The notes under the pieces: generated by a model | What the model was told of the DNA's origin: nothing | Databases searched by the model: none | What the model saw: only the letters and a program-made list of their open reading frames with translations | Program-made: the position numbers and the translations under genes | IMG/VR virus record: IMGVR_UViG_2905639403_000004 | Coordinates: 9,376 to 73,375 of that record | Source: a virus | Lineage: Duplodnaviria > Caudoviricetes | DNA length: 64,000 bases | Strand: one strand, 5' to 3' | Part shown: piece by piece, positions 1 through 64,000 of the stretch | How the letters are laid out: each line of letters opens with the position of its first letter | How positions within the stretch are numbered: the stretch's first letter is position 1

Positions 1-2325
1 CTGTTTCTGCTGCTTTTTTTGAGCTGCATCAGTTGACTTGTTAATGCCATCCCACCATTTGACTACATTGTTAGTCATTTGACGAGCATCCCAGCCAAGA
101 CCACCTAGCCAACTATTAGCTGGCTTTTTCTTAGCATTCCAGCCATCAGTAAACTTCTTAGCGGCATCGCCGGCCCATTTACCGACTGTTTTGCCAATTG
201 TCGCACCAACCGCTGCGCCTAAGGGACCACCAAAGAAAGCACCGATGCCACCACCAATCAGCGTCCCGGAAGATTCACCAACGGCAGAAAACTTTTGGCC
301 AACAGTACCTCCTTTAGAAAAGGCCTTTGTTAAATCCTTAATATCTGAAATAGCATCATAGGCAATTGTGACAGTCGCCATGCCCTTGCCAAGTGCACTG
401 CTATTAAGCTTGCTGAAGTTTGACAGGATTGATTGAGCTAGTTTAGTATCACCCAGCGCTTTCAGACCGCTGTACACATGACCCAATCCTGCTGCAAATT
501 CCAGTGCTTTTTTTGTCATCCAAAGCCCTGCAATCACTTTGACGGTAGTTTGAATACCAGATTTATTTTTGACAATATCATCCAGCACATCATGGATAGC
601 TTTTAGCGGGTCTTTCATCGTCTTTGCATTGGAACCACCGACATTTAGCCAACCAGCGATGTCTTTGATTGCGGTTTTAAACAAGGACCAGACTTCTCCA
701 CCAGCAACTTTGGCAATGTCCCACATATCTCCGGCAATACCAGTAACATCTTTTTTGTGTGCGGAAACATAGTCCAGAACGTTCTTGGCCCAATTAGCAA
801 TAGTTGCCAGCCCTTTACCTAGTGTAGTAGCGGCACTTTGAACAACAGATGATGTCAAAATCCCAGCAAGTGATTGCATGCCACTATTCTTAACATTAAG
901 CAATGGTGCTGCCATCTTAGCCTTGATTGTTGTCCAACTACCGGACAGCTGCGCAATGGCGCCTTCACTAGTTTTTCCAAATTGGTCAAATGTGCTCTTG
1001 CTTGTTGTCCCAACTTTGTAAACTAAGTTCATGAAGTCGTCAGACTTGATTTTCCCGTCAGCAACCATTTTGGCAAATGACTCCTGACTGACTCCAGCAG
1101 CTTTGGCTAATTGTGCGCCTAATGTAGGAGCCTGCTTTTCAAGTTTGGCAAGGTTTGTTGTTGTTAAATTACCTGAAGCAACGACACGTGTCATCGCTTT
1201 AGACAATGAATCCATGCCGTCTCCGCCTTTGTGCGAAGCCGTAGCAATGCTGGCAATACCAGCACTAATGACTAGAGTTTTATCAGTGACACCATGTGTC
1301 ATGGTATCAACGGTGGTTTGCATTTTGTTAACTTCGCCACCGGTTGCACCAGTCTCACTGCGCAAATATGACATTTGATCGGAAAGAATCTGGATATCAT
1401 TGGCTGACTTACCCATGTTCTCCCATGTCATTTTCAGCTTTTCTCCGGCCTCGTTAAGTTCTAGCCCAGACTTTACCGTGTCAGTAATGCTTGAGCTTAG
1501 ACGTTGCCAGCCGCTCGTAATGGCATTGGTGATTAAGCCACCCTCAACAATTTTGTGAAGCAAACCCGGTGTCTTTTCGGCTTGCTTGTTTGTTCCCGAT
1601 ATAGCTTCCTTAACTCTGTTGAAAACAGATGGATTAGCCTTCTCCATTTCAGCTTGCAAACCGGTCATAGAAGACTTAGCCTTTGCTAAACTGGTAGCCG
1701 TTTCATCAACACGCGTCTTCTGTGTACGCCATGCGTCTGAATCCTTGCCACTAGCACTGGCAATCTTATCCAACTCAGCAGACTGTTTAGACAGCTGCTC
1801 ATTAAGATTGGTAATGGAGGACTTATAGCCTTCCATCTTGGCCTTGTTGGCTTCTTGCTGATTGCCTTCAGCCTCTAAGCGAGTCACATAAGCTTGGTTG
1901 GCACGTGCAGCAGCTGTGTATTCTTGCTGTAATCCTGCCAATCCAGACTTTTGATAGTCCATTGCTTGCTTGGCACGATCTTGCTGAGCTTGCATACTAG
2001 CAAGCTGCTTAGTTGCACCATCAATTTGTTGCTGATACTTTAAAAACTGTTGAGCAACATCGGCGGTATTGCCCTTCAACTCAGCTTGTTTGGCTTTTAG
2101 GGCGTCAATCTTAGACTGCTGTGATTCAATAGACTTACCCAAGCCGTCATACTTGGCTTGAGCAGCTCCAACTGCATCACCAGCGGATTTCATCTCCGCC
2201 TCTTGAGCTTTCCAAGCATTTTGGCTAGAACGAACAACCGCCGTTAATGATTTGACGGATTCGCTTGCCGACAATAGATCAAGGGCAATCTTGGTGCTCA
2301 TTGTTGCGTTAATTTGTTGTGCCAC
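1..2325 (-). CDS. Tail tape measure protein (3' part outside window)
   Basis: Long Ala/Gly-rich minus-strand frame from GTG at 2325, directly after the tail chaperone genes; absent from ORF track because it runs off the edge. Confidence 0.85.
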   Translation of the reverse strand, partial: MAQQINATMSTKIALDLLSASESVKSLTAVVRSSQNAWKAQEAEMKSAGDAVGAAQAKYDGLGKSIESQQSKIDALKAKQAELKGNTADVAQQFLKYQQQIDGATKQLASMQAQQDRAKQAMDYQKSGLAGLQQEYTAAARANQAYVTRLEAEGNQQEANKAKMEGYKSSITNLNEQLSKQSAELDKIASASGKDSDAWRTQKTRVDETATSLAKAKSSMTGLQAEMEKANPSVFNRVKEAISGTNKQAEKTPGLLHKIVEGGLITNAITSGWQRLSSSITDTVKSGLELNEAGEKLKMTWENMGKSANDIQILSDQMSYLRSETGATGGEVNKMQTTVDTMTHGVTDKTLVISAGIASIATASHKGGDGMDSLSKAMTRVVASGNLTTTNLAKLEKQAPTLGAQLAKAAGVSQESFAKMVADGKIKSDDFMNLVYKVGTTSKSTFDQFGKTSEGAIAQLSGSWTTIKAKMAAPLLNVKNSGMQSLAGILTSSVVQSAATTLGKGLATIANWAKNVLDYVSAHKKDVTGIAGDMWDIAKVAGGEVWSLFKTAIKDIAGWLNVGGSNAKTMKDPLKAIHDVLDDIVKNKSGIQTTVKVIAGLWMTKKALEFAAGLGHVYSGLKALGDTKLAQSILSNFSKLNSSALGKGMATVTIAYDAISDIKDLTKAFSKGGTVGQKFSAVGESSGTLIGGGIGAFFGGPLGAAVGATIGKTVGKWAGDAAKKFTDGWNAKKKPANSWLGGLGWDARQMTNNVVKWWDGINKSTDAAQKKQQKQ

Positions 2326-2330
2326 TTTAA

Positions 2331-2561
2331 TCACCCTTTCTCTTGGTATTGCTGCCACATGATTGCCGGATCAATTGGCCGGTCTTTCTTATCCTTGGCA
2401 GACATCATTTCAAACATTTCGAAATAATCAGCTTCATCAAAATCATTTAGTGACCAGTGAAAGAAAACGACTGCTTGTTTTTTAGACCATCTAAAATCTT
2501 GAAGCTGATTTTCAAGTTCATAAACTTTGACGGCTGGATTAATCTTTACTTTTGCTGGCAT
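2331..2561 (-). CDS. Tail assembly chaperone, downstream (gpT-like) part
   Basis: Overlaps end of upstream chaperone and precedes tape measure. Confidence 0.65.
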   Translation of the reverse strand: MPAKVKINPAVKVYELENQLQDFRWSKKQAVVFFHWSLNDFDEADYFEMFEMMSAKDKKDRPIDPAIMWQQYQEKG

Positions 2562-2889
2562 CCTGCTTCTTGGCAGCTAAGTCAATATCCTCATCACTCA
2601 TGCCCATCATGCGTTCAAAAGTGTAATTAACTGCCTGAATAGTGTCGGCAAATTCTAGGTCTCCAAGTTTTTCAATTTCTTGCTTGTTCAGGGCTAAAAC
2701 CGTGGTCAAGAAGTCGATTGAGTCATGCAGCATATCGCGCTGCATCTTAATAATTTCTACCGGTTCCATATCCGCAACATCGTCTGCCTTGGCCATCAGT
2801 AACTGTAAGTCGTACATCTTTTCCATGTTCCGATTGGTTGTCTTTACCTCATGTACACGATTGCTAAGCTGACTAACTTTGATCTTCAT
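2539..2889 (-). CDS. Tail assembly chaperone (gpG-like)
   Basis: Between major tail and tape measure; start MKIKVSQ preceded by AAGGA. Confidence 0.75.
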   Translation of the reverse strand: MKIKVSQLSNRVHEVKTTNRNMEKMYDLQLLMAKADDVADMEPVEIIKMQRDMLHDSIDFLTTVLALNKQEIEKLGDLEFADTIQAVNYTFERMMGMSDEDIDLAAKKQDASKSKD

Positions 2890-3051
2890 TGTTAATACCA
2901 TCCTTTGTATTTGATAAGGTCGCTGTGGTGAATCGGACACCACCAAGTTCACCAGAAAGCGACTTTTGAGCATAAAAAATAGCGCACGTTTGTGAGCCAT
3001 TCATCAGTTGTTGCTATGAAATTGCGTCAGATTACGTCTGTCAGCACCGGC

Positions 3052-3663
3052 TTATTTGCCTAATGATGAGGGTGTCAATACGTATCCGCCGAACACTTCT
3101 TTGTACATGTTGGCTTTATCAAACTTGCTATCAAGATCGCTATAAATCTTGTACGGCTGATTATTAAAGGCCATAGTAGAAAGTGCTGTATAAGTCAAAG
3201 CGTCATCTACACGTTGTTCTGCTGCCGCATCAGTCTGAATGTTAGCTGCGGTTTCGGTCATGATGCCATCACCAAATCCATAGTAAACAAAGTGCGCCCG
3301 ATCAATGGTTTGGGTGGTAATAAGCAAGGCCACATGAGCCTTCAAATTCTCATCGGTCCAACCGCCTTTTTTATCACTGACAAACCCTTTAATTTGCTGT
3401 TTGACTTGGTAATTCAAGTTGTTAATATCCAAAGCCACTGTTGGTTCTGAAGTACCAACCATAACGTCTTGGACAGCATTGTTGCCATAACTCTTAGCAA
3501 TCGTGCCTGCTAAGTTAGTAATGTTGGCAGTTTTAGTACCTAAATCTTTGTGATCGACAGTATAGATACCGTCTGTGCTTAGTCCTGTATCAGCGCCAGA
3601 AATTAACTTTTGCTGTGCATCAACCAAAGCTAGCTGGATTTGATATAAACCTACTGTTGCCAT
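3052..3663 (-). CDS. Major tail protein
   Basis: 203 aa, MATVGL start, GNN motif, synteny. Confidence 0.85.
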   Translation of the reverse strand: MATVGLYQIQLALVDAQQKLISGADTGLSTDGIYTVDHKDLGTKTANITNLAGTIAKSYGNNAVQDVMVGTSEPTVALDINNLNYQVKQQIKGFVSDKKGGWTDENLKAHVALLITTQTIDRAHFVYYGFGDGIMTETAANIQTDAAAEQRVDDALTYTALSTMAFNNQPYKIYSDLDSKFDKANMYKEVFGGYVLTPSSLGK

Positions 3664-3676
3664 TTAAATCGTCTCC

Positions 3677-4048
3677 TTAAATGTTTTTTGTTCTGCTGAA
3701 ATAAAATGTGTTGAAAAGCTGTGATGTGTCTGGGTCAAATGTTCGTTGCCTGACGGCCGCTACCTGCCAATGCTGATGAGTAAAAGCCTTCATCATGGCT
3801 ATCTCAATGATTTCGGGATCAGAATCAAGCAATTGCGAGTACCAAATCTGTACTTCTACTTCCTGATTTAATGCCCAGAAATCATTGTTACCATGGGCGG
3901 TAGGATCATCAGCAGCATCAGTAATCAGCACGACTGTTTTGTTCAGATTATCGACTAATTCTTTCGGCAAGTTATTGCCTTTAACTGCATTGATATTGGC
4001 AATCCCGGCTTGTCTAAGCATCGTTACCGCATCATCTACGGCACTCAT
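3677..4048 (-). CDS. Tail terminator/completion protein (DUF806-like)
   Basis: Synteny; EVQIWY motif. Confidence 0.7.
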   Translation of the reverse strand: MSAVDDAVTMLRQAGIANINAVKGNNLPKELVDNLNKTVVLITDAADDPTAHGNNDFWALNQEVEVQIWYSQLLDSDPEIIEIAMMKAFTHQHWQVAAVRQRTFDPDTSQLFNTFYFSRTKNI

Positions 4049-4464
4049 TTATCCCCACCACCATTCGCTTTGGCAATCATTGCCTGATATTTCTCGGCTT
4101 CAGCGGCAAATACAGCGTCTTTGGCATCGTCACGGGCATTATCAACAAAGTGATCGCCGCGAATATACTTGGTGCCATCATTCAAGAAGCGGGCAATGTG
4201 GGCTTTATTGTGGAACCCAACCGTTGAACTTCCATTATGGTCACCGTCAATATCTCCCGCAGCACTCCTGATGTCATCGCTCAAATGTCCATACTTACCG
4301 CCGTCTCCCTTAGTATTTGGGTGCTTCTCTTTGGTGGTCTCTGCTAGATTCTCGGCGTAAACATCAGCACCAGCCTTGGTAATCTTCTCTTGGTCAGATA
4401 CAGAAAGCTGTGCGGCCTTTGATACTTGCTTAAGCCATTGGCCAAGTGCCTCATCCATGTCCAC
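4045..4464 (-). CDS. HK97 gp10-like neck protein
   Basis: ARFLNDGTK motif, synteny. Confidence 0.8.
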   Translation of the reverse strand: MDMDEALGQWLKQVSKAAQLSVSDQEKITKAGADVYAENLAETTKEKHPNTKGDGGKYGHLSDDIRSAAGDIDGDHNGSSTVGFHNKAHIARFLNDGTKYIRGDHFVDNARDDAKDAVFAAEAEKYQAMIAKANGGGDK

Positions 4465-4466
4465 GG

Positions 4467-4808
4467 TTATGCCCCCTTAGTTGTTTTGACTAGGGTCAGA
4501 TAGTCATAGCGAATAGCATCGTTTGAATCGTCTGGACTAATGTCTGAAATGTCATACACGATGCAATCTATTCTTGCTTGCTGTTGGCTTGCGTTACGTA
4601 CATCGTGCCTGACAATAATCGTGATTGAATTATCCAAACGTGTGCCCACAAGCGTGTACTGCTGGGTGAGTGTCCGCGTCTGCTGCTTGAAATGCAGACT
4701 ATAATTCGGAACAAAGCTAGTGATATTAATGCCAGCACCAGTCGTGTGTGATTTTGGAGAGCCGAGATCAACCTTGCGGCTGAAATCGGCTACTTTAAAT
4801 TTAGCCAT
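4467..4808 (-). CDS. Head closure/head-tail adaptor
   Basis: Synteny, size; likely start MAKFKV. Confidence 0.75.
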   Translation of the reverse strand: MAKFKVADFSRKVDLGSPKSHTTGAGINITSFVPNYSLHFKQQTRTLTQQYTLVGTRLDNSITIIVRHDVRNASQQQARIDCIVYDISDISPDDSNDAIRYDYLTLVKTTKGA

Positions 4809-5151
4809 CAGTCTCACCAGCCTTTGCTGCTTGATCACGCTGAATCTTCCAACGAATGCTGTTGATCATGTAAGCATAGCTGGGTGGATAGGCCTTGCTT
4901 TGATCAGATAGTGTGCCTCGTGAGTAATACATGAAGTCCACCAGCACCCGAACCGCCTGATTGAACAGAGGGTACTTTCGATAAACTTCAACTGCAATCG
5001 TGTCATCGACAGCATTCATCACTGCGCTTTCCGCCGTGTTAATCAAGCTGCTAAGAATCTGCGCATCACCATCAGTGTCCAGATTCAGGTAGGATTGCAT
5101 ATCATCAGCGGTAACTCTAACGGTATCGGTCGTTGCATCGGCCATATTCAA
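4801..5151 (-). CDS. Head-tail connector (gp6-like)
   Basis: YLNLD...LINTAE...YYSR pattern after capsid. Confidence 0.8.
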   Translation of the reverse strand: MNMADATTDTVRVTADDMQSYLNLDTDGDAQILSSLINTAESAVMNAVDDTIAVEVYRKYPLFNQAVRVLVDFMYYSRGTLSDQSKAYPPSYAYMINSIRWKIQRDQAAKAGETDG

Positions 5152-5216
5152 TCCTCCTTTAGTGGCCGCCCGCCTTATCGGCGAATTGTTTATTTCTTAG
5201 GCGACTAATAATCGTA

Positions 5217-6395
5217 TTACTTACCAAGACCGGAACCAGATACAGCATCTGTATTGGTCACAAAATATCCGGCATTGCTATCGGCCTGTTTGACGCCAAA
5301 TCGGAACGCGGCACCAAGATATTGGCCCCAAATTTTATCGTCAATCCATGCAAGTGTTACCTGTTGACGATCCGTAAACAGGACACCACGCTTCAGATCA
5401 CCAACGAATGCTTTTTGATCACCTGCAAGAGAGCCGAGAAGAGTATCACCAACAACATATACGGGAACACCAAGAACCGTGCCCTTTGCAGTTCCGTCAG
5501 TAATAGAATCGGAGGCGTCGTGAAGCAAGTAGCGGCCGTTCTTATCCTTTAAAGTGTCAAGTGTGTTGAACAAAGACTGAGTAACCACAAGAGCACGGCT
5601 ATATGCTGGATCAAGATCAACGTTCAGGATGTGCTTAAGGCTATCTACAAGAGTATCAGTGGTTGTTGCCTTGGCTTTGAATGACTGTAATACAGGCGCA
5701 ATCATCGCGTTGTAAGTATTAACAGACTTCTCCTTAATAGATTGACCAACAAGCGCAGTCAAATCGACTTGCGAATCAGCGATGGCTTCTTCTGAAAGCG
5801 GGATGGCCCCGCGATACGTGGCCACCGACCAATCCACTTGAGTGAAATTCGGTTCAGCAAGTGCCGGATTCTCAGCCAGCTCTGCCACACTGGAAAAACG
5901 ATCAGTCGCCCGCTTCAAAATCGGGTATGTGCCCTTAGGAGTAGTAACCGGCGTCTTGGTAACCAAGGTGGACAAATCCACAACCGAATTTACCTCTGCG
6001 GTAGGGTCATAAATAATTTCTTCCGGAATCAGCACACCAGCTTCGGTCGAAGTGACGTGACTGGCTACGTTTTCAATCACCTTGCCATGGCTATGGATGA
6101 AGTCGTTGATAGCTTTCTTCTTGGCGTCAATTGGCTTTTTCTTTAAGTCTGTTCCATTTGGATTAGCCTTGTCTTTTGGCTTGTCAGAGTTAGAATCATC
6201 CTTCTTTTCAGCTTCAAGGGCTTTAATCTGATCGTTAATAGCGTCCCGACGTGCCTTGGCAGCGGTCAAGTCGTCCTTGATCTTTTGAAAATCATCCACA
6301 GATGCATTTTCATCTTGTAATTTTGCGTTGAGCTGCGCGTTGAGGTCAGCACACTTGGCACTGACTTCATTAAAAAGCGTTTGTAATTTGTCCAT
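5217..6395 (-). CDS. Major capsid protein (HK97 fold)
   Basis: Coiled-coil delta domain, GVLIPEE, LKDKNGRYL motifs. Confidence 0.93.
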   Translation of the reverse strand: MDKLQTLFNEVSAKCADLNAQLNAKLQDENASVDDFQKIKDDLTAAKARRDAINDQIKALEAEKKDDSNSDKPKDKANPNGTDLKKKPIDAKKKAINDFIHSHGKVIENVASHVTSTEAGVLIPEEIIYDPTAEVNSVVDLSTLVTKTPVTTPKGTYPILKRATDRFSSVAELAENPALAEPNFTQVDWSVATYRGAIPLSEEAIADSQVDLTALVGQSIKEKSVNTYNAMIAPVLQSFKAKATTTDTLVDSLKHILNVDLDPAYSRALVVTQSLFNTLDTLKDKNGRYLLHDASDSITDGTAKGTVLGVPVYVVGDTLLGSLAGDQKAFVGDLKRGVLFTDRQQVTLAWIDDKIWGQYLGAAFRFGVKQADSNAGYFVTNTDAVSGSGLGK

Positions 6396-7090
6396 TATTG
6401 GACCTCCTTTTTGTCATAAAAAATAGCCAGCTTCTTGTTTAGCAGATCATTCTGCTTTGGAAGTTGACTACGTAGCTTTTCATTTTCATCTTTCAGATTC
6501 TTAATTAGTTGAACTGCGTGATGTGGAATAATCGGACCCATAGCGTTTACAATTGGCGTATCGAAGTCTAGCTTTTCATCTGCCAATCCTAGTTCGACAG
6601 CTTGATCAGCGTCTAGCCAAGTTTCTTTATCCATCAATGCTAAAAAGTCATCGGCAGATTTCCCAGTCTTTGCAGAGTACAGGCTTGCGATTGCGCTATC
6701 GGTAGTTTGCAGCATTCCAGAAGCGGCATCCATCTCGTGCGAATTACCACTAGCATCACTTGATGCTCGATGAATCATCATCTTGGCGCCTGGCGCCATC
6801 TGAACCTTATTAGCCCCCATGGCAACAATTGTTGCAGCAGAATACGCGTTTGACATCACCTTCGCTGTCACATTTCCTTGATAGCTACGCAAAGCATTGC
6901 AAATTTCCGTTGCTGGATCTACCTCGCCACCATTTGATGTAATTTCAAGTGTGACATCGGATCCGTCCGCTGGCAGAGACCCAATCACATCAGCCGGCGA
7001 AACAACTGCTTGTCCAAACCAATCACGATAAATCGGAGCATCATCGTCATTAGTAATTGCACCATTAATTTTAATTGTCACCTTCATCAC
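6395..7090 (-). CDS. ClpP-like prohead protease
   Basis: ITSNGG, AYSAAT, MMIH, ETWL motifs. Confidence 0.92.
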   Translation of the reverse strand: MMKVTIKINGAITNDDDAPIYRDWFGQAVVSPADVIGSLPADGSDVTLEITSNGGEVDPATEICNALRSYQGNVTAKVMSNAYSAATIVAMGANKVQMAPGAKMMIHRASSDASGNSHEMDAASGMLQTTDSAIASLYSAKTGKSADDFLALMDKETWLDADQAVELGLADEKLDFDTPIVNAMGPIIPHHAVQLIKNLKDENEKLRSQLPKQNDLLNKKLAIFYDKKEVQ

Positions 7091-8228
7091 CTCCCTTCAC
7101 TTGTGTAGTAAGTGGCTCGAACTCAGGCAAGTTATTGGGGAAAAATTTCGATCCCTTGAGCATGGATTGAGCCTGATCTACTCCCACTAAACCAGCCTTT
7201 GCAAGATTTGATAACTGGTTAATCAGTATTGAGTCGTCAACATCCAACATGTTTTTGATATCTAGCTCAAGGTCCGGTGCGTTCATCTTCAAACGCAGCT
7301 CATCCACGATTGGATTAACATATGAGTTTAAGTTCGCCAGATATGTTGCCTTGATCTGGTCAATGTTTGAGTGTTGGCTTTCGGTCGATGTTCCGCCGCC
7401 CAAAATATCGCTAGGCACACCAAAGGCCTTGGAGATTTGATCAGCAGAGTATGCTGAATTATCAGCCAAAGCTTTAAAAACGTCAGTCTTCATTTCAAGC
7501 TGGGTGTAATCGAACCCATCCGGTAAAACCATCAAGCGACCGGAGTTATCACCGGTATTTGCCTTCTCAAACTCTTCACGAGCCGCTTCTAAGTCCTTGC
7601 CATCGCTTAAATAGTTGCTTATTTTTAGCTGACCGGCTGGATTGATCTGATTTTCCATAGCGCTCATGTTGCTCTTTGAGGCTTTATCGTCCAAATTAAG
7701 GGCGTTTTGTAAGCTTTCTAAAGGCGATCGGCCAATCAAATATCGATATTGTGGGTCTGGCATGAGCCTAAAATGCAGCATTTGGTCTTGCCTAAGCACC
7801 ATTTGAGGACGATCATTGCTCTCCAAAACCGTATAAACAATGCCCATATTGCCTGGTAAATAGTTAATTTGGACGTCAGAGTTAGGAATATGCTCCAGAT
7901 TCTGCCCAACTAACGGGATATAGTCGTTGCCTGACAAACAAAGTTGCATCAACGCACCTTGCCAGAAAGAAAACCGGCCTATCAAGCTGCTAGGGCTCTC
8001 AAGTCGGTTCAATGTTGCAGTATTTTCAGTTTTGAAGTGTGCCGAGGCAACATCGCTAGCAATACGGTTAATCACACTATAAACATTAGTGTTTTGCAAA
8101 GCGGACAGCGCCGAAACATAAGACAGCTGCATGCCGCCAACCGTGGTCGTGAAAAAAGCATAATTGCTCGGATAAACCATGTTTTTGGCCTTGCGTTTGC
8201 TGAAATTTTTAGGGGTTAGAAGTCCCAT
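7071..8228 (-). CDS. Portal protein
   Basis: HK97-type portal motifs (GRSPL, ISKAFGVP). Confidence 0.92.
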   Translation of the reverse strand: MGLLTPKNFSKRKAKNMVYPSNYAFFTTTVGGMQLSYVSALSALQNTNVYSVINRIASDVASAHFKTENTATLNRLESPSSLIGRFSFWQGALMQLCLSGNDYIPLVGQNLEHIPNSDVQINYLPGNMGIVYTVLESNDRPQMVLRQDQMLHFRLMPDPQYRYLIGRSPLESLQNALNLDDKASKSNMSAMENQINPAGQLKISNYLSDGKDLEAAREEFEKANTGDNSGRLMVLPDGFDYTQLEMKTDVFKALADNSAYSADQISKAFGVPSDILGGGTSTESQHSNIDQIKATYLANLNSYVNPIVDELRLKMNAPDLELDIKNMLDVDDSILINQLSNLAKAGLVGVDQAQSMLKGSKFFPNNLPEFEPLTTQVKGGDEGDN

Positions 8229-8234
8229 TTAGCT

Positions 8235-8408
8235 TCACCCCCTTTCTTTGTCCAAAATATAAGCAGCTAAGCACGTCTCAAGACCTGCAACTAGATAACC
8301 AATAACAACGTTAAAGGTGAATGCTGCTACCGCAATTAGTGCCAAACCGATGATAAAGAGCATCACTGTGCCCCAATTGCTGAACAAATTGCTAATAATT
8401 TTTGCCAT
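8235..8408 (-). CDS. Small membrane protein (57 aa) between terminase and portal
   Basis: Read manually: MAKIISNLFSNWGTVMLFIIGLAL..., GGAGG RBS, two hydrophobic stretches. Confidence 0.7.
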   Translation of the reverse strand: MAKIISNLFSNWGTVMLFIIGLALIAVAAFTFNVVIGYLVAGLETCLAAYILDKERG

Positions 8409-10306
8409 TATTTACCACCTCCAAACATTGCCTTGAAGAAGTCACGTTTTCCTTTTGCGTCTAGGTCATTAAGCGGGTTATATCCATCATCATGATAGTT
8501 TTCGAAGTAGAATTTTGCCTGCGCATGGGCATTAATAAGCGCATCGGTCGTATCAATATGATCACTCGTGCGATTTTGACGGTCAATCTTGACCGAACCG
8601 CCGCGATCTTCTACCAGTACAGCATTGTTTAGCCCATCAATCAGCAGCGGATCGTTCAACATCGAAATGTTGCCATTAATAAACAGATTCTGAAAATCCT
8701 TGGTAGGTTCATTCAGCTTGAACGAGGTAGGAGGCAAAGGAAACCATTGCCACTGCGGTTGATAATTCTCCAGTTTCTTTTCTAGCCATTCACCGTGGTT
8801 TGGATCAGCAATGATGAATTTTACTTTGAGCCGATGTTGATTAACGTAATCAACCAACCACTGGTAAACCTGATCGGTGTTGATTACGCCTGATGCAAGA
8901 TTCGTAATATCCACAAAACCTTCATCTTGCAATTTAAGGTAATCTAATCCGTCCTGTTTCGACTTGGCTTCAATGGTTTTTGCCTGTGCAAATGGAATGA
9001 AGCTATGCTGCTGAACATGAAACATGTGTTTATCATGATCAGTGTACGGATAAATGAAGCCAAAAGACGTATTGTCATTGGTCTGCGACCCGTCAAACCC
9101 TATGAACACATCACGTCCATTCACATCGAAATGGTCGATAATACTGCGCTGAATGTTGTCTAGGGACAAATAGCTGTTTTGAAATCGCCGGCTCCATAGA
9201 TTTAGGGACTTATTTACGAAGGTTTCAAGTGTTCCTTCACGTTCGTTATCGTTGCGATCTTGGTTAAGCGCATTTTGAAGGTTGTCCCGTTTACTCTTTT
9301 GCAGCTCAAGCAGATTAGGATTAGATTTTGCCCATGTTTCGGGTTCAAATACCTCATCCTCCGAGTCCTGAGAATAAATTACTTGGAATACGTTGTCAGC
9401 GTCTCGAACGGCGTCATGCTCAATGGCAGCCCTAGTTACGTCTTCATCATTCTTAAACTTGACCTTGATATCAGGGTAAGCTGTTGAAATCTTGACGAAC
9501 ATTCGGTTCTTAATGCCATTTTGCCCGGATGTAATCTGCTTTAAGGTCTCATTCAAGGCTGGCCTCAAGTTACCAATTTCATCATAAACAGCGATTGCAT
9601 TGTGGAAACTATCAAAGCCACCGCCTTGTGAGGTACCTTTTCGGATCGTGTTCTTAGTGTTTTTTGCAATAACTTGCGTGGTTTGAGATTCCACGCCTCG
9701 CTCTCTAGCATCATCTGCAAAGTCCGGCAGGGATAAAATTGTCTTCGCCTGCAAAGACACGTCATTGAACAGCTTGGTTGCGTGTTCACTATCGTAGCTG
9801 GCCACCAGCAAGTCCTGTGATGTCGCATTCCAGCACACTACAAAGTAGTAGAAATTGATCAGGATAGAAGCAAGCCAAGTCTTGCCCTGTTGGCGAGCAA
9901 TAGATATGTTGGAAGTTGTGAATCGAGTACCGTTGTCAACGGTTCGCCAACCAATCAAGCTATCAAGGATAAACGATTGCCATTTGAATGGCTGAATTGT
10001 TTTTGAAGTATCGTCTGGATTGGGCAGCAACCGTGAAAAGTATTCAATTGCGTTGACCATGTCTGAGCTGTATTGGTAGGGGAAATCATCATTGCCAATT
10101 CTAAGCAAATCGTTTAAGTGCCGAATACATGCCAGCTGAACGTCTCTACCAGTCATGTACTTATCCGTAAACATCACGTCATAAGCGTACCTTGTCCCTG
10201 GATCATGGTACTTATCAAACAGTCCTTGGTAATCTGATTGGTACGGCTTTACGTAGCCGCGAATATCTTGCACACCGGTAAAATCAAACGTCTGCACCAA
10301 AGCCAA
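8408..10306 (-). CDS. Terminase large subunit
   Basis: ARQQGKT Walker A, YDE Walker B, nuclease domain. Confidence 0.95.
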   Translation of the reverse strand: MALVQTFDFTGVQDIRGYVKPYQSDYQGLFDKYHDPGTRYAYDVMFTDKYMTGRDVQLACIRHLNDLLRIGNDDFPYQYSSDMVNAIEYFSRLLPNPDDTSKTIQPFKWQSFILDSLIGWRTVDNGTRFTTSNISIARQQGKTWLASILINFYYFVVCWNATSQDLLVASYDSEHATKLFNDVSLQAKTILSLPDFADDARERGVESQTTQVIAKNTKNTIRKGTSQGGGFDSFHNAIAVYDEIGNLRPALNETLKQITSGQNGIKNRMFVKISTAYPDIKVKFKNDEDVTRAAIEHDAVRDADNVFQVIYSQDSEDEVFEPETWAKSNPNLLELQKSKRDNLQNALNQDRNDNEREGTLETFVNKSLNLWSRRFQNSYLSLDNIQRSIIDHFDVNGRDVFIGFDGSQTNDNTSFGFIYPYTDHDKHMFHVQQHSFIPFAQAKTIEAKSKQDGLDYLKLQDEGFVDITNLASGVINTDQVYQWLVDYVNQHRLKVKFIIADPNHGEWLEKKLENYQPQWQWFPLPPTSFKLNEPTKDFQNLFINGNISMLNDPLLIDGLNNAVLVEDRGGSVKIDRQNRTSDHIDTTDALINAHAQAKFYFENYHDDGYNPLNDLDAKGKRDFFKAMFGGGK

Positions 10307-10760
10307 CCTCCTTCAGCGGACTGTTTTTCTTAGGCTTTTCTGGTTCTTCAACAGTGATCTGGCGTAGTCCAGAGTCAAATGTAAGACCTAAATCATGCCC
10401 TAGTGCCTTCATGTTTTTAACACACGAGTCCATTTGAACAGCTCCCGGAGAGCGCTTCACCGCAACATCATCGTTGTCATAAATCCACAGCCCTTGTTTT
10501 TCGATTAGCTGCTCAGACTTAATGTAAATAGAGTAATAACGGCAATACAATTCAAGCGCTGGCTGATCTATCTTTTTAAGATAGCCAATTTTCTTTATTT
10601 CCGGAACAATCGCCTTCCAAAGACGCGATGCTTCATCATCAAGATGAGCTGGCGGTGTGTTCTGGATCTCCTTAAGATCATCGTCATCAGCTGTCACGGT
10701 ATTTGAGCTTTTTGAGTGCAATACTGTCAATTTTGGTTGATTTTCAGGCAAAAAACACAC
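10284..10760 (-). CDS. Terminase small subunit (P27 family)
   Basis: PPAHL...W and LGLT motifs. Confidence 0.9.
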   Translation of the reverse strand: MCFLPENQPKLTVLHSKSSNTVTADDDDLKEIQNTPPAHLDDEASRLWKAIVPEIKKIGYLKKIDQPALELYCRYYSIYIKSEQLIEKQGLWIYDNDDVAVKRSPGAVQMDSCVKNMKALGHDLGLTFDSGLRQITVEEPEKPKKNSPLKEVGFGADV

Positions 10761-10890
10761 CTCCTTTCAGCATCAGAAACCGCTATTTATTGGGATTCAA
10801 GTCTAAAAAGCCGAAATTTTTCAAAAAATGGTTTTTCGGCAAATGGACACTGGTGTGTGAGGTCCCCTGCGATCTACATAGGGGCCCCCG

Positions 10891-11385
10891 TTATTTTTTG
10901 TGAGCGAGAATCCATGCTGATATTTTTTCTCGTGTCCATTTTGTCGCAGTGTCAAGATTTTCTATTCGTGATTGTGATTTATATATCTTGTCCTCTAGCT
11001 GTGTCTTCCAATAGTGACAGCCTTTGCACAGCACCCATAGGTTGTCATGATCTAAGCACTTGCTTCTGTCAACTCTCAAAGGCACGATGTGATCAGTGAC
11101 TAGATAGCCAGGCTTGTCATAGGTCTTGCCACAACATGCGCAAGTGAAGTAGGCATGAGCCTTAGCATCACGTGCGGTGTGTTCCCATATCTTAGACTTA
11201 TAGAATGCAGCAGACTCTTTGTCGCGCTTGTACTTGTCATAGTACGATGTGTCACGTTTAACGTGCTTTGCGACATCAGCATAGTTAGGCTTATACAGGG
11301 ATGCGTGCTTAGCGCAGTATGGATTCTCTTGGCTATAAGGGATTACATTGTTACATCCAGCCTTGCGGCATACCTTCACACGCAT
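10891..11385 (-). CDS. Packaging-associated HNH endonuclease
   Basis: DHIVP...NLWVLCKGCH, upstream of terS. Confidence 0.9.
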   Translation of the reverse strand: MRVKVCRKAGCNNVIPYSQENPYCAKHASLYKPNYADVAKHVKRDTSYYDKYKRDKESAAFYKSKIWEHTARDAKAHAYFTCACCGKTYDKPGYLVTDHIVPLRVDRSKCLDHDNLWVLCKGCHYWKTQLEDKIYKSQSRIENLDTATKWTREKISAWILAHKK

Positions 11386-11395
11386 GTGCTAGTCC

Positions 11396-11554
11396 TCATT
11401 TAGTCCAATGACGATTGCCAATACTATAAACCAAAATCACCGCAGCAATAACAACTATTGCTGGCATGAATACTAGCAGCCAAATCCATGCAATCAAGCC
11501 GAATAGCTTGGCCAGCACTAATATTAGTGTGAGCAGTAATAAGAAATTTAACAT
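11396..11554 (-). CDS. Small membrane protein
   Basis: Hydrophobic MLNFLLLL... with GGAGG RBS. Confidence 0.55.
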   Translation of the reverse strand: MLNFLLLLTLILVLAKLFGLIAWIWLLVFMPAIVVIAAVILVYSIGNRHWTK

Positions 11555-11555
11555 G

Positions 11556-12050
11556 CTAAATCCTCCCACGATATCGCGCTTGCTTGTGATGATAGTCATT
11601 CAGCGCTTTGTCTAGCTTTGCAATGAACGACTTGCTGAATTTTAGATCATCAGATAGCGTGACGCCTTTGATCTTGGTAGACATTCCAGCCTTGATATCT
11701 TTTAACTGATCCAAGATTGGATGAGTGTCTATATGAATCGGAGTGTTGATATTTTCGATTGGTTCGTCAACCGGCTTGAATTTCTTGTCGAAGTCTTCCT
11801 GACTCATTGCATGCACCACATATCCACACAGGTCACTGTAGTCAGCCACAAGCATATCGCCTTGTTTCACAAAATGCTGATCATTTCCTTCTCCAAATGT
11901 AGTAACGACATGGTTGTCATAGCGAACGTTAACTCTAATTGGGATACCGTTCTCTTTAAACTCGTTGCTGACGAACTTACCTACGTCTTCGCAATCTTCC
12001 GGCACCTTGATTGCAATGTATTCCTTTGGCCGTTTCACTACTTTAAGCAT
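11556..12050 (-). CDS. Hypothetical phage protein
   Basis: ORF with AGGAGG RBS. Confidence 0.65.
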   Translation of the reverse strand: MLKVVKRPKEYIAIKVPEDCEDVGKFVSNEFKENGIPIRVNVRYDNHVVTTFGEGNDQHFVKQGDMLVADYSDLCGYVVHAMSQEDFDKKFKPVDEPIENINTPIHIDTHPILDQLKDIKAGMSTKIKGVTLSDDLKFSKSFIAKLDKALNDYHHKQARYRGRI

Positions 12051-12062
12051 GCATAATTCCTC

Positions 12063-12388
12063 CTAAGATAATATGATTGTCGAATAGGAACCGTTACCGT
12101 CAATATTTAGACTAGTAACATCCCATCCTGATTTATTTAGCAAACTGATTACTTCATTAACGACTGCTGGATTGTACTTGGCAACGCTAATTGAGATTGG
12201 GGATGTAGTATTGATTCCTTGATTAATGGCATCGTTCACATCAGCAATCAGACTGTCTTTGTATTTCTTAGTTGCATTGGCACGAGTTGGTAGGGATCCT
12301 TCCATTTTTGGTAGCACTGGTGCTGGTGGAGGCAACTGACGGTGAGAAAATTGCCTACTTTGGCTTTTAGCATTATTTGAGAGCATAT
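12063..12388 (-). CDS. Hypothetical phage protein
   Basis: ORF; GGAGG RBS before MLSNN, though an upstream start at 12485 is possible. Confidence 0.55.
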
Positions 12389-12488
12389 GTTTCCCTCCGT
12401 GTATTGTTTCCCTTGATAGCTCTTCAATGATTTTTTGCTCCGTGCGGCTAACGTAGCCATAGCTAACACGTTTCATACCTGACATGAC

Positions 12489-13019
12489 TTACACCGCCAA
12501 CTCGAAGGAAAAACCTCCGTGATATTTGCGCTTGCCACGAAGACACTTAGATACAGCGCTTCGGTCTAGTCCAAGAAGTTCCGCGGCTTTTCTGGCACTT
12601 TCAAAGAAATAGCGATGTCCCGAGCCACTTACCGCATAGATTGGACGCTCGTTTGCCTTTGCCGCGCGCTCGGTGCGAGTACCGTAATTGGTATTATATA
12701 ATGCTGTACACCACTCAAGATTTTCAACTAAGTTGTTGCCTTTGTCCTCGTCCATGTGATTGACTTCTGGCAAGTTGTCGGGATTGTCTAAAAATGCTGC
12801 GGCTACCAAGCGATGAATGAACACTTGCTTTATGCTTCTGTCCCAATATAAATTGACCTTGAGGTACCCGTTTCTATTTGGAAAGCTGGCGATCATCTTC
12901 CCTTTTAAGCGGCGTCCTTGTGCGTCTTCGCGATCAAGGCTTCTTACTCTGCCCATATTGCTAACTTGGTATAGTCCCTCAAAGCCTTCAATATCTTTCC
13001 AAATTTCAGTTGAGTTCAT
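12489..13019 (-). CDS. NUMOD4-HNH homing endonuclease
   Basis: EIWKDI...YQVSNMGRVRS, HRLVA, VNH..NN..NLEW. Confidence 0.92.
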   Translation of the reverse strand: MNSTEIWKDIEGFEGLYQVSNMGRVRSLDREDAQGRRLKGKMIASFPNRNGYLKVNLYWDRSIKQVFIHRLVAAAFLDNPDNLPEVNHMDEDKGNNLVENLEWCTALYNTNYGTRTERAAKANERPIYAVSGSGHRYFFESARKAAELLGLDRSAVSKCLRGKRKYHGGFSFELAV

Positions 13020-14223
13020 AAGTACACCTCAATCTTTCGTCGTCATAAACGAACGCATACAGCAAATGCTTGCCCGTGGTGAAGCCATTCTTAATCTCAT
13101 AGGGATCATTTGGTTTCGCAGTTCCAAGCTGGCGCCACATAATGCCACGATCATCTTTAAACCGCTCGCTATGATAGTGGCCTGAGTGAAGTTCGTATGT
13201 TTTTGCCATATTGAATATCTTTTTGTACTCAAATGGAAAAAGCCCTGTCAGCTTGTCCTTGGCTACATCTCCATGGGCGAGCATAATGCCAACATGCCCT
13301 AGCAAGTATGCACAGCGCCAGTCGGTTGCCAAATTACTGTCATTGAGATCAACGTGGACTTGTGGATAGCGATCTATCAGCGCATAAAGAAAAGCGTATT
13401 CGAGATCACCTGAATGGTTACCGAACACGCTCTTGATTGAGACGCGATTGCTATATTCAATTGCCAGCGGAATAATCTGATCAAACAACTTCACAGCATC
13501 ATGGAATGCCTGACGCATGTTTGCGTGATCTAGTTGCGTTCCTCTAACCGTTTGTGTTACATGAATCTGATCACTATGGAATAGATCTCCCAATTGCTCG
13601 ATCACAATTTCGTTGTAGCCGTCCATGATGATCTCTCTAAGTTGACTCACCATGTCTTTTAGATCGGCGAATGTTGTCCAGCCAAAATGCAGGTCAGGCA
13701 ATGGGATGACTAAGTTGCGATCGCCCGATTTCTTCATGCCGTAATTGACCGGAATGATTTTGCCGTTGAATGCTTCAGCCATTTCACTTATCGATAAGCC
13801 TTGTTTCGGCTTTACGCGAATATGAATGCTGTACTGCGGAACTGTGCCATTTTCGGTACTATGCTGCTCATACACTTTGTAGTCGCCTAAGACCATCTCG
13901 AACTTATCAGGATCGTATCCACACAACTCCATCAAAGTCCGTGGGTCTTTATTTGGCTCATGCTTGAGTCTCATTAAGGCCGTGACTGTTTGACTACCAT
14001 CAGCATTAAGAGCTACTTTTCTATCAACGGGTTGGCTCTTTCTATCTGTTTTCGCTGAATCGTATTCATTCTTCAATGGCTTTTGGAACTCGATACCAAG
14101 CCGTCTTGCTTTGCCTTGAAGCGCATCATAGCTAATCCCGAGTTTGTCGGCTGTCTCGCGTCTGGTAAAGCCTTCAGAGGCGAGCTTCCTAATGTCACCA
14201 ATCTGTTCATCTGTCCATTGCAT
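13006..14223 (-). CDS. HTH plus calcineurin-like metallophosphoesterase
   Basis: N-terminal HTH; DLH, GD, GNH, HG, GHYH motifs. Confidence 0.85.
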   Translation of the reverse strand: MQWTDEQIGDIRKLASEGFTRRETADKLGISYDALQGKARRLGIEFQKPLKNEYDSAKTDRKSQPVDRKVALNADGSQTVTALMRLKHEPNKDPRTLMELCGYDPDKFEMVLGDYKVYEQHSTENGTVPQYSIHIRVKPKQGLSISEMAEAFNGKIIPVNYGMKKSGDRNLVIPLPDLHFGWTTFADLKDMVSQLREIIMDGYNEIVIEQLGDLFHSDQIHVTQTVRGTQLDHANMRQAFHDAVKLFDQIIPLAIEYSNRVSIKSVFGNHSGDLEYAFLYALIDRYPQVHVDLNDSNLATDWRCAYLLGHVGIMLAHGDVAKDKLTGLFPFEYKKIFNMAKTYELHSGHYHSERFKDDRGIMWRQLGTAKPNDPYEIKNGFTTGKHLLYAFVYDDERLRCTYELN

Positions 14224-14246
14224 CTACTCGCCTCCTGAAATATAAT
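14218..14246 (+). promoter_or_regulatory. Sigma70 promoter of sRNA cassette 1
   Basis: TTGCAT-17bp-TATAAT; conserved at 62373-62401. Confidence 0.8.
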
Positions 14247-14251
14247 AATTG

Positions 14252-14326
14252 AGGCACATGCAATCATGTGCTGCTCTTTTCATTTTTATTCCTCAGGCTC
14301 TCGGACTCGACCCCGAGAGCTTTTTT
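14252..14326 (+). ncRNA. Putative sRNA P1-1
   Basis: Promoter, 5' hairpin GCACATG/CATGTGC, CTTTTCATTTTTATTCCTC segment, terminator GCTCTCGG..CCGAGAGC-T6. Confidence 0.65.
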
Positions 14327-14327
14327 G

Positions 14328-14356
14328 TTGCTTAAAAGATTTCAATAAGCTAAAAT
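14328..14356 (+). promoter_or_regulatory. Sigma70 promoter of sRNA cassette 2
   Basis: TTGCTT-17bp-TAAAAT; boxes identical at 62494-62522 while spacer varies. Confidence 0.75.
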
Positions 14357-14361
14357 TAAAT

Positions 14362-14440
14362 TGTTCCCAATAAATACTCATTTTCACTCCTCGGTACTAC
14401 CCCACTCCTTAGCTCTCGGCCCCCAACCGAGGGCTTTTTT
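14362..14440 (+). ncRNA. Putative sRNA P1-2
   Basis: TACTCATTTTCACTCCTC segment; terminator GCTCTCGG..CCGAGGGC-T6. Confidence 0.65.
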
Positions 14441-14475
14441 AGTATCCTTATACACAGGATGTGCTATTATGTAGC

Positions 14476-14578
14476 CATGAGCAGTGGCCTTTCTCCTCCA
14501 AGTCAATCGCTGCTACTCACACAAGTATTTCGTTTTTTCATCCTTTTGGCCCTTGGACTGGTCTCTGAGGGCTTTTTT
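14476..14578 (+). ncRNA. Putative sRNA P1-3
   Basis: Extended -10 TGcTATTAT at 14462-14470; TTTCTCCTCC and CGTTTTTTCATCC segments; terminator GCCCTTGG..CTGAGGGC-T6. Confidence 0.65.
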
Positions 14579-14585
14579 GTTGCAT

Positions 14586-14617
14586 AAAAATAGCACCTCA
14601 CCGGTTGGCGGAGTGCT
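14586..14617 (-). terminator. Intrinsic terminator after moron gene
   Basis: AGCAC..GTGCT hairpin with T-tract on minus strand; similar copy at ~63206-63237. Confidence 0.5.
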
Positions 14618-14750
14618 CGTGTAAATAAAAAGACGCCGTGGCGTCTTGATATCTCACCGATTTGTCTTTCGTTTGATGTCGCTTGATCCGAGATTACAAA
14701 CAGAAAAGCACAAACTAAATATTCCTAGAAAAAGACTAAAAAGAATCATT

Positions 14751-15422
14751 TTATTTCCCTCCATATACGTTCAAATCGCCACTGACTCTTTCATTCAAAT
14801 CCTTGCCGTTCTTTTCTTGGAATTTTTGATTGAACTTTAAGTATTTTGTGGCTAGATCATTCCTCTTCTGCAAAGCATTTCTGTCGTCAAGAAGAACCCG
14901 TCTAACTAAAGCCAATGAATTCATGAAGTCTTCCCGGTCTCCTGCAGTTAGATAGAAAGACTGCTTGTACTTTTTATTTTCAAACAGCTCAGTTACTTTG
15001 GCATTTAATCGATAAATGACATCAGCTAAGTCCTTGCGATAGACTTGGTAATTCATTGAATTGCGTTGAGGCAAACGAGTTATTTGAATATCTTCAATTA
15101 CTTGCAAATTTTGTTTCAAGCTATATATTTGATAGTCAATTTGATTTTTTGTAACGGCTATGTGATCTGACTCTGCAACTTTTCCAGTCAAAATATCAAT
15201 GTCAGTTTCGGCTAGTTTAGAAGAGTTTACCAACGCTTGATTTGACCTTTGCATGTATTCTTCATTTGCTGTCCTATAACTATTCCACGTATTCAAACTG
15301 ATCGCAACCGAAACTATTGATATTATTATTGGAATAATCTTGTCCCACTTTGTCTTCATTACGTGGAATATTCCTAAGACAAAATCACCAATTCGCTCAT
15401 ACAGTGGCAGCTTCACTTTCAA
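14751..15422 (-). CDS. AT-rich membrane-anchored moron protein
   Basis: One N-terminal TM (IIPIIISIVSVAISL), GAGGTG RBS. Confidence 0.7.
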   Translation of the reverse strand: MKVKLPLYERIGDFVLGIFHVMKTKWDKIIPIIISIVSVAISLNTWNSYRTANEEYMQRSNQALVNSSKLAETDIDILTGKVAESDHIAVTKNQIDYQIYSLKQNLQVIEDIQITRLPQRNSMNYQVYRKDLADVIYRLNAKVTELFENKKYKQSFYLTAGDREDFMNSLALVRRVLLDDRNALQKRNDLATKYLKFNQKFQEKNGKDLNERVSGDLNVYGGK

Positions 15423-15429
15423 TCACCTC

Positions 15430-15685
15430 AAAAAAATAGTACTCCAGCGTGAACTGGAATACTACATTGAGGTGATATCTGTGCTTCATATGTCTGCTGC
15501 TCGCTCTCCCAGTGTCAGATAGGGTCATCGCAAGCTGTGTCCGGTCGCTAAACTGGACAATGTGGCATGCGGGAATCGAACCCACCTGACTATCTCAGCC
15601 AGTCCTCATTGCCACGCCTTGCCACAGCTTTATCATCACTGAGGCTCGGAGGAAAAACGCGGTGTCTCAGGTTTCTCACCTTTGG
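15430..15685 (-). ncRNA. Structured late leader RNA containing a D-armless tRNA-like element (15562-15615)
   Basis: GTGGCA/TGCCAC stem, T arm GTGGG-TTCGATT-CCCGC, further hairpins, terminator TAGTATTCCAG..CTGGAGTACTA-T. Confidence 0.5.
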
Positions 15686-15738
15686 CACAATACCATCATA
15701 TGACGGAAAAACAGTTGAAAGGTCTCACAAAGGTCTCA
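15683..15738 (-). promoter_or_regulatory. ArpU-dependent late promoter with direct repeats
   Basis: TGAGACCTTT x2 upstream of TATGAT -10; core matches 63541-63565. Confidence 0.6.
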
Positions 15739-16162
15739 TCTCGATTTCAACCAATGGACAAATCTCAGCGAATGCGATTAGCGCTTCTCGTTTTGTTCGA
15801 TAATACTGGGCTTTTGATAAAAACAGCTTGTCCATTATTTGCTGGTCACTATATCGTTTGGTTAAGTAAGAACTTGTTAATATAAGCCGATGATTCGCTG
15901 AATCCAGAGATTCGATAGCACCTTCACAGCACGCTATATAGTACAGCTCGTCAGCGTGCGATACGAGCTTTTCCTCGGCTTTGTTGCCATAGCTAGGTGA
16001 CTTGGGCATGCCGTCCATCACGGGGCTTCTGAGCGCTATTTTGGTGCGTTGAGCGAGCCGCTTGTGATGCCAGTAGTTCCCCAAGACCTCTTTGGCGTTT
16101 TCAATTGTTTTGTCATGATCAATTGGGCTAAAATATCTCGTTGCTCGCACCACTGCGTCCAC
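15725..16162 (-). CDS. ArpU-family late transcriptional activator
   Basis: SPVMDGMPK, YYRTKREALIAFAE. Confidence 0.9.
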   Translation of the reverse strand: MDAVVRATRYFSPIDHDKTIENAKEVLGNYWHHKRLAQRTKIALRSPVMDGMPKSPSYGNKAEEKLVSHADELYYIACCEGAIESLDSANHRLILTSSYLTKRYSDQQIMDKLFLSKAQYYRTKREALIAFAEICPLVEIEMRPL

Positions 16163-16234
16163 TCCTTATGGTTTGATTTGGTTGGGTTTGTAGGATAAGC
16201 GTGCCTTCGTGGTGCGCTTTTGTTATACTGTTTG

Positions 16235-16324
16235 TGAAGATGGTGGCTTAAGTTCCATTATTCAAAAGCCATGTATTGCATAAAAGTCCCTGTCTTCCAC
16301 CCGTCGCTAATCCGGCGGTTTTTT
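16235..16324 (+). ncRNA. Putative sRNA P1-A
   Basis: TGtTATACT at 16221-16229, paired ends, terminator CCGTCG-CTAATC-CGGCGG-T6. Confidence 0.55.
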
Positions 16325-16337
16325 GTTATACTGTCTT

Positions 16338-16421
16338 CGGAGGCCCACTCCAAAATGACTATTACCCTGGTGCAATTCACACACTGGCCTCCGGCGCGTC
16401 CCTAATCAGGCGCGCTTTTTT
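16338..16421 (+). ncRNA. Putative sRNA P1-B
   Basis: TGtTATACT at 16324-16332, CGGAGGCC/GGCCTCCG stem, terminator GCGCG..CTAATC..CGCGC-T6. Confidence 0.55.
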
Positions 16422-16647
16422 ATTTGCTTTCAGGAGGCCGAATGAGCTCCCATGGATCAATCCCAGCTCCATCTGCGATTTTATCTAAGGTGTTAAGTGA
16501 AACACTGCCCTTCCCAGAGATTGCATATTGAAGCGTGTTGATGGGTATTCCGATCTCTTTTGCATATTTTGCTTGTGTCATGTTCAGATCGTATATATTC
16601 TTCCTAAGGTTTTCGGACAATGCTCGTTTGCTGTCCAATCTGCTCAT
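16420..16647 (-). CDS. XRE-family HTH protein
   Basis: MTQAKYAKEIGI..SLNTLDKIA. Confidence 0.8.
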   Translation of the reverse strand: MSRLDSKRALSENLRKNIYDLNMTQAKYAKEIGIPINTLQYAISGKGSVSLNTLDKIADGAGIDPWELIRPPESK

Positions 16648-16718
16648 CTCCTAATGCTTGTTTTTCCAGTTAGCCCACATCCACATTGCAGCACCTGAGA
16701 TTAGCAGCATGACGGCAA

Positions 16719-17006
16719 TCATTGCTTTGCTTCCAGCCTGCGTCCGCACATCGGACAATAATTAATCACGATTGGATCATCGACCTCAGCATTATCAAAG
16801 CCAACAGCTTCGCATGTGTGTATTGCTGCACCGTTTATTTTTTCAGGCTCGATTCTATCCCATTCATTTCCACCAGTCATACCGATTCGAAAAAAGTTGC
16901 CAAGTTCTGATTCAATGAGCTTATGTGGTTCATGACAATATGGACAGTTTTTCTGGTTCTCCGTAAAGGAGGTCGGATTCGACCCCTTTTCCACTTTTTC
17001 AGTCAT
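16719..17006 (-). CDS. Zinc-binding phage protein
   Basis: CPYC ... CPMCGR. Confidence 0.7.
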   Translation of the reverse strand: MTEKVEKGSNPTSFTENQKNCPYCHEPHKLIESELGNFFRIGMTGGNEWDRIEPEKINGAAIHTCEAVGFDNAEVDDPIVINYCPMCGRRLEAKQ

Positions 17007-17374
17007 TGCTTTCCCTCCAGTAGCTGTTTGTCTTCAAAAATGTTGCCAATGACCTCTAGAGTTTTGCCAGATCCAATCGTTCCAAAATAATAATCACCAA
17101 CACCAAAAGCAGCATATCTAGGATCGTATTGAACCTCCATTACTTTCCCATATTCGTTTTTCACGATATCGCCTTCGTAGATTTCCCGCCCGTTCTTGTC
17201 GTGGCGGCCAACGTACTGCATCAAATGGGCTTCTTCGTCAATTAGTTCAATGCCATTTTTGCCATCATCAGCAGTTACCCAAATACGGCCATCAATATCC
17301 CATTCAATATTACTGACTGGATATATTTTGTGGTTGTGACTGCTATACGCTCTGAACTTAATCTCTCGTTTCAT
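17003..17374 (-). CDS. YopX family protein
   Basis: REIKFRA, DKNGREIYEGDIV, EVIGNIFE. Confidence 0.9.
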   Translation of the reverse strand: MKREIKFRAYSSHNHKIYPVSNIEWDIDGRIWVTADDGKNGIELIDEEAHLMQYVGRHDKNGREIYEGDIVKNEYGKVMEVQYDPRYAAFGVGDYYFGTIGSGKTLEVIGNIFEDKQLLEGKQ

Positions 17375-17481
17375 TTCTCCGCCTCCAGTTTCACGATTTC
17401 TTCCATGTTCCACATTGCTAAATACATCCTGGCTTTCCTTCCGCAGCGCCGCTTGGTGTATGTCTTCATGGTGATGTACTC

Positions 17482-17691
17482 CTACTCAAATTCGATTGCT
17501 GGTATGTTCAGGTGCTCAATCAAGCCGAGGCGTTCCAACCGCTCATAGTTGAGACGCTCGCAGTATAAATCTGCTTCGTACTGAGACCTGAATTCCTTGA
17601 TTTTGGTTTCGCCATTGCGGCCCACAATCTTGAATTTCATTTTTTTATCAATCCTCTCCAGTTGGCTCATTTCTTCAAAATGTTTACTCAT
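17482..17691 (-). CDS. Hypothetical phage protein
   Basis: ORF with GGAGG RBS. Confidence 0.65.
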   Translation of the reverse strand: MSKHFEEMSQLERIDKKMKFKIVGRNGETKIKEFRSQYEADLYCERLNYERLERLGLIEHLNIPAIEFE

Positions 17692-18080
17692 TTTTCTTCC
17701 TCCAATTTCACGATTTCGCCGGTTTCCTCAACGCGCCAGGAACCTAGCAGCCAAGCACGGGCGAAAGCATTGCTTGAGCTGATAATCCAGCTTTCCACAT
17801 CATCCGTTAGTTTTTTAAACCCTTGACTGTGAATGAATTTGAAGCTGTACATCATGTAGAGCTGAATATCGTATGACTTACCCCACTGGATGTATTCACT
17901 AACTGCTTCCGGAATCACCGGCAGATCATCTGGCAAGGCGGCAGCGTAACGAGCACTATAATCAGACAGGCTTTCCGACCAATCTTCAAATGACCCGTCC
18001 CTAGGCAAACTACTAATAAAATTTTGTTTCCAGTCGTCTAGTACCACCTTGAACACGTCCCGCTTCGTCTCATTGCTCAT
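17688..18080 (-). CDS. DUF1642-like protein
   Basis: PVIPEAVSEYI..FARAWL. Confidence 0.75.
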   Translation of the reverse strand: MSNETKRDVFKVVLDDWKQNFISSLPRDGSFEDWSESLSDYSARYAAALPDDLPVIPEAVSEYIQWGKSYDIQLYMMYSFKFIHSQGFKKLTDDVESWIISSSNAFARAWLLGSWRVEETGEIVKLEEEK

Positions 18081-18585
18081 CGTCAGTCACCTCTTCTTTC
18101 TCGCAGTCTTGCAAACCGTAATGTTCGATCTCTGCTTCGGTGAACTTGCCGCGAAGTTTTTTATCCGCTGGGCAAATCGTCAGCAAATATACTTCACTAT
18201 CCTTGTAATACCAAACATCTTTGGTATGTGGATCCTTGACGTTGTATTTCTTATCCTTTGCCACGGTGTAGCCGTTGACGTAAGCTTCCATAATCAATTT
18301 TTCATCATCAGAACAGAAAGTGTGACGAACAATATAGCTTGCTGGCCATGCCTCATCACGTGCGACTTCAACGATTTCGGCTTGCTCTTTGGTTAGCACT
18401 ACCTTTTCAGGCTCCTCAATCAAAGTGACAACGTGGCCACCATAATAATTAGCCATAGCCTCAGCACTATCTTCGCTGACCAGAACCGGACAATACGATT
18501 TGGACAATGGCAGAAATTTTGCATTTTCACAGTCAAAATATTTTCCTACATCGTTCTTTACCGCGTACAGTTTTTCTTTGCTCAT
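18070..18585 (-). CDS. DUF1642-like protein
   Basis: EAYVNGYTV, KFTEAEI. Confidence 0.7.
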   Translation of the reverse strand: MSKEKLYAVKNDVGKYFDCENAKFLPLSKSYCPVLVSEDSAEAMANYYGGHVVTLIEEPEKVVLTKEQAEIVEVARDEAWPASYIVRHTFCSDDEKLIMEAYVNGYTVAKDKKYNVKDPHTKDVWYYKDSEVYLLTICPADKKLRGKFTEAEIEHYGLQDCEKEEVTDDEQ

Positions 18586-18821
18586 TTTTCTTTCTCGAAT
18601 TTTCTACCACACATTGGACAATAATTTATAGCAATTCCTCTTTGATAGACAATATCAGGTAAGCCAATACTAACAGTCAATTCATGCCCACTATCTTGCC
18701 GCATTAGTCCCACAAGAAGAAAACGTAAATGTTTATCTGCAAAGTTTGTCTCTTCATACATTTTAAGTTGCGAACTGTAAGCATACTTATCTCTAAATTT
18801 ACAATATTCACATTCGCTCAT
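18582..18821 (-). CDS. Zinc-binding phage protein
   Basis: CEYC ... CPMCGR. Confidence 0.65.
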   Translation of the reverse strand: MSECEYCKFRDKYAYSSQLKMYEETNFADKHLRFLLVGLMRQDSGHELTVSIGLPDIVYQRGIAINYCPMCGRKFEKEK

Positions 18822-19225
18822 TTTTCGTCCTCCAACTTGTGTAAGATGTTCATGCTATGAATGTGTGCCAGCGTATCATCAAGTTCCTCTTGCGAATGGA
18901 TTAATGGAATGCTAAAGTGCGCGTCATCTCCCTTGTATTCTTCTGGAATATGATGGCCAATGTCATATGCTGTGTGGCAACGACCATCCGGTGTACCATC
19001 TAACACGATGACTGCAATGTCATTTGACGGCTCCCATTCAACAATCATCAAGTTAGGAATCTTAAAGATTTCCCGTGCGTAATTGCAAAGCACGATATTG
19101 TACTTTCGGAAGTTTTCATGATCATTGTCAACTAAGCAGTTACGCGTAACCATCGCCAACTGATATAGCCCCTGATTCCAGTCATAGTGGTCATGTGGCA
19201 ATGCAAATGCTGCTGTTACTTTCAT
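18818..19225 (-). CDS. Hypothetical phage protein
   Basis: ORF with GGAGG RBS. Confidence 0.65.
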   Translation of the reverse strand: MKVTAAFALPHDHYDWNQGLYQLAMVTRNCLVDNDHENFRKYNIVLCNYAREIFKIPNLMIVEWEPSNDIAVIVLDGTPDGRCHTAYDIGHHIPEEYKGDDAHFSIPLIHSQEELDDTLAHIHSMNILHKLEDEK

Positions 19226-19343
19226 TTTTCGTCCTCCTGTTTGATTGGCACTAGCTTGTAGTCCACATCTTCGTACATGACGCCTACGACCTTGCCAGTA
19301 TTTTTGCTGATGTAGATGTCATCGAACGTGTCGTCTCCTGTTT

Positions 19344-20045
19344 TCATTGATCGGCCTCCTTTTCCACTGCTAATTTCTGAATGACTTCGTTGTATCTTGC
19401 GGGTATCTCTGTTGATTCAATGTGATTTTGTTCAGGTTCTAGCCATTGTCGAATATCAAATTCTTGTTCAACGTCTTTGCTATGCGGCATCACATTTACT
19501 GTGCTGAAATGCAAATAGTCGTCTTCATCGTTTTGAATGAAATATACTTGTCTAGCAGCACGTGTCAGGCTGTCACCATGAACAATTGTTGCGTTCATAC
19601 CGCGAATGGCACAATTGAATATCAAAAACGGCAACGTACTATCGCCAAGCTCTTCCAGATGGTAAAAATACATGCTTGGCAGATAATCCCACGGCTTGTG
19701 CTTCAAACGGTCTTGTTGCCATCGTTGAATCATCATTGATCCAGTCCCAGCGGCAACCTCGTAATACTCGCTACTGTCATTCGATCCAACGAGCATGTTC
19801 ACGAGCTTGCTAATGCTTTCAGGGGTGAAATCTTGTTTCTTGTCTTTGCGATCAGCTTGAACACTCATGAAATATTCTGAAAACCAGTCATGTGATACGT
19901 CTGTGCTGACATCTAGGAATTGTTTAAAAAGCTCGTTACGCTTTTGCTGATCCATGACAATGCCCATCAATGCTGATGGCGCCTGCTGTGCCTCACGAAC
20001 ACCAATCAGCTTGTGAACGATATCAGCCGTAAATTTTACTGACAT
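19344..20045 (-). CDS. N6 DNA methylase-like (HsdM-like) protein, apparently lacking motif IV
   Basis: QDFTP and EVAAGTGSM (motif I), HGDSL; no NPPF/DPPY. Confidence 0.8.
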   Translation of the reverse strand: MSVKFTADIVHKLIGVREAQQAPSALMGIVMDQQKRNELFKQFLDVSTDVSHDWFSEYFMSVQADRKDKKQDFTPESISKLVNMLVGSNDSSEYYEVAAGTGSMMIQRWQQDRLKHKPWDYLPSMYFYHLEELGDSTLPFLIFNCAIRGMNATIVHGDSLTRAARQVYFIQNDEDDYLHFSTVNVMPHSKDVEQEFDIRQWLEPEQNHIESTEIPARYNEVIQKLAVEKEADQ

Positions 20046-20224
20046 ATTTCCTCTACTTTCTTGATAATCAGTGGTTCCGGAATATCGACTTTAATGTCAT
20101 CACCACGGGTGTTGCGTGCCTTTTTGTGCTTGGCCATGTTCTCGTTAATCCAGCGGATACACCGAGATTGATACTTGGCTCGGTAATACTCGGTTCCTGT
20201 GTTTAATCCTGCTACTACGTACAT
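20036..20224 (-). CDS. Hypothetical phage protein
   Basis: MYVVAG start with GGAGG RBS. Confidence 0.6.
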   Translation of the reverse strand: MYVVAGLNTGTEYYRAKYQSRCIRWINENMAKHKKARNTRGDDIKVDIPEPLIIKKVEEICQ

Positions 20225-20541
20225 TTGTTTTCCTCCAATAGCTTCACAGCATCGTCTGCCGATCTGCATACGCCGTAAATTACCTTTGTTCCTGATATGG
20301 CGGCCGCAAAACGTTTTTGATCTTCACGAAGTCTTCCTTTTTCGTTTTTGCATTCAACCAGTACAGCACGTCCGTCCGCCTTACGGACAGCCGTAATATC
20401 AGGCCACCCAGGCGGTGGTCCTGCGTTGAAAAGTCTTCCGTCCACAGTTCTTACAGTTCCCACGTTCGTTCTAGCAACAATGCAACCATGTTCCGATAGT
20501 GCCAGCATGATTTCTGATTGAATGGCATGCTCTGATTTCAT
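20215..20541 (-). CDS. VRR-NUC nuclease
   Basis: SEHAIQ, GWPDI, VECK..GRL..Q. Confidence 0.9.
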   Translation of the reverse strand: MKSEHAIQSEIMLALSEHGCIVARTNVGTVRTVDGRLFNAGPPPGWPDITAVRKADGRAVLVECKNEKGRLREDQKRFAAAISGTKVIYGVCRSADDAVKLLEENKCT

Positions 20542-20555
20542 GTATGCTCCTTTAA

Positions 20556-20800
20556 TGTCGGATGTGACGGATAATGTGACGGATGATTAGAATCATCTAG
20601 GCCTACTCTCGCAACGCTTCTAGTCTATTTGTGACGGATGTGACGGATGAATTGAAAAAATGAGTTTACACTATACTTTTTATATTTATCTATATATACT
20701 TTTTAACTATTCATCCGTCACAAGAAAGAAATATAGGCTAAAGCCTTACAGCCGTAAGGGTTGTCGATAAAATTCATCCGTCACACCATCCGTCACACAT
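20556..20800. repeat. Putative phage replication origin (iterons)
   Basis: Four GTGACGGAT copies then three inverted ATCCGTCAC copies around an AT-rich core, just downstream of primase-helicase. Confidence 0.75.
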
Positions 20801-20803
20801 CTT

Positions 20804-23104
20804 TCATATTTTTGCCCAATTTAAGCGCGGATCGGTTTTTTCTTTAATTCCTAAATACATCCGCCCGTTTCGCTTTCTAACGTATTCGAATTTCTTCTGC
20901 ATTTCTGCACCAAACTTTTGCTTGCGCATCTTGTACTCACCCGATTTGTCACACCAGTCAACATATGTTTGGTAAAGCTGACCAGCGGCGGCCTGATAGC
21001 CGGGCCCTTTTTCACAGCAATCATTGATAAACAGTTCAAGAACATCCATTTCTGTTCGATACTCATTGCTTGCATCTTTCACACTCTGCGGCGGCTCTAA
21101 TCCTTCGCGCTGCCACTTAAGTGCTCCATCAACTGCCCAATTTAGAATTCCGATCGATTCACGTTCTAGCTTGTATGTGAGTCTTTTGTCTACCTGATCC
21201 ACTGGCACTTGATGAGTAAATGGAATTAGCATCAATCTTCGCCAGATACCATCATCTGTTCCTCGAATAATTGGCTTGTGGTTAGTTGACAGCCAAAGCT
21301 TGAATTCTGGTTTGAATTCGAACTCTGATCCGTATAAAAAACGTGCGGTAACAGATTCTCCTCCGGTTAACTCTTTGATAAGTCCTTCATCTAGTCGGAC
21401 GCCTTCATTTGGTTCACTTGCAGATACCAGACGAGCTCCCTTTAGTCTTGCAATATCGCTGTTGGCACCCCCGCTAGACTGCTGAACCATAATTGATTTG
21501 GCTTGCATCGTGCGTGAATAACTTCCAGCTATGTGCTTGAGAGTATCCATGAAAACAGATTTACCATTTCGCCCTGATCCATAAAGGATAAACATGACCT
21601 GCTCTTCAACTGATCCTGTTAATGAGTACCCGACCGCTTTTTGAATGTAGTCAATTAATTCGTTGTCTCCATTGAAAGTCTGATTCAAAAAAGCTTGCCA
21701 TTCAGGACACTCAACAGTGTCTGAATATTCAACGTTTGATTTCTTCGAGAACATTTTCTTGATGTCATGCTCGTGAAGAGTCCCATCAGATAAATCAATA
21801 TATCCGTTGTCAACATTCATTAAGGTCTGATCAGCATCAAATTCATCAGTTGTCACCGGTAGACGATGTTGAATCTCATCTTCAAGCGCTCTTTTAGCAC
21901 GATTTCCACGACTGGTTTTGCAAAACTTTGCCCATTCCTTCTCAGCTTTTTCCGGATCAACATCAGGAGGAGTTTTTGGCTTTTCTTTTTTCAAGTCAGC
22001 AATTACTTCGTCAATCATGGTTCGCAATAAGCCACGCTTATCAAGTTCCCAGAAGCTACCATTGTAGATATACCAAGCCTTATCGATATAGCTGTACCTT
22101 GCGACATCACCATATCGATCAACAAACCTATCTGCATTGCCTGTGTCATCCCACGAACGAGGAGGAAACGCTTTTGGCTTGCCAGTGTCAGTAATAAATC
22201 CAAGCTTGTATTTAGGCTTTTCATGTTTCGGCTGATAAGTGTCACGCACATCATTAATGGCTCGGTTGAGTGTTGAAACGCCGTAGGTTGTTTTTCCGTG
22301 CTTCTCGTCCCACTTTGGTCTCATTAACGATGAATGTCGGAATATACTGTCCATCCGGGTGAAATCTCTGCCTGTCCAAAATGCCAAGTCATTTGCGAAT
22401 GCCAGATCAGCCTCCGATTGAGATGGATATAATGGTTCCCAGCCTCCGTTGAGCAGTTTCTTAATTCGATCACCACTTTTAGATTTCAGCATTTTAATGA
22501 TGATCTCATCTTCAGAAAGATTGTTAGGTGCTAAATTGCACCTGCTGGGCAAATCGATGACGGTTTTTGGCTCCAACTACTTTGTATATATCCGTTTGAA
22601 TTCCTCTTTTGATGGAGAATTGATTGAATGAAACTTGCCAATCTCATCGCCAGTCATTGCAAAGAACCGCCCGCTTTGATACATCTCAACATTAGATTTT
22701 CTTCGGCGTGTACCGGGTATTTCGCCTTTGACAATGATGTGAATACCAGCACCAGACATTGATCTTTCGGTATATGACTTGAAAGTATTCATGAACTCCC
22801 ATGCGACATTGTCGTCGGTTTGTCCCTCTTCTAGTCTCTCCAAATCATCGCCAATATGATCAACGTCAATTCCTACATATCCGTTTGCAAAGAAAAATCC
22901 AAGTCCGTCAAGGTCATAAGCCTGTAATGCTGTGATTGCTTCTTCAAAAGTTACCCACTGTTTCGAGTCCGTTGAGCTTGTTTTTGTGCCAGTTAAGGCA
23001 GAATAAGGAATCTTAGTATATTTATTTTTTTCTGGTTGCCAGATTCGGTGAAAGCAGCCCCATTGTTTTAGGGACCGTAGTTCTGCTGGAATGCGTTCAT
23101 ACAT
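20804..23104 (-). pseudogene. PrimPol-D5/P4 primase-helicase split by in-frame TAG at 22577-22579
   Basis: 175 aa PrimPol ORF (GIDVD, SGAGIH) and 590 aa SF3 helicase ORF (GSGRNGKS) are in the same frame separated only by the stop. Confidence 0.75.
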
Positions 23105-23115
23105 TCTTAATCCTC

Positions 23116-23634
23116 CTAGAATGGCAAGTCGGAATCGCCAATTGGTTCATGAGGCTGACTTGGTTGAGAATCATCCTTAAATTTGTGCGCAACTTGTGGA
23201 TACTTGCTAGCATGAACACTCCACGGGGCCACTGTGTTCCGATCACCATATTCAGGGCTTTTCTCAACTTTGACATAAACTCGTACAGGCTTGTGATAAA
23301 TAGCTTTGCAGAAATCATCGATGCTATTTAACGGAGTGCCTTCAGGGATCTTTGTCGCTTCCAATACATACTGGAGACCGTCCATATCGTATTGGTTCGT
23401 AGCTTTGCGCTTCCAGTTATCGAAAAAGACAACTCGGTTATGGTACTTTCCGTTCGTTTTTGGCTCTGCTGCATCAAGATCATTGCGAACCGTGAGACGT
23501 AGCTGTAGTGATTCTGATCCACCCTTGGTTGCAATTTCACCGGCCTGCGTAATGACCATTTCATATTCACCCTGTGGAAGTGGTGAAAAATCGTTTTCCT
23601 GATTCTTGCTATAATCTGCGGTAATGAATGACAT
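23116..23634 (-). CDS. DUF669 SSB-like protein
   Basis: PLPQGEYE start, DLPF C-terminus. Confidence 0.85.
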   Translation of the reverse strand: MSFITADYSKNQENDFSPLPQGEYEMVITQAGEIATKGGSESLQLRLTVRNDLDAAEPKTNGKYHNRVVFFDNWKRKATNQYDMDGLQYVLEATKIPEGTPLNSIDDFCKAIYHKPVRVYVKVEKSPEYGDRNTVAPWSVHASKYPQVAHKFKDDSQPSQPHEPIGDSDLPF

Positions 23635-23763
23635 ATTAGTTTCCTCCTAAAAAATTGTGTTCGGCAGCAATTCGGTTCCCGCACTTCTTGATGTAAAGCC
23701 GGTGCGCCCAATCATTTTAAGTTTTCCGAATGTTTTTACTTCATATTCAATGGCTCCACGCAT

Positions 23764-25140
23764 CTATGCTCGCTTCCTTTCCTTTAGCCATCCCCTGGCC
23801 ACAATCTGGTGGTAAGCCCACCCAGGCTTATAGCCATGTGCTTTTGCAATTGCATACATGTCTTCGGGTGACTCGGCATCTTCGGCTTTCATTTGTCCAT
23901 ATTTTGTTTTTGAATAGTCCGCAACTATTTTGAATACTTTCTTGTCTACCTTTTTTAACTTGGCTGTAGGATCAACTTCAAGATCAGCACCATCTGCTCT
24001 GAATGAATATCCGCAAAGTGGGCATTGCTTAACCTGTGCAGGAACAATTCCGTAACATTTTGGACAGCTCTTGATCGCAGGTCCGTCTGATTTACCCCTG
24101 CGCTTTTCCTGCTTAGGTCTATCTTCAAGCGACCATTCACGGTCAGCATCAGGAAGACCAAAGCGATAAACGTTCGCAACGTGATCAATAATGATTGCCC
24201 TTTTGTTCGGCCTATAGCGCATTCCTCGCATCGATTGCTGAATAAACAACGTTAGCGAATCAGTTGGACGAAGCATAATAACTGTCTGACAATCTGGAAC
24301 ATCCACACCTTCGCCGTATAATTCTGCGTTAACGAGTATTTGTGTTTTACCCGATCGGAAGTTGACCATGGCTTCCTTCCGTTTTTCCGCTGGCGTCTTA
24401 CCGTCCACTTGCTGAGCATGATATCCTGCACAATTAAATGCTTTGGCAATATCAATGCTCGCTTGGACGTTATGCGCATATACGATCGTTTTTGTGCCGT
24501 CTGCAACTGTTCGATAAGTCTTTAATACATCTCCGAATACTGCTCGAATCTTAACTGCATCATCCATTGACTTGTTGGAATAATCGCCTGTAGATGTACG
24601 TTTCAATTTTTCAACATCAATCAATGTTGGTGCATAATAATCAAATGGTGCTAGAAAATGGTTATTTATCAGCCAGTCGATCTGTGGACCGATAATTAAA
24701 TCATCGTACACGTCCCCCAAACCCTTCCCTGACAGGCGGACAGGTGTTGCCGTGAAACCAACCAATGTTGCATTGTCGAAATGTCTAAATACTCGTTTGT
24801 AACTAGTAGCGAGAGAGTGGTGAGCTTCATCGCACAAAATTAGTTGTGGTGTTTTCATTTTTGCTATTCGTCTCGTAACAGTTTGAATCATGCCGATATC
24901 GCACAAGCTCATATTCACGCCCCAGTTATCAAACGTTCGTGTCACTTGTTGGATAATCTCTTGCCTGTGGACAACAAAAAGTACACGATTTCCCTTATCG
25001 GTAGCAGACTTTGCTATTTCTGCCATTGTTATGGTCTTGCCTGATCCAGCTGGCGATTGCACTAGGACGTGCCTATGTCCGTTTAAAAGCGATTGCTTTG
25101 TCTTTTCAATTAACTTCGCTTGGTATGGTCGAATGCCCAC
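23764..25140 (-). CDS. Superfamily II DEAH helicase
   Basis: PAGSGKT, DEAH, TATP, C-terminal zinc finger. Confidence 0.92.
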   Translation of the reverse strand: MGIRPYQAKLIEKTKQSLLNGHRHVLVQSPAGSGKTITMAEIAKSATDKGNRVLFVVHRQEIIQQVTRTFDNWGVNMSLCDIGMIQTVTRRIAKMKTPQLILCDEAHHSLATSYKRVFRHFDNATLVGFTATPVRLSGKGLGDVYDDLIIGPQIDWLINNHFLAPFDYYAPTLIDVEKLKRTSTGDYSNKSMDDAVKIRAVFGDVLKTYRTVADGTKTIVYAHNVQASIDIAKAFNCAGYHAQQVDGKTPAEKRKEAMVNFRSGKTQILVNAELYGEGVDVPDCQTVIMLRPTDSLTLFIQQSMRGMRYRPNKRAIIIDHVANVYRFGLPDADREWSLEDRPKQEKRRGKSDGPAIKSCPKCYGIVPAQVKQCPLCGYSFRADGADLEVDPTAKLKKVDKKVFKIVADYSKTKYGQMKAEDAESPEDMYAIAKAHGYKPGWAYHQIVARGWLKERKRA

Positions 25141-25711
25141 GTCTATAGTTCCCCCTTCTTGCAGGAATAGTCACTGCAAGTACTGGATCCCATCCGCGCT
25201 CGATTCGAGATGAAATCAAACAATATTTCTTTCCAGTAATGCTTGACCACTCTTTCATACTGTGGCTTTCTCCATTAATCGTGATGATTACAGGACGTGG
25301 ATCTTTTCCAAATATTGCGTCCTCAGCCGAATATCCCCGAACAATTCGAGAACGGATGCAAGAAGCAGAATATGCTGATCTTTTAGCCCATTCCGAAGCA
25401 GTTTTGGTAACTCCTTGGCATAAAATTGTGAAGTTATTACTTCTGTTATTCTGCTGAACCTTTTGGTTTACCCAGCGACAATTAGCAGGCTCGTAATTTC
25501 CGTCTACTTTTATGCGATCAATAGTTAGTCCCTTCTCATACCCAGATGCTTGTGCCCAGACGTTAAATGCTTGAAAATCGTGCATCCATTCACTACAAAC
25601 ACGAATTCCGCGAGCACCGTATCGATAAAATTTGTGGTTATTTGGATTGTTGCACCGCTGTTTCATGGTGCTCCACACTCCGTACAAGGGGTTTTCTCTC
25701 ACTCTGCTCAT
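25106..25711 (-). CDS. HNH-like homing endonuclease
   Basis: YGARGIRVC..TIDRI..GNYEPANCRW. Confidence 0.8.
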   Translation of the reverse strand: MSRVRENPLYGVWSTMKQRCNNPNNHKFYRYGARGIRVCSEWMHDFQAFNVWAQASGYEKGLTIDRIKVDGNYEPANCRWVNQKVQQNNRSNNFTILCQGVTKTASEWAKRSAYSASCIRSRIVRGYSAEDAIFGKDPRPVIITINGESHSMKEWSSITGKKYCLISSRIERGWDPVLAVTIPARRGNYRRGHSTIPSEVN

Positions 25712-26396
25712 CACTGTCACCTCCAAACTTAAAGAGGTCCTCAATGGCGCACGCAGTTCGATCATCCAAACGATTTTTGGCAAAGATTGCATCTGAACCT
25801 GCAAGGATAACTCCTCGGTGGCTTGTCTTTGTGCTGATGACTACGCGTCCTACAACGTCCGTCAGGCCTAATAGCCCGTCACGCACGCTGTCACGAATTG
25901 CTGGTGCATACTGGCTGAACGATTGTCCGGTTTCGCTCGTAACATCTCGTGTGTTCTCCCAAGCGGTTACTAGCACGTTAACTGGTGCGTCCATGAAGAT
26001 CATGGTCATGATACGAGCAAAGTAATTTGTCCATCGTGAGTAGTCCTGAAGCTCGTTACCAATACCGTTTTTACTGTGCTTGCCCATCTCGACAAACCAG
26101 TCTTTTTCGAACGCTGATACGTTGTCGATCACCAGATTGTCATATCCGGAAACACGCTCAGCCAGATTTTTCAGGAACTCTTTCCATTCTTCGCTTGGCT
26201 TGCTTCGGTCAAATGGCTGCACATCGATGTTCGGTGCACCGGATAGCACTTTTGAACTGTCATCCAGATCTAGCACAAGTGTTTTGCCATCAAGATTGCG
26301 AATGGCTGATGTTTTGCCGACGCCAGGCTTTCCATAAATCAAAACTCGCCAGTTCTTTGTTCGATCAATTGCAGATGCATGTTTAATTGGCTGCAT
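25638..26396 (-). CDS. Sak4-like AAA ATPase recombinase
   Basis: IYGKPGVGKT, FAKNR. Confidence 0.85.
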   Translation of the reverse strand: MQPIKHASAIDRTKNWRVLIYGKPGVGKTSAIRNLDGKTLVLDLDDSSKVLSGAPNIDVQPFDRSKPSEEWKEFLKNLAERVSGYDNLVIDNVSAFEKDWFVEMGKHSKNGIGNELQDYSRWTNYFARIMTMIFMDAPVNVLVTAWENTRDVTSETGQSFSQYAPAIRDSVRDGLLGLTDVVGRVVISTKTSHRGVILAGSDAIFAKNRLDDRTACAIEDLFKFGGDSDEQSERKPLVRSVEHHETAVQQSK

Positions 26397-26405
26397 GATT
26401 TCCTC

Positions 26406-26897
26406 CTACTTAATCAATAAATGCTCACCGCGTGGCTTAAGCTCCGCACCAAGCACTTTTTCTCCGGCTTCTAATCGTTCTCGAATCTTGTCTGTATCTG
26501 GTTCGCGTTTTATCTTGAATACATCAGCCTGCAAATTGTCTTGATCGATGTAAATTTGCTGTTTTCCGCCATTCTTAGCAACACTGATAGTGAATAGCGG
26601 TGTCTTGATTTTGCGTTGATTAGTTTCGTTCATTGCTTCAACCAACCGCTGTGAAATAGTACCGAGATTAGATTGATAAGCTTTAATCCGTGCTTCGAAA
26701 CGGTCACGTTCTTTTTTGTTAGCTTCAATATCGGCCTTGATTTGGCGAATAACCTGTGCATATCCTTCGGCTTTGTCATTAATTGCATCCACGATTGAAT
26801 CCATGGTGTCGGCCAATACTTCGGGATCAGTTGTCCCGTCTTCAGCTAGTTCTAATAAACTCGCATATTTTCCTTGTAAGTCGTATAATGTTGACAT
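26406..26897 (-). CDS. Siphovirus Gp157 family protein
   Basis: MSTLYDL, KIKTPLFT, GAEL. Confidence 0.88.
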   Translation of the reverse strand: MSTLYDLQGKYASLLELAEDGTTDPEVLADTMDSIVDAINDKAEGYAQVIRQIKADIEANKKERDRFEARIKAYQSNLGTISQRLVEAMNETNQRKIKTPLFTISVAKNGGKQQIYIDQDNLQADVFKIKREPDTDKIRERLEAGEKVLGAELKPRGEHLLIK

Positions 26898-26914
26898 AAT
26901 AACTTTCCTTTCTA

Positions 26915-27121
26915 TCAGTCGTTGGCGTGCGGGCCAGCGGCTTTTTTCATAGCTTGTTTGATAATGAATAGGATTGCGTGTGCGCCATCTTCCTGACCCA
27001 TGGCGTACGTTTGATGAGGGTCTGTGTTGTTCTGGCCATAATCAGTGGCAACCTTGTGATATTTGGCGATCTGGCGGTTCGCTTCGGCTAGAATTCGTTC
27101 GTATTCCTCATTAGTCATCAC
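26915..27121 (-). CDS. Hypothetical phage protein
   Basis: ORF in early operon. Confidence 0.6.
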   Translation of the reverse strand: MMTNEEYERILAEANRQIAKYHKVATDYGQNNTDPHQTYAMGQEDGAHAILFIIKQAMKKAAGPHAND

Positions 27122-27122
27122 G

Positions 27123-27275
27123 TCATCCCCTTAGTTTTGCTAGCCGTGCACGCAGCTTCTCATTCTGGACAAGCAACATCTTTGCAATTGGTGTGTGGTT
27201 GCCACGAATGATGTCTAACGTCAATTTGTTGTGATCTTTCAGCAAATCACCAATGGTACGTTCTGCTTCATTCAA
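27123..27275 (-). CDS. Small hypothetical protein (50 aa)
   Basis: Read manually, TTG start after GGAGG: MNEAERTIGDLL... Confidence 0.5.
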   Translation of the reverse strand: MNEAERTIGDLLKDHNKLTLDIIRGNHTPIAKMLLVQNEKLRARLAKLRG

Positions 27276-27356
27276 TCCACTGCCTCCAATTTCCGCTGTG
27301 GCCTAAGCAGTGACCAATGATCACGCCGAAGCCACCAGCAATTAGTAAATAACCAA

Positions 27357-27680
27357 TCATTTCTCCGCCCTCTTACTGATTTCTGGAAAGTGGCTCTGCA
27401 CAAAATCGTCAAATGGAATTGGCTTGCATAAGTAGCTCGACTTTCCGCCATGTGGGTACATCACAATACGATCTCGAAGTTCGCGTTCATACGGAGAAAA
27501 TACGTTCCGCTTAAACCATTCCTTGTCACGGTGATACCGGTTTTTCAGGTCTGTAACATCCCACCAGCGACGATAATCAGCGTCTCGCTTCAATTGCTCG
27601 TATCCTGAACGGTCAACGATTGTCTTGTCTTCAGGTAGCGTGATAGTGATTTCGGGGTTAATCTTCAATGTTGTTTCCAT
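27357..27680 (-). CDS. DUF771-like protein (possible excisionase)
   Basis: RWWDVTDL..WFK pattern, position in early operon. Confidence 0.7.
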   Translation of the reverse strand: METTLKINPEITITLPEDKTIVDRSGYEQLKRDADYRRWWDVTDLKNRYHRDKEWFKRNVFSPYERELRDRIVMYPHGGKSSYLCKPIPFDDFVQSHFPEISKRAEK

Positions 27681-27778
27681 GGCATTTCCTCCTTTCCTAC
27701 GATGCTTAATTTAAAATGATTGCGCTTCCTTTATTTGTGAGATAATAGAAATATCTCATGATGAAGGAGGCGAATTCC

Positions 27779-27916
27779 ATGTATCATACAGGCGATAAAC
27801 CAGGTACCGGTAATTACAGATGTATCAACTGCGGTGAGATCATCACTCTCGACCAGTCAACGGACACGCTTCCACCGTGCCCATCTTGTAACGGAACCAA
27901 CTGGATAAAGCTTTAA
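27779..27916 (+). CDS. Small zinc-ribbon protein (YjzC-like, 45 aa)
   Basis: Read manually: MYHTGDKPGTGNYRCINCG..LPPCPSC; AAGGAGG RBS. Confidence 0.75.
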   Translation: MYHTGDKPGTGNYRCINCGEIITLDQSTDTLPPCPSCNGTNWIKL

Positions 27917-27933
27917 ATCTTTGACGAGGTGGC

Positions 27934-28047
27934 TTAGGCCACCTTTTTGTGTTTGATGAACATGCATTTACCGAAAATCATGATCCAACGGCACGTAAAC
28001 TTGCCTTCATCGTTCGAATAGTTTGTCTTGAAAAATCCTGTTTTCAT
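27934..28047 (-). CDS. Small hypothetical protein (37 aa)
   Basis: AAGGAGG RBS before MKTGFFK. Confidence 0.5.
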   Translation of the reverse strand: MKTGFFKTNYSNDEGKFTCRWIMIFGKCMFIKHKKVA

Positions 28048-28102
28048 TACATTTCCTCCTTTCCTGTGATCGCCTCCTGACGGATAATGAAACCGAAAGG
28101 AG

Positions 28103-28297
28103 GTGATTATTTTGGAGCCTAAAAAGATTGATGATGCTCTGCAACGGGCAGTCGACAAGCTTGAGCCAGAACTCAACGTCACTATTCATGCTAGTGACGT
28201 TATTGACGCTGTTTCTGAGTCCAATAAGGACAGCAAAAGTTTCTCAATTCGTTTAATTCAGGAAACCCTGCACGAACTTTTTGATGATCGCAATTAA
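28103..28297 (+). CDS. Hypothetical protein, antisense to early operon
   Basis: AAAGGAGGTG RBS. Confidence 0.6.
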   Translation: MIILEPKKIDDALQRAVDKLEPELNVTIHASDVIDAVSESNKDSKSFSIRLIQETLHELFDDRN

Positions 28298-28404
28298 TCG
28301 CTTGTGATGGCCGTTAATTACGATGTTGGTACTCATGCCTGCTGAAATCCTAGAGTGCTCATTGGTGTCGCTGGCATTAATGGGCATTTTTTTATTGCGT
28401 TCGT

Positions 28405-28653
28405 TCATACCGTCATCCCCTTTTGCTGTGACTGCTTATATTTGACGTATTCGATAGCTCGCTTCCAACGATCTTTGTCGATTTGATTAGCAGTTAATCC
28501 CTGGCCGTCAGTCATCTTCTTAACTAGAATTGCCATTACCTGATCACTGATACCGAGAAATTCCGCGATTTCGAGCTGCGACAAATTCAAATGTAATAAG
28601 TAGCCTTTCCAGTCATTACGATTAGCAGTCCAATTGAGCTGCACGTTTACCAT
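28405..28653 (-). CDS. Cro-like regulator
   Basis: LSQLEIAEFLGIS HTH, divergent from CI. Confidence 0.75.
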   Translation of the reverse strand: MVNVQLNWTANRNDWKGYLLHLNLSQLEIAEFLGISDQVMAILVKKMTDGQGLTANQIDKDRWKRAIEYVKYKQSQQKGMTV

Positions 28654-28701
28654 GTACTCACCTCCTGTATTTAATTAATTAATCAAGCAGTTGAAATTAG
28701 G

Positions 28702-28875
28702 TATCGAATGCGGTACTATTTGTGCATAGCAAATAGCCGAATGTAGTTACTCTTACCGGTCATCTCGTCAAAGTGTCAATCGGTAAGGGCTTGTTCGTAT
28801 ATTGCTCAATTACTTGATGAACTTATAATAATCGAATTCGGTACTTTTGTAAAGCCGTTTTTACCAAATTCGGTA
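28702..28875. promoter_or_regulatory. Genetic switch with three operators
   Basis: TATCGAATGCGGTA (28702), AATCGAATTCGGTA (28830), TACCAAATTCGGTA (28862): variants of palindrome TACCGAATTCGGTA. Confidence 0.75.
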
Positions 28876-28911
28876 TTTATAACGTTCTCTCGAAAGAGGG
28901 ATGCTTAGAAA

Positions 28912-29253
28912 ATGATGTTTGACCGCATAAAAGAAACAGGAAAAAAGCTTAACTTGAACGTAAAAGAGATTGCCATAAAGGCAGGAATTGGAGAAAACGC
29001 AATCTACCGTTGGAAAACCTCTCAACCTTCTGCTGATAAGCTACAGGCCGTAGCAGACGTTCTTCATGTTTCTGTGGACTATCTATTGGGGAATACGGAT
29101 AACCCTTCACCTAAGTCATCAGTTAAACCACCTGACCTTGCCGACGACAATCTTTTTATGTATCAAGGTAAGCCTATTCCAGAAGAGGACATGGAAACTC
29201 TCCGTTACATTCTTGACAGTTATCGTAAGAAAAAGGGTAAGAACCATGAATGA
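28912..29253 (+). CDS. CI-like XRE repressor
   Basis: HTH, VSVDYLLG. Confidence 0.9.
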   Translation: MMFDRIKETGKKLNLNVKEIAIKAGIGENAIYRWKTSQPSADKLQAVADVLHVSVDYLLGNTDNPSPKSSVKPPDLADDNLFMYQGKPIPEEDMETLRYILDSYRKKKGKNHE

Positions 29254-29668
29254 AATGCTTGCTAATGTTCTCAACTATGCATATGACCACAACATCAGCT
29301 ATAGCATGGTACCCTTTGACAACTCCGAAACACCACCAACTTGCGACACTGAATTGAGGTTGATTGTTCTAAACTCAAACTGGTATCAGCCAAACGAGAT
29401 GGCCTTCCAAGCGGCACATGAATGCTCACATGTTCTAAACGGGGATCGTGGAAAATTTAAATATTCAAACTTTTATTCCAAAAGTAGAACTGAGGGCAAT
29501 GCTAATAAGCGAGCACTTTCAATTGTCATTCCGATGTACTTTAAAGATCTAGAAGCTGATGAAGCGAATCTATTTCAGTTTATGAATGACCTAGCAATAC
29601 CAAGTTGGCTTGAAGACGCTGCGTCATCTTCAATTAATTCATACTATCAACGCAATCTTTTAATTTAG
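29246..29668 (+). CDS. ImmA/IrrE metallopeptidase anti-repressor
   Basis: HECSH, E..AN; follows repressor. Confidence 0.88.
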   Translation: MNEMLANVLNYAYDHNISYSMVPFDNSETPPTCDTELRLIVLNSNWYQPNEMAFQAAHECSHVLNGDRGKFKYSNFYSKSRTEGNANKRALSIVIPMYFKDLEADEANLFQFMNDLAIPSWLEDAASSSINSYYQRNLLI

Positions 29669-29735
29669 CCAAGGACTATGCTACGTCCAAACCCTGATCG
29701 ACGTTAAAAGCTGAATTTTTTTGGAGGGATTCATC

Positions 29736-30098
29736 ATGAAGAAGCTCAAGATTAATATTTGGACTGGCATTTATAACATTTTTGCATGTGTTATCTTCGC
29801 CTCGTCTTGGTTCATCATCTTTTCAACCGCATTTAGCGATGCTGCAAACAAGACCAATGCAACTGGTGGTGCTGCCACATTCTTCTATGCTGTTGCTTGG
29901 ATTGGCGTTGTGTTAAATGCTCTTGCTTTATGGCAAAGCTATAAACACAACATTTCGTTAGTGGGCGGTGTTTTGGGCGTAATTGGTTCGCTTTGCTTTG
30001 GTTTGACCGCTGCAATGGCATTTCCAGCTATTGTTTTGTTGATTATTGCAATTGTATTCCTGTTCTTACAGCACCCTCGCAATAAGGCAGCTATTTAG
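29736..30098 (+). CDS. Multi-pass membrane protein in lysogeny module (superinfection-exclusion slot)
   Basis: 3-4 hydrophobic segments; position between ImmA and integrase. Confidence 0.7.
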   Translation: MKKLKINIWTGIYNIFACVIFASSWFIIFSTAFSDAANKTNATGGAATFFYAVAWIGVVLNALALWQSYKHNISLVGGVLGVIGSLCFGLTAAMAFPAIVLLIIAIVFLFLQHPRNKAAI

Positions 30099-30273
30099 CA
30101 TATATTCTTCCCCCACGCAAGCGGCGTCCCCGTGCAAGCCGGAGAGTGGGGCTGAATACAAAATAAAAAGCGCCTACCCCACCGACCAAAGTGAACGGGT
30201 AGACGCTAAACAATTACTCGGAGTCATAAGGCTCTTTGTATACACAATTGTACCAGAAAAGGAGGAAGATTGC

Positions 30274-31443
30274 ATGGCAACATTTAGGAAACGCGGCAAG
30301 TATTGGGAATACAGGGTTAAGTATACGGACTCTGCCGGTAAACAGCTGGTTGCTTCACACGGTGGGTATCGTCTCAAATCATCTGCACAAGACGCTGCAG
30401 AAGCTGTAGAAGATGACCTCAAACGTGGTGGCGATCCTTCCAAAGCTGGAACACTGTTTTTAGATTATTGGGATCAATGGATTGATGCTTATAAGTCAGG
30501 CGATAAGTCCCTCAATACTGAATATAGATACACGTTGCTAAGAAAACATTTGAAGTCACGTTTTGACGGCCGTGAGCTTGGCTCAATCCGTCCAATCGAA
30601 TGGCAACGTTTCTTGAACGACTTTGCTGCCGGTAAGGACCGCAAGAAAGAGACCACACGCAAAGGCCCTCGCGAACGCTCAAAGGATATTGTCAGCAAGA
30701 TGAATAGCTATGTCCGCTCAATGGTTAAGGCAGCCATCAATGATCGTCTGCTCTTTTCTGACTTCACTTTTGGTGCCAAGGTTGGTGGAATCCGTTCAGG
30801 AAGCAAAGTTAAAGTGCTTGATCGGGACGACTTTGCACAGGTTAAGTCTCAGGCGGCCGAGAAGGCTTCATATCGAAGCATAGGGGCGCTTGCAGTGTAT
30901 TTAGGGGCAATGACAGGCATGCGGGTTTCTGAGGTTCTAGCACTCACGTGGGCTGATATAGATACTATTAACAACGTGATACATGTTACCCGTTCTTGGG
31001 ATCATCAGTATGGGACTGGATTCAAGCCTACAAAAACCGAAGCGTCAATACGAGATATTGAAGTGTCACTAGCAGTTATTAAGCTACTCGAGCGTATTCA
31101 TCAAGAGCAAATGGCAGCATACTTGCGAACTGGTTATAGAGATCCCGATCAAATGATCATGCGGAATCAATGGCACACGGTCATTACTGACACTGCCTGC
31201 AATAAGGCACTTGCGATTTTGCAAAGCGATGCAGGGATCCCAAAAGAAAAACAAATTACTTTCCATGGCCTTCGTCACAGCCACGTTAGCTATCTGATTA
31301 GTCAAGGCATTGACATCTATTACATCTCAAAACGTCTTGGCCATTCAGACATCACGATCACCATGCGAGTATATGGCCATCTTTTAGACTCTCAAAAAAA
31401 GAAGGAAGCTCTGAAAGCCACGGCTGCCATGGATCGGCTTTGA
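30274..31443 (+). CDS. int: Tyrosine integrase of prophage 1
   Basis: TGMRVSE, HGLRHSH, RLGHS, Y catalytic motifs. Confidence 0.95.
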   Translation: MATFRKRGKYWEYRVKYTDSAGKQLVASHGGYRLKSSAQDAAEAVEDDLKRGGDPSKAGTLFLDYWDQWIDAYKSGDKSLNTEYRYTLLRKHLKSRFDGRELGSIRPIEWQRFLNDFAAGKDRKKETTRKGPRERSKDIVSKMNSYVRSMVKAAINDRLLFSDFTFGAKVGGIRSGSKVKVLDRDDFAQVKSQAAEKASYRSIGALAVYLGAMTGMRVSEVLALTWADIDTINNVIHVTRSWDHQYGTGFKPTKTEASIRDIEVSLAVIKLLERIHQEQMAAYLRTGYRDPDQMIMRNQWHTVITDTACNKALAILQSDAGIPKEKQITFHGLRHSHVSYLISQGIDIYYISKRLGHSDITITMRVYGHLLDSQKKKEALKATAAMDRL

Positions 31444-31449
31444 ATATCT

Positions 31450-31644
31450 TTGTCCCCTTTTTGTCCCCCTCAAAACAAAAACAAAGCCCTCCTAACATTA
31501 GCTAGGAGGGCTAAAACGTTGATTTAAAGGCATTCTATAAAGCTAAAAGAGACTAAAGAACGCTAATAAATGCCGCGAACAGGAACAATATATGCCTATT
31601 GTATCAGCGCTTGTAACGTTCTTGGTCTCAATTTGGTCTCAATT
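31450..31644. other. Hybrid att junction between the two prophages
   Basis: Core 31571-31584 reads TCCTGTTCGCGGCA on minus strand (tRNA T-stem/acceptor 3' end); TTGTCCCC x2 on the left, TTGGTCTCAATT x2 on the right. Confidence 0.7.
31483..31516. terminator. Hairpin after integrase
   Basis: AGCCCTCCTA..TAGGAGGGCT. Confidence 0.6.
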
Positions 31645-31780
31645 AAAATTTCTCAAAATAAAGTGCAATTAAAATAACTAGATTATTTGCGCTAAAAGTA
31701 CCATTTTGAATGTCATAATCGCATTGTTGCAGCGATTTTACAATTTTTCTTGTGTTTTGCAACTATGTAATTTATGCACA

Positions 31781-31821
31781 AAAACAGCCCTCCACCCGCA
31801 TTAGCGAGCAGAGGGCTGTTT
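31781..31821 (-). terminator. Endolysin terminator (copy 1)
   Basis: AGCCCTCCACCCGCATTAGCGAGCAGAGGGCT, identical at 42831-42862. Confidence 0.75.
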
Positions 31822-32079
31822 GTTATCGGATATACAGGCTTTCGCCAGGATAAATCAGACTGTTAATTGTCTTGCCATTGTTAGCCGCAAGCGTGTACAT
31901 GCTGATGCCATACTTACTGGCAATACTCCAGAGGCTATCATCAGAGCGGACTGTGTAGTACGTGTGGCTTGCCACAATTGAATAGTTTGCGCCAAAACTC
32001 GGAGAACGTCTCCGGGGTGAATCACACTATTGATCTTCTTTCCGTTGTTAGAGGCCAACGTATACATGCTCATTCCCAC
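31822..32079 (-). pseudogene. Relic LysM-LysM C-terminus of a former endolysin
   Basis: GMSMYTLASNNGKKINSVIHPGDVL and YYTVRSDDSLWSIASKYGISMYTLAANNG in different frames. Confidence 0.8.
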
Positions 32080-32137
32080 TCAATTGTAACGGTCGATTAC
32101 AATCGTTGTTACAACGGCATTTATGCCAGTTTATTAT

Positions 32138-33364
32138 TCATTGGCGGAGCTGCGGCGGAGCAACAACCTGATTACCATTAAACTTCACCTTAGATTCCTT
32201 TGGTGCTGCATAGGTTATATGACCTGACATCATCTGTGCTAGTTCCTTATCTGCACCAACATACATGTGCGCATAGTGCCTTAACGTAATTTCCGGGGAT
32301 GAGTGTCCCAGCCGTTTAGACAGAACAAGCACTGATACATTGAACTCATTAATCAAGTAACTAGCATGACTATGCCGAAGTCCTTTACCTTGTATCGGGT
32401 GAACATTGGCCAACTTGGCGTACCGATGGATAATACGCATGAGCGTTGATTTCAGCATCGGGCTTCCGTCATAGCTAAAGACAAAATCGTCCTGCTTACC
32501 AAAACCATTCTGAGTTTGACGCTTTTTCCAAACACGGAGCACCTTCAAAGTATCCCGATCTATGGAGATAGTTCTCAAACCGCTATCAGTTTTGGTGTAG
32601 TCATGCCGTTTCCAATTTTGTTTGGTCTTGATTACCAGCATGTGAGTAACGCGTAATTGTGCATGCGTGAAGTCCACGTCCGCCCATTGTAGCGCCATCC
32701 CCTCATTGACACGAACACCCGTCATAAAGTAAACATACAGCATGACAAAGTTCAGGTGTTCGTAGTAGTCGCTAGTACAAATCTGGTTTAGTACGGTTTG
32801 AAACTCACTCTTAGTCCAATACGGCACCGTAGCACGTCCCTTAGATATCGCCTTAACACGCTTTGACACATTACTAGGTAAGTAATTCATCTCAACCGCA
32901 AAATCCAACGACTTACGAAACATACCGAAAACTAAACTTGCATAGCTCTGCGAGTAACCAGCGTCTGTCAGCAGCCAGTTCCTAAAGCCCTGAACCTGCC
33001 TAACATCCAGCTTTCGTAATTCTACATCTCCAAACTTTTGTACGAAGACGTTTAACGCAGTCTTACGCGTTTCAAACGTTTCCTTTTGTACGCTAGCTTG
33101 GTATGCAGGAATATACGATTTTCGCATGTACACACCATAAGTTAACGCATAGACGGTATGGCCACTCTCACGGTCAAATTCTGCCTTTAATCGTACAACT
33201 TCCTTGTGCGCGGCAGTCGCTGACTTGAACAACTGGCCATCCGCGTCTTTTTGGCTCTTTTTCCGGATTCTTTTTCCGGTACTTTCATCCACCCCCAACT
33301 GTATATCATAGTAGTAGCGGCCATTTTGGCCACTGTATACACCAGCGAACTTAGTCTTTGGCAT
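32138..33364 (-). CDS. int: Tyrosine integrase of the nested element
   Basis: TGVRVNE, GLRHSH, RLGHS, HYAH; likely start MPKTK. Confidence 0.93.
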   Translation of the reverse strand: MPKTKFAGVYSGQNGRYYYDIQLGVDESTGKRIRKKSQKDADGQLFKSATAAHKEVVRLKAEFDRESGHTVYALTYGVYMRKSYIPAYQASVQKETFETRKTALNVFVQKFGDVELRKLDVRQVQGFRNWLLTDAGYSQSYASLVFGMFRKSLDFAVEMNYLPSNVSKRVKAISKGRATVPYWTKSEFQTVLNQICTSDYYEHLNFVMLYVYFMTGVRVNEGMALQWADVDFTHAQLRVTHMLVIKTKQNWKRHDYTKTDSGLRTISIDRDTLKVLRVWKKRQTQNGFGKQDDFVFSYDGSPMLKSTLMRIIHRYAKLANVHPIQGKGLRHSHASYLINEFNVSVLVLSKRLGHSSPEITLRHYAHMYVGADKELAQMMSGHITYAAPKESKVKFNGNQVVAPPQLRQ

Positions 33365-33563
33365 CGTCTGCATCCTTTCGAATGGATGCTCCAATTATCG
33401 CCTCAACCGCTGCAACCGGCACCCGACCTAGGCGTCGATTGGTATAAAACTCATATCCTTGTTGTACCATGCTCCGCTTGGCTTGTCTAATCAATTCGGC
33501 AGCGGTATTTTCACGATACCCAAGCGATATTAGGTCTTTTTTAGTAACTGTGTTGTTTTCCAT
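33351..33563 (-). CDS. Excisionase (DUF3173-like)
   Basis: DLISLGY..IRQAK..RLGRVP. Confidence 0.85.
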   Translation of the reverse strand: MENNTVTKKDLISLGYRENTAAELIRQAKRSMVQQGYEFYTNRRLGRVPVAAVEAIIGASIRKDADDAKD

Positions 33564-34436
33564 TTAAGGGCCTCCTTCATTCCCATAATCGACAGTGTTT
33601 TTTAATTTCCAGACGGTCTTTATACCGTCTTCCTGTTCTAACTCGCCTTCTCTCGTAATATCAATCTGATAAATTGCTACATCTGTTTCTAGCGCACTAT
33701 CTGAACCGCTCAGATGACCAACAACAAAATTCGGTCTAAATAATGTGAAATAACTTTCATCTAGATCACAGTAATCCACAGTCGGCTGCTTTAGTCCATG
33801 GCTCACAAAGTACCGTGGTTGATGATACGCGTGCGGTATTTGCATAAGCTCCTTAGTTATATACTTAGTAATATAGTTAGCTGCCTTACGTTTATCAGCA
33901 ATATGGCTTACTGTACTAAAGCCCTTTTCCCAGCTATCAGCATTGTATATCTGCAATCCTTTTTTCTTAATTAGCCGTTGACTCTTGGGATAACGCGCCG
34001 GTGTTAAAGGTGGCGCAAGTCCACCAGTAACACCATGAAAATGAATTCTGCCTGTTGATGGATGAAGTTCAGGGATAAAGAGATAATCAAACCTCCCAAA
34101 CTTTTCTCGCTGATACTTTAACCAGGCACGCAGACGATTTCGTGCATACACATAGTTTTTTGCGTTCACTTTCGAGTCATCAAACGTAAGCGTCCAAAAC
34201 AGATTGAACGGATTTGCCTCTAGATAGTATTTCACCTTTCTCTTAATCCTAAATGCCTGCTGCACGAGTTGAGTTTCATCACTATCTGACACGTTTATAG
34301 GCATATTCGACTCTGGATTTTTCAGTAATTTCGGAGCTTTGTGAACCCTTGGTACGCCATATTTCACAATTTCGATATGATCTTCAAACGTAATAACTTT
34401 GGCGTTGTATTCATACTCACCGCTATTCTTACTCAT
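33564..34436 (-). CDS. HUH rolling-circle Rep/relaxase
   Basis: Motifs FWTLTF, IHFHG, YITKYITK. Confidence 0.88.
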   Translation of the reverse strand: MSKNSGEYEYNAKVITFEDHIEIVKYGVPRVHKAPKLLKNPESNMPINVSDSDETQLVQQAFRIKRKVKYYLEANPFNLFWTLTFDDSKVNAKNYVYARNRLRAWLKYQREKFGRFDYLFIPELHPSTGRIHFHGVTGGLAPPLTPARYPKSQRLIKKKGLQIYNADSWEKGFSTVSHIADKRKAANYITKYITKELMQIPHAYHQPRYFVSHGLKQPTVDYCDLDESYFTLFRPNFVVGHLSGSDSALETDVAIYQIDITREGELEQEDGIKTVWKLKNTVDYGNEGGP

Positions 34437-34449
34437 TGTTTCAGCTTAT

Positions 34450-34533
34450 CTTGCCTGTATGTCAAGTAACAGGCAAGTCCTTGCTGGCAGTCGCAGCTTG
34501 TGGCGTCCCGCCACCGCCACGCCTACCAGCAAG
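34450..34533 (-). other. Candidate double-strand origin/nick site
   Basis: CTTGCCTGT/ACAGGCAAG stem with loop TACTTGACAT (minus), next to a second GC-rich hairpin, directly upstream of rep. Confidence 0.55.
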
Positions 34534-35937
34534 CATTGTAAGTGTTGCTTTGAATGGCAGTTTATCTTCATCATATTTTGGCGGTAAAAATGCTTTTGGC
34601 CCATCCCAATTCAGACCATCCAACCATATAACACCACCAAATTCTTTCGCATCAATGAACGGCAAATTATGGTGACTCTCTCCAAACACTTCCTGAGCTT
34701 GCTGAGGCGACGTTCTACCTAAGCTGATACGCATTCCCAGTGAACTTCTAGCTTCCGTTGGAAGTACAGAGGCGGGCATCATTTGCCCCGCTACAATAAC
34801 CGAGATAGAACTCTGCCGTCCCTTTGTAATCAAGGACAACAGTTTGGCGTTGAATTGGGGATATAGTTTGTCGGCTGTTTTCCTCTGCTGATCCTCAGCC
34901 TTCATGTTTGCAACCAACGACAGTAGTTCATCAACGACAAGTAAAATCGTACCCTGATGAAATTTTTCGCAATGCGTAATATCCCGCTCATCATCGGGAT
35001 CTGCATTTAGCTCCTTGTATCGCTGATCCATGATTTTGCACAATTCGTCAACGAGCTGAATTGCCTCTTCCGCATTCATGGCAACCTTACCAATACGCTT
35101 CATCGACTGACCCAAGAACGCTGCCTTACCATCGATCGTATACACGACATTATCGGGATTATTTACCAAGAAGGATATAATCAGGACCTTTAGCAAACTA
35201 GTTTTCCCCGTTCCTGTTGGACCGACTATCAACCCCATCGGCTGTTTAGATGTTAGCGACATTCTGCCAGTCAATTGAATATTGATCTTTTCGCTTGTCT
35301 GCAACGCGTCCAAACGGTTGATTGTAATTCGCTCATCCTTATTGTGAGTTAGGTTAATTTCGATAATGCCGTTTCCAGACTTCTTATCACGAATTTCCCA
35401 GTAAGCTGTCGTCTCCTTGGTGAGGAATGCAACCAGGCGGCGTCCAATATCCGCTTCGAAATCCGAGCTGACACGGCCACCCGTTAGTAGCGTGATCTTA
35501 ACTTCATCATTCGAGACCACATATCCCCATCTTACGTATGCGACATGGCCAGTCACGCCTTGCTTAATCAAATTAACGTTTTCCGAAAATTGCCAAAGCA
35601 AACGTTCCATCTTCCAACGTTCAACTGGCGAATATCTACTGTGGAGATATCTCCAAGCCCCAGCAAGAGACACAACTACTCCAAGTAGTCCAAGCATCAG
35701 GATAATTGGCCATAGATCTAATTCCGATTTTTGGCCAATTATTTTAGCCCACGTCCACTTAGCGCAGCTCCAGAGAATGATTAGCACTGTAACACATGCC
35801 CAGACCTTAAACAATAATCTTGACCGTACCTGCTTGCGTTGATCAACCTCATCAATGGATTCATAGATGCTCAGCTTCGCAGTATGCGTAGAGACTGGCA
35901 AAAATCTGCTAATTGCTTCCCTTGTTTTTTCTATCAT
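34462..35937 (-). CDS. FtsK/SpoIIIE (TcpA-like) membrane ATPase
   Basis: Two TM segments, GPTGTGKT, VVDE, KGRQ. Confidence 0.88.
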   Translation of the reverse strand: MIEKTREAISRFLPVSTHTAKLSIYESIDEVDQRKQVRSRLLFKVWACVTVLIILWSCAKWTWAKIIGQKSELDLWPIILMLGLLGVVVSLAGAWRYLHSRYSPVERWKMERLLWQFSENVNLIKQGVTGHVAYVRWGYVVSNDEVKITLLTGGRVSSDFEADIGRRLVAFLTKETTAYWEIRDKKSGNGIIEINLTHNKDERITINRLDALQTSEKINIQLTGRMSLTSKQPMGLIVGPTGTGKTSLLKVLIISFLVNNPDNVVYTIDGKAAFLGQSMKRIGKVAMNAEEAIQLVDELCKIMDQRYKELNADPDDERDITHCEKFHQGTILLVVDELLSLVANMKAEDQQRKTADKLYPQFNAKLLSLITKGRQSSISVIVAGQMMPASVLPTEARSSLGMRISLGRTSPQQAQEVFGESHHNLPFIDAKEFGGVIWLDGLNWDGPKAFLPPKYDEDKLPFKATLTMLAGRRGGGGTPQAATASKDLPVT

Positions 35938-36103
35938 TCAAGAAATCCTCTTCAAAGTCTCCTACTTGCTGGCCGGTAAAAATTCTGTACGCAGCTGCAA
36001 TCAAAGACTCAATTCTTTCAACATCGAATGCGTCACGGTTCGTGAGACAATATTGAGCTTCATTCAAGTACGCCCAAACAGATAGCTTCTTTTTTTCACT
36101 CAT
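35909..36103 (-). CDS. Small hypothetical protein
   Basis: ORF in operon. Confidence 0.55.
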   Translation of the reverse strand: MSEKKKLSVWAYLNEAQYCLTNRDAFDVERIESLIAAAYRIFTGQQVGDFEEDFLNDRKNKGSN

Positions 36104-36111
36104 ACCTACGC

Positions 36112-36504
36112 CTACTTCCCATCGCTAATATTCATAACAAGCTTCACGTCACGCCAGCCACTAGTACGCCCCGCGCTCCACTTAAGCATTACCTTGGCGT
36201 CTTTCAATTCAATCTCTGTGCCCAAAAGTTCTGCCTCAGAAATTTCCAGCAGATCCTTCTCATCCCCAACAAGTTCCAGTGCATACGTCTTTAAGTCCTC
36301 TACCCCGTCGCCAGATTTCTCCAATGTTTTGGCAAGTTCAGCATCTACTATTTGGCATACTACCTTTGCGACCGATCCGTTGATTGGATCACCGTTATCT
36401 GCGTAGCGCGGACTTTTTGATACCGATACCACGCGAGCTGCTTTTGGCTTCTCAACATTGCTAATTTCAACTTCTGAAAGTTTGACCTTGGCTAGTTTCA
36501 TGCA
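36112..36504 (-). CDS. Hypothetical protein (possible OB-fold ssDNA binding)
   Basis: AAGGAG RBS before MKLAKV; first gene of mobility operon. Confidence 0.6.
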   Translation of the reverse strand, partial: CMKLAKVKLSEVEISNVEKPKAARVVSVSKSPRYADNGDPINGSVAKVVCQIVDAELAKTLEKSGDGVEDLKTYALELVGDEKDLLEISEAELLGTEIELKDAKVMLKWSAGRTSGWRDVKLVMNISDGK

Positions 36505-36712
36505 TTTCTCCTTTTCTGGATAAACATCCAACACAGTTTTAATAGACTAACTTTTATCAAAGGCCTTTGATTGACTACATCTTATCTTCAATTACGCCCA
36601 ATATATATATCAGGCTTCGCCAATATCTTGACACCTGAAAAACCGGGTATTGACGTATCGGAAAAGATGTGCATCAAAAAAGGCGAAGTTTTAAAAACTT
36701 CGCCCTAAGTGA

Positions 36713-37495
36713 CTATTTTGATATTTGTTGGAGAAACTGATTCATTATCAGCGGTGTTACCCGATAATCAACAAATCTTTTTAATGGTTCACCAAGTTGC
36801 TTAAGTTCGAGAACCTCACCTAACCCTTCTCTCGAGACACCGCCAGAATCAATCTTATCTATTAGTGGGATTCCTGCGGCAATGCTTTCGTTATCAGCAC
36901 TACTTTCGAAGTTAATTACTGTCGCTATTTTCGTTTCTTGATTCCGAACTCTTGTGAATTTGTCCCACTCATTCAGCAAGTCGCTTTTTATTCCTTCATA
37001 TATTTGTTGAATCGTATTGTTCGGAATCCTAAGAGGCTGTGTCTGCTTTATATCATTAATAAGGCTACCTAGTCGGTTATTTTGGAATTGCGCTTCATTA
37101 CACACTGACTCAAATACATTAGGCAGATAGTTTCTAATTTCATAATTAGACCCCCAAATGCACTCATACACATCCTTAAAATTCAAGGTATCTACAAATC
37201 GTAGATAGTACTTGGAAGAAGGCACTAGATAAGGATTCTGACGCGTATCCAATCGGGGAATAGGTGCGGTTATGGAGTCAACCATCGAATAACTTACTTC
37301 GTGTTGGTAACTTGGAGCCTCATTATACTCTTTTGCATTCTTGAACCCAGCAGTTTGATATTTGGATACGCCCTGCTCCTTCATACGCCGCTTGAGTCTT
37401 TCTGAAAACACCCTGTAGATAAACCAGACCGTATCTCCATATTCGCCGAATGCTTTTTCCCTCGCGGCTACAGTGCTCATATCTATTCGTACCAT
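36713..37495 (-). CDS. Hypothetical protein, last gene of cargo operon
   Basis: AAGGAG RBS; hairpin terminator at ~36680-36706. Confidence 0.7.
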   Translation of the reverse strand: MVRIDMSTVAAREKAFGEYGDTVWFIYRVFSERLKRRMKEQGVSKYQTAGFKNAKEYNEAPSYQHEVSYSMVDSITAPIPRLDTRQNPYLVPSSKYYLRFVDTLNFKDVYECIWGSNYEIRNYLPNVFESVCNEAQFQNNRLGSLINDIKQTQPLRIPNNTIQQIYEGIKSDLLNEWDKFTRVRNQETKIATVINFESSADNESIAAGIPLIDKIDSGGVSREGLGEVLELKQLGEPLKRFVDYRVTPLIMNQFLQQISK

Positions 37496-37510
37496 ATTAG
37501 CTCCTTGGCA

Positions 37511-38602
37511 TTATACTCCGGATTTTTTTCGATTGTCGTCTTTGCACAGCATTTGCAAATTGGAGAGTACTGTATGCCCACCTTGAGACCAAGGAGTAAT
37601 ATGATCGCCCTCCATCTCGTCGTACTCAAAATGCTTGCCGCATACCGGACAGATTCCATTCTGTTTTGCGTATGCTGCTCGCTTGTCCTTAGGCTTAAAT
37701 GCCCGAATTGATAATACGCGCTCTGGCCCGCCAAGCACGTACTCAAATATCCCCTTCTGCTTGGTAACATCCTCGTCCTCTATCAGCTCGCTAACTCTAG
37801 CTTCGAGCGTAGCCGGATTATACGTATTCTCATGATAAGTATCGTATAGAAACCCCCATTCAATCCCCTTCATCAGCTTACGATAGTTAGGAAAAATAGA
37901 GGTTGTCCAATTAATTACGTTTTGAAAGTATAGCCACAGTTCGATTGCCGTTTCATCGTGCTGGTGCTGCGCCATGTACTCCTCAAGCTCAATATCCTGT
38001 TTCGACGAGATCCACTTGAGTGTGGTTTCCAAAAAGTCTTGTCGAATAGCAGAACCATTTAAATAGTCACCGCCAATCTGATATGCGGGACACTGTGATT
38101 TCGAAAAGTACTTCTTGGCATCTGTCAACCATGGCCCCGTATAGATTGCATTTCTAAGTTCTTGTGCAGTAAGCTGCTCCCCAACAGTATTGATCACTTT
38201 GAACCAATCCAATTTTTCTCGATCTGTACCAGTACAAATATAAACCGTCAGAGGATAGTCCAATATTTGCTGCTGTTCTTCCTGTGTGAGCGTGTGAAAG
38301 TACTGAAAATTGATGGAGTAATCACCCTGTACAAATTGACATATTGAGATTGTTCGCTGCTGTCCATCTAAAATTTCATAGTGTCCATCTTCTGCAACAA
38401 CCCAATACATAACATTCAGTGGGAACCCCTTGCGGACGGTATTAATAACTTCATCACGTTGCTTAGGTTTGTAGACGAATTCACGCTGAAAGGCCGGACG
38501 AATATTTAATTTTCCGTCATATCCATATACACCATCTTCATCGGAATCTACATATCCGTTTACGATTTGGCTTACTGGAATATCCTTTTTCTCAATTTGC
38601 AT
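37511..38602 (-). CDS. DUF262 (ParB-like) plus HNH endonuclease
   Basis: PAFQRE, DGQQRT, FKVIN, DHITPW..NLQMLC..N. Confidence 0.9.
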   Translation of the reverse strand: MQIEKKDIPVSQIVNGYVDSDEDGVYGYDGKLNIRPAFQREFVYKPKQRDEVINTVRKGFPLNVMYWVVAEDGHYEILDGQQRTISICQFVQGDYSINFQYFHTLTQEEQQQILDYPLTVYICTGTDREKLDWFKVINTVGEQLTAQELRNAIYTGPWLTDAKKYFSKSQCPAYQIGGDYLNGSAIRQDFLETTLKWISSKQDIELEEYMAQHQHDETAIELWLYFQNVINWTTSIFPNYRKLMKGIEWGFLYDTYHENTYNPATLEARVSELIEDEDVTKQKGIFEYVLGGPERVLSIRAFKPKDKRAAYAKQNGICPVCGKHFEYDEMEGDHITPWSQGGHTVLSNLQMLCKDDNRKKSGV

Positions 38603-39554
38603 GCGTTTGGCCTCCCTTGTTGCGAATTAACACTCTCTTGTACATTGATTTAACGGTGCCATCTTTTTTAGTCAACAAAAGCCCTGAACTTTTTACATCA
38701 ACAATTTCAAACTGATCTGGATTGTACCGCGTCATGTAAGTAATTGGCACACCAATGACACCAAAGTAGTCACAAGGAATATCCGCAACCCGGGATACCT
38801 CAATGGCATCATAGTTATCATATTTTGGATATATCTCTGGAGAATAGTTCTTGAAGATTGTCAGCTTTTCGTGACGTTGTGTCGTATCTAAGTTGGTATA
38901 CCAGCAAATGTTTCCCATTCTCCGCCATTTTTGTCCATTTTCATCAATCTTGAAATCCGTTTTCTTCGCCTCATAGCTTTCAGGTACCTTAAACCAAAAG
39001 TGTCCAGAATTGTACCCTAGCCAAATTTCGTTGGCCATAATTGAAGGCAGTACCTCTTTATAGGTAATTGCGTTGAGATTACCAATCACTAGGAATGTTT
39101 TGTGAAAAGCTCTTAACTGTGCGATGTAATCAGTAAATAGACTGAAAGGGGGATTGGTTACGACAATATCGGCTTCTTTAAGTAACTGAATTGCTTCCGG
39201 ACTTCGAAAATCGCCATCTCCAGTTAGTGGTGTTTCAACGTAATCCGGTAAAAATGCAAGTTGTCCAATCTTGTCATCTTGTCTAATTATTTCCAATTTA
39301 TAACTGGGTTTGTCGGATTCATAGTGCGTAGATATTAGTTTTTTTAGGCCTAACATGTAAAAGTTAATCTGAAAGTATTTCCAGAAATTACTGATGGCTG
39401 GATCATCACAATTACAAAACACAACCTTATTCTTGAAATACTCACGATAATGGCGTAACTCGTTTTCAATCATTGAAATATCAGTATAAAACTCATCTGT
39501 TTTTCCAGCACGTGATACATGAAGGTTACTGTTTGTTTGCTCTTTCACGTTCAT
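38592..39554 (-). CDS. EcoRI-family adenine methyltransferase
   Basis: DEFYT, CNCDDP, GDFRS, VTNPPFSLF. Confidence 0.92.
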   Translation of the reverse strand: MNVKEQTNSNLHVSRAGKTDEFYTDISMIENELRHYREYFKNKVVFCNCDDPAISNFWKYFQINFYMLGLKKLISTHYESDKPSYKLEIIRQDDKIGQLAFLPDYVETPLTGDGDFRSPEAIQLLKEADIVVTNPPFSLFTDYIAQLRAFHKTFLVIGNLNAITYKEVLPSIMANEIWLGYNSGHFWFKVPESYEAKKTDFKIDENGQKWRRMGNICWYTNLDTTQRHEKLTIFKNYSPEIYPKYDNYDAIEVSRVADIPCDYFGVIGVPITYMTRYNPDQFEIVDVKSSGLLLTKKDGTVKSMYKRVLIRNKGGQTHAN

Positions 39555-39571
39555 TACTCCAATTTATTATT

Positions 39572-40498
39572 TTATCTCTGTACATGTCTGTCATTGACTC
39601 TGAGATAGTAGGTAGCCAGACTAACAGACGTATTGAGTAGTAGTTCCGCCTCTGCTGCCTGAATTTTTACTCGTTCATTGCTAGCATGTGCATCGCCATC
39701 TTTATTGCGCATTTCTGCGATTAAATCGGTGATTCCATTTAAGTGACTAATCATTTTCGTAATACGTGGATTCCACTCCCGAGAAGGTCTCATTCCCAAT
39801 GCTTTAACCACTAAATTACGATATTGACCAATATCGCCATTACGCTTACACTCTACGTCGTTATCGGACAATATTTGAAGAAACACCTCTTCGATAAGTG
39901 TTCTAGCCTTTGTAACTACGCTGTCAAAATCATTATCCTGCAAGTCATCTTGTCCCTGGGCCAACAACTCTGAAATGTATCCTGAATTGATCCTCTTGAT
40001 CGGCACGAGGACTTTTACATTCTCATCTGCTGCGATAATTTCCCACGAATTACCACTAGATACGAGTTTTAAGTTGCTGTAGAGAAGAATGGCGTTTATC
40101 TCTCTGATTACGCGCTGCTTAATTGCGTCTGCTACAATCAGGATGTCCTTAGATTCATCACCAGTAAGGCCTTCCAGAATAAAGTTATCAATTTCCTTCA
40201 GTTGCGAAAACTGACTTCCAGAAAGATACTCATTAATCACAGGTCGCAACTGTGCTGGTGAAAATAGAAACGATAATAAAGAAGCCGTTCGATCATTTGC
40301 ATGAGTTGCACTGATTATCGAACTCATTCGGCGTAATCTGTTTGAACCTTCTGGATTTGGAGAACCAAATCTGGATCCCAGAGCGTCAAGATCTGCATTT
40401 GTTCGGTAAGTTATCCACGGTCGGTCAATCAAGAAAGTTGTAATATCTGTGTTTTCCAGTAATTTAAAATTTTCTGACTCCAATGCCGTTTCCCCCAC
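39572..40498 (-). CDS. Abortive infection protein with Abi_C (HEPN-like) domain
   Basis: VTKARTLIE, MRNKDGDAH, AELLLN. Confidence 0.85.
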   Translation of the reverse strand: MGETALESENFKLLENTDITTFLIDRPWITYRTNADLDALGSRFGSPNPEGSNRLRRMSSIISATHANDRTASLLSFLFSPAQLRPVINEYLSGSQFSQLKEIDNFILEGLTGDESKDILIVADAIKQRVIREINAILLYSNLKLVSSGNSWEIIAADENVKVLVPIKRINSGYISELLAQGQDDLQDNDFDSVVTKARTLIEEVFLQILSDNDVECKRNGDIGQYRNLVVKALGMRPSREWNPRITKMISHLNGITDLIAEMRNKDGDAHASNERVKIQAAEAELLLNTSVSLATYYLRVNDRHVQR

Positions 40499-40517
40499 AG
40501 TATTAATAACTTATTTA

Positions 40518-40546
40518 ATTATATATCCTAAGCCCATAAGTGCCAA
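40518..40546 (-). promoter_or_regulatory. Promoter of defence cargo operon
   Basis: TTGGCA-17bp-TATAAT on minus strand. Confidence 0.7.
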
Positions 40547-40920
40547 GCACTCTACTGTGTATTCTCGCAAGTTCATTTTTCCGCCAGACTAAAAAAGGCC
40601 ACCAGAACCAAGTAAGTTCTAGCAGTCTTAAATGAGTTTTCGATTGATTGTCCACCATAATTAGGCGGAGTTTCGGCGGAGCACCATATTTTTTTGGCGG
40701 AGTTGGCGGAGTTTGAGCTGCCTTGAGCAAATCCAAAATGCCTCTGTATCACTCTTTCTAGCTCAAATTGGCCTACATCGCTATTCCCACTCAATCGTTG
40801 CATGTAACTGAGATGATCACCATTAATTGACCTGTACCTGTTTTGTACCTGCAAATAGCCTTTTTAAATGTTTTTTGTTATTCACCATACTAACAAGCCT
40901 GCTTGTTAGTATAGTTGTCG

Positions 40921-42063
40921 TTATTTTAGAACCCTAAGCTTGAAACGTCCAGAATCTTTTTTTTCATCGCTTTTCAATCCAAGCACCTCGCTAGCTTGAT
41001 CCACATTTAAACCAGTTTTAAATGCTACTGAATTCAGTGTCTTTAGTGCTCCGTTCGAGGTAAATGAAATGGCACTACCAAGAAATGACGGGAGTTCGGT
41101 CGGTATGCTGTCATCAAGAGGTTCTTCTTCACGCCACCCATTTCTGTAAATAGTCTGTCTTAGAAAAAGAGCCTGAGAATCAGAAATAAGACCAAGTTGA
41201 TTACCACGATAAATTAATGACTGAATTGATACCTTCCAGTGTTCCTTCAGTTGTATTAAATAATTCATGTTATTTCTGATCATGTCAAGTGCTATACCTT
41301 TTGCAGGCATTAATATTGCTCCGGCAATATGTTGTGCCTCCGATTCGATAGTCCTCCTGTTATCTGTGTTTTGAACATCAGATTCAGAATAGTGCGAATG
41401 AAGCAAAATGTGACCCAACTCATGCGCTAAATTAAATCGTATTCTGACACTAGATTTTCGTCTAGAATTTAAAATTATATACGGTCTTTTGTTGATCCAT
41501 CCCGTAACGGCGTCAACCTTTTCGCTTTCAAGATCCGCGAACTTAACGCGTATTCCCATTCTCTCAACTAAGAGTGTCATATTTGTTATGGGACCGACTC
41601 CCAGATCATAATCTTCTCTCACGTTTTCTGCCATTTTTTCAACATAGTCAAATGACAAGGGGGTAAACTTCGATAAAGTATTCGCATAAGCTTGCGGCTT
41701 AAATGCTGGTAATTGTAACTCTCGATCTAAATCTTGTTCAACATATGCAAAAAAGAGCGCATTGTATTTTGCTTGAAGCACTTTCCGCTTTGGCAGCACT
41801 GCTGCCTTACGGAAAAAAACTGGACCAGCAAACGAAGGAATTTTTTGATTCACCAAAAAAAACTGATGATTGACTCCGAAGTGACGTGCCAATGCCTCAA
41901 TTCCACGAAAATCAGGTTCACGTTCTCCTCGTTCCAGCATTGATATATAGTTCGCACTATAGCCAGTCTCTTTCCCGACTTCCGCAAGACTCTCACTCTT
42001 TAAGCGCCGTAGAAACGAAAGCTTGCTTGACTCGAAGTGACCACTAAGACGAATTAACGACAT
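40921..42063 (-). CDS. XRE-HTH plus ImmA/IrrE zinc peptidase
   Basis: N-terminal HTH, RFNLAHELGH, WKVS. Confidence 0.9.
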   Translation of the reverse strand: MSLIRLSGHFESSKLSFLRRLKSESLAEVGKETGYSANYISMLERGEREPDFRGIEALARHFGVNHQFFLVNQKIPSFAGPVFFRKAAVLPKRKVLQAKYNALFFAYVEQDLDRELQLPAFKPQAYANTLSKFTPLSFDYVEKMAENVREDYDLGVGPITNMTLLVERMGIRVKFADLESEKVDAVTGWINKRPYIILNSRRKSSVRIRFNLAHELGHILLHSHYSESDVQNTDNRRTIESEAQHIAGAILMPAKGIALDMIRNNMNYLIQLKEHWKVSIQSLIYRGNQLGLISDSQALFLRQTIYRNGWREEEPLDDSIPTELPSFLGSAISFTSNGALKTLNSVAFKTGLNVDQASEVLGLKSDEKKDSGRFKLRVLK

Positions 42064-42069
42064 TCTGCC

Positions 42070-42747
42070 TCACCCTTTACTACTATCTTGTTTGAAACGA
42101 CGAAACTCCTCTGGACTAAATGCTGCCATCTGTTTAGCAGTAGTTTTAATATCTCGCCTTTCACCACCAGATGACACGCTTAGCCCTGTGGGCAAACTAA
42201 CACCCTGCAAACGTCCATTCTTACATGGTTTCCCCAAGACTGCAAACTTTGGGATTTGTGATTGATACCCGTGATTGAGTTCAAGATATGTTGCCCCTTT
42301 ATAGAGTTCCTCATCATCGAACAAAATCAGTCGAGAATCATATTCATCAAATAATGCCATACGAAATTTTGCATCTCGACTAATTGAGTGTTTGGTTCGA
42401 GTCTGATTTACCGTTATTACTACTTGACCATCACGACTGTGTAATTGTAAGAAAAGCCCTTTATTTTGTGGGACTTCACCAAAATCATAACTAAATGGGA
42501 TCACCTTCTGATCACAAGCCCGGGCCAAAGCGCACTCAACAGCCATATTCTTATACTCTGGAATTAACTTCTTTGCTCTGGGGGTCATCAAAAAATCAGG
42601 AGCTTCTGCACCCAAAAAATTTTGAACTGCTTGATAACTCGCAGCAACGATACCCCCCATGAGAATTCTTTGTGTCGGTGTAACTGTGTGTTCCAAAAGT
42701 GAAAAAACAGATTTGGGAGCTGGAACAAATTTTGCTGAGAAGACCAT
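42070..42747 (-). CDS. Hypothetical protein co-transcribed with HTH-IrrE
   Basis: GGCGGAG RBS; 6-bp gap to next gene. Confidence 0.75.
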   Translation of the reverse strand: MVFSAKFVPAPKSVFSLLEHTVTPTQRILMGGIVAASYQAVQNFLGAEAPDFLMTPRAKKLIPEYKNMAVECALARACDQKVIPFSYDFGEVPQNKGLFLQLHSRDGQVVITVNQTRTKHSISRDAKFRMALFDEYDSRLILFDDEELYKGATYLELNHGYQSQIPKFAVLGKPCKNGRLQGVSLPTGLSVSSGGERRDIKTTAKQMAAFSPEEFRRFKQDSSKG

Positions 42748-42825
42748 TGAAATCTCCGCCTTTCACATCGTTTAAACTATATTACATCTTTATGACTTTT
42801 TTGTAAACAATGTGATTTATACACA

Positions 42826-42868
42826 AAAATAGCCCTCCACCCGCATTAGCGAGCAGAGGGCTGTTTTG
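42826..42868 (-). terminator. Endolysin terminator (copy 2)
   Basis: Hairpin plus T tract just after lysin stop. Confidence 0.8.
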
Positions 42869-42876
42869 TAATGTAC

Positions 42877-43929
42877 TTAAAATGGACTGGCGGAACTAAT
42901 GCTGATTTGCAAACGATCAAGCGGTTCTCCAAACATGCCGGCGTATGTGTCTGTGTACTGTGGCAAACTCGTGCCATCATCACATACAACGCCGAGCCAG
43001 CCAGCCCGTTGTGTCGTCTGACTGCGGTAATACGCTTGCTGGTACGACTCACCAGCAGGAGTAAGAAAGATGATCTGGACTCCATCAATCACTTCGCCAG
43101 CATTACCGGCACAGCCGTTGACCGTATCATTGCGATCACCTTTGGCTACCCAAGGCAGCCAACCACTTTGAACTGTGTGGACGCGATACTTAACGCTACC
43201 ATGATCAACTTTGATGTACAGCAGATCATGCTGATAATTAGGCATACCAGCAAAACCGTTGTCACCAGATCCGAAGTTGGTCACCTCATCAAGCCAACGG
43301 ACACCGAGCAGATGCAGACCGTAGGCTACGTTGACATTTCTAGTTACAATTGCTTGTGGACGCGCGCTTTGTGCTGCTGGTGCGCTCTTAGATGCATCTA
43401 CGGTAGTTGTCCCATTAGCAAGGTCGGCCGCCAGCTTCTCCTTTGTAATGCCCCAACGTGCTAGATAACCATAAGGATCAGTGTGATCACCCCAAATATG
43501 CTGTGTTACCCACAAATGAGACTTGATGCCAGGTGTTCCAGCACCGCCAGCATCCAAACTAGTCGGAATGCCATATTGAGCAGCCATATCACGTGCAAGC
43601 TCAATATAAACGGCATAATCCTTCTTGAAAGTTTCGGGATCACGAGTGTGGCCCAATTCAATTTGGACCGGGCTGTTAGCATTTGCCACTGTCCCAGCGC
43701 CCCACTGAACATAACCAGGTTCACCAACTTGATAAACCTGACCGCCATCGCCCACAACAAATGCCGTATAAGCAATTTCAGCAGCAATATTGTTTTTGAA
43801 GTAAGCGGCATTTGCACGCGCGCCAGATTCGGCACCTACATCATGCAGGATAATGTAAAGTCGATTAGCTACTTGCGATGAGCCTTCATTTGCACCCAAA
43901 GCAAATTCTTTGTTGATGGTATAACTCAT
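42877..43929 (-). CDS. Endolysin, N-acetylmuramoyl-L-alanine amidase (Amidase_2)
   Basis: IILHD, QIEL, SH..DHTDP; Trp-rich C-terminal binding domain. Confidence 0.9.
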   Translation of the reverse strand: MSYTINKEFALGANEGSSQVANRLYIILHDVGAESGARANAAYFKNNIAAEIAYTAFVVGDGGQVYQVGEPGYVQWGAGTVANANSPVQIELGHTRDPETFKKDYAVYIELARDMAAQYGIPTSLDAGGAGTPGIKSHLWVTQHIWGDHTDPYGYLARWGITKEKLAADLANGTTTVDASKSAPAAQSARPQAIVTRNVNVAYGLHLLGVRWLDEVTNFGSGDNGFAGMPNYQHDLLYIKVDHGSVKYRVHTVQSGWLPWVAKGDRNDTVNGCAGNAGEVIDGVQIIFLTPAGESYQQAYYRSQTTQRAGWLGVVCDDGTSLPQYTDTYAGMFGEPLDRLQISISSASPF

Positions 43930-43930
43930 A

Positions 43931-44362
43931 CTATTTTGCCTCCTCACTAGCTACTGAAGCAACAGATTCCGGAGCTGACTCCGCCGGTGCTGCAGAAGAC
44001 GTCTCTGGAACCACTTCACTAGCAGCAGAAGTTGCCTGATCAGCTGCTTTATCCGCTTGCAGCGCCTTAATTTGATCCTCTAGCGCCTTGATCTTAGCCG
44101 CCTTAGTGGTAATAATGCCGGAGTAGGTTAATGCTTGCTGGCTATCACTTAACCCTTGGGTGGTTGGATCGACTGCCACTCCGACAATGGTCAACAGTGC
44201 AAATACGGCATTGACCACTGCGGTGAGTTCCTTACCCAAGTTGGCAAAGTCCCAGTTGTAACCGAAAACCGCTGCTACCGTTTGAACTACCAACAAAGAA
44301 GCTGGCACCAAAGCCAGCCAGAATTTGACGCTTAATAATCGTACTTTCCAATTAATCTTCAT
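43931..44362 (-). CDS. Holin
   Basis: MKINWKVR..FW, VDPTT.GLSDS. Confidence 0.9.
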   Translation of the reverse strand: MKINWKVRLLSVKFWLALVPASLLVVQTVAAVFGYNWDFANLGKELTAVVNAVFALLTIVGVAVDPTTQGLSDSQQALTYSGIITTKAAKIKALEDQIKALQADKAADQATSAASEVVPETSSAAPAESAPESVASVASEEAK

Positions 44363-44645
44363 GGTTATCTTCTCCTTTAATGCCTACGTTAGCTTCTAAT
44401 CGAGTGATTCTTACCGAGTGACTGCCAAGCTCGTCATCGTGTGCTTTCAGATGAGCATTCAAGTCTGCCAGCGATTGTTCATGCAGTTTTAGCTGACGAT
44501 TAATTGTCTCTGAAAGCATTTGAATATCAGAACGCAATGGATCTAAGGCAATCTTTTTGAACAGCCAGCTGCCCGCACTTACACCCACCCCTATGATTGA
44601 TATGAACTCCGCCCAGTCAGCCATCGTATATCCCAAAAATGTCAC
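44352..44645 (-). CDS. Holin-associated membrane/coiled-coil protein
   Basis: N-terminal TM, RITRLE. Confidence 0.65.
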   Translation of the reverse strand: MTFLGYTMADWAEFISIIGVGVSAGSWLFKKIALDPLRSDIQMLSETINRQLKLHEQSLADLNAHLKAHDDELGSHSVRITRLEANVGIKGEDNHED

Positions 44646-44690
44646 TTTCTCACTTCTTCCATAAGGATGTAACGGCTAGTTATAGTTGAC

Positions 44691-44960
44691 TCAATTTTCC
44701 GATGTTTTGCTGCTATCTGTGCCCTTTTTTTCAGAAGTCAAAGAATCCTCTGTGTCATAAAGCAATTGCTGAAATTTGGCAATGTCAGCTCGAACTTCTT
44801 TCTTGTTCGCGTCATAGAGTGCCTGATTCTGAATTGATTGATTGACCGTATTGGCTCCATTTCCTTCTTGGTCAATAGTTGCGTTCAAATAAGCGACCTG
44901 AACATCACCAATGGTGGATGTACCTGTAAGACTGATGCTCTTGTTAGTTTTCAATGTCAT
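44691..44960 (-). CDS. Hypothetical phage protein
   Basis: ORF after tail fibre module. Confidence 0.65.
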   Translation of the reverse strand: MTLKTNKSISLTGTSTIGDVQVAYLNATIDQEGNGANTVNQSIQNQALYDANKKEVRADIAKFQQLLYDTEDSLTSEKKGTDSSKTSEN

Positions 44961-44971
44961 GATTACTTCTC

Positions 44972-45388
44972 TCATTTTTCGAATGCTTCATACAACGCTA
45001 AATATGCATCAAGATCGGGTCCGCCTATTTCGTTCTCATCAACGTAGTCACTGATGATTCGCTGAACATCGTCAATGTGATTCACATAGGTACCACCTTC
45101 GATTTCGGCCTTCTGCTCAAGCCATTCACCATGAACCTTGTTGTACTCACGAGCTAGGTCGGGATTCAGCTGAATATTACCGTTCGAATCTGTTTTTGAT
45201 TCTCCGTTCTCGTCTTTAAGAGCATACTGAGCGACTAAGGCTTGCTCATCCTCACCAGCAGATTTCAAAGTTTGCTTTAACAATTTGATGAACTTGGCAA
45301 GCGCCAGAGCATCCCTGCCCTTAACTTTTATTTGTTCAACAAGTCTGTATACGTTAGCAATATTTGCATTTTCAAGTGTGATTTTCAT
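44972..45388 (-). CDS. Hypothetical phage protein (DUF1617-like)
   Basis: GGGAGG RBS; position after tail spike. Confidence 0.65.
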   Translation of the reverse strand: MKITLENANIANVYRLVEQIKVKGRDALALAKFIKLLKQTLKSAGEDEQALVAQYALKDENGESKTDSNGNIQLNPDLAREYNKVHGEWLEQKAEIEGGTYVNHIDDVQRIISDYVDENEIGGPDLDAYLALYEAFEK

Positions 45389-45416
45389 GTTTTCCTCCCA
45401 AATTAAAAGCGCCAGC

Positions 45417-48400
45417 CTATGCCGTCGCTTTGAGTTCATCGATTTCAGTTTTCATTTGTGCCAGCAACGGCAAGAGCGCTGCCGCGATCCGGTCGTACTG
45501 GATCCCTTCAAGCTCACCATCTGGCCCACGGACAACCAGATCCTCAAGACCGGCAGCTTCCAAATCCTCAGCAATCAGGCCAAAGTTGGTCTGTGGTAAC
45601 TCTTTTTGCTCGCCGCTTGCATATCGCTCCATGGCTGCCTTGTCCAGCCAGTGAGCCGTCGGTAACGTCAGCAGCTGCTCAGCCAACTCGGTTGAACGAT
45701 CGCGCTTAATGTTGACCTTGTACTTGCTGGCAGACGTGCTTCGGACGAGAGCACCATCAGAAGCAACAAATGCGTTTGGAGATGATGAGGTTGTTTTTGA
45801 CCACGCAGAAGGTATCTGCACGTAGTCAGCTTCAATGTCAATGCGTGTTCCTCCAGTTAATCCGCTTTTGTTGTAGCCAACCATAATAGATGGAACGGAA
45901 TCTATTCCCTCAACTATTGAATATGATGCGCCTCCGATGATTGTCACACCACGATTAGCGCCACCTACAACAGTGTTATAGTCTTTTGAAACCGAAATAC
46001 CACTGAACTTTTTTGTAAAAAGTCCTGCCCCACCAAGAAAAGCATTATTTTCTCCAGAAACAGAGACGGTTAAAACATCACGGCCTACGATTTCAGCGCC
46101 CCTTCCCAAAGATTGACTTGCTCCGACATTATCGATAGTCAAATAAGGTGTCTGAGCCGAGTCAAAAGCATGGGGTTGGACAAATGTCATCGATCCGCCC
46201 TTAAGCAAAACACTGTTGGTGCTGTCCGTTACGGATATATATTTTTGGTCGATGTTGATATCAATGTTGTTGTCAGTTGAGTGTATGCGGCCTTTCTGGA
46301 ACTCAACCATCCCTGTATTCAAATTGATGGCCAAGTTAGCGCCAGAAATCGTGCCAGTCACAATAGCTGAGGCGTTCAGGTTGATCACGTTGAGATTGGC
46401 CGCATTCAACGTCCCGGTGGTGATCTTGTCAGCAGACAAACTTGCGATCGCTGCTGAGGGGATGAAGGCATTGCCTGTAAAGACAACTGTTGGTGCATCT
46501 AGAACAAGCTTTCCACTTTGAATCAGAGTACGGTTGGCTTCCAGATTGATCTGACTAAGCACATCGCCTTTAGACACACGGAGATTAATCGCATCTTGCA
46601 GCTGGGTTATCTGAGAACTTCCTGCGTTGCGAGTAATGCGCATGCCTAGTACGAGTGCAAAACCAAGATCAGATCCTGCGGTTCCATCAATTTGAATCCA
46701 AGGAATTGCGGACCGTCCCTTTTCCGGAATTGTGACATTTCCGCTGATGTGTATTAGGCCATGGTTGGGATCCATTGATGCTGCGGGAACCCATGCCCAA
46801 CCGCCATCACCCGTTGTGATTTGCAAACCAATTGAAACGGGATACTTCGTGTTATACGTATTTACCCAAGCATCAATGTAATATACTTCGTTAGAACTAA
46901 CTGTGAAGTCGTTACCATGCTCGATGTTGTCGCGAGCGCTAAGCTTCAAGTAGTTTTTGTGTCCGGTAACTGTGATGGTATCGTCAGTTGTAAATATTGA
47001 GCCTGGCCATCCTCCCACCTTGCTATCATCAAACCACGCTTTTCTGACAATGTTATCACGGCTCTCAATGATGGTTGTGATTTGATCAGATAATTGCGTT
47101 TGTTGTGATTGCAACCCAGTCAGCTGATTCGTTGCGGTTTGCTGGAATCCCTGCAAAGTTTGCAGTGCTGTTGTCACTTGACCATGATTATTAGCAACTG
47201 TCGTCGTCAGACCGTCAACCGTCATCTTTAGGTTAGAAAACTGGGTAACGGTTGCCTGTGATGACGTATCCAATTCTAAATTAAGGTGACTCAATTTGAA
47301 TACAAAAGCGCGTCCATCTGGCACGTTACCAAATCTCAAAAGCAGCTTGTCGTTGCCTTTGGCGGTGAATGTCAAAATAAAGCGTTTGTTAGTAACATTT
47401 GATTCCAGAACCGCGTGATTGTCAGCATCAAATCCGAGGTCAACACCACGACCCCAACCCCACCCATCATTTGGGTTGAAATCCGGTGCATCCCAGTCAA
47501 CGGTCAAGAGATAGTGGTTGCCAGCCTCAGTTGGCAAAGTGGTGCTCAGCTCTTCAACACTGGCAACTCCAAGATAATTGATGACGTTGACTGTGTTATC
47601 GTAATCAATCGACTTCACCGCATTATTTGCTGGCGTGTTTTTGTCCCATGTCCGCAAATCTTGCCACTTGCCTTTAATCAAATTCGGCCGATCCTCAGTC
47701 TGCAATCGTTGATTTATTGAATTGAACTGAGCATTAAACTGACTGGCAGTTGCTGTGATCTGACCCTGCGTCCATGACTGTGTTGCATACGGCGTCAGCA
47801 GGCCGGTCACATCATTCTTGGTCATCGTCAAAGACAACTGATCATTTGCAACCTTGAGATCAGCACGCAGTTGATTGACTGACCCATTGATGGTGTTAAC
47901 GACACTTTGATCGGCTTTAAGTTGCAATCCATCGGCAGTCTGTTGAGCCAGCGTTTTCGCTGTGGTGACTTCACCCGACAACTTGTTTATGTCCGTCTTA
48001 GTCGCCAATGTTGCCATCGTTCCTGCTAGATCATCGGTTTTAGTGACCAATGTAGCCACCGTTGTCTTCTGATCTGTCGCAGTCTCCAAAGCAGAATTTG
48101 CGGTCGCCAATGCGGTTTTCGCATCAGATGCTGCTGACACTGCTTGTGTTGCAAGAGCATTGGCCGAGTCGGCTGTACTTTTAGCCGCCTGTGCAGTCTG
48201 ATTGCTCATTGAAGCCAACTGTGCGCTACTATTTGCTTTTGCCACAGCATCATTGGCAGCTTCTTTGGCAGCAGCAACATCCGCGATTGCGGTGTCAACC
48301 TTCTTCTGAACCTCGGTGCCAAAAGCGTCACCGGTTTCGGCATTCCATTGGCCATCATGAAAGAGCCACATAATTGTTCCCTTGGCAGTCGTTTGATAGT

Positions 48401-49631
48401 ATACGTCACCGGTTTTACCAGCAATATTCAGATCGACCGGCGATTGATCTCCCCAGCCTGTTGAATTCATGCCATTTGTTGCCTTCGCAATCACGACCTT
48501 ATCAACTAACTCAATCTGTGACTTGATCTCGTTGACCTGGCTACTGAGATTGCTATATGCAACATCTGGCCTCGATGTACTGTCGTACGTCTGTGTTAGA
48601 TAGCTATGATTTGACGGTTGCCAGGTATATCCAGTCAAACGCGCTCTCACATCAATATCATCAAGCTTGTGCGTGATGGTGACCGTATCGCCTGGCAACA
48701 CAGTGGTAGTGATGCTTAAATCCTTGTACTCTTCAGTATTCTCAAGCAACGCCACATTCAACTTGTACGTCCACTTGGCCTCATCAATATGACTTTCGGA
48801 GAACTCTTTCGTAGCGGCAGCACGAAGTAACTCGTACGCTTCTTGAACCGGAACAGCACCTTTTTGATCTCCTGTTGCCTGTGTTTCGTCAATGGCCTTG
48901 ATGTCTTGATAGGTTTTGGTGCCAATCTTCGGTTTGCGATAATTGCCTAACTTGGGGCTGTCAACATAAAGCTCAGGTAGTAAAAGACCATTGTAGCCTT
49001 CTGGCAGCAGTCGCGTAATAATACCACTACTGTCCTTGGTCGCTTCGTATCCGGTCAAGTTGTGTGCATATTCAAAATGAACACCACGATCTTTTCCTAG
49101 ACGAGGGTTGACGCTGAAACTAAAGTCCTGCCAATCGAATTCACCACCCCAGCGGTTAAGAAACGAGTTGTCATCCGTTCCCAAAAGTGCCTTGATGATT
49201 GACATTCTAACCAGCCGGGCATTGGTTACATTTCCGATTGTTGATAGAACTTTGAAGCTAGTTGGATAGTTGGCAGCGCGCATGATCTGATCAAGTGCGC
49301 CCTGGCCATCCTTGTCAACGATGTTGGTGTCCGCGATGAAATCATCGTTAAGATCCCAGAACACGTGATAAGCAGTGATGCTAAGATGACCCATGGACTT
49401 GATCACTTGCGCGATTCGAAAAGCAGCCTTGCCCCCCGGAACTGGCACGCGCACGATATTTTCAGCCACGAGGTCTCCAGCATGTTCGCTAAACATCGGA
49501 TAATCGAACGTCAAGGTGAACTTCGCGTTGAGCTGCCAAGTGACGATATCATTGCTGATGTCGTCCAAAGCATAGCCGTGGTGACTGAAATCAGTCTGGT
49601 CACGCGGATAGAGTTCAATATCGGTACTCAT
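45417..49631 (-). CDS. Tal/tail spike receptor-binding protein with C-terminal peptidase S74 chaperone
   Basis: N-terminal prophage tail domain, coiled coil, two carbohydrate-binding-like inserts, TSASKYK..FGLIAEDL. Confidence 0.88.
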   Translation of the reverse strand: MSTDIELYPRDQTDFSHHGYALDDISNDIVTWQLNAKFTLTFDYPMFSEHAGDLVAENIVRVPVPGGKAAFRIAQVIKSMGHLSITAYHVFWDLNDDFIADTNIVDKDGQGALDQIMRAANYPTSFKVLSTIGNVTNARLVRMSIIKALLGTDDNSFLNRWGGEFDWQDFSFSVNPRLGKDRGVHFEYAHNLTGYEATKDSSGIITRLLPEGYNGLLLPELYVDSPKLGNYRKPKIGTKTYQDIKAIDETQATGDQKGAVPVQEAYELLRAAATKEFSESHIDEAKWTYKLNVALLENTEEYKDLSITTTVLPGDTVTITHKLDDIDVRARLTGYTWQPSNHSYLTQTYDSTSRPDVAYSNLSSQVNEIKSQIELVDKVVIAKATNGMNSTGWGDQSPVDLNIAGKTGDVYYQTTAKGTIMWLFHDGQWNAETGDAFGTEVQKKVDTAIADVAAAKEAANDAVAKANSSAQLASMSNQTAQAAKSTADSANALATQAVSAASDAKTALATANSALETATDQKTTVATLVTKTDDLAGTMATLATKTDINKLSGEVTTAKTLAQQTADGLQLKADQSVVNTINGSVNQLRADLKVANDQLSLTMTKNDVTGLLTPYATQSWTQGQITATASQFNAQFNSINQRLQTEDRPNLIKGKWQDLRTWDKNTPANNAVKSIDYDNTVNVINYLGVASVEELSTTLPTEAGNHYLLTVDWDAPDFNPNDGWGWGRGVDLGFDADNHAVLESNVTNKRFILTFTAKGNDKLLLRFGNVPDGRAFVFKLSHLNLELDTSSQATVTQFSNLKMTVDGLTTTVANNHGQVTTALQTLQGFQQTATNQLTGLQSQQTQLSDQITTIIESRDNIVRKAWFDDSKVGGWPGSIFTTDDTITVTGHKNYLKLSARDNIEHGNDFTVSSNEVYYIDAWVNTYNTKYPVSIGLQITTGDGGWAWVPAASMDPNHGLIHISGNVTIPEKGRSAIPWIQIDGTAGSDLGFALVLGMRITRNAGSSQITQLQDAINLRVSKGDVLSQINLEANRTLIQSGKLVLDAPTVVFTGNAFIPSAAIASLSADKITTGTLNAANLNVINLNASAIVTGTISGANLAINLNTGMVEFQKGRIHSTDNNIDINIDQKYISVTDSTNSVLLKGGSMTFVQPHAFDSAQTPYLTIDNVGASQSLGRGAEIVGRDVLTVSVSGENNAFLGGAGLFTKKFSGISVSKDYNTVVGGANRGVTIIGGASYSIVEGIDSVPSIMVGYNKSGLTGGTRIDIEADYVQIPSAWSKTTSSSPNAFVASDGALVRSTSASKYKVNIKRDRSTELAEQLLTLPTAHWLDKAAMERYASGEQKELPQTNFGLIAEDLEAAGLEDLVVRGPDGELEGIQYDRIAAALLPLLAQMKTEIDELKATA

Positions 49632-50323
49632 ACATAACACCACCTAGGTTGCACTGTGATACTTGTGACGCCGGTCAAAATGACATGATTGACACCTGGC
49701 ACAAAGAGCGGCCAATCACCCGCTGTCGAAGTTGTGATATCCTTGTCAGCCATGGTCGCCGTGTGTCTAGCACAGTCGAGAGTGACAGGCGCTGTCAGGC
49801 TGTCGATTGAGAACTGGTTCGTGTTCACGGAGATCTTGACTGTTCCGGACCCTGACACGGTGAGCAACGGTTCCGCTGCCACGTTACCGGGGTTCACGAT
49901 GTCAAAGTTAGCCGTGAACGTCTTTGGATCAGTCATCTGATACTCAAGCGGATCCAAAGTGAAGCTGGGCTTGTAGGAGCCACTGACCTCCACATCGTCT
50001 ACCGAAAACTCGCCGATCGTGACTGACTTGATGAGCCGATAGAAGTCGGGGTCATCACTCAACACTAGCTTCGACGCGGATTGCAGTAACTGCCGTGTCT
50101 TCCGCCATGACTGGTTGAGCGTCTTGAAGTCCACGAGTTGGAGTTCTGGTGACCAAGTAATATCCTTCCAACCACGTTTCTCGGTTAATGAACCACTCAA
50201 ACGGCCAGGCACGTCTGTGAACTGCACATCGCGCTTAGCTGCGGGAATGTTTGGCTTCTTAGTGACCAACGTCCCCGGCACAGACTGGGCCAGAGATTGA
50301 CCGTCCAGAATTAATTCAACCAT
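49628..50323 (-). CDS. Distal tail protein (Dit)
   Basis: VPGRLSG, NPGN..P, PGVNH; after tape measure. Confidence 0.85.
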   Translation of the reverse strand: MVELILDGQSLAQSVPGTLVTKKPNIPAAKRDVQFTDVPGRLSGSLTEKRGWKDITWSPELQLVDFKTLNQSWRKTRQLLQSASKLVLSDDPDFYRLIKSVTIGEFSVDDVEVSGSYKPSFTLDPLEYQMTDPKTFTANFDIVNPGNVAAEPLLTVSGSGTVKISVNTNQFSIDSLTAPVTLDCARHTATMADKDITTSTAGDWPLFVPGVNHVILTGVTSITVQPRWCYV

Positions 50324-50329
50324 CTGTTA

Positions 50330-53300
50330 TCAAAGCCTCCTTCCATAGCTAAAGTTTTGAGTTGCATCCTGCTGTTTCAAGTAGTCCGAGGTGTATGGAC
50401 CGGTGATAGTTGCAAACGTGCGGCCATCCACCTGCAGCGTAATTGGTCCCTGGGATGGCATATGAGCCGCAATAGCTGCGCCCATCTTATTCCACGTATC
50501 ATCGTTCAGTGGAATAACGCCCTCCGGCCCAGCTTCGCCACCAACCTGTGCCCGGCCATTGTTATCGGCAAACATAGTCGGCTGCGTCATAATGCCACCT
50601 TGCGCGTACCAGTCAATACCCAAATAAGGGATAGATCCATGCAAAAGATCACCAACAGACCAACCACTGGGTTGGATGCTGAAATGCGGCATTGGAATAT
50701 GTGGCCAGTGGATACTGAAGTTGAAGAAACCTCGAATGGCGTCAATCGCTCCTCGAACGATATCTTTTGCAGTATTGATTGGCCCAGAGATTGCATTTTT
50801 GATACTGTTCCAGACGTTAGATGTCACAGAACTAACCGCATTCCAAGCACTTGAAACAGCATTTCTAATACTTCCCACAACATTTGAGATAGTCGATTTA
50901 ATGCTGTTCCACACATTTGATACTGCACTTTTAACACTATTGAAAATGTTTGAAGTAGTCGAACTAACTGCGTTCCATGCATTAGATACAACTGACTTGA
51001 CTGCATTAACAACATTTGAAACGACATTCTTGATATTGTTCCAAATGCTTGAAACAACACTTTTAACCTCGTTGAACACACTAGAGGTAACACTACTAAT
51101 GGAATTCCATGCACTCCGAATCACGTTACCTATGCTGGCTAGGATTGGCCCAAAGAATGATTTAATACCATTCCAAACATTGGTGATGATACCCTTAATT
51201 AAATTCATTGCGGTCGTAATAATGGTCTTCCAGATATTGAGATACGTACCAATAATGACAGCAATAGCGGTAATCGCCACCGTAAAGATTACTTTGATTC
51301 CGTTCCAGAAAGCAGAAAAGAAGGACTTAATACCGTTCCAAATTGACTTAATGACATTTACAGCAGCTTTAAAAGCTGGCTTCAAAAAATTGGTAATGGC
51401 ATTAATCGCAATCGTGAAGATTTGCTTGATACCATTCCACAACTGCTTGAAGAAACTGGTAACAGTACTCCAAACACCCTTGAGCCAAGTGACAATCGCA
51501 CCCCAGTTCTTGATAACCAAAACGACTGCGGTAATCGCGGCAATTACAGCCGCAATCACTCCGACAAACGGCAGGAGCGTGGCCATAAAAGCTCCCATGC
51601 CTGCAGCTCCTAGGCCAGCCCCTGTACCGGCAGCAGTCGCGCCAACACCGAGCATTGGTAGAACTGTTGCAACTGCAGTGATAACTGGTGCCAAGACACC
51701 AAGTGCGACAGTGATCGCACCAAACGCAACAACCAGCGCTTTCACGGGTGCTGGTGCCTTATGGAATGCATCACTGACACCTTTGACAATTGGCAGAAGC
51801 CTCTTGATCACAGGCAATAGGGTCTCTTGAATTGTTCCACCAATCTTGCCCATAGTCTGTTCGTATTCTTTCTGAGCTTGTTTGGCCTTGTCTACTGGAT
51901 CCAAGGTCTGCTTAAAAGATTTCGAGACGGTTCCACCAGTGTCTTGGGCTGATTTTTTTAGACCATCAAGTGAAACTTTGCCATCACGGATGGCTTGAGC
52001 CATCTGTGGACCTGACTTGGCGCCAAATGTTTGAATTGCAATGTTAAAAGCATCTTGGTCTGTCTTGGCATCTTTGATTCCTTTGAAAGATTGCGTCATG
52101 ACATCGCTGAAAGATTTGTTCTCAGTTTTAGCGGCAGAGAATGCCTTCTGCATGCCCTTGAGCACTGTGGAAGAATCAATCCCAGATTTGCTCCAGGACG
52201 CAAGTAGTGGAATTCCCTGCTGAAGACTAATGTGCAATTGTTTGAAGGCTGGGTATGCCTTTGATGCATCTTCTTCAAGGTCGGCAACTGGTACACCTGT
52301 CCGCTGAGACGCTGCAGCAAAGGCATCAAGTACGCTAGGAATATCTTTAGCGCTGAGATTGAATCGTGACATGGAATCATGTAACGCGTTGACCGCGTCA
52401 GTCCCAGACTGACCTGTGATCTGGCTGAACTTGGCAACGTCTTCGGATGTCTTTTCCAGCTGCGGACCACTCAAATTGAATTGACTAGTAAGCCCTGCCA
52501 TAGTATTCGACAAGTCCATCGATTCCATCTGCGCACCAGACTCGGAGCGTTCAACTTTCTCAAATGACTCACCGAGTTTATCTGCAACGCCTCCAACAGC
52601 GCCAGTTTTGCTGGTCAGGTTATCAACAGCATCATCAGTTTGTGTCCATGCTTCTTGCGCCTTTTGGTTAAAATCTTGTAGGCCTTGACCAGCAGATTGG
52701 AATCCATTGGCGACAGTCTGCAATCGTTCAGCAGCTGTGTTCTTAGCAATCTCGTCAAGTTTGGAGCTAGTATCTTGTGACTCCTTACCCAATTTATCCA
52801 TTTGGTTACCCAAATTGGCCACAGATGTTTCGGCGTCATTCAACTTGACTTTCATCTGTGTTGCTTCAGCTGAGTTTTCTCCGTAAGCGGTGACCGTTTC
52901 CTTCAACTGTTGCTTCAAGTTATCAACTTTTTGCCGAGACAAGTCCATTTGTTCGGACAGTTGCCGTTGGGCGGCAGCTGTCTTCTGCGACTCGGAAGCA
53001 TTATCACCTAGTTGGGCATTTTCCAGTTTAGCCGATGTAGACGCGAGCTTAAGCTTAGAATCAAGCTCGCCCTCTTCCTGCTGCAGGTTACTGATATGAT
53101 CTTTGGCATCGTTAGCTTTGGAACCTTGCTCACTGAGTTGGCTGTTAACTTGATCAAGAGCACCTTTCAAATTATTTTCAACCCGTTGTGCATCCGCAAC
53201 CTTGCCGACGAGCCGATCAAATGAAGAGCCAGATGTTTCACCACGATCCTGCATCGTCTTCAATTGTTCAGACAGAATTTGCGTTCTTTTAGCAGCAGCT

Positions 53301-53500
53301 TCGGATTGAATTTGCAATTTTTGTTGTTCAGCAGCCAGTTTCTGAGTCGAACTAGCATTATCATCCATAGACGATATCTGGGCTCGATATTCCTTTGCGG
53401 CCGTGTTCATCACGGCGTTGATGTCTTTCACTGTGTTAGCAAACTGTACTTGACCATTCATCTTGAAATCAAGAACAACGTTTTGAGTTTCGTCAGCCAT
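50330..53500 (-). CDS. Tape measure protein
   Basis: 1056 aa, 11-aa periodic Trp/Phe repeats, GEAGPE. Confidence 0.92.
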   Translation of the reverse strand: MADETQNVVLDFKMNGQVQFANTVKDINAVMNTAAKEYRAQISSMDDNASSTQKLAAEQQKLQIQSEAAAKRTQILSEQLKTMQDRGETSGSSFDRLVGKVADAQRVENNLKGALDQVNSQLSEQGSKANDAKDHISNLQQEEGELDSKLKLASTSAKLENAQLGDNASESQKTAAAQRQLSEQMDLSRQKVDNLKQQLKETVTAYGENSAEATQMKVKLNDAETSVANLGNQMDKLGKESQDTSSKLDEIAKNTAAERLQTVANGFQSAGQGLQDFNQKAQEAWTQTDDAVDNLTSKTGAVGGVADKLGESFEKVERSESGAQMESMDLSNTMAGLTSQFNLSGPQLEKTSEDVAKFSQITGQSGTDAVNALHDSMSRFNLSAKDIPSVLDAFAAASQRTGVPVADLEEDASKAYPAFKQLHISLQQGIPLLASWSKSGIDSSTVLKGMQKAFSAAKTENKSFSDVMTQSFKGIKDAKTDQDAFNIAIQTFGAKSGPQMAQAIRDGKVSLDGLKKSAQDTGGTVSKSFKQTLDPVDKAKQAQKEYEQTMGKIGGTIQETLLPVIKRLLPIVKGVSDAFHKAPAPVKALVVAFGAITVALGVLAPVITAVATVLPMLGVGATAAGTGAGLGAAGMGAFMATLLPFVGVIAAVIAAITAVVLVIKNWGAIVTWLKGVWSTVTSFFKQLWNGIKQIFTIAINAITNFLKPAFKAAVNVIKSIWNGIKSFFSAFWNGIKVIFTVAITAIAVIIGTYLNIWKTIITTAMNLIKGIITNVWNGIKSFFGPILASIGNVIRSAWNSISSVTSSVFNEVKSVVSSIWNNIKNVVSNVVNAVKSVVSNAWNAVSSTTSNIFNSVKSAVSNVWNSIKSTISNVVGSIRNAVSSAWNAVSSVTSNVWNSIKNAISGPINTAKDIVRGAIDAIRGFFNFSIHWPHIPMPHFSIQPSGWSVGDLLHGSIPYLGIDWYAQGGIMTQPTMFADNNGRAQVGGEAGPEGVIPLNDDTWNKMGAAIAAHMPSQGPITLQVDGRTFATITGPYTSDYLKQQDATQNFSYGRRL

Positions 53501-53519
53501 TATTTTCCTCCTTTCTTAA

Positions 53520-53770
53520 TTAGTTAAAAAATGGAATATCGTCCAGTGTGACCTGTTTCCGAATGGGATTAGGTTTCTCTTTGTAAATACCATCAGGATT
53601 ATTAATCTCGATATAGATTAGATATTGTTTCAGCCACAGATTCGGCGTTAATTTCATGAATTCTTGAAGCGAGTATCCCATCAGCGCTTTCGCCACATAC
53701 AAATAAAAGGCCCAGGGGTAATCGTTATCCTCCTGGGCCTCACCTTCCTGTTGTGGCGACTTTATTTTTT
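53520..53770 (-). CDS. Tail assembly chaperone -1 frameshift extension (gpGT-like)
   Basis: A AAA AAA slippery site at end of upstream ORF; -1 frame stays open into the 53520-53702 ORF; hairpin AGGCCCAGG/CCTGGGCCT downstream. Confidence 0.75.
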
Positions 53771-54127
53771 TATGTCACTTAGTTGGAAGTTCTGCTCATT
53801 TAGAATATCCATTGCCTCTTGAATAACACTAGGAATTTCCGAAAAGGGAATAGCACGGTTCATCTCATCGAAGGTAGTTTCCGTACCTCCACCGACAAGT
53901 AAGCCGTAAACAAGCGCCCAAATGAGTTTCATGGTTTTCTGATCGCGATGAATCACTTTCCGTTTGAGCATAAGATTCAAATCCTTCTCGAATGTTTTGT
54001 AGCCTTGCCCATATGCGGATTCAATAGCGTCAATTGAGGAAAAAGTGAACGCTGCAGGTACCTTTGCACCTTGAATCGTGATGAAATGATTGTCTCGGAG
54101 CCTAACTAGATCAGAGAGCTTCACCAT
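53762..54127 (-). CDS. Tail assembly chaperone (gpG-like)
   Basis: Synteny; ends in IKK*. Confidence 0.8.
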   Translation of the reverse strand: MVKLSDLVRLRDNHFITIQGAKVPAAFTFSSIDAIESAYGQGYKTFEKDLNLMLKRKVIHRDQKTMKLIWALVYGLLVGGGTETTFDEMNRAIPFSEIPSVIQEAMDILNEQNFQLSDIKK

Positions 54128-54203
54128 ATTCCTTTGTCCTCCTAATTAGCAAAAATCGTTAATTTCCCGCCTTGTTTGGCAATCGTCTTAACTGCTTGCG
54201 GGG

Positions 54204-54851
54204 CTACACTTTTGGGATTGCTTTTTGTTTTGCGATCGTTTCAAGCTGTTCTGGAGAAAAAATAACCTGCTTGAAAAAGTCGTCAACAGTCAGGTCAGCA
54301 CTGTCTCGGGCTGAATTATAGCGTGCGTAGTAAATACTCGAATTACGCAAACCACCTGCGTTGTAGACGATATCAGGGTTGACTTCCTTGAATGACTCTT
54401 CAGAAGTTGCATGGGTTTCATTAACAGCAGGGTTAAGTGTACAAGACGTCAACCAGATGCCATCATGCTGTCCATTGGCCAACCATGTGTCAAAACCAAT
54501 TGCAAACTCTGGCATTGATTGTGCAAGCGTGGATCCAAACTCGACCCCATGCTTCGCTGCGATGCCTTTCATTGCATCCATAACTGCAATTGGCATCCCG
54601 ATGTGGGTGTGTGTCACTGCAATACTGGTTTCTTGCGTGATTGTCCCGAACTTTTTACCGCTGGCATAAATATCGTTCGACTTTCCGTTCCCTTTGAAGG
54701 CAATCTTTTTGATGTTCGGGATCCGGATAACACTTGTATCGAAGACCGGATCAGTAGATGCCGTCTCATTTTGCTTTTTCATAGCGAAAAACATATCGCC
54801 AATAGTGAGCTCTAGCTCAATATCGTTTGCTCTGCTTGGTTTATCAGACAT
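54204..54851 (-). CDS. Major tail protein
   Basis: phi13-type MTP (IYASG); start MSDKPS with GGAGG. Confidence 0.85.
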   Translation of the reverse strand: MSDKPSRANDIELELTIGDMFFAMKKQNETASTDPVFDTSVIRIPNIKKIAFKGNGKSNDIYASGKKFGTITQETSIAVTHTHIGMPIAVMDAMKGIAAKHGVEFGSTLAQSMPEFAIGFDTWLANGQHDGIWLTSCTLNPAVNETHATSEESFKEVNPDIVYNAGGLRNSSIYYARYNSARDSADLTVDDFFKQVIFSPEQLETIAKQKAIPKV

Positions 54852-54862
54852 AGCGATTCCTC

Positions 54863-55246
54863 CTATTTTTTCAATGCATCCATGACCGGTTTGACCATAG
54901 TCTGCATAATTGTATTTTTGTTGGCAGCAAAGGTGTTGTGAACATAATTGCGTGCCCTGATTCCTTGATGGTTCTTGGGACTTGTCCCATGCTCCAGAAA
55001 GAGCCACCAAAATGCATTTCCAAACGTCACTTGGATGTGATCGCCCTTGTCAACAACCTGTAGCTTATCTCTTAACGTCCCATATGTTTGTGCGAGCGGA
55101 GCGTTAGGTTCGCTTGGCAACTCGGGCCGGAGCTTGTCAGCAAATTGACTTGCTGCGGCAACAAGCCCTTCTTTCGACACTGAATCATCTACTTTGATAC
55201 CACTGAGATACTTGGCCATTGTTTCAAAACCGTTGTTATTGGCCAT
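54863..55246 (-). CDS. HK97 gp10-like protein
   Basis: FLEHGT motif. Confidence 0.8.
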   Translation of the reverse strand: MANNNGFETMAKYLSGIKVDDSVSKEGLVAAASQFADKLRPELPSEPNAPLAQTYGTLRDKLQVVDKGDHIQVTFGNAFWWLFLEHGTSPKNHQGIRARNYVHNTFAANKNTIMQTMVKPVMDALKK

Positions 55247-55565
55247 CCGCAATCACCTCGATGTACGTGTAAAAATCCGTGATAGTTTCATCATTTTCAT
55301 CGCCCGGAATGCCTCTGAATGATTCGAATGGGACATCATCAAACTTCTTGATGAACGGCAGTAGCTCGTCTTCAACGCCCTTTGTGTACAAAGACACCTG
55401 ATACTCGTTCACGATTAACCGTGTACCCGTGCTGGCTACTAGACGCTGAGTGTTTGTATAGGTGTATATCCAGTACGGATACTTAGCCGTCCGTGGTGCA
55501 ACGTCTCGATAGACCGCACCCAGTTGCTTGAGTCTGGCCAGAAACTCGTCAAATGTGATCAACAT
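55236..55565 (-). CDS. Tail terminator/completion protein
   Basis: YPYWIY, YQVSLYT. Confidence 0.7.
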   Translation of the reverse strand: MLITFDEFLARLKQLGAVYRDVAPRTAKYPYWIYTYTNTQRLVASTGTRLIVNEYQVSLYTKGVEDELLPFIKKFDDVPFESFRGIPGDENDETITDFYTYIEVIADGQ

Positions 55566-55887
55566 AGTCCAGACTCAACTCCATTCTTTGATTGTCGGGC
55601 GTCTCGTAGATTCGTGTGATTTTGTAATCAGTTCCTCTGATCCGGACACGATTCCCACCCTGAGTAATCGACATATCCCGACGAATCAAAATGCGCAAGA
55701 CGACATCCTGCTTGTTCTGCTGCGCGAGATATTTTTCAGTTGAGGTGATCCCAATGTCGGCGTAATACAAGACCCGCTTGTCTTCCCACGTTTGTTTTGG
55801 ACGGTCGTGTGCGTCAACACCGTCCTTAAGTTCCAACAGTGTGGCTATCCACCTGAGTTGGTTCGTTAGATTGACTGTCTGGGTCAT
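55549..55887 (-). CDS. Head closure/head-tail adaptor
   Basis: Synteny. Confidence 0.75.
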   Translation of the reverse strand: MTQTVNLTNQLRWIATLLELKDGVDAHDRPKQTWEDKRVLYYADIGITSTEKYLAQQNKQDVVLRILIRRDMSITQGGNRVRIRGTDYKITRIYETPDNQRMELSLDYVDHI

Positions 55888-56152
55888 CTGTTCTCACCTC
55901 CAAGTAGAAGATTGGCTCCAAGGCTTCAAGTGCCGCCGCTAGATCGTCACCGGCAGATCGATTGTCATTCATCACGGTAGCAACCATAAGCTGCAAGTAT
56001 TTCACGCTATGGCCAACTTTACGCTGGACATACTTGTCAGCTGCGTCCAGATAGAATTGCAACATGGAAGGGTCCATGTCATCTTCCAATCGGATGTGTT
56101 GTTTTAAGAGATCTAACAAGGTTGGTTCTTCTTCAGATTTCTCGTCAGCCAT
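55826..56152 (-). CDS. Head-tail connector
   Basis: LKQHIRLE..YLDAA..NR. Confidence 0.8.
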   Translation of the reverse strand: MADEKSEEEPTLLDLLKQHIRLEDDMDPSMLQFYLDAADKYVQRKVGHSVKYLQLMVATVMNDNRSAGDDLAAALEALEPIFYLEVRTDDPDSQSNEPTQVDSHTVGT

Positions 56153-56165
56153 CTTTGATCACCGC

Positions 56166-56414
56166 CTATCCTAGACTAGGTGGCGTTGTTGGCACAGTTG
56201 CGCCAGGTGCATCAATCGGATCACTGGCCACTGAAGACAGTGTCTTGGTGTTGTCTGTATCAAAAACAACCTGATAGTCACCATCTTTGACGACTGTCCC
56301 ATCGGCCAAGCCGGTAATGTCAACTTCACCAGTGCCCTTATTGCCGACAGCAACCACCTTGCCTTTTTGGAGCGCCTTTAAGAATTCGGCGCTCCGATCT
56401 GGTGTATCAGCCAT
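56166..56414 (-). CDS. Free-standing partial Ig/FN3-like decoration protein
   Basis: VDITGLADGT..GDYQVVF pattern; AAAGGAG RBS. Confidence 0.65.
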   Translation of the reverse strand: MADTPDRSAEFLKALQKGKVVAVGNKGTGEVDITGLADGTVVKDGDYQVVFDTDNTKTLSSVASDPIDAPGATVPTTPPSLG

Positions 56415-56487
56415 GTTCTAGCTCCTTTCTACTTTGCTGTTAACTTAACCTTGCCCTTGATTCCCTCAGACTTAACTGCTTGCGGGG

Positions 56488-57717
56488 CTACACTTTTGGG
56501 CCTGCTGTAAGCAATGCTGCCCCCTTGGTTGTTAAAAGACCTGCGTCAGCAATTGCATAGGCACCATAATCAGTGGAACGACCCTTGACGTGGTCTTCTG
56601 TTGCCACTGTAAGTGCTTGGTTAATGTTAACAACGACTGTATCTGCCACATCCGCAATCAGGACATCCCCATCATTGACACCAGCATCTGGTTTCACAAC
56701 TAAACCAAGAATGCTACCAACGCCTCCATTGATTGGGCTAGCAATAAACAACGGACGACCTTGACCATCAACGATGTTTGCCAATTGATTCCAAATGGTT
56801 TTGCTATTTGCATAAACTGCTGCCTTGCCAGCAAAACTAGAGTGGATCTTGGCCATGGTGCTAGTGATATCCTTATATGCGATTTGATCCTTATAAGTGG
56901 CAACTTGTGGCGTACCTTTTTCGGCCTTCAATGCAGTCTCAATGCCTAGCGGTGAACGTTTACCATCGCCTTGATGAATCGCAACACCAAGCGCAACACC
57001 CAGACGATCCCCAAGCTCTTGAGTCAAGAAACTGATGAAGTCCTCTTCAGACATGCTCTTCATCTTCCAGGACACGGTGGCGACTTTATTCAGCTCGTAA
57101 CCTTTAAGTACCAATTGACTGAATTGATTTTGCTCATCATCAGCCTGCGTGTTTTCGTCAACCCACTGAGCATCACCAGAAACAATGCCATCGTGCTTGT
57201 TGATAGTCAGCGTGCCAGAAACGTTGAATTTCTTGGCATCAGCGAAGGCTGGATATTGTTCTTCGGCGATCTTCCAGATGCCAGCCGCCACAGTGTTAGG
57301 AATCAAGGTCGGAGTGTTCCCCGTTTGGTGAGAAAATGGTGCGCCATTAAGGCGCACGTTTTCCTTATCGAATACAGCCTGTTCTGCAGCATTGAGAGTG
57401 TGGCCAAGCAAGGACTTGGCCCAAACATGTGCATATTCTGGTTGTGTCTTGGCAGCAGTGTTCAATTTGGTGTTTTCAAGAGACTTTCCAACACCAACAA
57501 TGTCGTTGGCTGGTGCTACCTGAGCCAAGGTGATTGGCGCGTGTTCATCCAAGGCTGCCAAGTTGGCTTGGTCTTTCGCTTGCTGATCCCACTTTGCGTC
57601 CAAATCCTTCACGGACTTCATTGCTTTGTTGGCATCCTCAGACTTCCCCTTATCAATTGCGGTGCGAGCATCGTTCATCAGAGCTTCGCGTTGCTTCAAG
57701 TATTCTTCTTTGTTCAT
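56488..57717 (-). CDS. Major capsid protein (HK97 fold)
   Basis: LIPNTV, WVDE, DGQGRPLF. Confidence 0.92.
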   Translation of the reverse strand: MNKEEYLKQREALMNDARTAIDKGKSEDANKAMKSVKDLDAKWDQQAKDQANLAALDEHAPITLAQVAPANDIVGVGKSLENTKLNTAAKTQPEYAHVWAKSLLGHTLNAAEQAVFDKENVRLNGAPFSHQTGNTPTLIPNTVAAGIWKIAEEQYPAFADAKKFNVSGTLTINKHDGIVSGDAQWVDENTQADDEQNQFSQLVLKGYELNKVATVSWKMKSMSEEDFISFLTQELGDRLGVALGVAIHQGDGKRSPLGIETALKAEKGTPQVATYKDQIAYKDITSTMAKIHSSFAGKAAVYANSKTIWNQLANIVDGQGRPLFIASPINGGVGSILGLVVKPDAGVNDGDVLIADVADTVVVNINQALTVATEDHVKGRSTDYGAYAIADAGLLTTKGAALLTAGPKV

Positions 57718-57721
57718 GAGG

Positions 57722-58429
57722 TTATTCCCCTTTCAAATTTAAGAGATTGTATTCTGCATTCAAAAGCGCCATCTGATCATCATCAGACGGCGCTCTTTTT
57801 AGTGCTGTTGTGTTTCGGAGGTGTTTCATTTGGTTCAGCGTGGCAAGACTTGGAATCTTATTCAGGCTAGCAGTCATGATCATTTTCCCTGGCTTCTCCG
57901 CATTGTCAAACATCATCTTGTCAGCAAACCCTTTTTCAATGGCAGTCTGCGGATCCAGCCAGTAAGTCGAGTCCATCAAGTCAAGGATTTCTGCTTGGGA
58001 TAGACCTGTCTTGGCCATATAGGCATTAGCTATTGCTGTGTTTGACTTCTTTAACGAGTCCGCAGCATTCTGCATGTCATGATAGTCACCCATCTGTCCC
58101 CCGGAGACATTGTGGATCATCATCATCCCTGCAGGTGATATGGCTACGACATCACCCGCCATCGCGATCAAAGATGCAGCGGAATATGCCACACCCACAA
58201 CGTTCACATTGACCGGCCCTTTATAAGCACGAAGCATGGTGTAAATTTCAGAGCCGGCATCGAGAATTCCTCCACCTGAATTGATCTCAACGGATAAGTC
58301 GTCACCATTAGCCTTGTTAATTAGATCAGAGACGCTTTTAGGTGAAGCATAGTCATCGCCAAATAGATCGTAAAGCCATCCGTAATCATTAGTAACGATG
58401 TCACCTTTAATCGGTACCACTGTCGTCAT
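57722..58429 (-). CDS. ClpP-like prohead protease
   Basis: INSGGG, AYSAAS, MMIHN. Confidence 0.92.
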   Translation of the reverse strand: MTTVVPIKGDIVTNDYGWLYDLFGDDYASPKSVSDLINKANGDDLSVEINSGGGILDAGSEIYTMLRAYKGPVNVNVVGVAYSAASLIAMAGDVVAISPAGMMMIHNVSGGQMGDYHDMQNAADSLKKSNTAIANAYMAKTGLSQAEILDLMDSTYWLDPQTAIEKGFADKMMFDNAEKPGKMIMTASLNKIPSLATLNQMKHLRNTTALKRAPSDDDQMALLNAEYNLLNLKGE

Positions 58430-59642
58430 TATCATCACCTCCTTCCGTTGGATCAGGGGTGCCGTCGCTACCAGTTGCTGAAGGCACTGTCCCTGTATCC
58501 TTTCGGAGTAACATCTTGTCGCCATCTGGAACTGGTGACAGATTAAAGAATCCACGCAATTCATTCGGAGTCATCACAGCACGGTCAACTAGTTGGACGA
58601 GTGACAGTTTGGTTTGCATGCTTGCATAGCTCAAATCGCTTGATTCAAACACAATTGAATTACCAAACGAACGTTGTCGTCGGTTGAACAAGCGGCTCGT
58701 CCATTGCTCAGACATCTGCCTAATCACTGGTTCAATCTGACTTTCGTAGTAACTAATCCACTGGTTTTCAGTGTAGCTACTTTGGACAATTGCCTTGTTG
58801 GTATGAAAAATTGAGTAGATTCGATCCACAGTCGCATCCATTTGCTTAGCATTTGGCACAAAATCTGTAGGCTGTAACTGGGTTGCATCGGTCTTAGCAT
58901 CAACACCAGCTGCACCGATTGAATCCTGATCTTTTTGTGTCTGCAGATACGATGCAACAAAAGCTTTCGTATTCTTCTCGATATCCTCCGGGCGCATAGC
59001 AGTATTGAATTTCAACAGCCAGCGAACAGCGGCTGAATTCTTGATGGCAGATACAATACCTTGGTCAGTGGTCGTAACAATCTCCATGAGTGGTGCCAAC
59101 GTCGGACCATTCGATTCGCCAAAGATTTCGTCCTTGTTGAAATCTTTGCGCAGGTGAATCACCTGCGAATATGGAAATGTGTAGGTCTGTGCATTCTGCA
59201 TGTAGAACCTGAGATAGAGGTTGCCTTGATTGTCTTGAATGGCTTCGACACTGTTAGCCACGATTGGCCAGATTGCTGTTGGCATTCCATTGGCATCATT
59301 CTGGACAAAGGCAAAAGCGTTGTTATTCAGTTCAAGCTGCGTGATCATCTTTTCTTGCAGCATCTGACCGCTCATTAACGGGTTCGGGTCTGATAACAAG
59401 AACTGGATATAAACGTCTGGATTGACTGCGATGCTGTCACCGGCACCGGACCGAATGTGCTTGGCCACTGCTTTGCCGATCGTGGTTGCTTTGACCTCAA
59501 TGGCTGACCTAATGATGTCAGATTCATAGACCTTGCCATTCCAACCAAAAAAGCCGTTACCGTAGTTGGTAACAAGCTTGTATTCCGGTGTGACTGTGAC
59601 GCCGCTATTTTTTCTATGAAAAAGATTGTTCCAAAATGCCAA
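58407..59642 (-). CDS. Portal protein
   Basis: PNPLMS, VIHLR, MTPNELR. Confidence 0.92.
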   Translation of the reverse strand: MAFWNNLFHRKNSGVTVTPEYKLVTNYGNGFFGWNGKVYESDIIRSAIEVKATTIGKAVAKHIRSGAGDSIAVNPDVYIQFLLSDPNPLMSGQMLQEKMITQLELNNNAFAFVQNDANGMPTAIWPIVANSVEAIQDNQGNLYLRFYMQNAQTYTFPYSQVIHLRKDFNKDEIFGESNGPTLAPLMEIVTTTDQGIVSAIKNSAAVRWLLKFNTAMRPEDIEKNTKAFVASYLQTQKDQDSIGAAGVDAKTDATQLQPTDFVPNAKQMDATVDRIYSIFHTNKAIVQSSYTENQWISYYESQIEPVIRQMSEQWTSRLFNRRQRSFGNSIVFESSDLSYASMQTKLSLVQLVDRAVMTPNELRGFFNLSPVPDGDKMLLRKDTGTVPSATGSDGTPDPTEGGDDNDDSGTD

Positions 59643-59660
59643 ATAATCACCTCCTTACGG

Positions 59661-61391
59661 TTAAATCAGCGTCTGATATTCTTCTTGATTATTCTCAAAA
59701 ACAACATAAGCATCGAGTAAAGAAGCCATCCCATCAATTCGCTTGCGCTTGTTTTTTCCCTTGTCAGGTTGGATATTTCCATTTCTGTCAGTCACAATCG
59801 TCGTGTTAGACAGACACCATTTCAAGATTGGATTGTTGTTATAGACAATTCGCTTTGAACGAAGATCTGCACCAAGTGAATGCATGGGACTTGATAACTT
59901 CTTCACCCCTTGCGGAATTGCATCAAAAGTCTTTTCACCATATCGGGATTCAAGATCCTTGACGAAGTATGTGGCTGACCAGGCGTCATAACCGCCTTTG
60001 AACAGGTAAATATCATATTCTTGTTCAAGCTCCTCAAACCAGTCCATGATGTCACGATAATAGACTTTATTACCTTGGCTCGTCCTCAATAATCCTTGAT
60101 CTCGCCACGTGGCATAAGGAATGTTGTCCTCCTGTGCGCGCTGCTCAAGAGTGTCTTCCGGCAGCCAGTACATTTGCTTAACGTAGATGTGATCATCATT
60201 AGGTATCTGGAAGATGACAGTTGCACAAGTCAAGTCAGTCGTCTGCGATAAGTCAGCGCCAGCAATGCCATATCGCGGCTTGAGTTTGAGTGTGTCAAAC
60301 GTGGCCTCGTTATTCAGTTCATCAAAGGTCAGCCACGACTCAGTCGCTGTCTCACGGATATTAAAATCCTTGCAGACTAGGTTTTTAACCAGTCGGTGAT
60401 TTGCCTTGGCTTTTTCGACACGTTCAGCCAATGTGGTCTTATTTTTGATCGTGCCAAGTCCAGGGTTTGCCTTGACCCAGCATTTCTCATCACGCCATTC
60501 CGCACGTTTGTCGAGTTCGTAGATGAAGAACAATGAACGTTCATCCCTGTAACCTTCGGGTTGATCATATCCTGCAATCGTCATCTCAGCGTCGTCGTAG
60601 ATCTGATCATAAATATCTTCGCGGATCGTGCCAGCGGTGGATGTGATGAAAATCAGTGGTTGATCCCGTGCAGTGATCCCATCGGCCATGATGTTGTAAA
60701 GTGGCTCACCGTTCTTCCACTGGTGAATTTCGTCCATCAGGATGCAAGAAGAATTGAGGCCGTCAAGCGTATCGCTGTCAGATGACAGAGGCTTGAAGAC
60801 GCCGTCGTTGTAATCTTCTGAAGACAGATCAGCCACATGCGTTTTGATTCGCTTAGCCAAAGTCGGAGATTTTCTGACCATGCGCTTGGCTTCATTCCAA
60901 ATGATCTTCGCCTGATCCTTCTTCGTAGCCACCGCGTACACTTCAGGCCCAGCCTCACCATCGGCAATCTGCATGTACAACCCAACAGCGGAACCGAGCA
61001 GCGACTTCCCGTTCTTCTTACCAACAATCAGGACAACCCGCTGATACTTTCGGAAACCCGCACCATCAACGAATCCAAAAGACGCTGCCAACAGTGCTTT
61101 CTCCCATAGTTCTAGGACAATGTGCTTCCCGCCTGCTGGTCCCTTGCTGTGACGGCAATAGTTCTCGATAAATTCAAGCACGTGATTACCACGACGATTT
61201 GAGTAGTACCATTCACTATTGTCATTGTGCATGTCTGCGATGAGCTTCTTGTACGTGCGGTAGATTTTCTTGCCGACAACTTGATCACCACCATTCTGCA
61301 CAAACGATTGCCAGTATTGAGTAATTGGATCGTAATCAGGTGGATAACTGACATGTCGATCGACACGAGTCTTAATCTGAATGTCAGCCAT
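59661..61391 (-). CDS. Terminase large subunit
   Basis: GKKNGKS, MDEIH, DLS..DLT, RIDG. Confidence 0.95.
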   Translation of the reverse strand: MADIQIKTRVDRHVSYPPDYDPITQYWQSFVQNGGDQVVGKKIYRTYKKLIADMHNDNSEWYYSNRRGNHVLEFIENYCRHSKGPAGGKHIVLELWEKALLAASFGFVDGAGFRKYQRVVLIVGKKNGKSLLGSAVGLYMQIADGEAGPEVYAVATKKDQAKIIWNEAKRMVRKSPTLAKRIKTHVADLSSEDYNDGVFKPLSSDSDTLDGLNSSCILMDEIHQWKNGEPLYNIMADGITARDQPLIFITSTAGTIREDIYDQIYDDAEMTIAGYDQPEGYRDERSLFFIYELDKRAEWRDEKCWVKANPGLGTIKNKTTLAERVEKAKANHRLVKNLVCKDFNIRETATESWLTFDELNNEATFDTLKLKPRYGIAGADLSQTTDLTCATVIFQIPNDDHIYVKQMYWLPEDTLEQRAQEDNIPYATWRDQGLLRTSQGNKVYYRDIMDWFEELEQEYDIYLFKGGYDAWSATYFVKDLESRYGEKTFDAIPQGVKKLSSPMHSLGADLRSKRIVYNNNPILKWCLSNTTIVTDRNGNIQPDKGKNKRKRIDGMASLLDAYVVFENNQEEYQTLI

Positions 61392-61393
61392 TG

Positions 61394-61789
61394 CTATTCG
61401 CCTCGCTCCTCAACAAAGTCGTCAAAATCGTCGCTCTCTTTGTTGGGATCGGCAGGCATGATTGCGGATTCTCTCGGTAGCAAACTGATTAACTTATCCA
61501 TCGCGGCAGTGTATCGATTGATCATCGTGTTGTATGATTTCTGGGCGGGATTCTCAACACGCATCGTCTGCTTCCCATTGTGCATGAGAATCGTTGGCCC
61601 TTTAGATTTGACTTCATCTTCCAAGATTTGAAGCGTGATGGTCATAAATGCACATCTTTGGATCAAGTTATCGGCCGCTGCCAACTTCTCCGCTGAGATA
61701 CCGGATAACGTTTGACGCAACCGCTCATATTCGAGCTGAATGGCTACATCCTGCTTTTCAATCGACATTTTTCGGCTCAATTTCGTCAT
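61394..61789 (-). CDS. Terminase small subunit
   Basis: ENPA motif, upstream of terL. Confidence 0.8.
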   Translation of the reverse strand: MTKLSRKMSIEKQDVAIQLEYERLRQTLSGISAEKLAAADNLIQRCAFMTITLQILEDEVKSKGPTILMHNGKQTMRVENPAQKSYNTMINRYTAAMDKLISLLPRESAIMPADPNKESDDFDDFVEERGE

Positions 61790-61837
61790 CCCCTTAAATT
61801 TGTTATCCCCCCCTCATACGAAAAAACAACCTGTGTA

Positions 61838-62227
61838 TTATTCGTGTGTTGCATGCCGTTCCTTTTTAAGCAGCTGCTTATGGCTTCGTAGGGGGGACCG
61901 ACTAACTGGTACTAACTGACCATGAGCATCAAACATAACGTCAGAACGAACAGCTGCCGTCTTCTCAAAGTGTTCCTCTTGGTGACAATCGAAGCAAAGA
62001 TACTCTAAGTTGTTCCAGTTAAGCGTGATGCTTGGGTCATTGATGTTGTCTGCTGTAATGTAGTGCTTGTGGTGGACGATGTAGCCGGGCTTGATGATAC
62101 CTCGCTTCAAGCAGCGCTCACACAATCCACCAACACTGGCAATGTAGGCAGCACGTGTTTTCTTCCACTCTTTACTGTGATAGAACGGCTCGCTGATCTC
62201 TCGTGGTACCATGGCCATCATATCCAC
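61838..62227 (-). CDS. Packaging-associated HNH endonuclease
   Basis: FYHSKEWK, CERC, VHH, NLEYLC..CH. Confidence 0.9.
   Translation of the reverse strand: MDMMAMVPREISEPFYHSKEWKKTRAAYIASVGGLCERCLKRGIIKPGYIVHHKHYITADNINDPSITLNWNNLEYLCFDCHQEEHFEKTAAVRSDVMFDAHGQLVPVSRSPLRSHKQLLKKERHATHE
61849..61858 (-). other. Candidate cos site CGGCATGCAA
   Basis: GC-rich near-palindrome between HNH and terS, flanked by G/C tracts; position typical of cos. Confidence 0.4.
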
Positions 62228-62276
62228 CTCCCAATGACATAGTAAAAGGACGACCGTTTGGCCGTCCTTCCATCAA

Positions 62277-62378
62277 TCATATTGTTAATATAACTAGCTT
62301 GTCGGCCGTCTCTCGTCTGGTAAAGCCTTCAGAGGCGAGCTTCCTAATGCCACTGATTTGTTCATCTGTCCATTGCAT
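62277..62378 (-). pseudogene. 33-codon remnant of the HTH-metallophosphoesterase gene
   Basis: MQWTDEQISGIRKLASEGFTRRETADKL nearly identical to start of 13006-14223, then stop. Confidence 0.8.
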
Positions 62379-62404
62379 CTACTCGCCTCCTAAAATATAA
62401 TGTC

Positions 62405-62492
62405 TGTGAGCAGTTTAGCGATTCTGCTCATGTTCTCCAAAAAGAACTTCCCGAGTTCTTAAGCCCTCGGATTCGTCCCCGAGAGCTTTTTT
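62405..62492 (+). ncRNA. Putative sRNA P2-1
   Basis: TTGCAT-17-TATAAT; hairpin TGAGCAG/CTGCTCA; CATGTTCTCC; same terminator family; body unrelated to P1-1. Confidence 0.6.
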
Positions 62493-62527
62493 GTTGCTTA
62501 AAAAATTTCGATGAGTTAAAATTAAAT

Positions 62528-62606
62528 TGTTCCCAACAGATACTCATTTTCACTCCTCGGTAATACCCTATCTTTAAGCTCTCGGCCCCCAACCGAGGGC
62601 TTTTTT
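62528..62606 (+). ncRNA. Putative sRNA P2-2 (homologue of P1-2)
   Basis: TTGCTT-17-TAAAAT; identical ATACTCATTTTCACTCCTCGGTA and terminator. Confidence 0.65.
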
Positions 62607-62641
62607 AGTATCCTTATACAAGGAATGTGCTATTATGTATA

Positions 62642-62745
62642 GCGTGAGCAGTGGCTTTTCTCCTCCAAGTCAATCGCTACTGTTCACACATATGTTTCGT
62701 TTTTTCATCCTTTTGGCCCTTGGACTGGTCTCTGAGGGCTTTTTT
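62642..62745 (+). ncRNA. Putative sRNA P2-3 (homologue of P1-3)
   Basis: TGcTATTAT; conserved TTTCTCCTCCAAGTCAATCGCT and TTTCGTTTTTTCATCC; identical terminator. Confidence 0.65.
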
Positions 62746-62799
62746 GTTGCACTTTGTTCAAGCTTATATGATAATTGATGTTAAAAGGAGGTAATATCT

Positions 62800-63018
62800 A
62801 TGAGTTTAGATGGTAAAGTCGACAGCACCAAGGACAAGATCTCCGGTAAAGCAAAAGAAGTTGAAGGTAAAGTAACGGGTGATAAGGCTCGCGAAACACA
62901 GGGCAAAGCAGAAGGCATACTTGGTAAAGCCAAGGAAAAGCTTGATGATGCCAAAGATGCTGTTAAAGACACAGTAGATGATGTTAAAAACAAGCTCAGC
63001 ACAGATAAAAAAGACTAA
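62800..63018 (+). CDS. csbD: CsbD-family stress protein (moron)
   Basis: KDKISGKAKEVEGKVTGD..QGKAE; AAGGAGG RBS; own promoter and terminator. Confidence 0.9.
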   Translation: MSLDGKVDSTKDKISGKAKEVEGKVTGDKARETQGKAEGILGKAKEKLDDAKDAVKDTVDDVKNKLSTDKKD

Positions 63019-63122
63019 TTAACTGGCCGGCAAAGTGTCGGCTTTTTTGTCGCTTTTTTAAACCTGTACAAATCCGGTACAAGAGCTTTACGTATTTGAT
63101 AAACTCATCTGCTATACTGATC

Positions 63123-63199
63123 GTGCAAGGCAAGCCACCCTTGCAATCACATTTACTTCCCTCATGTATGCCTTCAGCCTGGGTAGCTGGAGGTTTTTT
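63123..63199 (+). ncRNA. Putative sRNA P2-4
   Basis: TGcTATACT at 63110-63118; hairpin TGCAAGG/CCTTGCA; CATTTACTTCCCTC; terminator GCCTTCAGC..GCTGGAGGT-T. Confidence 0.6.
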
Positions 63200-63288
63200 G
63201 TTGTATAAAAATAGCACCTCACCGTTTGGCGAAGTGCATATATTGGTTTGGTGACAAATGTCGAATACAACCGACTGTAGCTTATTAA

Positions 63289-63414
63289 TCAAGCAGTTGT
63301 TGCAGTTGGACCTTTTTCTTTTTGCTTCTTCTTTTCCTTCTGCTTCTTTAACTTGTCCTTCAGGTCTTTATATATATCGCGTGGTGTTGGCAACTTGAAC
63401 ACGTAAACAACCAT
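63289..63414 (-). CDS. Small lysine-rich peptide (41 aa)
   Basis: Read manually: MVVYVFKLPTPRDIYKDLKDKLKKQKEKKKQKEKGPTATTA; GAGGTG RBS. Confidence 0.5.
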   Translation of the reverse strand: MVVYVFKLPTPRDIYKDLKDKLKKQKEKKKQKEKGPTATTA

Positions 63415-63540
63415 ATTAATCACCTCTTTAGAAAAAAGCATAAGACAAATCTAAAGATATTACATCGGTCTTGCGAACGTTTCAGGCTTACTGATTATTC
63501 CATGAAGAGGAAAAACGCGATTCTTAGGTTTCTCACCTTT

Positions 63541-63606
63541 GGCACAATACCATCATATGACGGAAATACGGTCGGTTGTTCCCAACTTATTCCCAACATT
63601 TTCCCA
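63541..63606 (-). promoter_or_regulatory. ArpU-dependent late promoter with direct repeats
   Basis: GTTGGGAA x2 plus TGGGAA upstream of same TATGAT core as prophage 1. Confidence 0.6.
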
Positions 63607-63607
63607 C

Positions 63608-64000
63608 CTAGGTTTTGTGGGGTTGCTCAACTAACTCACACCAATCAGCAAATGCTAATAGTGCTTCCTTGAAGTCTCTATAATAAGCAGATTTGCTCAA
63701 ATGTAGTTCCTCAGCTATCAGCCACCATGGCTTACGTTGATCTAGGGAAACGAGGTAGGTTTCGGTTAAAATAATTCTGTATTTTTCTAACTCGACTGAT
63801 CTAATAGCTTTTTCACAGCAAGCTACATATCGAAGCTCGTCAGCGTGCGATACGAGCTTTTCCTCAGCTTTGTTGCCATAGCTAGGTGACTTGGGCATGC
63901 CGTCCATCACGGGGCTTCTGAGCGCTATTTTGGTGCGTTGAGCGAGCCGCTTGTGATGCCAGTAGTTCCCCAAGACCTCTTTGGCGTTTTCAATTGTTTT
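63608..64000 (-). CDS. ArpU-family late activator (5' end outside window)
   Basis: N-terminal half identical to 15725-16162. Confidence 0.9.
   Translation of the reverse strand, partial: KTIENAKEVLGNYWHHKRLAQRTKIALRSPVMDGMPKSPSYGNKAEEKLVSHADELRYVACCEKAIRSVELEKYRIILTETYLVSLDQRKPWWLIAEELHLSKSAYYRDFKEALLAFADWCELVEQPHKT

What the first reader, a model, noticed from the sequence alone, without database searches (positions are those of the whole stretch)
14218..14585. Tandem array of self-contained small-RNA cassettes with anti-RBS segments, antisense to the phage late operon
Seen: three abutting ~115-140 bp units, each with a sigma70 promoter (TTGCAT-17-TATAAT; TTGCTT-17-TAAAAT; TGcTATTAT), a 75-105 nt body and a homologous terminator (GCYCTYGG-N6-8-CYGAGRGC-T6). 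The bodies differ, but each has a CU-rich stretch that is the reverse complement of a translation start: GAGGAATAAAAATGAAAAG, GAGGAGTGAAAATGAGTA, and GGAGGAGAAA plus GGATGAAAAAACG. The T-tract-GTTG junction of unit 1 supplies the -35 of unit 2. Known: anti-SD/anti-AUG pairing is how many Firmicute trans-acting sRNAs (e.g. streptococcal csRNAs) repress translation. Inference: a lysogen-expressed, modular battery of silencing RNAs aimed at host genes (MKKR-type starts suggest secreted or surface proteins such as receptors, or defence genes) or at rival phages. I know of no described system like this in these phages.
Basis: partly seen in the sequence, partly recalled or inferred. Interest (0 to 1): 0.88.

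Follow-up and report, generated by a model that had tools for sequence, protein, structure and literature searches.

The report
Prophage small-RNA cassette array mimicking host sRNAs
A Lacticaseibacillus prophage carries three back-to-back small-RNA genes that are very abundant in small-RNA libraries, and several of these RNAs display the same ribosome-site-blocking sequence as a small-RNA family found in every species of the host genus, so the phage probably copies a host control circuit.

Summary
Window 14218-14578 (+) has three abutting promoter-body-terminator units, opposite to all nearby phage genes. In two size-selected RNA libraries of a related strain, contig depth over the units is about 10^4-10^5, against about 10 in the adjoining gene. 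Short contigs run from just after the -10 boxes to the T tracts.

Across 90 related phage arrays the site holds 2-6 cassettes drawn from at least 9 body families, plus a CsbD-like protein moron, in 33 orders. Minus-strand ORFs are not conserved. CCUC/CUCC occurs in 9 of 10 body families (4.2 expected).

New here: 37 of 37 Lacticaseibacillus genomes carry 1-6 matches to a roughly 150-nt chromosomal sRNA. It has strong covariation, an invariant CAUUUUUACUCCUCC seed, and a response-regulator-like direct repeat in its promoter. Cassettes U1a, U2, U3 and E share that seed or its 3' module but lack the repeat.

Best reading: constitutive, shortened phage mimics of a csRNA-like host sRNA family that block translation starts in trans. 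No target was found, and a cis-antisense role is not excluded.

The scan saw such an array before on other DNA (e1-3600758). A BL23 sRNA catalogue probably lists these RNAs.

The parts
14218..14246 (+). Promoter of unit 1. The -35 TTGCAT (14218-14223) overlaps the start codon of the 405-aa gene on the other strand. The -10 is TATAAT (14241-14246).
   Evidence: sequence. The same -35/-10 precedes both the U1a and U1b bodies in the alignment. Not listed by the consensus scan.
14251..14326 (+). sRNA U1a, about 76 nt. It has a 5' hairpin at 14253-14272, an unpaired seed GCUCUUUUCAUUUUUAUUCCUC at 14273-14294, and a terminator at 14297-14320 followed by U6.
   Evidence: Fold (MFE -27.7, z -4.63, seed unpaired). 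Contigs 14251-14318 (X3) and 14257-14324, 14265-14324 (X14). Seed matches the host sRNA seed at 19 of 21.
14328..14356 (+). Promoter of unit 2: TTGCTT, 17 nt, TAAAAT.
   Evidence: Hexamers are more conserved than the spacer in 29 distinct sequences.
14362..14440 (+). sRNA U2, about 79 nt. About 49 nt are unpaired, including the seed ACUCAUUUUCACUCCUC at 14376-14392. Terminator at 14412-14434 with loop CCCCCAA, followed by U6.
   Evidence: Contig 14370-14439 in X14. The seed is the best-conserved body segment (0.953). CM R1 built from U2 hits the 3' modules of host sRNAs.
14462..14470 (+). Extended -10 promoter of unit 3 (TGcTATTAT).
   Evidence: Conserved as TGCTA[AT]TAT in the 28 sequences.
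14477..14578 (+). sRNA U3, about 102 nt. A stem at 14478-14488/14509-14519 presents the loop CUUUCUCCUCCAAGUCAAUC (14489-14508). A second CU-rich stretch lies at 14528-14547. Terminator at 14549-14572 followed by U6.
   Evidence: 21 pairs, pair 8-41 CG to UA in 2 sequences.. A loose end ends in what I recall as the small-RNA 5' adapter sequence, then 10 nt, joined before 14528. This gives + strand sense.
14592..14647 (-). Two terminator-like hairpins on the minus strand that close the upstream phage genes. This is the conserved right border of the array.
   Evidence: 14647-14630. for the homologous hairpin of the second copy (63237-63214). Used as the right anchor.
13006..14223 (-). 405-aa phage gene with a GcrA-like N-terminus. 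This is the left border of the array.
   Evidence: PF07750, 33.4 bits.
62374..63199 (+). Second copy of the array, in the window's other prophage: U1b 62374-62492, U2 62493-62606, U3 62607-62745, CsbD-like CDS 62800-63018, U5 63049-63199.
   Evidence: PF05532 CsbD, 47.9 bits.

Best explanation
SHOWN OR STRONGLY SUPPORTED
- The three units are independent sigma-70-type genes for small RNAs of about 76, 79 and 102 nt.
- They are transcribed from the strand opposite to the prophage genes and ended by intrinsic terminators.
- They are present at very high levels while the neighbouring phage genes are almost silent.
- They occupy a fixed moron site between the terminators of the upstream genes and a GcrA-like gene.
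- In related phages this site holds 2-6 cassettes drawn from at least 9 unrelated body families, plus a CsbD-like protein gene, in many orders.
- The shared terminator, T-tract and GTTGC junction is the likely recombination joint.
- Each RNA exposes a CU-rich anti-Shine-Dalgarno stretch, often with an anti-AUG at the correct spacing.
- Cassettes U1a, U2, U3 and E carry the seed, and in U2 and E also the 3' module, of a chromosomal sRNA family present in all 37 Lacticaseibacillus species searched. They are shorter than the host RNAs. They also lack the direct repeat (GTCACA-N5-TTCACA) that precedes the host genes.

INFERRED
- The phage RNAs act in trans like the host sRNAs and like streptococcal csRNAs. 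They pair with the SD and start codon of mRNAs and block initiation.
- They are made constitutively, so the lysogen is held in the host sRNAs' 'on' state.
- The targets and the benefit are unknown. The benefit could be an envelope or surface change, exclusion of other phages, or stress fitness in line with the CsbD moron.
- A secondary cis effect on leaky late transcription is likely, because all the cassettes converge on the late genes.
For: EXPRESSION
- Contig word depth per 100-nt bin over 14204-14607 was 181092, 156742, 16939 and 49276 in X3, and 125627, 119800, 56439 and 6315 in X14.
- Depth was about 10 (X3) or 0-8 (X14) over 13800-14203, and 0 over 14709-15415.
- Short contigs are bounded by the predicted units. 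One loose end carrying what I recall as 5'-adapter sequence gives + sense.

MODULARITY
- 90 arrays between the two anchors, 63 distinct, in 33 architectures.

RNA RATHER THAN PROTEIN
- Minus-strand ORFs vary from 3 to 55 aa (U2: 25 distinct peptides in 63 arrays) and from 5 to 22 aa (U1a), with frame changes.
- Some compensatory pairs are present.
- Seeds are unpaired in the predicted folds.

ANTI-SD CONTENT
- 9 of 10 families have CCTC or CTCC, against 4.2 +/- 1.5 in shuffles (P about 0.002).
- 4 of 10 complements read SD-N4-10-ATG, against 0.9 expected (P about 0.005).

HOST FAMILY
- 37 of 37 genomes matched.
- 26 distinct copies were aligned. 24 of 26 have the direct repeat, against 0 of 90 phage arrays.
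- 19 of 25 pairs show compensatory change, and the seed hairpin is invariant.
- Flanking genes are ordinary chromosomal genes.

SIMILARITY OF CASSETTES TO THE HOST FAMILY
- Local alignment z-scores against shuffles: U1a 5.9, U2 5.2, E 6.5, U3 3.0.
- CM R1 built from U2 gave 24 hits at E<=1 in host loci, best 4.4e-4.
Against: - No target was found. Phage TIR energies are no better than for shuffled RNAs. No extended complementary sites exist outside the arrays. 18-mer matches in four host genomes only modestly exceed the reversed-pattern control once the sRNA copies are removed.
- A full-length nhmmer profile of the host family does not hit the cassettes at all (E<=10). The relationship rests on 15-50-nt segments, and the seed could be convergent on an ideal TIR complement.
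- Six of the 10 families (U1b, U5, D, P, V2, V3) show no similarity to the host family. U5, D and P have no chromosomal look-alike.
- In the ordinary RNA-seq runs enrichment is weak or absent for units 1-2. X15 gave 410 and 208 against 569-1104 in the left flank. X4 gave 66-227 against 66-77.
- Contigs cannot give strand or level, and the runs were chosen because they hold this stretch.
- Contigs 14206-14279 and 14296-14389 cross unit borders.
- Covariation inside the phage families is thin: 1-2 double changes per family.
Confidence: 0.55

Rival explanations
1. Cis-acting antisense and transcriptional-interference barrier. Several strong convergent promoters, and RNAs perfectly complementary to any minus-strand read-through, keep the GcrA-like, HNH and terminase genes silent in the lysogen. 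The bodies matter only as spacers.
For: - In 89 of the 90 arrays the cassettes have the same place and orientation, opposite to the phage genes. The one other array, phage A2, holds no cassette.
- The unit 1 promoter sits on the TIR DNA of the 405-aa gene.
- A second + strand cassette group lies against the start of the arpU-like gene, with a contig at 16129-16212.
Against: - The seeds are the best-conserved body parts and are shared with a chromosomal sRNA family.
- A protein moron (CsbD-like) shares the site.
- Phage A2 has an ordinary minus-strand ORF there instead, so the barrier is dispensable.
- Two minus-strand terminators already precede the array.
Confidence: 0.2
2. Decoys or sponges. 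The RNAs titrate a host factor or a host RNA, for example a partner of the chromosomal sRNAs or an RNA-binding protein that recognises the CU-rich seed, rather than repressing mRNAs.
For: - Very high abundance.
- Same seed as the host family.
- Precedent of prophage anti-sRNAs at a moron site in EHEC (PMC4104026, passages read).
Against: - EHEC anti-sRNAs mimic mRNA target sites. Here the RNAs carry the regulator-type sequence (anti-SD), not the target-type sequence.
- No complementary host sRNA was found with the seed complements. Those searches found only same-sense copies.
Confidence: 0.1
3. The signal belongs to the minus strand. The SD-ATG-like sites are real start sites of tiny ORFs, or ribosome-binding stabilisers in the leader of the late mRNA. 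The hairpins are then RNA-stability elements.
For: - The complements read SD-N4-10-ATG in 4 of 10 families.
- Open frames of 19-33 aa exist in the window.
Against: - Peptides are not conserved in length or frame.
- The U5 complement gives ATG followed directly by TGA.
- T tracts follow the hairpins only on the + strand.
- Contig ends fit + strand units, and what I recall as adapter sequence gives + sense.
Confidence: 0.05
4. Selfish or neutral moron debris. These are captured fragments of host sRNA genes and terminators that are transcribed but have no function.
For: - Rapid shuffling and truncated look.
- No target found.
Against: - Seeds, hexamers and terminators are conserved above the linkers across 29 distinct U2 sequences.
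- 89 of the 90 arrays keep at least 2 cassettes. The one without is phage A2.
- Anti-SD enrichment also appears in families unrelated to the host sRNA.
Confidence: 0.08

Closest known systems
Chromosomal Lacticaseibacillus sRNA family found here (e.g. L190:1449-1614, L169:1420-1585 minus strand). Not in Rfam 15 above threshold.
   Same: - Seed CAUUUUUACUCCUCC (U1a 19 of 21; U2 15-nt core identical to copies in L132, L137 and L139; the U3 loop resembles CUCCUCCAAGUAAAAAUCG).
- Linker UACCCCA..UUAG and a terminator with a CCCCCAA loop (U2).
- Seed plus the next hairpin (E).
- Intrinsic terminator.
- Tandem copies occur in some genomes (L157, L193).
-.
   Different: - The host RNAs are about 150 nt, with a 5' hairpin, a CCC-rich stretch and the seed folded in a hairpin. 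The phage RNAs are 60-105 nt with an open seed.
- Host promoters carry GTCACA-N5-TTCACA (24 of 26 copies). No phage array does (0 of 90).
- The host nhmmer profile does not detect the cassettes.
Streptococcal csRNAs (CiaR-dependent small RNAs; Marx et al. 2010, PMC3091779, passages read).
   Same: - 51-202 nt, 2-6 genes per genome, own promoter and terminator.
- Unpaired anti-SD plus anti-AUG (CAU in 53 of 61).
- Proposed block of translation initiation.
   Different: - Defined by the CiaR box NTTAAG-N5-TTTAAG, which is absent from the window.
- According to the paper, CiaRH is not found in Lactobacillus.
- csRNAs are chromosomal, not phage-borne, and not heterologous arrays.
EHEC prophage anti-sRNAs AgvB and AsxR at the PR' moron site (Tree et al. 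2014, PMC4104026, passages read).
   Same: - Abundant short prophage sRNAs at a conserved moron site near the late regulator.
- Related groups with a conserved 3' part and a variable 5' part.
- Convergent with phage genes.
- Rewire a core-genome sRNA network.
   Different: - They mimic mRNA target sites and depend on Hfq.
- They occur as convergent pairs, not as arrays of up to six co-oriented cassettes.
- Gram-negative lambdoid phages.
sLCB577.1-.2- and .3- of L. casei BL23 (Mickute et al. 2021, PMC8220740). Passages and Table 1 were read. The link was proposed by earlier finding e1-3600758.
   Same: - Probably the same kind of prophage RNAs.
- sLCB577.2- is listed as an intergenic sRNA verified by northern blot.
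- BL23 prophage PLE3 carries U1a followed by E at this site.
   Different: - I could not map the names to the cassettes, because the coordinates are in supplements that are closed.
- In the passages I read, the paper gives no function, no array concept and no host-family link.
Listeria LhrC1-5 sibling sRNAs (recalled, no call).
   Same: Tandem genes each with their own promoter and terminator. CU-rich motifs in loops and linkers pair with the SD regions of surface-protein mRNAs.
   Different: Homologous siblings on the chromosome, regulated by a two-component system, and not phage-borne.
Alphaproteobacterial ar14 and CcsR1 'CCUCCUCCC' sRNAs (Rfam RF02344, RF02791).
   Same: Hairpin loops exposing an anti-SD motif. 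The host family gives sub-threshold hits (27.8-35.7 bits against a gathering score of 58.8).
   Different: Below the Rfam threshold and from an unrelated phylum. The phage cassettes give no hit at all.

Membership tests
csRNA (Streptococcus) | CiaR-activated promoter with NTTAAG-N5-TTTAAG ten bases upstream of the -10 | tested here: not met
   0 matches to TTAAGN5TTTAAG with up to 1 mismatch in the whole window.
csRNA (Streptococcus) | [quoted passage not shown] | tested here: met
   U1a 19 of 21, and the U3 loop 20 of 23. U2 core identical to copies in L132, L137 and L139. Not met by U1b, U5, D, P, V2 or V3.
   nhmmer with the host profile gives no hit on the cassettes; the cassettes have one hairpin or none before the terminator.
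   24 of 26 host copies, 0 of 90 phage arrays.
   CM R1 of U2 hits host 3' modules, best E 4.4e-4, with 24 hits at E<=1 in 193 kb. Part of the database had been picked through terminator matches. E-values are rough.
Type I toxin-antitoxin antisense RNA | Conserved small hydrophobic toxin ORF on the opposite strand | tested here: not met
   the opposite-strand peptides are short, not hydrophobic, and variable in frame and length.
Any Rfam 15 family | Covariance-model score at or above the gathering threshold | tested here: not met
   no hit in 14200-14600, even at E<=10.
EHEC-type prophage anti-sRNA | Sequence that mimics the mRNA target site of a core sRNA; Hfq binding | not testable with these tools
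   Seed complements found only same-sense sRNA copies. Hfq binding cannot be tested here.

The most novel reading that the evidence does not exclude
Temperate phages of the L. casei group carry a recombining cassette array of constitutive, stripped-down mimics of a host sRNA regulon. That regulon is controlled by a response regulator and resembles the streptococcal csRNAs. By expressing the host seed without the host's control element, the prophage locks translation of the regulon's mRNAs (probably envelope, transport or stress proteins) into the signal-on state. This benefits the lysogen or excludes rival phages. The shared terminator and promoter joint lets phages swap seeds as a toolkit.
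Probability: 0.3. Interest if true: 0.85.

Novelty: new variant of a known kind. Interest (0 to 1): 0.7.

Why it matters
Prophage sRNAs that rewire host RNA networks are well documented in enterobacteria but barely known in lactic acid bacteria, which lack Hfq-type paradigms (the Hfq point is recalled, not tested here). This work offers three things:
- A compact, experimentally tractable locus: three RNAs under 110 nt, with natural variants holding different cassettes.
- A previously uncatalogued genus-wide host sRNA family with an invariant anti-TIR seed and a candidate regulator box.
- A testable idea that phages copy the seed of a host regulator while dropping its control.

The L. casei group includes widely used probiotic and dairy strains. 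Prophage-dependent changes in surface or transport proteins would therefore bear on strain behaviour and phage resistance.

Tried and rejected
RFAM. Nothing in the array.

TRANS TARGETS
- RNAduplex of five sRNA bodies against 121 SD-bearing TIRs of the 73-kb contig. The observed top-5 means (-24.6 to -34.6 kcal/mol) lie within, or at most 1.4 sd beyond (U3), those of 30 shuffles. This was a crude test without accessibility.
- Seed complements with up to 3 mismatches in 144 loci (1.0 Mb). Apart from scattered 2-3-mismatch sites, most for the short U3b and U2 seeds, they hit only the arrays themselves.
- U2 complement 17-mer with up to 2 mismatches in 37 genomes. 17 genomes had matches. The exact matches were prophage copies. 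A recurrent GGGGAGTGACAATGAGT at an oppD-like gene start occurs in 4 genomes that do not carry the array. I rejected it as a target.
- U1a 22-mer and U3-loop 19-mer in four casei-group genomes. Only arrays and the host sRNA copies were hit, plus one 3-mismatch site.
- U1a 18-mer with up to 3 mismatches. 16-22 hits per genome, against 2-16 for the reversed control. 3-6 of the hits in each genome are sRNA or array copies.
- Recurrent weak sites lie at the starts of an LCP-family-like protein, a DeoC-like protein, an NAD-binding protein and a lipoprotein (family names by eye). Duplex energies are -19 to -26 kcal/mol. These are unremarkable and I do not claim them.

HOMOLOGY TO THE HOST FAMILY BY PROFILE. 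nhmmer was negative.

CHROMOSOMAL LOOK-ALIKES OF U5, D AND P. None: they matched 2 and 3 of 37 genomes, all at prophage arrays.

OTHER POINTS
- The CRISPR-repeat mimic (RNA anti-CRISPR) idea was not tested, because I held no repeat sequence from a tool.
- A part of the stretch without contig cover (14709-15415 in X3, X14 and X4) is no evidence of silence.
- Literature: searches found no paper that describes these phage arrays or the host family. Supplements of PMC8220740, which may list both, were closed.
Full report
WHAT IS THERE

The finding lies in a 527-nt gap (14224-14750) between two minus-strand phage genes.
- One is a 405-aa gene with a GcrA-like N-terminus (13006-14223).
- The other is a 223-aa gene with no Pfam match (14751-15422).
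- An HNH/NUMOD endonuclease and the large terminase lie further down. A DUF1492 (ArpU-like) gene and an XRE-type gene lie further up.

The window is part of a 73-kb record treated as viral, and it holds two prophage-like regions.

The consensus scan finds 11 terminator-like sites in 12000-17000 against 4.4 +/- 1.9 in shuffles. Three + strand sites, each followed by T6, lie inside the finding.

Promoter-like sites in general are at chance there (10 found, 9.8 expected). The case for the promoters therefore rests on conservation and RNA data, not on the consensus scan.

Rfam has nothing in the array, even at E<=10.

EXPRESSION

One look-up of public runs and one lay of four RNA runs from three studies were allowed. 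All four runs are kept as contigs.

In two size-fractionated RNA libraries of one organism, summed contig word depth was as follows.

| Region | X3 | X14 |
|---|---|---|
| 14204-14304 | 181092 | 125627 |
| 14305-14405 | 156742 | 119800 |
| 14406-14506 | 16939 | 56439 |
| 14507-14607 | 49276 | 6315 |
| 13800-14203 (adjoining gene) | about 10 | 0-8 |
| 14709-15415 | 0 | 0 |

Short contigs match the predicted units.
- X3: 14251-14318.
- X14: 14257-14324, 14265-14324 (twice) and 14370-14439.
- The contigs start just after the -10 boxes and end in the T tracts.

One X14 loose end reads AGTTCTACAGTCCGACGATC plus 10 nt, joined in front of 14528. I recall this as the end of the Illumina small-RNA 5' adapter, which would make the RNA + strand.

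Caveats:
- Contigs give neither strand nor level.
- The runs were chosen because they hold this stretch.
- Two contigs cross unit borders (14206-14279 and 14296-14389).
- In the two ordinary libraries the enrichment is weak or absent for units 1 and 2. X15 gave 410 and 208 against 569-1104 in the flank. X4 gave 66-227 against 66-77.
- Unit 3 does stand out in X15, at 2041-7484.

COMPARATIVE ANATOMY

BLAST against phage records gave 44 records, all Lacticaseibacillus or Lactobacillus casei-group phages. Nineteen listed rows extend past the 5' end of the gene.

Phage A2 has an ordinary minus-strand ORF at this site. Phages C3.1 and R10.1 have more cassettes than the window.

Two exact-pattern scans of IMG/VR gave 57 and 48 stretches, with only 4 loci in both lists. 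Between a left anchor (the gene start) and a right anchor (a minus-strand terminator) I extracted 90 arrays of 231-1353 nt. Of these, 63 are distinct and they fall into 33 architectures.

| Cassettes per array | 0 (A2) | 2 | 3 | 4 | 5 | 6 |
|---|---|---|---|---|---|---|
| Arrays | 1 | 24 | 41 | 14 | 8 | 2 |

Presence of each body family in the 89 arrays that hold cassettes:

| Family | U1a | U1b | U1c | U2 | U3 | D | E | U5 | P | CsbD-like CDS |
|---|---|---|---|---|---|---|---|---|---|---|
| Arrays | 44 | 26 | 2 | 54 | 53 | 38 | 34 | 13 | 3 | 10 |

The sample is biased towards U1a and U3, because these supplied the search patterns. It is not biased for the other families.

The window's second prophage carries U1b-U2-U3-CsbD-U5 at 62374-63199. 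All cassettes share a similar terminator and the T-tract-(G)TTGC joint. This joint is the likely crossover point.

RNA OR PROTEIN?

The minus-strand ORFs that begin at the complements of the seeds are not conserved.
- For U2 there are 25 distinct peptides of 3-55 aa in 63 arrays.
- For U1a there are 6 distinct peptides of 5-22 aa in 44 arrays, with frame changes.

In the unbiased U2 alignment (29 distinct sequences), mean column identity is as follows.

| Segment | Mean identity |
|---|---|
| -35 | 0.948 |
| -10 | 0.948 |
| Seed | 0.953 |
| Terminator | 0.952 |
| Spacer | 0.885 |
| Linker | 0.793 |

Consensus folds place the CU-rich stretches in a loop (U3, D) or in an open strand (U1a, U2). 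A few compensatory pairs are present:
- U3 pair 8-41, CG to UA, in 2 of 20 sequences.
- D pair 15-33, UA in 6 and CG in 6 of 13 sequences.
- U2 terminator pairs 53-78 and 56-75, each changed on both sides in 1 of 28 sequences.

ANTI-RBS CONTENT

Of 10 body families (8 from the arrays and 2 from the second cassette group at 16225-16421), 9 contain CCTC or CTCC. Shuffles give 4.2 +/- 1.5 (P about 0.002). In 4 of the 10 the complement reads SD-N4-10-ATG, against 0.9 expected (P about 0.005).

TARGETS

None was found. Details are under Tried and rejected.

THE HOST FAMILY

The only strong 'target' of the U1a seed complement in three casei-group genomes turned out to be something else. Read on the other strand, it is an sRNA-like gene with the same seed in the same sense, a promoter upstream and an intrinsic terminator about 70 nt downstream.

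A BLAST of that locus against one genome for each of 37 Lacticaseibacillus species matched all 37, with 1-6 matches each.

Twenty-six distinct copies align over about 150 nt of RNA plus a conserved promoter. The promoter carries the direct repeat [GT]TCA[CT]A-N5-TTCA[ACT]A in 24 of 26 copies. The repeat has an 11-bp period and its second half sits at -35. This is the layout of OmpR-type response-regulator boxes. That reading, and a resemblance to the PhoP box, come from my own knowledge and were not tested.

RNAalifold on 20 copies gives 25 pairs, and 19 of them show compensatory double changes. The seed hairpin UUUUACU-CCUCCAA-AGUAAAA is almost invariant.

Neighbouring genes are ordinary chromosomal genes (NAD-binding, GH3, ECF sigma, GNAT). 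L157 and L193 hold two copies in tandem.

Rfam gives only sub-threshold ar14 and CcsR1 hits.

LINK BETWEEN THE PHAGE CASSETTES AND THE HOST FAMILY

Local alignment against the host copies beats 100 shuffles for four families and not for the other six.

| Family | z-score | Note |
|---|---|---|
| U1a | 5.9 | 19 of 21 in the seed |
| U2 | 5.2 | linker and terminator |
| E | 6.5 | 52-nt alignment over the seed and the next hairpin |
| U3 | 3.0 | 20 of 23 in the loop |
| U1b | -0.9 | |
| U5 | 0.6 | |
| D | 1.7 | |
| P | 0.4 | |
| V2 | 1.6 | |
| V3 | 0.6 | |

- A covariance model of U2 (R1) finds 24 hits at E<=1 in 193 kb of host loci, best 4.4e-4, mostly on the 3' modules of the host sRNAs. Part of that database had been selected through terminator matches, and the E-values are rough.
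- The 15-nt core of the U2 seed is identical to host copies in L132, L137 and L139.
- Against a simple homology claim, an nhmmer profile of the whole host RNA finds no cassette. The seed is also close to the complement of an ideal Firmicute start site, so convergence cannot be excluded.
- No phage array has the host direct repeat (0 of 90).
- U5, D and P have no chromosomal look-alikes.
- Arrays occur in 4 of the 37 species genomes, with remnants in a fifth.

INTERPRETATION

The units are real small-RNA morons. I rate this at about 0.9.

The most likely mechanism is csRNA-like occlusion of translation starts in trans. At least four cassette families act as constitutive, shortened look-alikes of a regulated host sRNA family.

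The convergent arrangement probably also damps leaky late transcription. That rival alone does not explain the seed conservation, the host link or the CsbD moron sharing the site.

COMPARISON WITH WHAT IS KNOWN

- csRNAs (PMC3091779, passages read) share the design but are defined by the CiaR box. That box is absent here, and according to the paper CiaRH is not found in Lactobacillus.
- EHEC prophage anti-sRNAs (PMC4104026, passages read) share the moron-site logic but mimic targets, not regulators.
- An L. casei BL23 sRNA survey (PMC8220740, passages and Table 1 read) lists sLCB577.2- as a northern-verified intergenic sRNA.
- An earlier report of this scan (e1-3600758) equates sLCB577.1-3 with such cassettes on other DNA. 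I could confirm only that BL23 prophage PLE3 has U1a-E at this site, not the mapping itself.
- My four literature searches found no description of the arrays as a system or of the host family.

VERDICT

- Observation: confirmed.
- Novelty: a new variant of a known kind (prophage sRNA morons and sibling anti-TIR sRNAs). The host-mimic link is the new and testable element.

Noticed in passing
window 16163-16421 (+): A second group of + strand promoter-body-terminator units lies between the XRE-type gene and the ArpU-like gene. Terminators are at 16197-16219, 16301-16318 and 16393-16416, each followed directly by TGTTATACT (an extended -10). RNA contigs lie at 16129-16212 (X14, depth 576) and 16195-16392 (X15, depth 1719). 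The first unit would be antisense to the arpU-like start region. Strand was not shown. Bodies V2 and V3 show no similarity to the host sRNA family.
   Followed up: partly
Loci L190:1449-1614(+), L169:1420-1585(-), L157, L193 and others (genus-wide): A chromosomal sRNA family of about 150 nt in 37 of 37 Lacticaseibacillus genomes, with 1-6 matches each. It has an invariant anti-AUG/anti-SD seed hairpin, 19 of 25 covarying pairs, and a GTCACA-N5-TTCACA direct repeat at -35. Tandem pairs occur in L157 and L193. It is not in Rfam 15 above threshold.
   Followed up: yes
window 15495-15710: A tRNA-like T-arm/acceptor element on the minus strand at 15561-15626 (tRNA-Sec model 23.4 bits, gathering score 47; ARAGORN finds no tRNA). 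Abundant short RNA contigs overlap or lie beside it: X3 15495-15587 at depth 4976 and X14 15561-15710 at depth 273.
   Followed up: no
window 62296-62376: In the second prophage only the first 27 or so codons of the GcrA-like gene remain next to the array. The rest of the gene is replaced by unrelated DNA. Locus L123 in another species shows the same 27-codon remnant.
   Followed up: no
window 63063-63085 (+), and U5 homologues: Cassette U5 has its own upstream direct repeat, GTACAA-N5-GTACAA (11-bp period), ahead of its promoter. This may be a regulator site different from that of the host family.
   Followed up: no
window 62800-63018 (+): A CsbD-like 72-aa stress-protein gene with its own promoter and terminator sits inside the sRNA array. 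It has the same orientation as the sRNAs and is present in 10 of 89 arrays.
   Followed up: partly

Follow-up and report, generated by a model that had tools for sequence, protein, structure and literature searches.

Gene layout of the array site

Within the 64,000-nucleotide stretch of phage DNA analyzed here, hereafter the window, two adjacent Lacticaseibacillus prophages each carry a row of short units, hereafter the array, at the same site, upstream of the packaging genes and on the strand opposite to the phage late genes. In prophage 2 the array comprises three units at 62373-62750 on the + strand and extends to 63200 via a csbD gene and a fourth unit. Its counterpart in prophage 1, at 14218-14580 on the + strand, consists of unit 1 of family T04 (RNA at approximately 14251-14326), unit 2 of family T01 (approximately 14363-14440) and unit 3 of family T05 (approximately 14477-14578).

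By our reading of sequence and alignment, the first late ORF of prophage 2 is a remnant of 33 codons with a GcrA-like N-terminus (62277-62378, − strand). Its start codon (62376-62378) and Shine-Dalgarno sequence (62382-62390) are overlapped, on the opposite strand, by the putative promoter of unit 1 (62373-62401, + strand), read in the same way as TTGCAT (62373-62378), a 17-nt spacer and TATAAT (62396-62401). The predicted RNA of unit 1 belongs to family T03 and has approximately 87 nt (62406-62492, + strand), in which a 5′ hairpin precedes unpaired UGUUCUCCAAAAA, a second hairpin and a terminator with its U run; the fold reaches −29.7 kcal/mol (z = −4.5) and the terminator was called by our scan. 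Unit 2 has a putative promoter at 62494-62522 (TTGCTT, 17-nt spacer, TAAAAT) and a predicted RNA of approximately 78 nt of family T01 (62529-62606), both on the + strand, with a long, G-poor and unstructured 5′ part, the seed ACUCAUUUUCACUCCUC (62542-62558, predicted unpaired probability 0.85) and a terminator. Unit 3 is preceded by the extended −10 box TGcTATTAT (62628-62636, + strand; 9 of 11 columns invariant in 20 copies), and its predicted RNA, of family T05 and approximately 102 nt (62644-62745, + strand), has a 12-bp 5′ stem, the loop UUUUCUCCUCCAAGUCAAUC (62656-62675), a linker and a terminator (fold z = −4.18).

Beyond unit 3 lies a csbD-like gene (62747-63049, + strand; Pfam CsbD, E = 1.3e-12), which has the same orientation as the units, its own promoter and terminator (63025-63043) and an ORF at 62800-63018. 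It is followed by unit 4 of family T07 (63110-63200, + strand), in which TGcTATACT stands ahead of a predicted RNA of approximately 76 nt (63125-63200); this RNA is predicted to form a 5′ hairpin, to leave CAUUUACUUCCCUCAUG unpaired and to carry a terminator, and its fold has a z-score of only −1.44. The far edge of the array is marked by a terminator-like hairpin on the phage-gene strand (63214-63237, − strand), here called D8, which was detected by the terminator scan, is found in 107 of 122 loci and folds more stably as the − strand in 65 of its 66 distinct versions.

The likely late promoter lies at 63552-63608 on the − strand, where three direct repeats with a period of about 11 nt (GTGGGAA / GTTGGGAA / GTTGGGAA) abut the arpU stop codon and are followed by TATGAT. 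Five repeat types occupy this same place among 31 loci, and the binding sites of Ltr/ArpU are described as direct repeats just distal to the activator gene (PMC3753634). The 5′ end of T01 in prophage 2 is complementary to the ArpU box, a match that we consider a coincidence, most T01 copies carrying it irrespective of the box type.

Recurrence and modularity of the array

A preliminary description of this DNA had claimed that the three-unit array recurs in prophage 2 at the same position, even though the head and tail genes of the two phages are very divergent. Both statements are confirmed by our analysis. Units 2 and 3 are 88-93% identical between the prophages (in a repeat search, 88% for 14292-14473 vs 62458-62639 and 93% for 14478-14584 vs 62645-62751), and a further piece with 92% identity (14141-14246 vs 62296-62401) spans the start of the first late ORF and the unit-1 promoter. 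The same search detected no long DNA repeats between the prophages outside the block from arpU to the late genes; their large terminases are 20% identical, and a comparison of two large ORFs of the structural region gave no significant similarity (E = 0.21). The interval had also been described as running from ArpU to HNH, which suits prophage 2 but not prophage 1, where the array abuts a full-length ORF of 405 aa with a GcrA-like N-terminus (Pfam GcrA, 7.4e-8).

At the level of single elements, unit 1 indeed retains its promoter and its type of terminator around an unrelated body: the two bodies are unalignable (38 of 51 columns differ in a pairwise alignment, gaps counted), and the terminator, with 6 differences in 36 columns, is kept in type without being identical in sequence. 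The boxes, the anti-RBS segments of units 2 and 3 and their terminators had all been called identical. This is true of the −35 and −10 boxes of units 1 and 2, the extended −10 of unit 3 and the 17-nt seed of unit 2 (no differences), as well as of the unit-3 terminator (0/31), but the seed loop of unit 3 and the terminator of unit 2 each contain one difference (1/20 and 1/31, respectively). Spacers and linkers vary as had been stated: when units 1-3 are pooled, 25 of 129 columns differ in spacers, discriminators and linkers vs 12 of 192 in boxes, seeds, stems and terminators (Fisher p = 0.00054), the element borders having been placed by us from the family alignments, not blind.

Rows of small-RNA genes are common and modular in this group of phages. 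An array is present at 76 of the 122 junction-anchored loci and the junction is empty in 21, so that the array is an accessory, moron-like component. Each array has two to five units drawn from 8 families (0 to 5 RNA units per locus across the catalogue), with unit lengths of 76 to approximately 150 nt, and all follow a single collinear order, without a violation in the 76 arrays. Position 1 is occupied by T03, the prophage-2 type, in 41 loci and by T04, the prophage-1 type, in 34; in our reading, the exchanged unit 1 represents one of two alternative cassettes that are both common. T03 is the only family with several discrete seed alleles (about five), and its variants show a mosaic block structure in the family alignment. 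The pattern of cassettes agrees with the usual mosaicism of phages, recombination taking place at terminator/promoter junctions that are shared. The 19 newly recovered T05 copies are all located 227-295 nt from the junction, and no strong match to the T05 model was found elsewhere in 37 genomes of the genus. Every array copy found sits in the late leader, a location which suits an antisense role equally well.

Tabulating the interval across many prophages, as the preliminary description had proposed, thus uncovered further cassette variants, against the possibility it had raised that other phages would hold none. The exchangeability of the bodies is supported by the 8 families, the range of units per locus and the two alternative families of unit 1; the frame around them, which had been pictured as constant, includes three promoter designs and several types of terminator.

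Within the families (15-31 distinct copies each), diversity is lowest in the −10 boxes, seeds and terminator stems and highest in the spacers, discriminators and linkers. The TATAAT of unit 1 is invariant in 28 of 28 distinct copies of T03 and 15 of 15 of T04, and in the promoter of unit 2 the diversity of the −35 (0.049) and −10 (0.075) boxes compares with 0.173 for the spacer. The T01 seed has a diversity of 0.039, with 12 of its 17 columns invariant in 31 copies, vs 0.147 and 0.252 for the flanking unpaired parts; the T05 loop has 0.099 vs 0.375 for the linker. Of the four families in which this was measured, T01, T05 and T04 have seeds that rank with their least variable parts, whereas the T03 seed region is variable (0.286). 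The 27 columns of units 2-3 that differ between the two prophages also vary in other phages (mean diversity 0.44 vs 0.14, MWU p = 1.3e-10), and just 1 of these 27 is invariant elsewhere vs 123 of 250 identical columns, although the sequences are related and partly redundant and such statistics overstate their independence. Differences are therefore not spread uniformly, and the element-specific diversity supports the earlier suggestion that selection acts on the RNA elements.

Strand, structure and transcription of the units

The region 62100-63700 contains 7 sites resembling intrinsic terminators, vs 1.6 ± 1.2 in shuffled sequences, and 6 of these (two of them overlapping) are on the + strand; 7 sites were also detected in 14000-15800, three of them being the + strand unit terminators of the prophage-1 array. 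The + strand terminators are regularly spaced with a conserved −10 ahead of each, and conserved −10 or TGn-10 boxes stand 4-7 nt ahead of each predicted RNA start. Because only three of six positions match in the −35 boxes, a strict sigma-70 scan left both arrays without a + strand promoter; the unit promoters are therefore our reading of the conserved −10 or TGn-10 boxes.

Several features of the predicted folds point to the + strand as the functional one. When the stems are read on this strand, 258 cells are G·U vs 17 that are A·C (131 consensus pairs in seven families), and the fold z-scores of units 1-4 are −4.5, −2.6, −4.2 and −1.4, vs −4.3, −0.8, −1.3 and 0.0 for the − strand. Changes on both sides occur in 11 of the 131 consensus pairs. 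In T05, 96.3% of cells are paired and four pairs are changed on both sides, values that are reached in 0-2 of 500 shuffles; this support from compensatory changes is modest, the sequences being related. All seven RNAs of the window expose a CUCC or CCUC stretch with an unpaired probability of 0.75-0.97, and the predicted probability for the seeds, again 0.75-0.97, compares with 0.35-0.63 for the remainder of each RNA.

Neither strand of the units contains a conserved ORF. On the − strand the complements of the seeds, which read as a Shine-Dalgarno sequence plus ATG, are conserved. The mini-ORFs that follow them are not: in many copies they are interrupted, shifted in frame or cut down to "M*" (T07 reads "M*"), and we have rejected coding on this strand. 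The + strand ORFs of 46-47 aa cross terminators and promoters. A type I toxin-antitoxin system was also considered and discarded, no toxin ORF being conserved and the longest candidate peptide being hydrophilic and variable.

Contigs from RNA libraries cover parts of 62294-63237 in all four libraries (from four studies), with neither strand nor ends and with possible carry-over of DNA. A contig over 62299-63149 in library X10 has a depth of 204 vs 4-24 for late-gene contigs, and a 582-nt contig over 62658-63203 in library X12 has 9270 vs 210-570 for its neighbours; these values are contig means, not assignable to single units, and give a weak hint. Late genes lack coverage in libraries X1, X6 and X12, but the late genes of these strains may be different ones, and the gaps were left out of the evidence. 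Our comparisons show the predicted gene anatomy and strand, the pattern of conservation and the modularity of the units, which are best read, from their sequences, as + strand small-RNA genes.

Possible functions and relation to known RNAs

The reading that we prefer, plausible though somewhat short of probable, is that the array consists of independent small-RNA genes in a row, opposite to the late genes, which are expressed by the prophage and act as base-pairing repressors of translation initiation. We infer their expression in lysogens, mode of action and targets as follows. The site would be a hot spot of insertion lying, in Lacticaseibacillus temperate phages, between the first late ORF and a late promoter dependent on ArpU/Ltr. 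In each unit a −10 or TGn-10 promoter of its own would be followed, in most cases, by a 5′ hairpin, and always by a seed and an intrinsic terminator. Unpaired, G-poor and CU-rich, the seed would complement the Shine-Dalgarno sequence and often also the spacer and the AUG. The units would be transcribed from the resident prophage, as is probably the csbD gene lodged among them, and their RNAs would repress translation initiation by pairing with host or phage mRNAs, T03 and T04 being presumably exchanged by recombination at their common promoter and terminator.

Target searches returned mainly the arrays themselves. Within the window the two arrays are the only places with the complement of a T01 19-mer. 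Almost all matches (up to 2 mismatches) to the complements of nine seed variants from seven families (T01-T07) in 1.2 Mb of DNA from related phages are arrays, the few extra matches to a T07 14-mer being about as many as we estimate by chance. In four host genomes the complements of the T01, T05 and T04 seeds (up to 3 mismatches) match the arrays plus five weak sites, comparable with reversed-pattern controls, and near-perfect complements are found in arrays only; the one 3-mismatch host match inspected, of the five, is antisense and inside an ORF of 324 aa. When seeds alone are ranked by duplex formation with the TIRs of the window, the best of 267 candidates reaches z of about −3 and the matches cluster in prophage 1, on four small early genes that lie side by side and whose A-rich TIRs are strong in a generic way; we regard this as a lead, not as evidence. 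Ranking with full-length RNAs produced meaningless long-loop structures. A genome-wide scan with the T01 17-mer was uninformative because the pattern is too short for the collection (92 stretches, 2 in Lacticaseibacillus and the others scattered across unrelated phyla, with approximately 70 expected by chance according to our estimate).

The seeds find perfect partners solely in the opposite strands of the arrays, which agrees with an alternative that we hold possible, if less so: the main task of the RNAs might be to pair with the leader of the late operon, whose transcription from the ArpU-dependent promoter would run through the array, be it the leader of the same prophage or of an incoming phage sharing the cassette, and act as a lock or as immunity by cleavage or by interference through convergent transcription. 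Cassette swapping would then alter the specificity of immunity. ArpU-type direct repeats and the −10-like TATGAT abut the arpU stop codon, in line with the Ltr binding site documented in PMC3753634, so that transcription of the late genes would have to pass through the array. Moreover, the unit-1 promoter overlaps the Shine-Dalgarno sequence and start codon of the first late ORF, all copies are found at one site, a hairpin loop presents the T05 seed in the manner of kissing-loop antisense RNAs, and antisense RNAs of prophage immunity or exclusion are known, such as P1/P7 c4 and BTP1 STnc6030 (PMC12197685). Antisense pairing does not need a conserved seed, however, whereas in T01, T05 and T04 no unpaired part is more constrained than the seed; the stronger conservation of the seeds relative to the flanks is therefore not expected of a purely cis-antisense RNA. 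The arrays are also dispensable, 21 of the 122 loci having an empty junction, the terminator-like − strand hairpin D8 intervenes between the late promoter and the array, and the protein-coding csbD shares site and orientation with the units, which makes the site resemble a hot spot for insertions in general.

A more specific proposal, which we consider doubtful, is a combinatorial RNA immunity, in which the cassettes of the resident prophage would silence the late genes of phages with the same cassette by antisense pairing in the late leader, and its own late genes too until induction; temperate phages of the L. casei group, in competition with one another, would then use the T03/T04 swaps, the T03 seed alleles and the gain or loss of units as means of escape.

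It is improbable, in our view, that the late leader itself is the functional strand, with the SD+AUG-like sites serving as stabilizers that bind ribosomes or as mini-ORFs of the − strand RNA and with the + strand RNAs being secondary. Five seed families are exact complements of a Shine-Dalgarno sequence followed by 5-7 nt and AUG, and the unit-1 region folds about equally on both strands (z = −4.28 for the − strand vs −4.50 for the + strand). Against this stand the poor − strand folds of units 2-4, the U runs that follow the hairpins on the + strand only, the asymmetry of G·U vs A·C and the lack of conservation of the ORFs behind the SD+AUG sites. Highly improbable, too, are recombination scars without RNA function, namely promoter-like and terminator sequences merely insulating neighbouring transcription units: the mosaic blocks of the variants, the similar overall identity of the array and the flanking arpU/late-ORF pieces (88-93%) and the empty + strand promoter scan could be so explained, but not the element-specific conservation, the compensatory changes in stems, the recurrence of the array in 76 of 122 loci in fixed order or its coverage by RNA-library contigs. 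Finally, the analogy with repeats and spacers drawn in the preliminary description, and with it a CRISPR-like or other guide system with bodies acquired as spacers, is scarcely credible, for although bodies differ between phages, promoters and terminators of one type recur and T03 has discrete seed alleles, there are no equal-length direct repeats, just 8 body families in fixed order, seeds that are among the least variable parts of T01, T05 and T04 and match nothing foreign in the host and phage DNA searched, and no effector gene adjoining the array among the ORFs listed.

To our knowledge, the small-RNA biology of Lactobacillaceae and their phages is almost unexplored. At one easily recognized site, temperate phages of the L. 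casei/paracasei/rhamnosus group naturally combine different small-RNA genes, as many as five, which are ready-made allelic variants for genetics, and the catalogue (8 families, fixed order, two first cassettes and the seed alleles of one family) guides which units and bases to mutate first. Should the RNAs tune host translation, as in our preferred reading, probiotic and dairy strains would possess lysogenic-conversion cargo of a new kind; should they gate late genes or keep related phages out, they would matter for how stable prophages are and how well industrial cultures resist phages.

Among known prophage RNAs, DicF, the Pas sRNAs and svsR belong to Gram-negative bacteria and are mostly Hfq-dependent. 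These trans-acting sRNAs of E. coli prophages are accessory cargo, varying by strain in presence, copy number and sequence (10.64898/2026.05.13.724894). Unlike the units described here, they are not known to form a multi-family tandem array in the late leader. The small RNAs c4 of P1/P7 and STnc6030 of Salmonella BTP1 are made by resident prophages and pair with phage transcripts, conferring immunity or superinfection exclusion, and few paired bases determine their specificity; as described in PMC12197685, they are single RNAs with demonstrated targets, whereas the array has two to five different RNAs in a row, with candidate targets only. In Lactobacillus casei BL23, RNA-seq has yielded 307 putative sRNAs (Mickute et al. 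2021, PMC8220740), including the intergenic sLCB577.2-, verified by Northern blot (Table 1 of that paper); its main text does not contain the words "phage" or "tandem", has "prophage" once, in a figure legend, and gives neither an array nor a comparison of cassettes nor a function. Similarly, "phage" and "prophage" are absent from the main text of a paper on the sRNAs of L. casei Zhang (PMC8249650). None of the titles and abstracts listed by our literature searches describes an array of sRNAs in phages of Lacticaseibacillus, and Rfam returned no matches at the gathering score and noise only at E values up to 10 (best 17.3 bits, E = 5).

Outside phages, the closest likeness is with LhrC1-5 of Listeria monocytogenes, four of whose genes are adjacent. 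LhrC1-5 are G-poor sRNAs encoded by several genes, each producing its own RNA, and block the Shine-Dalgarno region of their targets with CU-rich UCCC motifs located in a hairpin loop, a stretch that is single-stranded and the loop of the terminator (PMC4132741), a layout that the units resemble, the terminator loops of T01 and T02 being C-rich as well. The LhrC copies are, according to the same source, chromosomal homologues of one RNA under LisRK control, whereas the units reported here belong to 8 unrelated families and are phage-borne.

The two arrays and their genomic setting

The window is taken from a provirus record of IMG/VR. Its DNA matches 66 phage records, most closely that of phage BH1 (68% of the query, 92% identity), and this similarity places it among the temperate phages of the Lacticaseibacillus casei/paracasei/rhamnosus group. 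Its phage genes lie on the minus strand and the array on the plus strand, within the non-coding stretch after arpU. In prophage 2 this stretch follows the gene of an ArpU/Ltr-type late activator (63608-64000, minus strand, cut by the window end), the prophage-1 homologue of which matches Pfam DUF1492, a family described as the LtrB branch of the Ltr superfamily (PMC3753634). After the stretch come the first late ORF, a 33-codon remnant (62277-62378, minus strand, start codon 62376-62378), an HNH endonuclease gene (61838-62227, minus strand) and the small and large terminases. (The prophage-1 ArpU, named from related phage records, lies at 15725-16162 on the minus strand and scores 27.5 bits with DUF1492; the full counterpart of the 33-codon remnant is a prophage-1 ORF of 405 aa, 13006-14223, with a GcrA-like N-terminus according to Pfam.)

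The preliminary description had proposed that one three-unit array recurs in both prophages with only its first cassette swapped, despite very divergent structural genes. A repeat search indeed placed the counterpart of the prophage-2 array (62373-62750) at 14141-14616, and the structural modules are far apart, the large terminases being 20% identical and another pair of large ORFs having no similarity. Identity between the prophages is 92% over the late-ORF start and unit-1 promoter, 88% along 182 nt that run from the end of unit 1 through unit 2 into the start of unit 3, and 93% along 107 nt of unit 3, while the unit-1 bodies do not align (38 of 51 columns different). All five promoter boxes are identical, and so are the terminator of unit 3 and the 17-nt seed of unit 2, the seed being the unpaired CU-rich stretch of each unit that is complementary to the Shine-Dalgarno (SD) sequence; the full identity ascribed to the anti-RBS segments and terminators of both units is broken by one base in the unit-3 seed loop and one in the unit-2 terminator. 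The unit-1 terminator keeps its type, with 6 of 36 positions different. Differences follow the elements, as had been supposed: with element borders that we drew from the family alignments, they amount to 12 of 192 positions in boxes, seeds, stems and terminators versus 25 of 129 in spacers, discriminators and linkers (p = 0.00054). All three units are present in prophage 2, but the array goes on beyond 62750: next comes a csbD-like gene (plus strand, Pfam CsbD) equipped with a promoter and a terminator of its own, and then, on the same strand, a fourth RNA unit that extends to 63200.

Cassette families at a single phage site

Loci were collected with an anchor of 26 nt across the late-ORF start and its SD (the exact junction), which retrieved at least 118 stretches from IMG/VR; with L004, L006 and the two window copies these gave at least 122 oriented loci, L005, a third fetched phage record, being left out because it lacks this junction. 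The loci were split at terminators and the resulting units clustered. Among the 122 loci listed, 109 sequences of the first 400 nt are distinct and the RNA-like units fall into eight families (T01-T08), so that the cassette variants anticipated in other phages do occur. T03 (41 copies) and T04 (34) are alternatives that always occupy the first position, T01 (49) is always second and T02 (42) always last; T05 has 30 copies, T06 15, T08 two and T07 11, ten of them after csbD. At least one unit is present in 76 of these loci, none of which violates the order T03 or T04, T01, T05 or T02, T06, csbD, T07 or T08; nothing is inserted at 21, the remaining 25 being truncated or occupied by other inserts. 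The 65 arrays complete up to the far border contain two (22 loci), three (21), four (19) or five (3) RNA units. The prophage-2 architecture, T03-T01-T05-csbD-T07, is common to five other listed loci, and that of prophage 1, T04-T01-T05, to one. Given the frequencies of T03 and T04 at position 1, the swapped cassette is one of two common alternatives. The suggested likeness of the cassettes to repeats and spacers finds no support.

A scan with the 16-mer of the T05 loop yielded 38 new loci, comprising 19 unrelated chance matches and 19 true T05 copies, all of the latter 227-295 nt downstream of an exact junction. When the array query was compared with 37 genomes representing species of the genus, nine gave matches at E <= 0.001, which in four cases span 173 nt or more, and a T05 covariance model run on the 37 genomes gave strong matches only at places already matching that query. 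At two loci (L009 and L029) unit 1 is chimeric, a T05-like 5' hairpin and loop being joined to a T04-like 3' part, so that the RNAs themselves are built from exchangeable modules.

Evidence for RNA genes on the plus strand

In all probability, the array units are real RNA genes of the plus strand. Every unit of both window arrays ends in a terminator-like hairpin followed by a U run on this strand; on the minus strand the hairpins have A runs before them and no U runs after. The consensus stems of seven families (RNAalifold, 131 pairs) contain 258 G·U versus only 17 A·C cells on the plus strand, and the G·U cells would be mismatches if read on the minus strand; the counts are of non-independent events, with a G·U majority at at least 12 different pair positions. 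Fold z-scores of the four prophage-2 RNAs are -4.5, -2.6, -4.2 and -1.4 on the plus strand, and -4.3, -0.8, -1.3 and 0.0 in reverse. Both sides have changed in 11 of the 131 consensus pairs. In a separate test of T05 (17 distinct sequences) four pairs are changed on both sides and 96.3% of cells are paired; its covariation score is 0.173 versus 0.149 in shuffles, 0-2 of 500 shuffles scoring as high.

Diversity is distributed along the units by element: in T01 it is 0.049 in the -35 box, 0.173 in the spacer, 0.075 in the -10 box, 0.039 in the seed, 0.252 in the linker and 0.05-0.07 in the terminator stems; in T05, 0.069 in the extended -10 box, 0.382 in the discriminator, 0.099 in the seed loop and 0.375 in the linker; in T04, 0.000 in the -10 box, 0.129 in the seed and 0.412 in the terminator loop. 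The 27 columns of units 2-3 that differ between the window copies have a mean diversity elsewhere of 0.44 versus 0.14 (p = 1.3e-10), and only one of them is invariant in other phages, versus 123 of the 250 identical columns, a comparison that is no clean test of selection because block polymorphism shared by recombination contributes to it. No conserved ORFs were found behind SD+ATG-like strings on the minus strand. Evidence to the contrary is that a strict promoter rule called no plus-strand promoter in either array; T03 and T04 have TTGCAT-17-TATAAT and T01 has TTGCTT-17-TAAAAT (-35 boxes matching at 3 of 6 positions), and T02, T05, T06, T07 and T08 have TGn-extended -10 boxes.

In four of four RNA libraries, which come from four studies, parts of 62294-63237 are covered by contigs with a similarity of 90% or more. 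In one (X10) the contig over 62299-63149 has a mean depth of 204 and the late-gene contigs of a closely matching prophage 4-24; in another (X12) a 582-nt contig over 62658-63203 reaches 9270 versus 210-570 in its neighbours. These depths are a weak hint of expression, since the contigs carry neither strand nor ends and depth is a contig mean. RNA contigs from two studies, one with a fused Illumina adapter, start at 62652, 8 nt inside the T05 5' stem.

Probable late promoter, seeds and proposed mode of action

Directly below the arpU stop codon lie two to four direct repeats with a period of ~11 nt, of five types across the 31 loci reaching this point (cores in plus-strand reading: TAGTCCGCAA, AGGTCTCA, TTCCCAAC, GTTCGC and TGTTGCA). 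Prophage 2 has three GT(G/T)GGGAA (63576-63608) and prophage 1 two GAGACCTTT, followed in each by a conserved block with TATGAT (whole regions 63552-63608 and 15725-15750, minus strand). These are probably activator boxes and the late promoter; the two prophages differ both in box type and in the ArpU C-terminus. Ltr/ArpU activators bind direct repeats located immediately beyond their own gene (PMC3753634), so the late transcript very probably begins right below arpU and proceeds in the direction of the array, on the strand opposite to it. The 5' end of T01, TTGTTCCCAAC (62529-62541), is identical to one prophage-2 repeat (63576-63586), probably by coincidence, as it occurs in most T01 copies irrespective of the type of box. 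Between the late promoter and the hairpin D8 described below, prophage 1 (~15480-15660, minus strand) and many array-less loci have a tRNA-like element of ~190 nt with a T-arm-like GGGTTCGATTCCC; ARAGORN called no tRNA within the window, and some phage records matching this region have a tRNA-Ile or tRNA-OTHER annotation in it.

D8 is a conserved, terminator-like minus-strand hairpin followed by UAUUUUU at the far array edge (63214-63237 in prophage 2, 14593-14616 in prophage 1), and it separates the presumed late promoter from the first late ORF. It is present in 107 of the 122 loci listed, and of its 66 versions 65 fold more stably on the minus strand. Where a phage has no array, D8 abuts the SD of the late ORF, so that the array is an insertion between D8 and this ORF; the first array promoter overlies the start codon and SD of this ORF. 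Given the position of D8, late transcription would need read-through or antitermination, and whether it passes D8 would decide if the array RNAs ever meet a perfectly complementary late leader.

Five of the seven window RNAs open with a 5' hairpin, both T01 copies having a long unstructured 5' part instead, and all seven have a terminator and a G-poor, CU-rich seed with a probability of 0.75-0.97 of being unpaired; the modelled folds thus show a classic Firmicute sRNA layout. Five seed types complement a whole initiation region, namely SD, 5-7 nt and AUG. We tentatively favour, at somewhat under even odds, trans-acting anti-SD RNAs, which would be made from the prophage and pair with the SD of target mRNAs, because constraint among the unpaired parts is strongest in the seeds, phages can dispense with the arrays and the stress-protein gene csbD has the same site and orientation. 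Antisense or immunity RNAs acting on the late leader are a less likely alternative, to which the never-varying position of the array in that leader lends weight, together with the lack of any other perfect partner for the seeds: no near-perfect partner was found outside the arrays in the window, the fetched phage loci and four host genomes, and the ranking of in-window TIRs is weak. A near-identical strong initiation region recurs in several small early genes that lie side by side in prophage 1 (17371-17400, 17683-17708, 18577-18602 and 18813-18838; repeat families D7 and D12). All of these sites except 18577-18602, together with the start at 19225, rank highest within the window as partners of the T05-loop, T04 and T03 seeds.

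No Rfam model matches the array RNAs. The system nearest in mechanism to the favoured trans-acting RNAs is LhrC of Listeria, described as G-poor and multicopy, with CU-rich motifs placed in a loop, in a single-stranded stretch and in the loop of the terminator, and as blocking the SD (PMC4132741); as portrayed there, however, its copies are siblings of one chromosomal RNA, unlike the multi-family phage array. Small RNAs are on record for prophages of E. coli and Salmonella (10.64898/2026.05.13.724894; PMC12197685) and for phages P1/P7 (PMC12197685). The intergenic sRNAs reported for L. casei BL23 include the Northern-verified sLCB577.2- (PMC8220740), and the array RNAs may already be on that published list; our contribution is therefore to catalogue them comparatively, not to discover them first. 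What is new is the arrangement: a multi-family, collinear row of sRNA genes, variable in presence and absence, that always occupies one position in these phages, has either of two cassettes in first place and includes one family with seed alleles.
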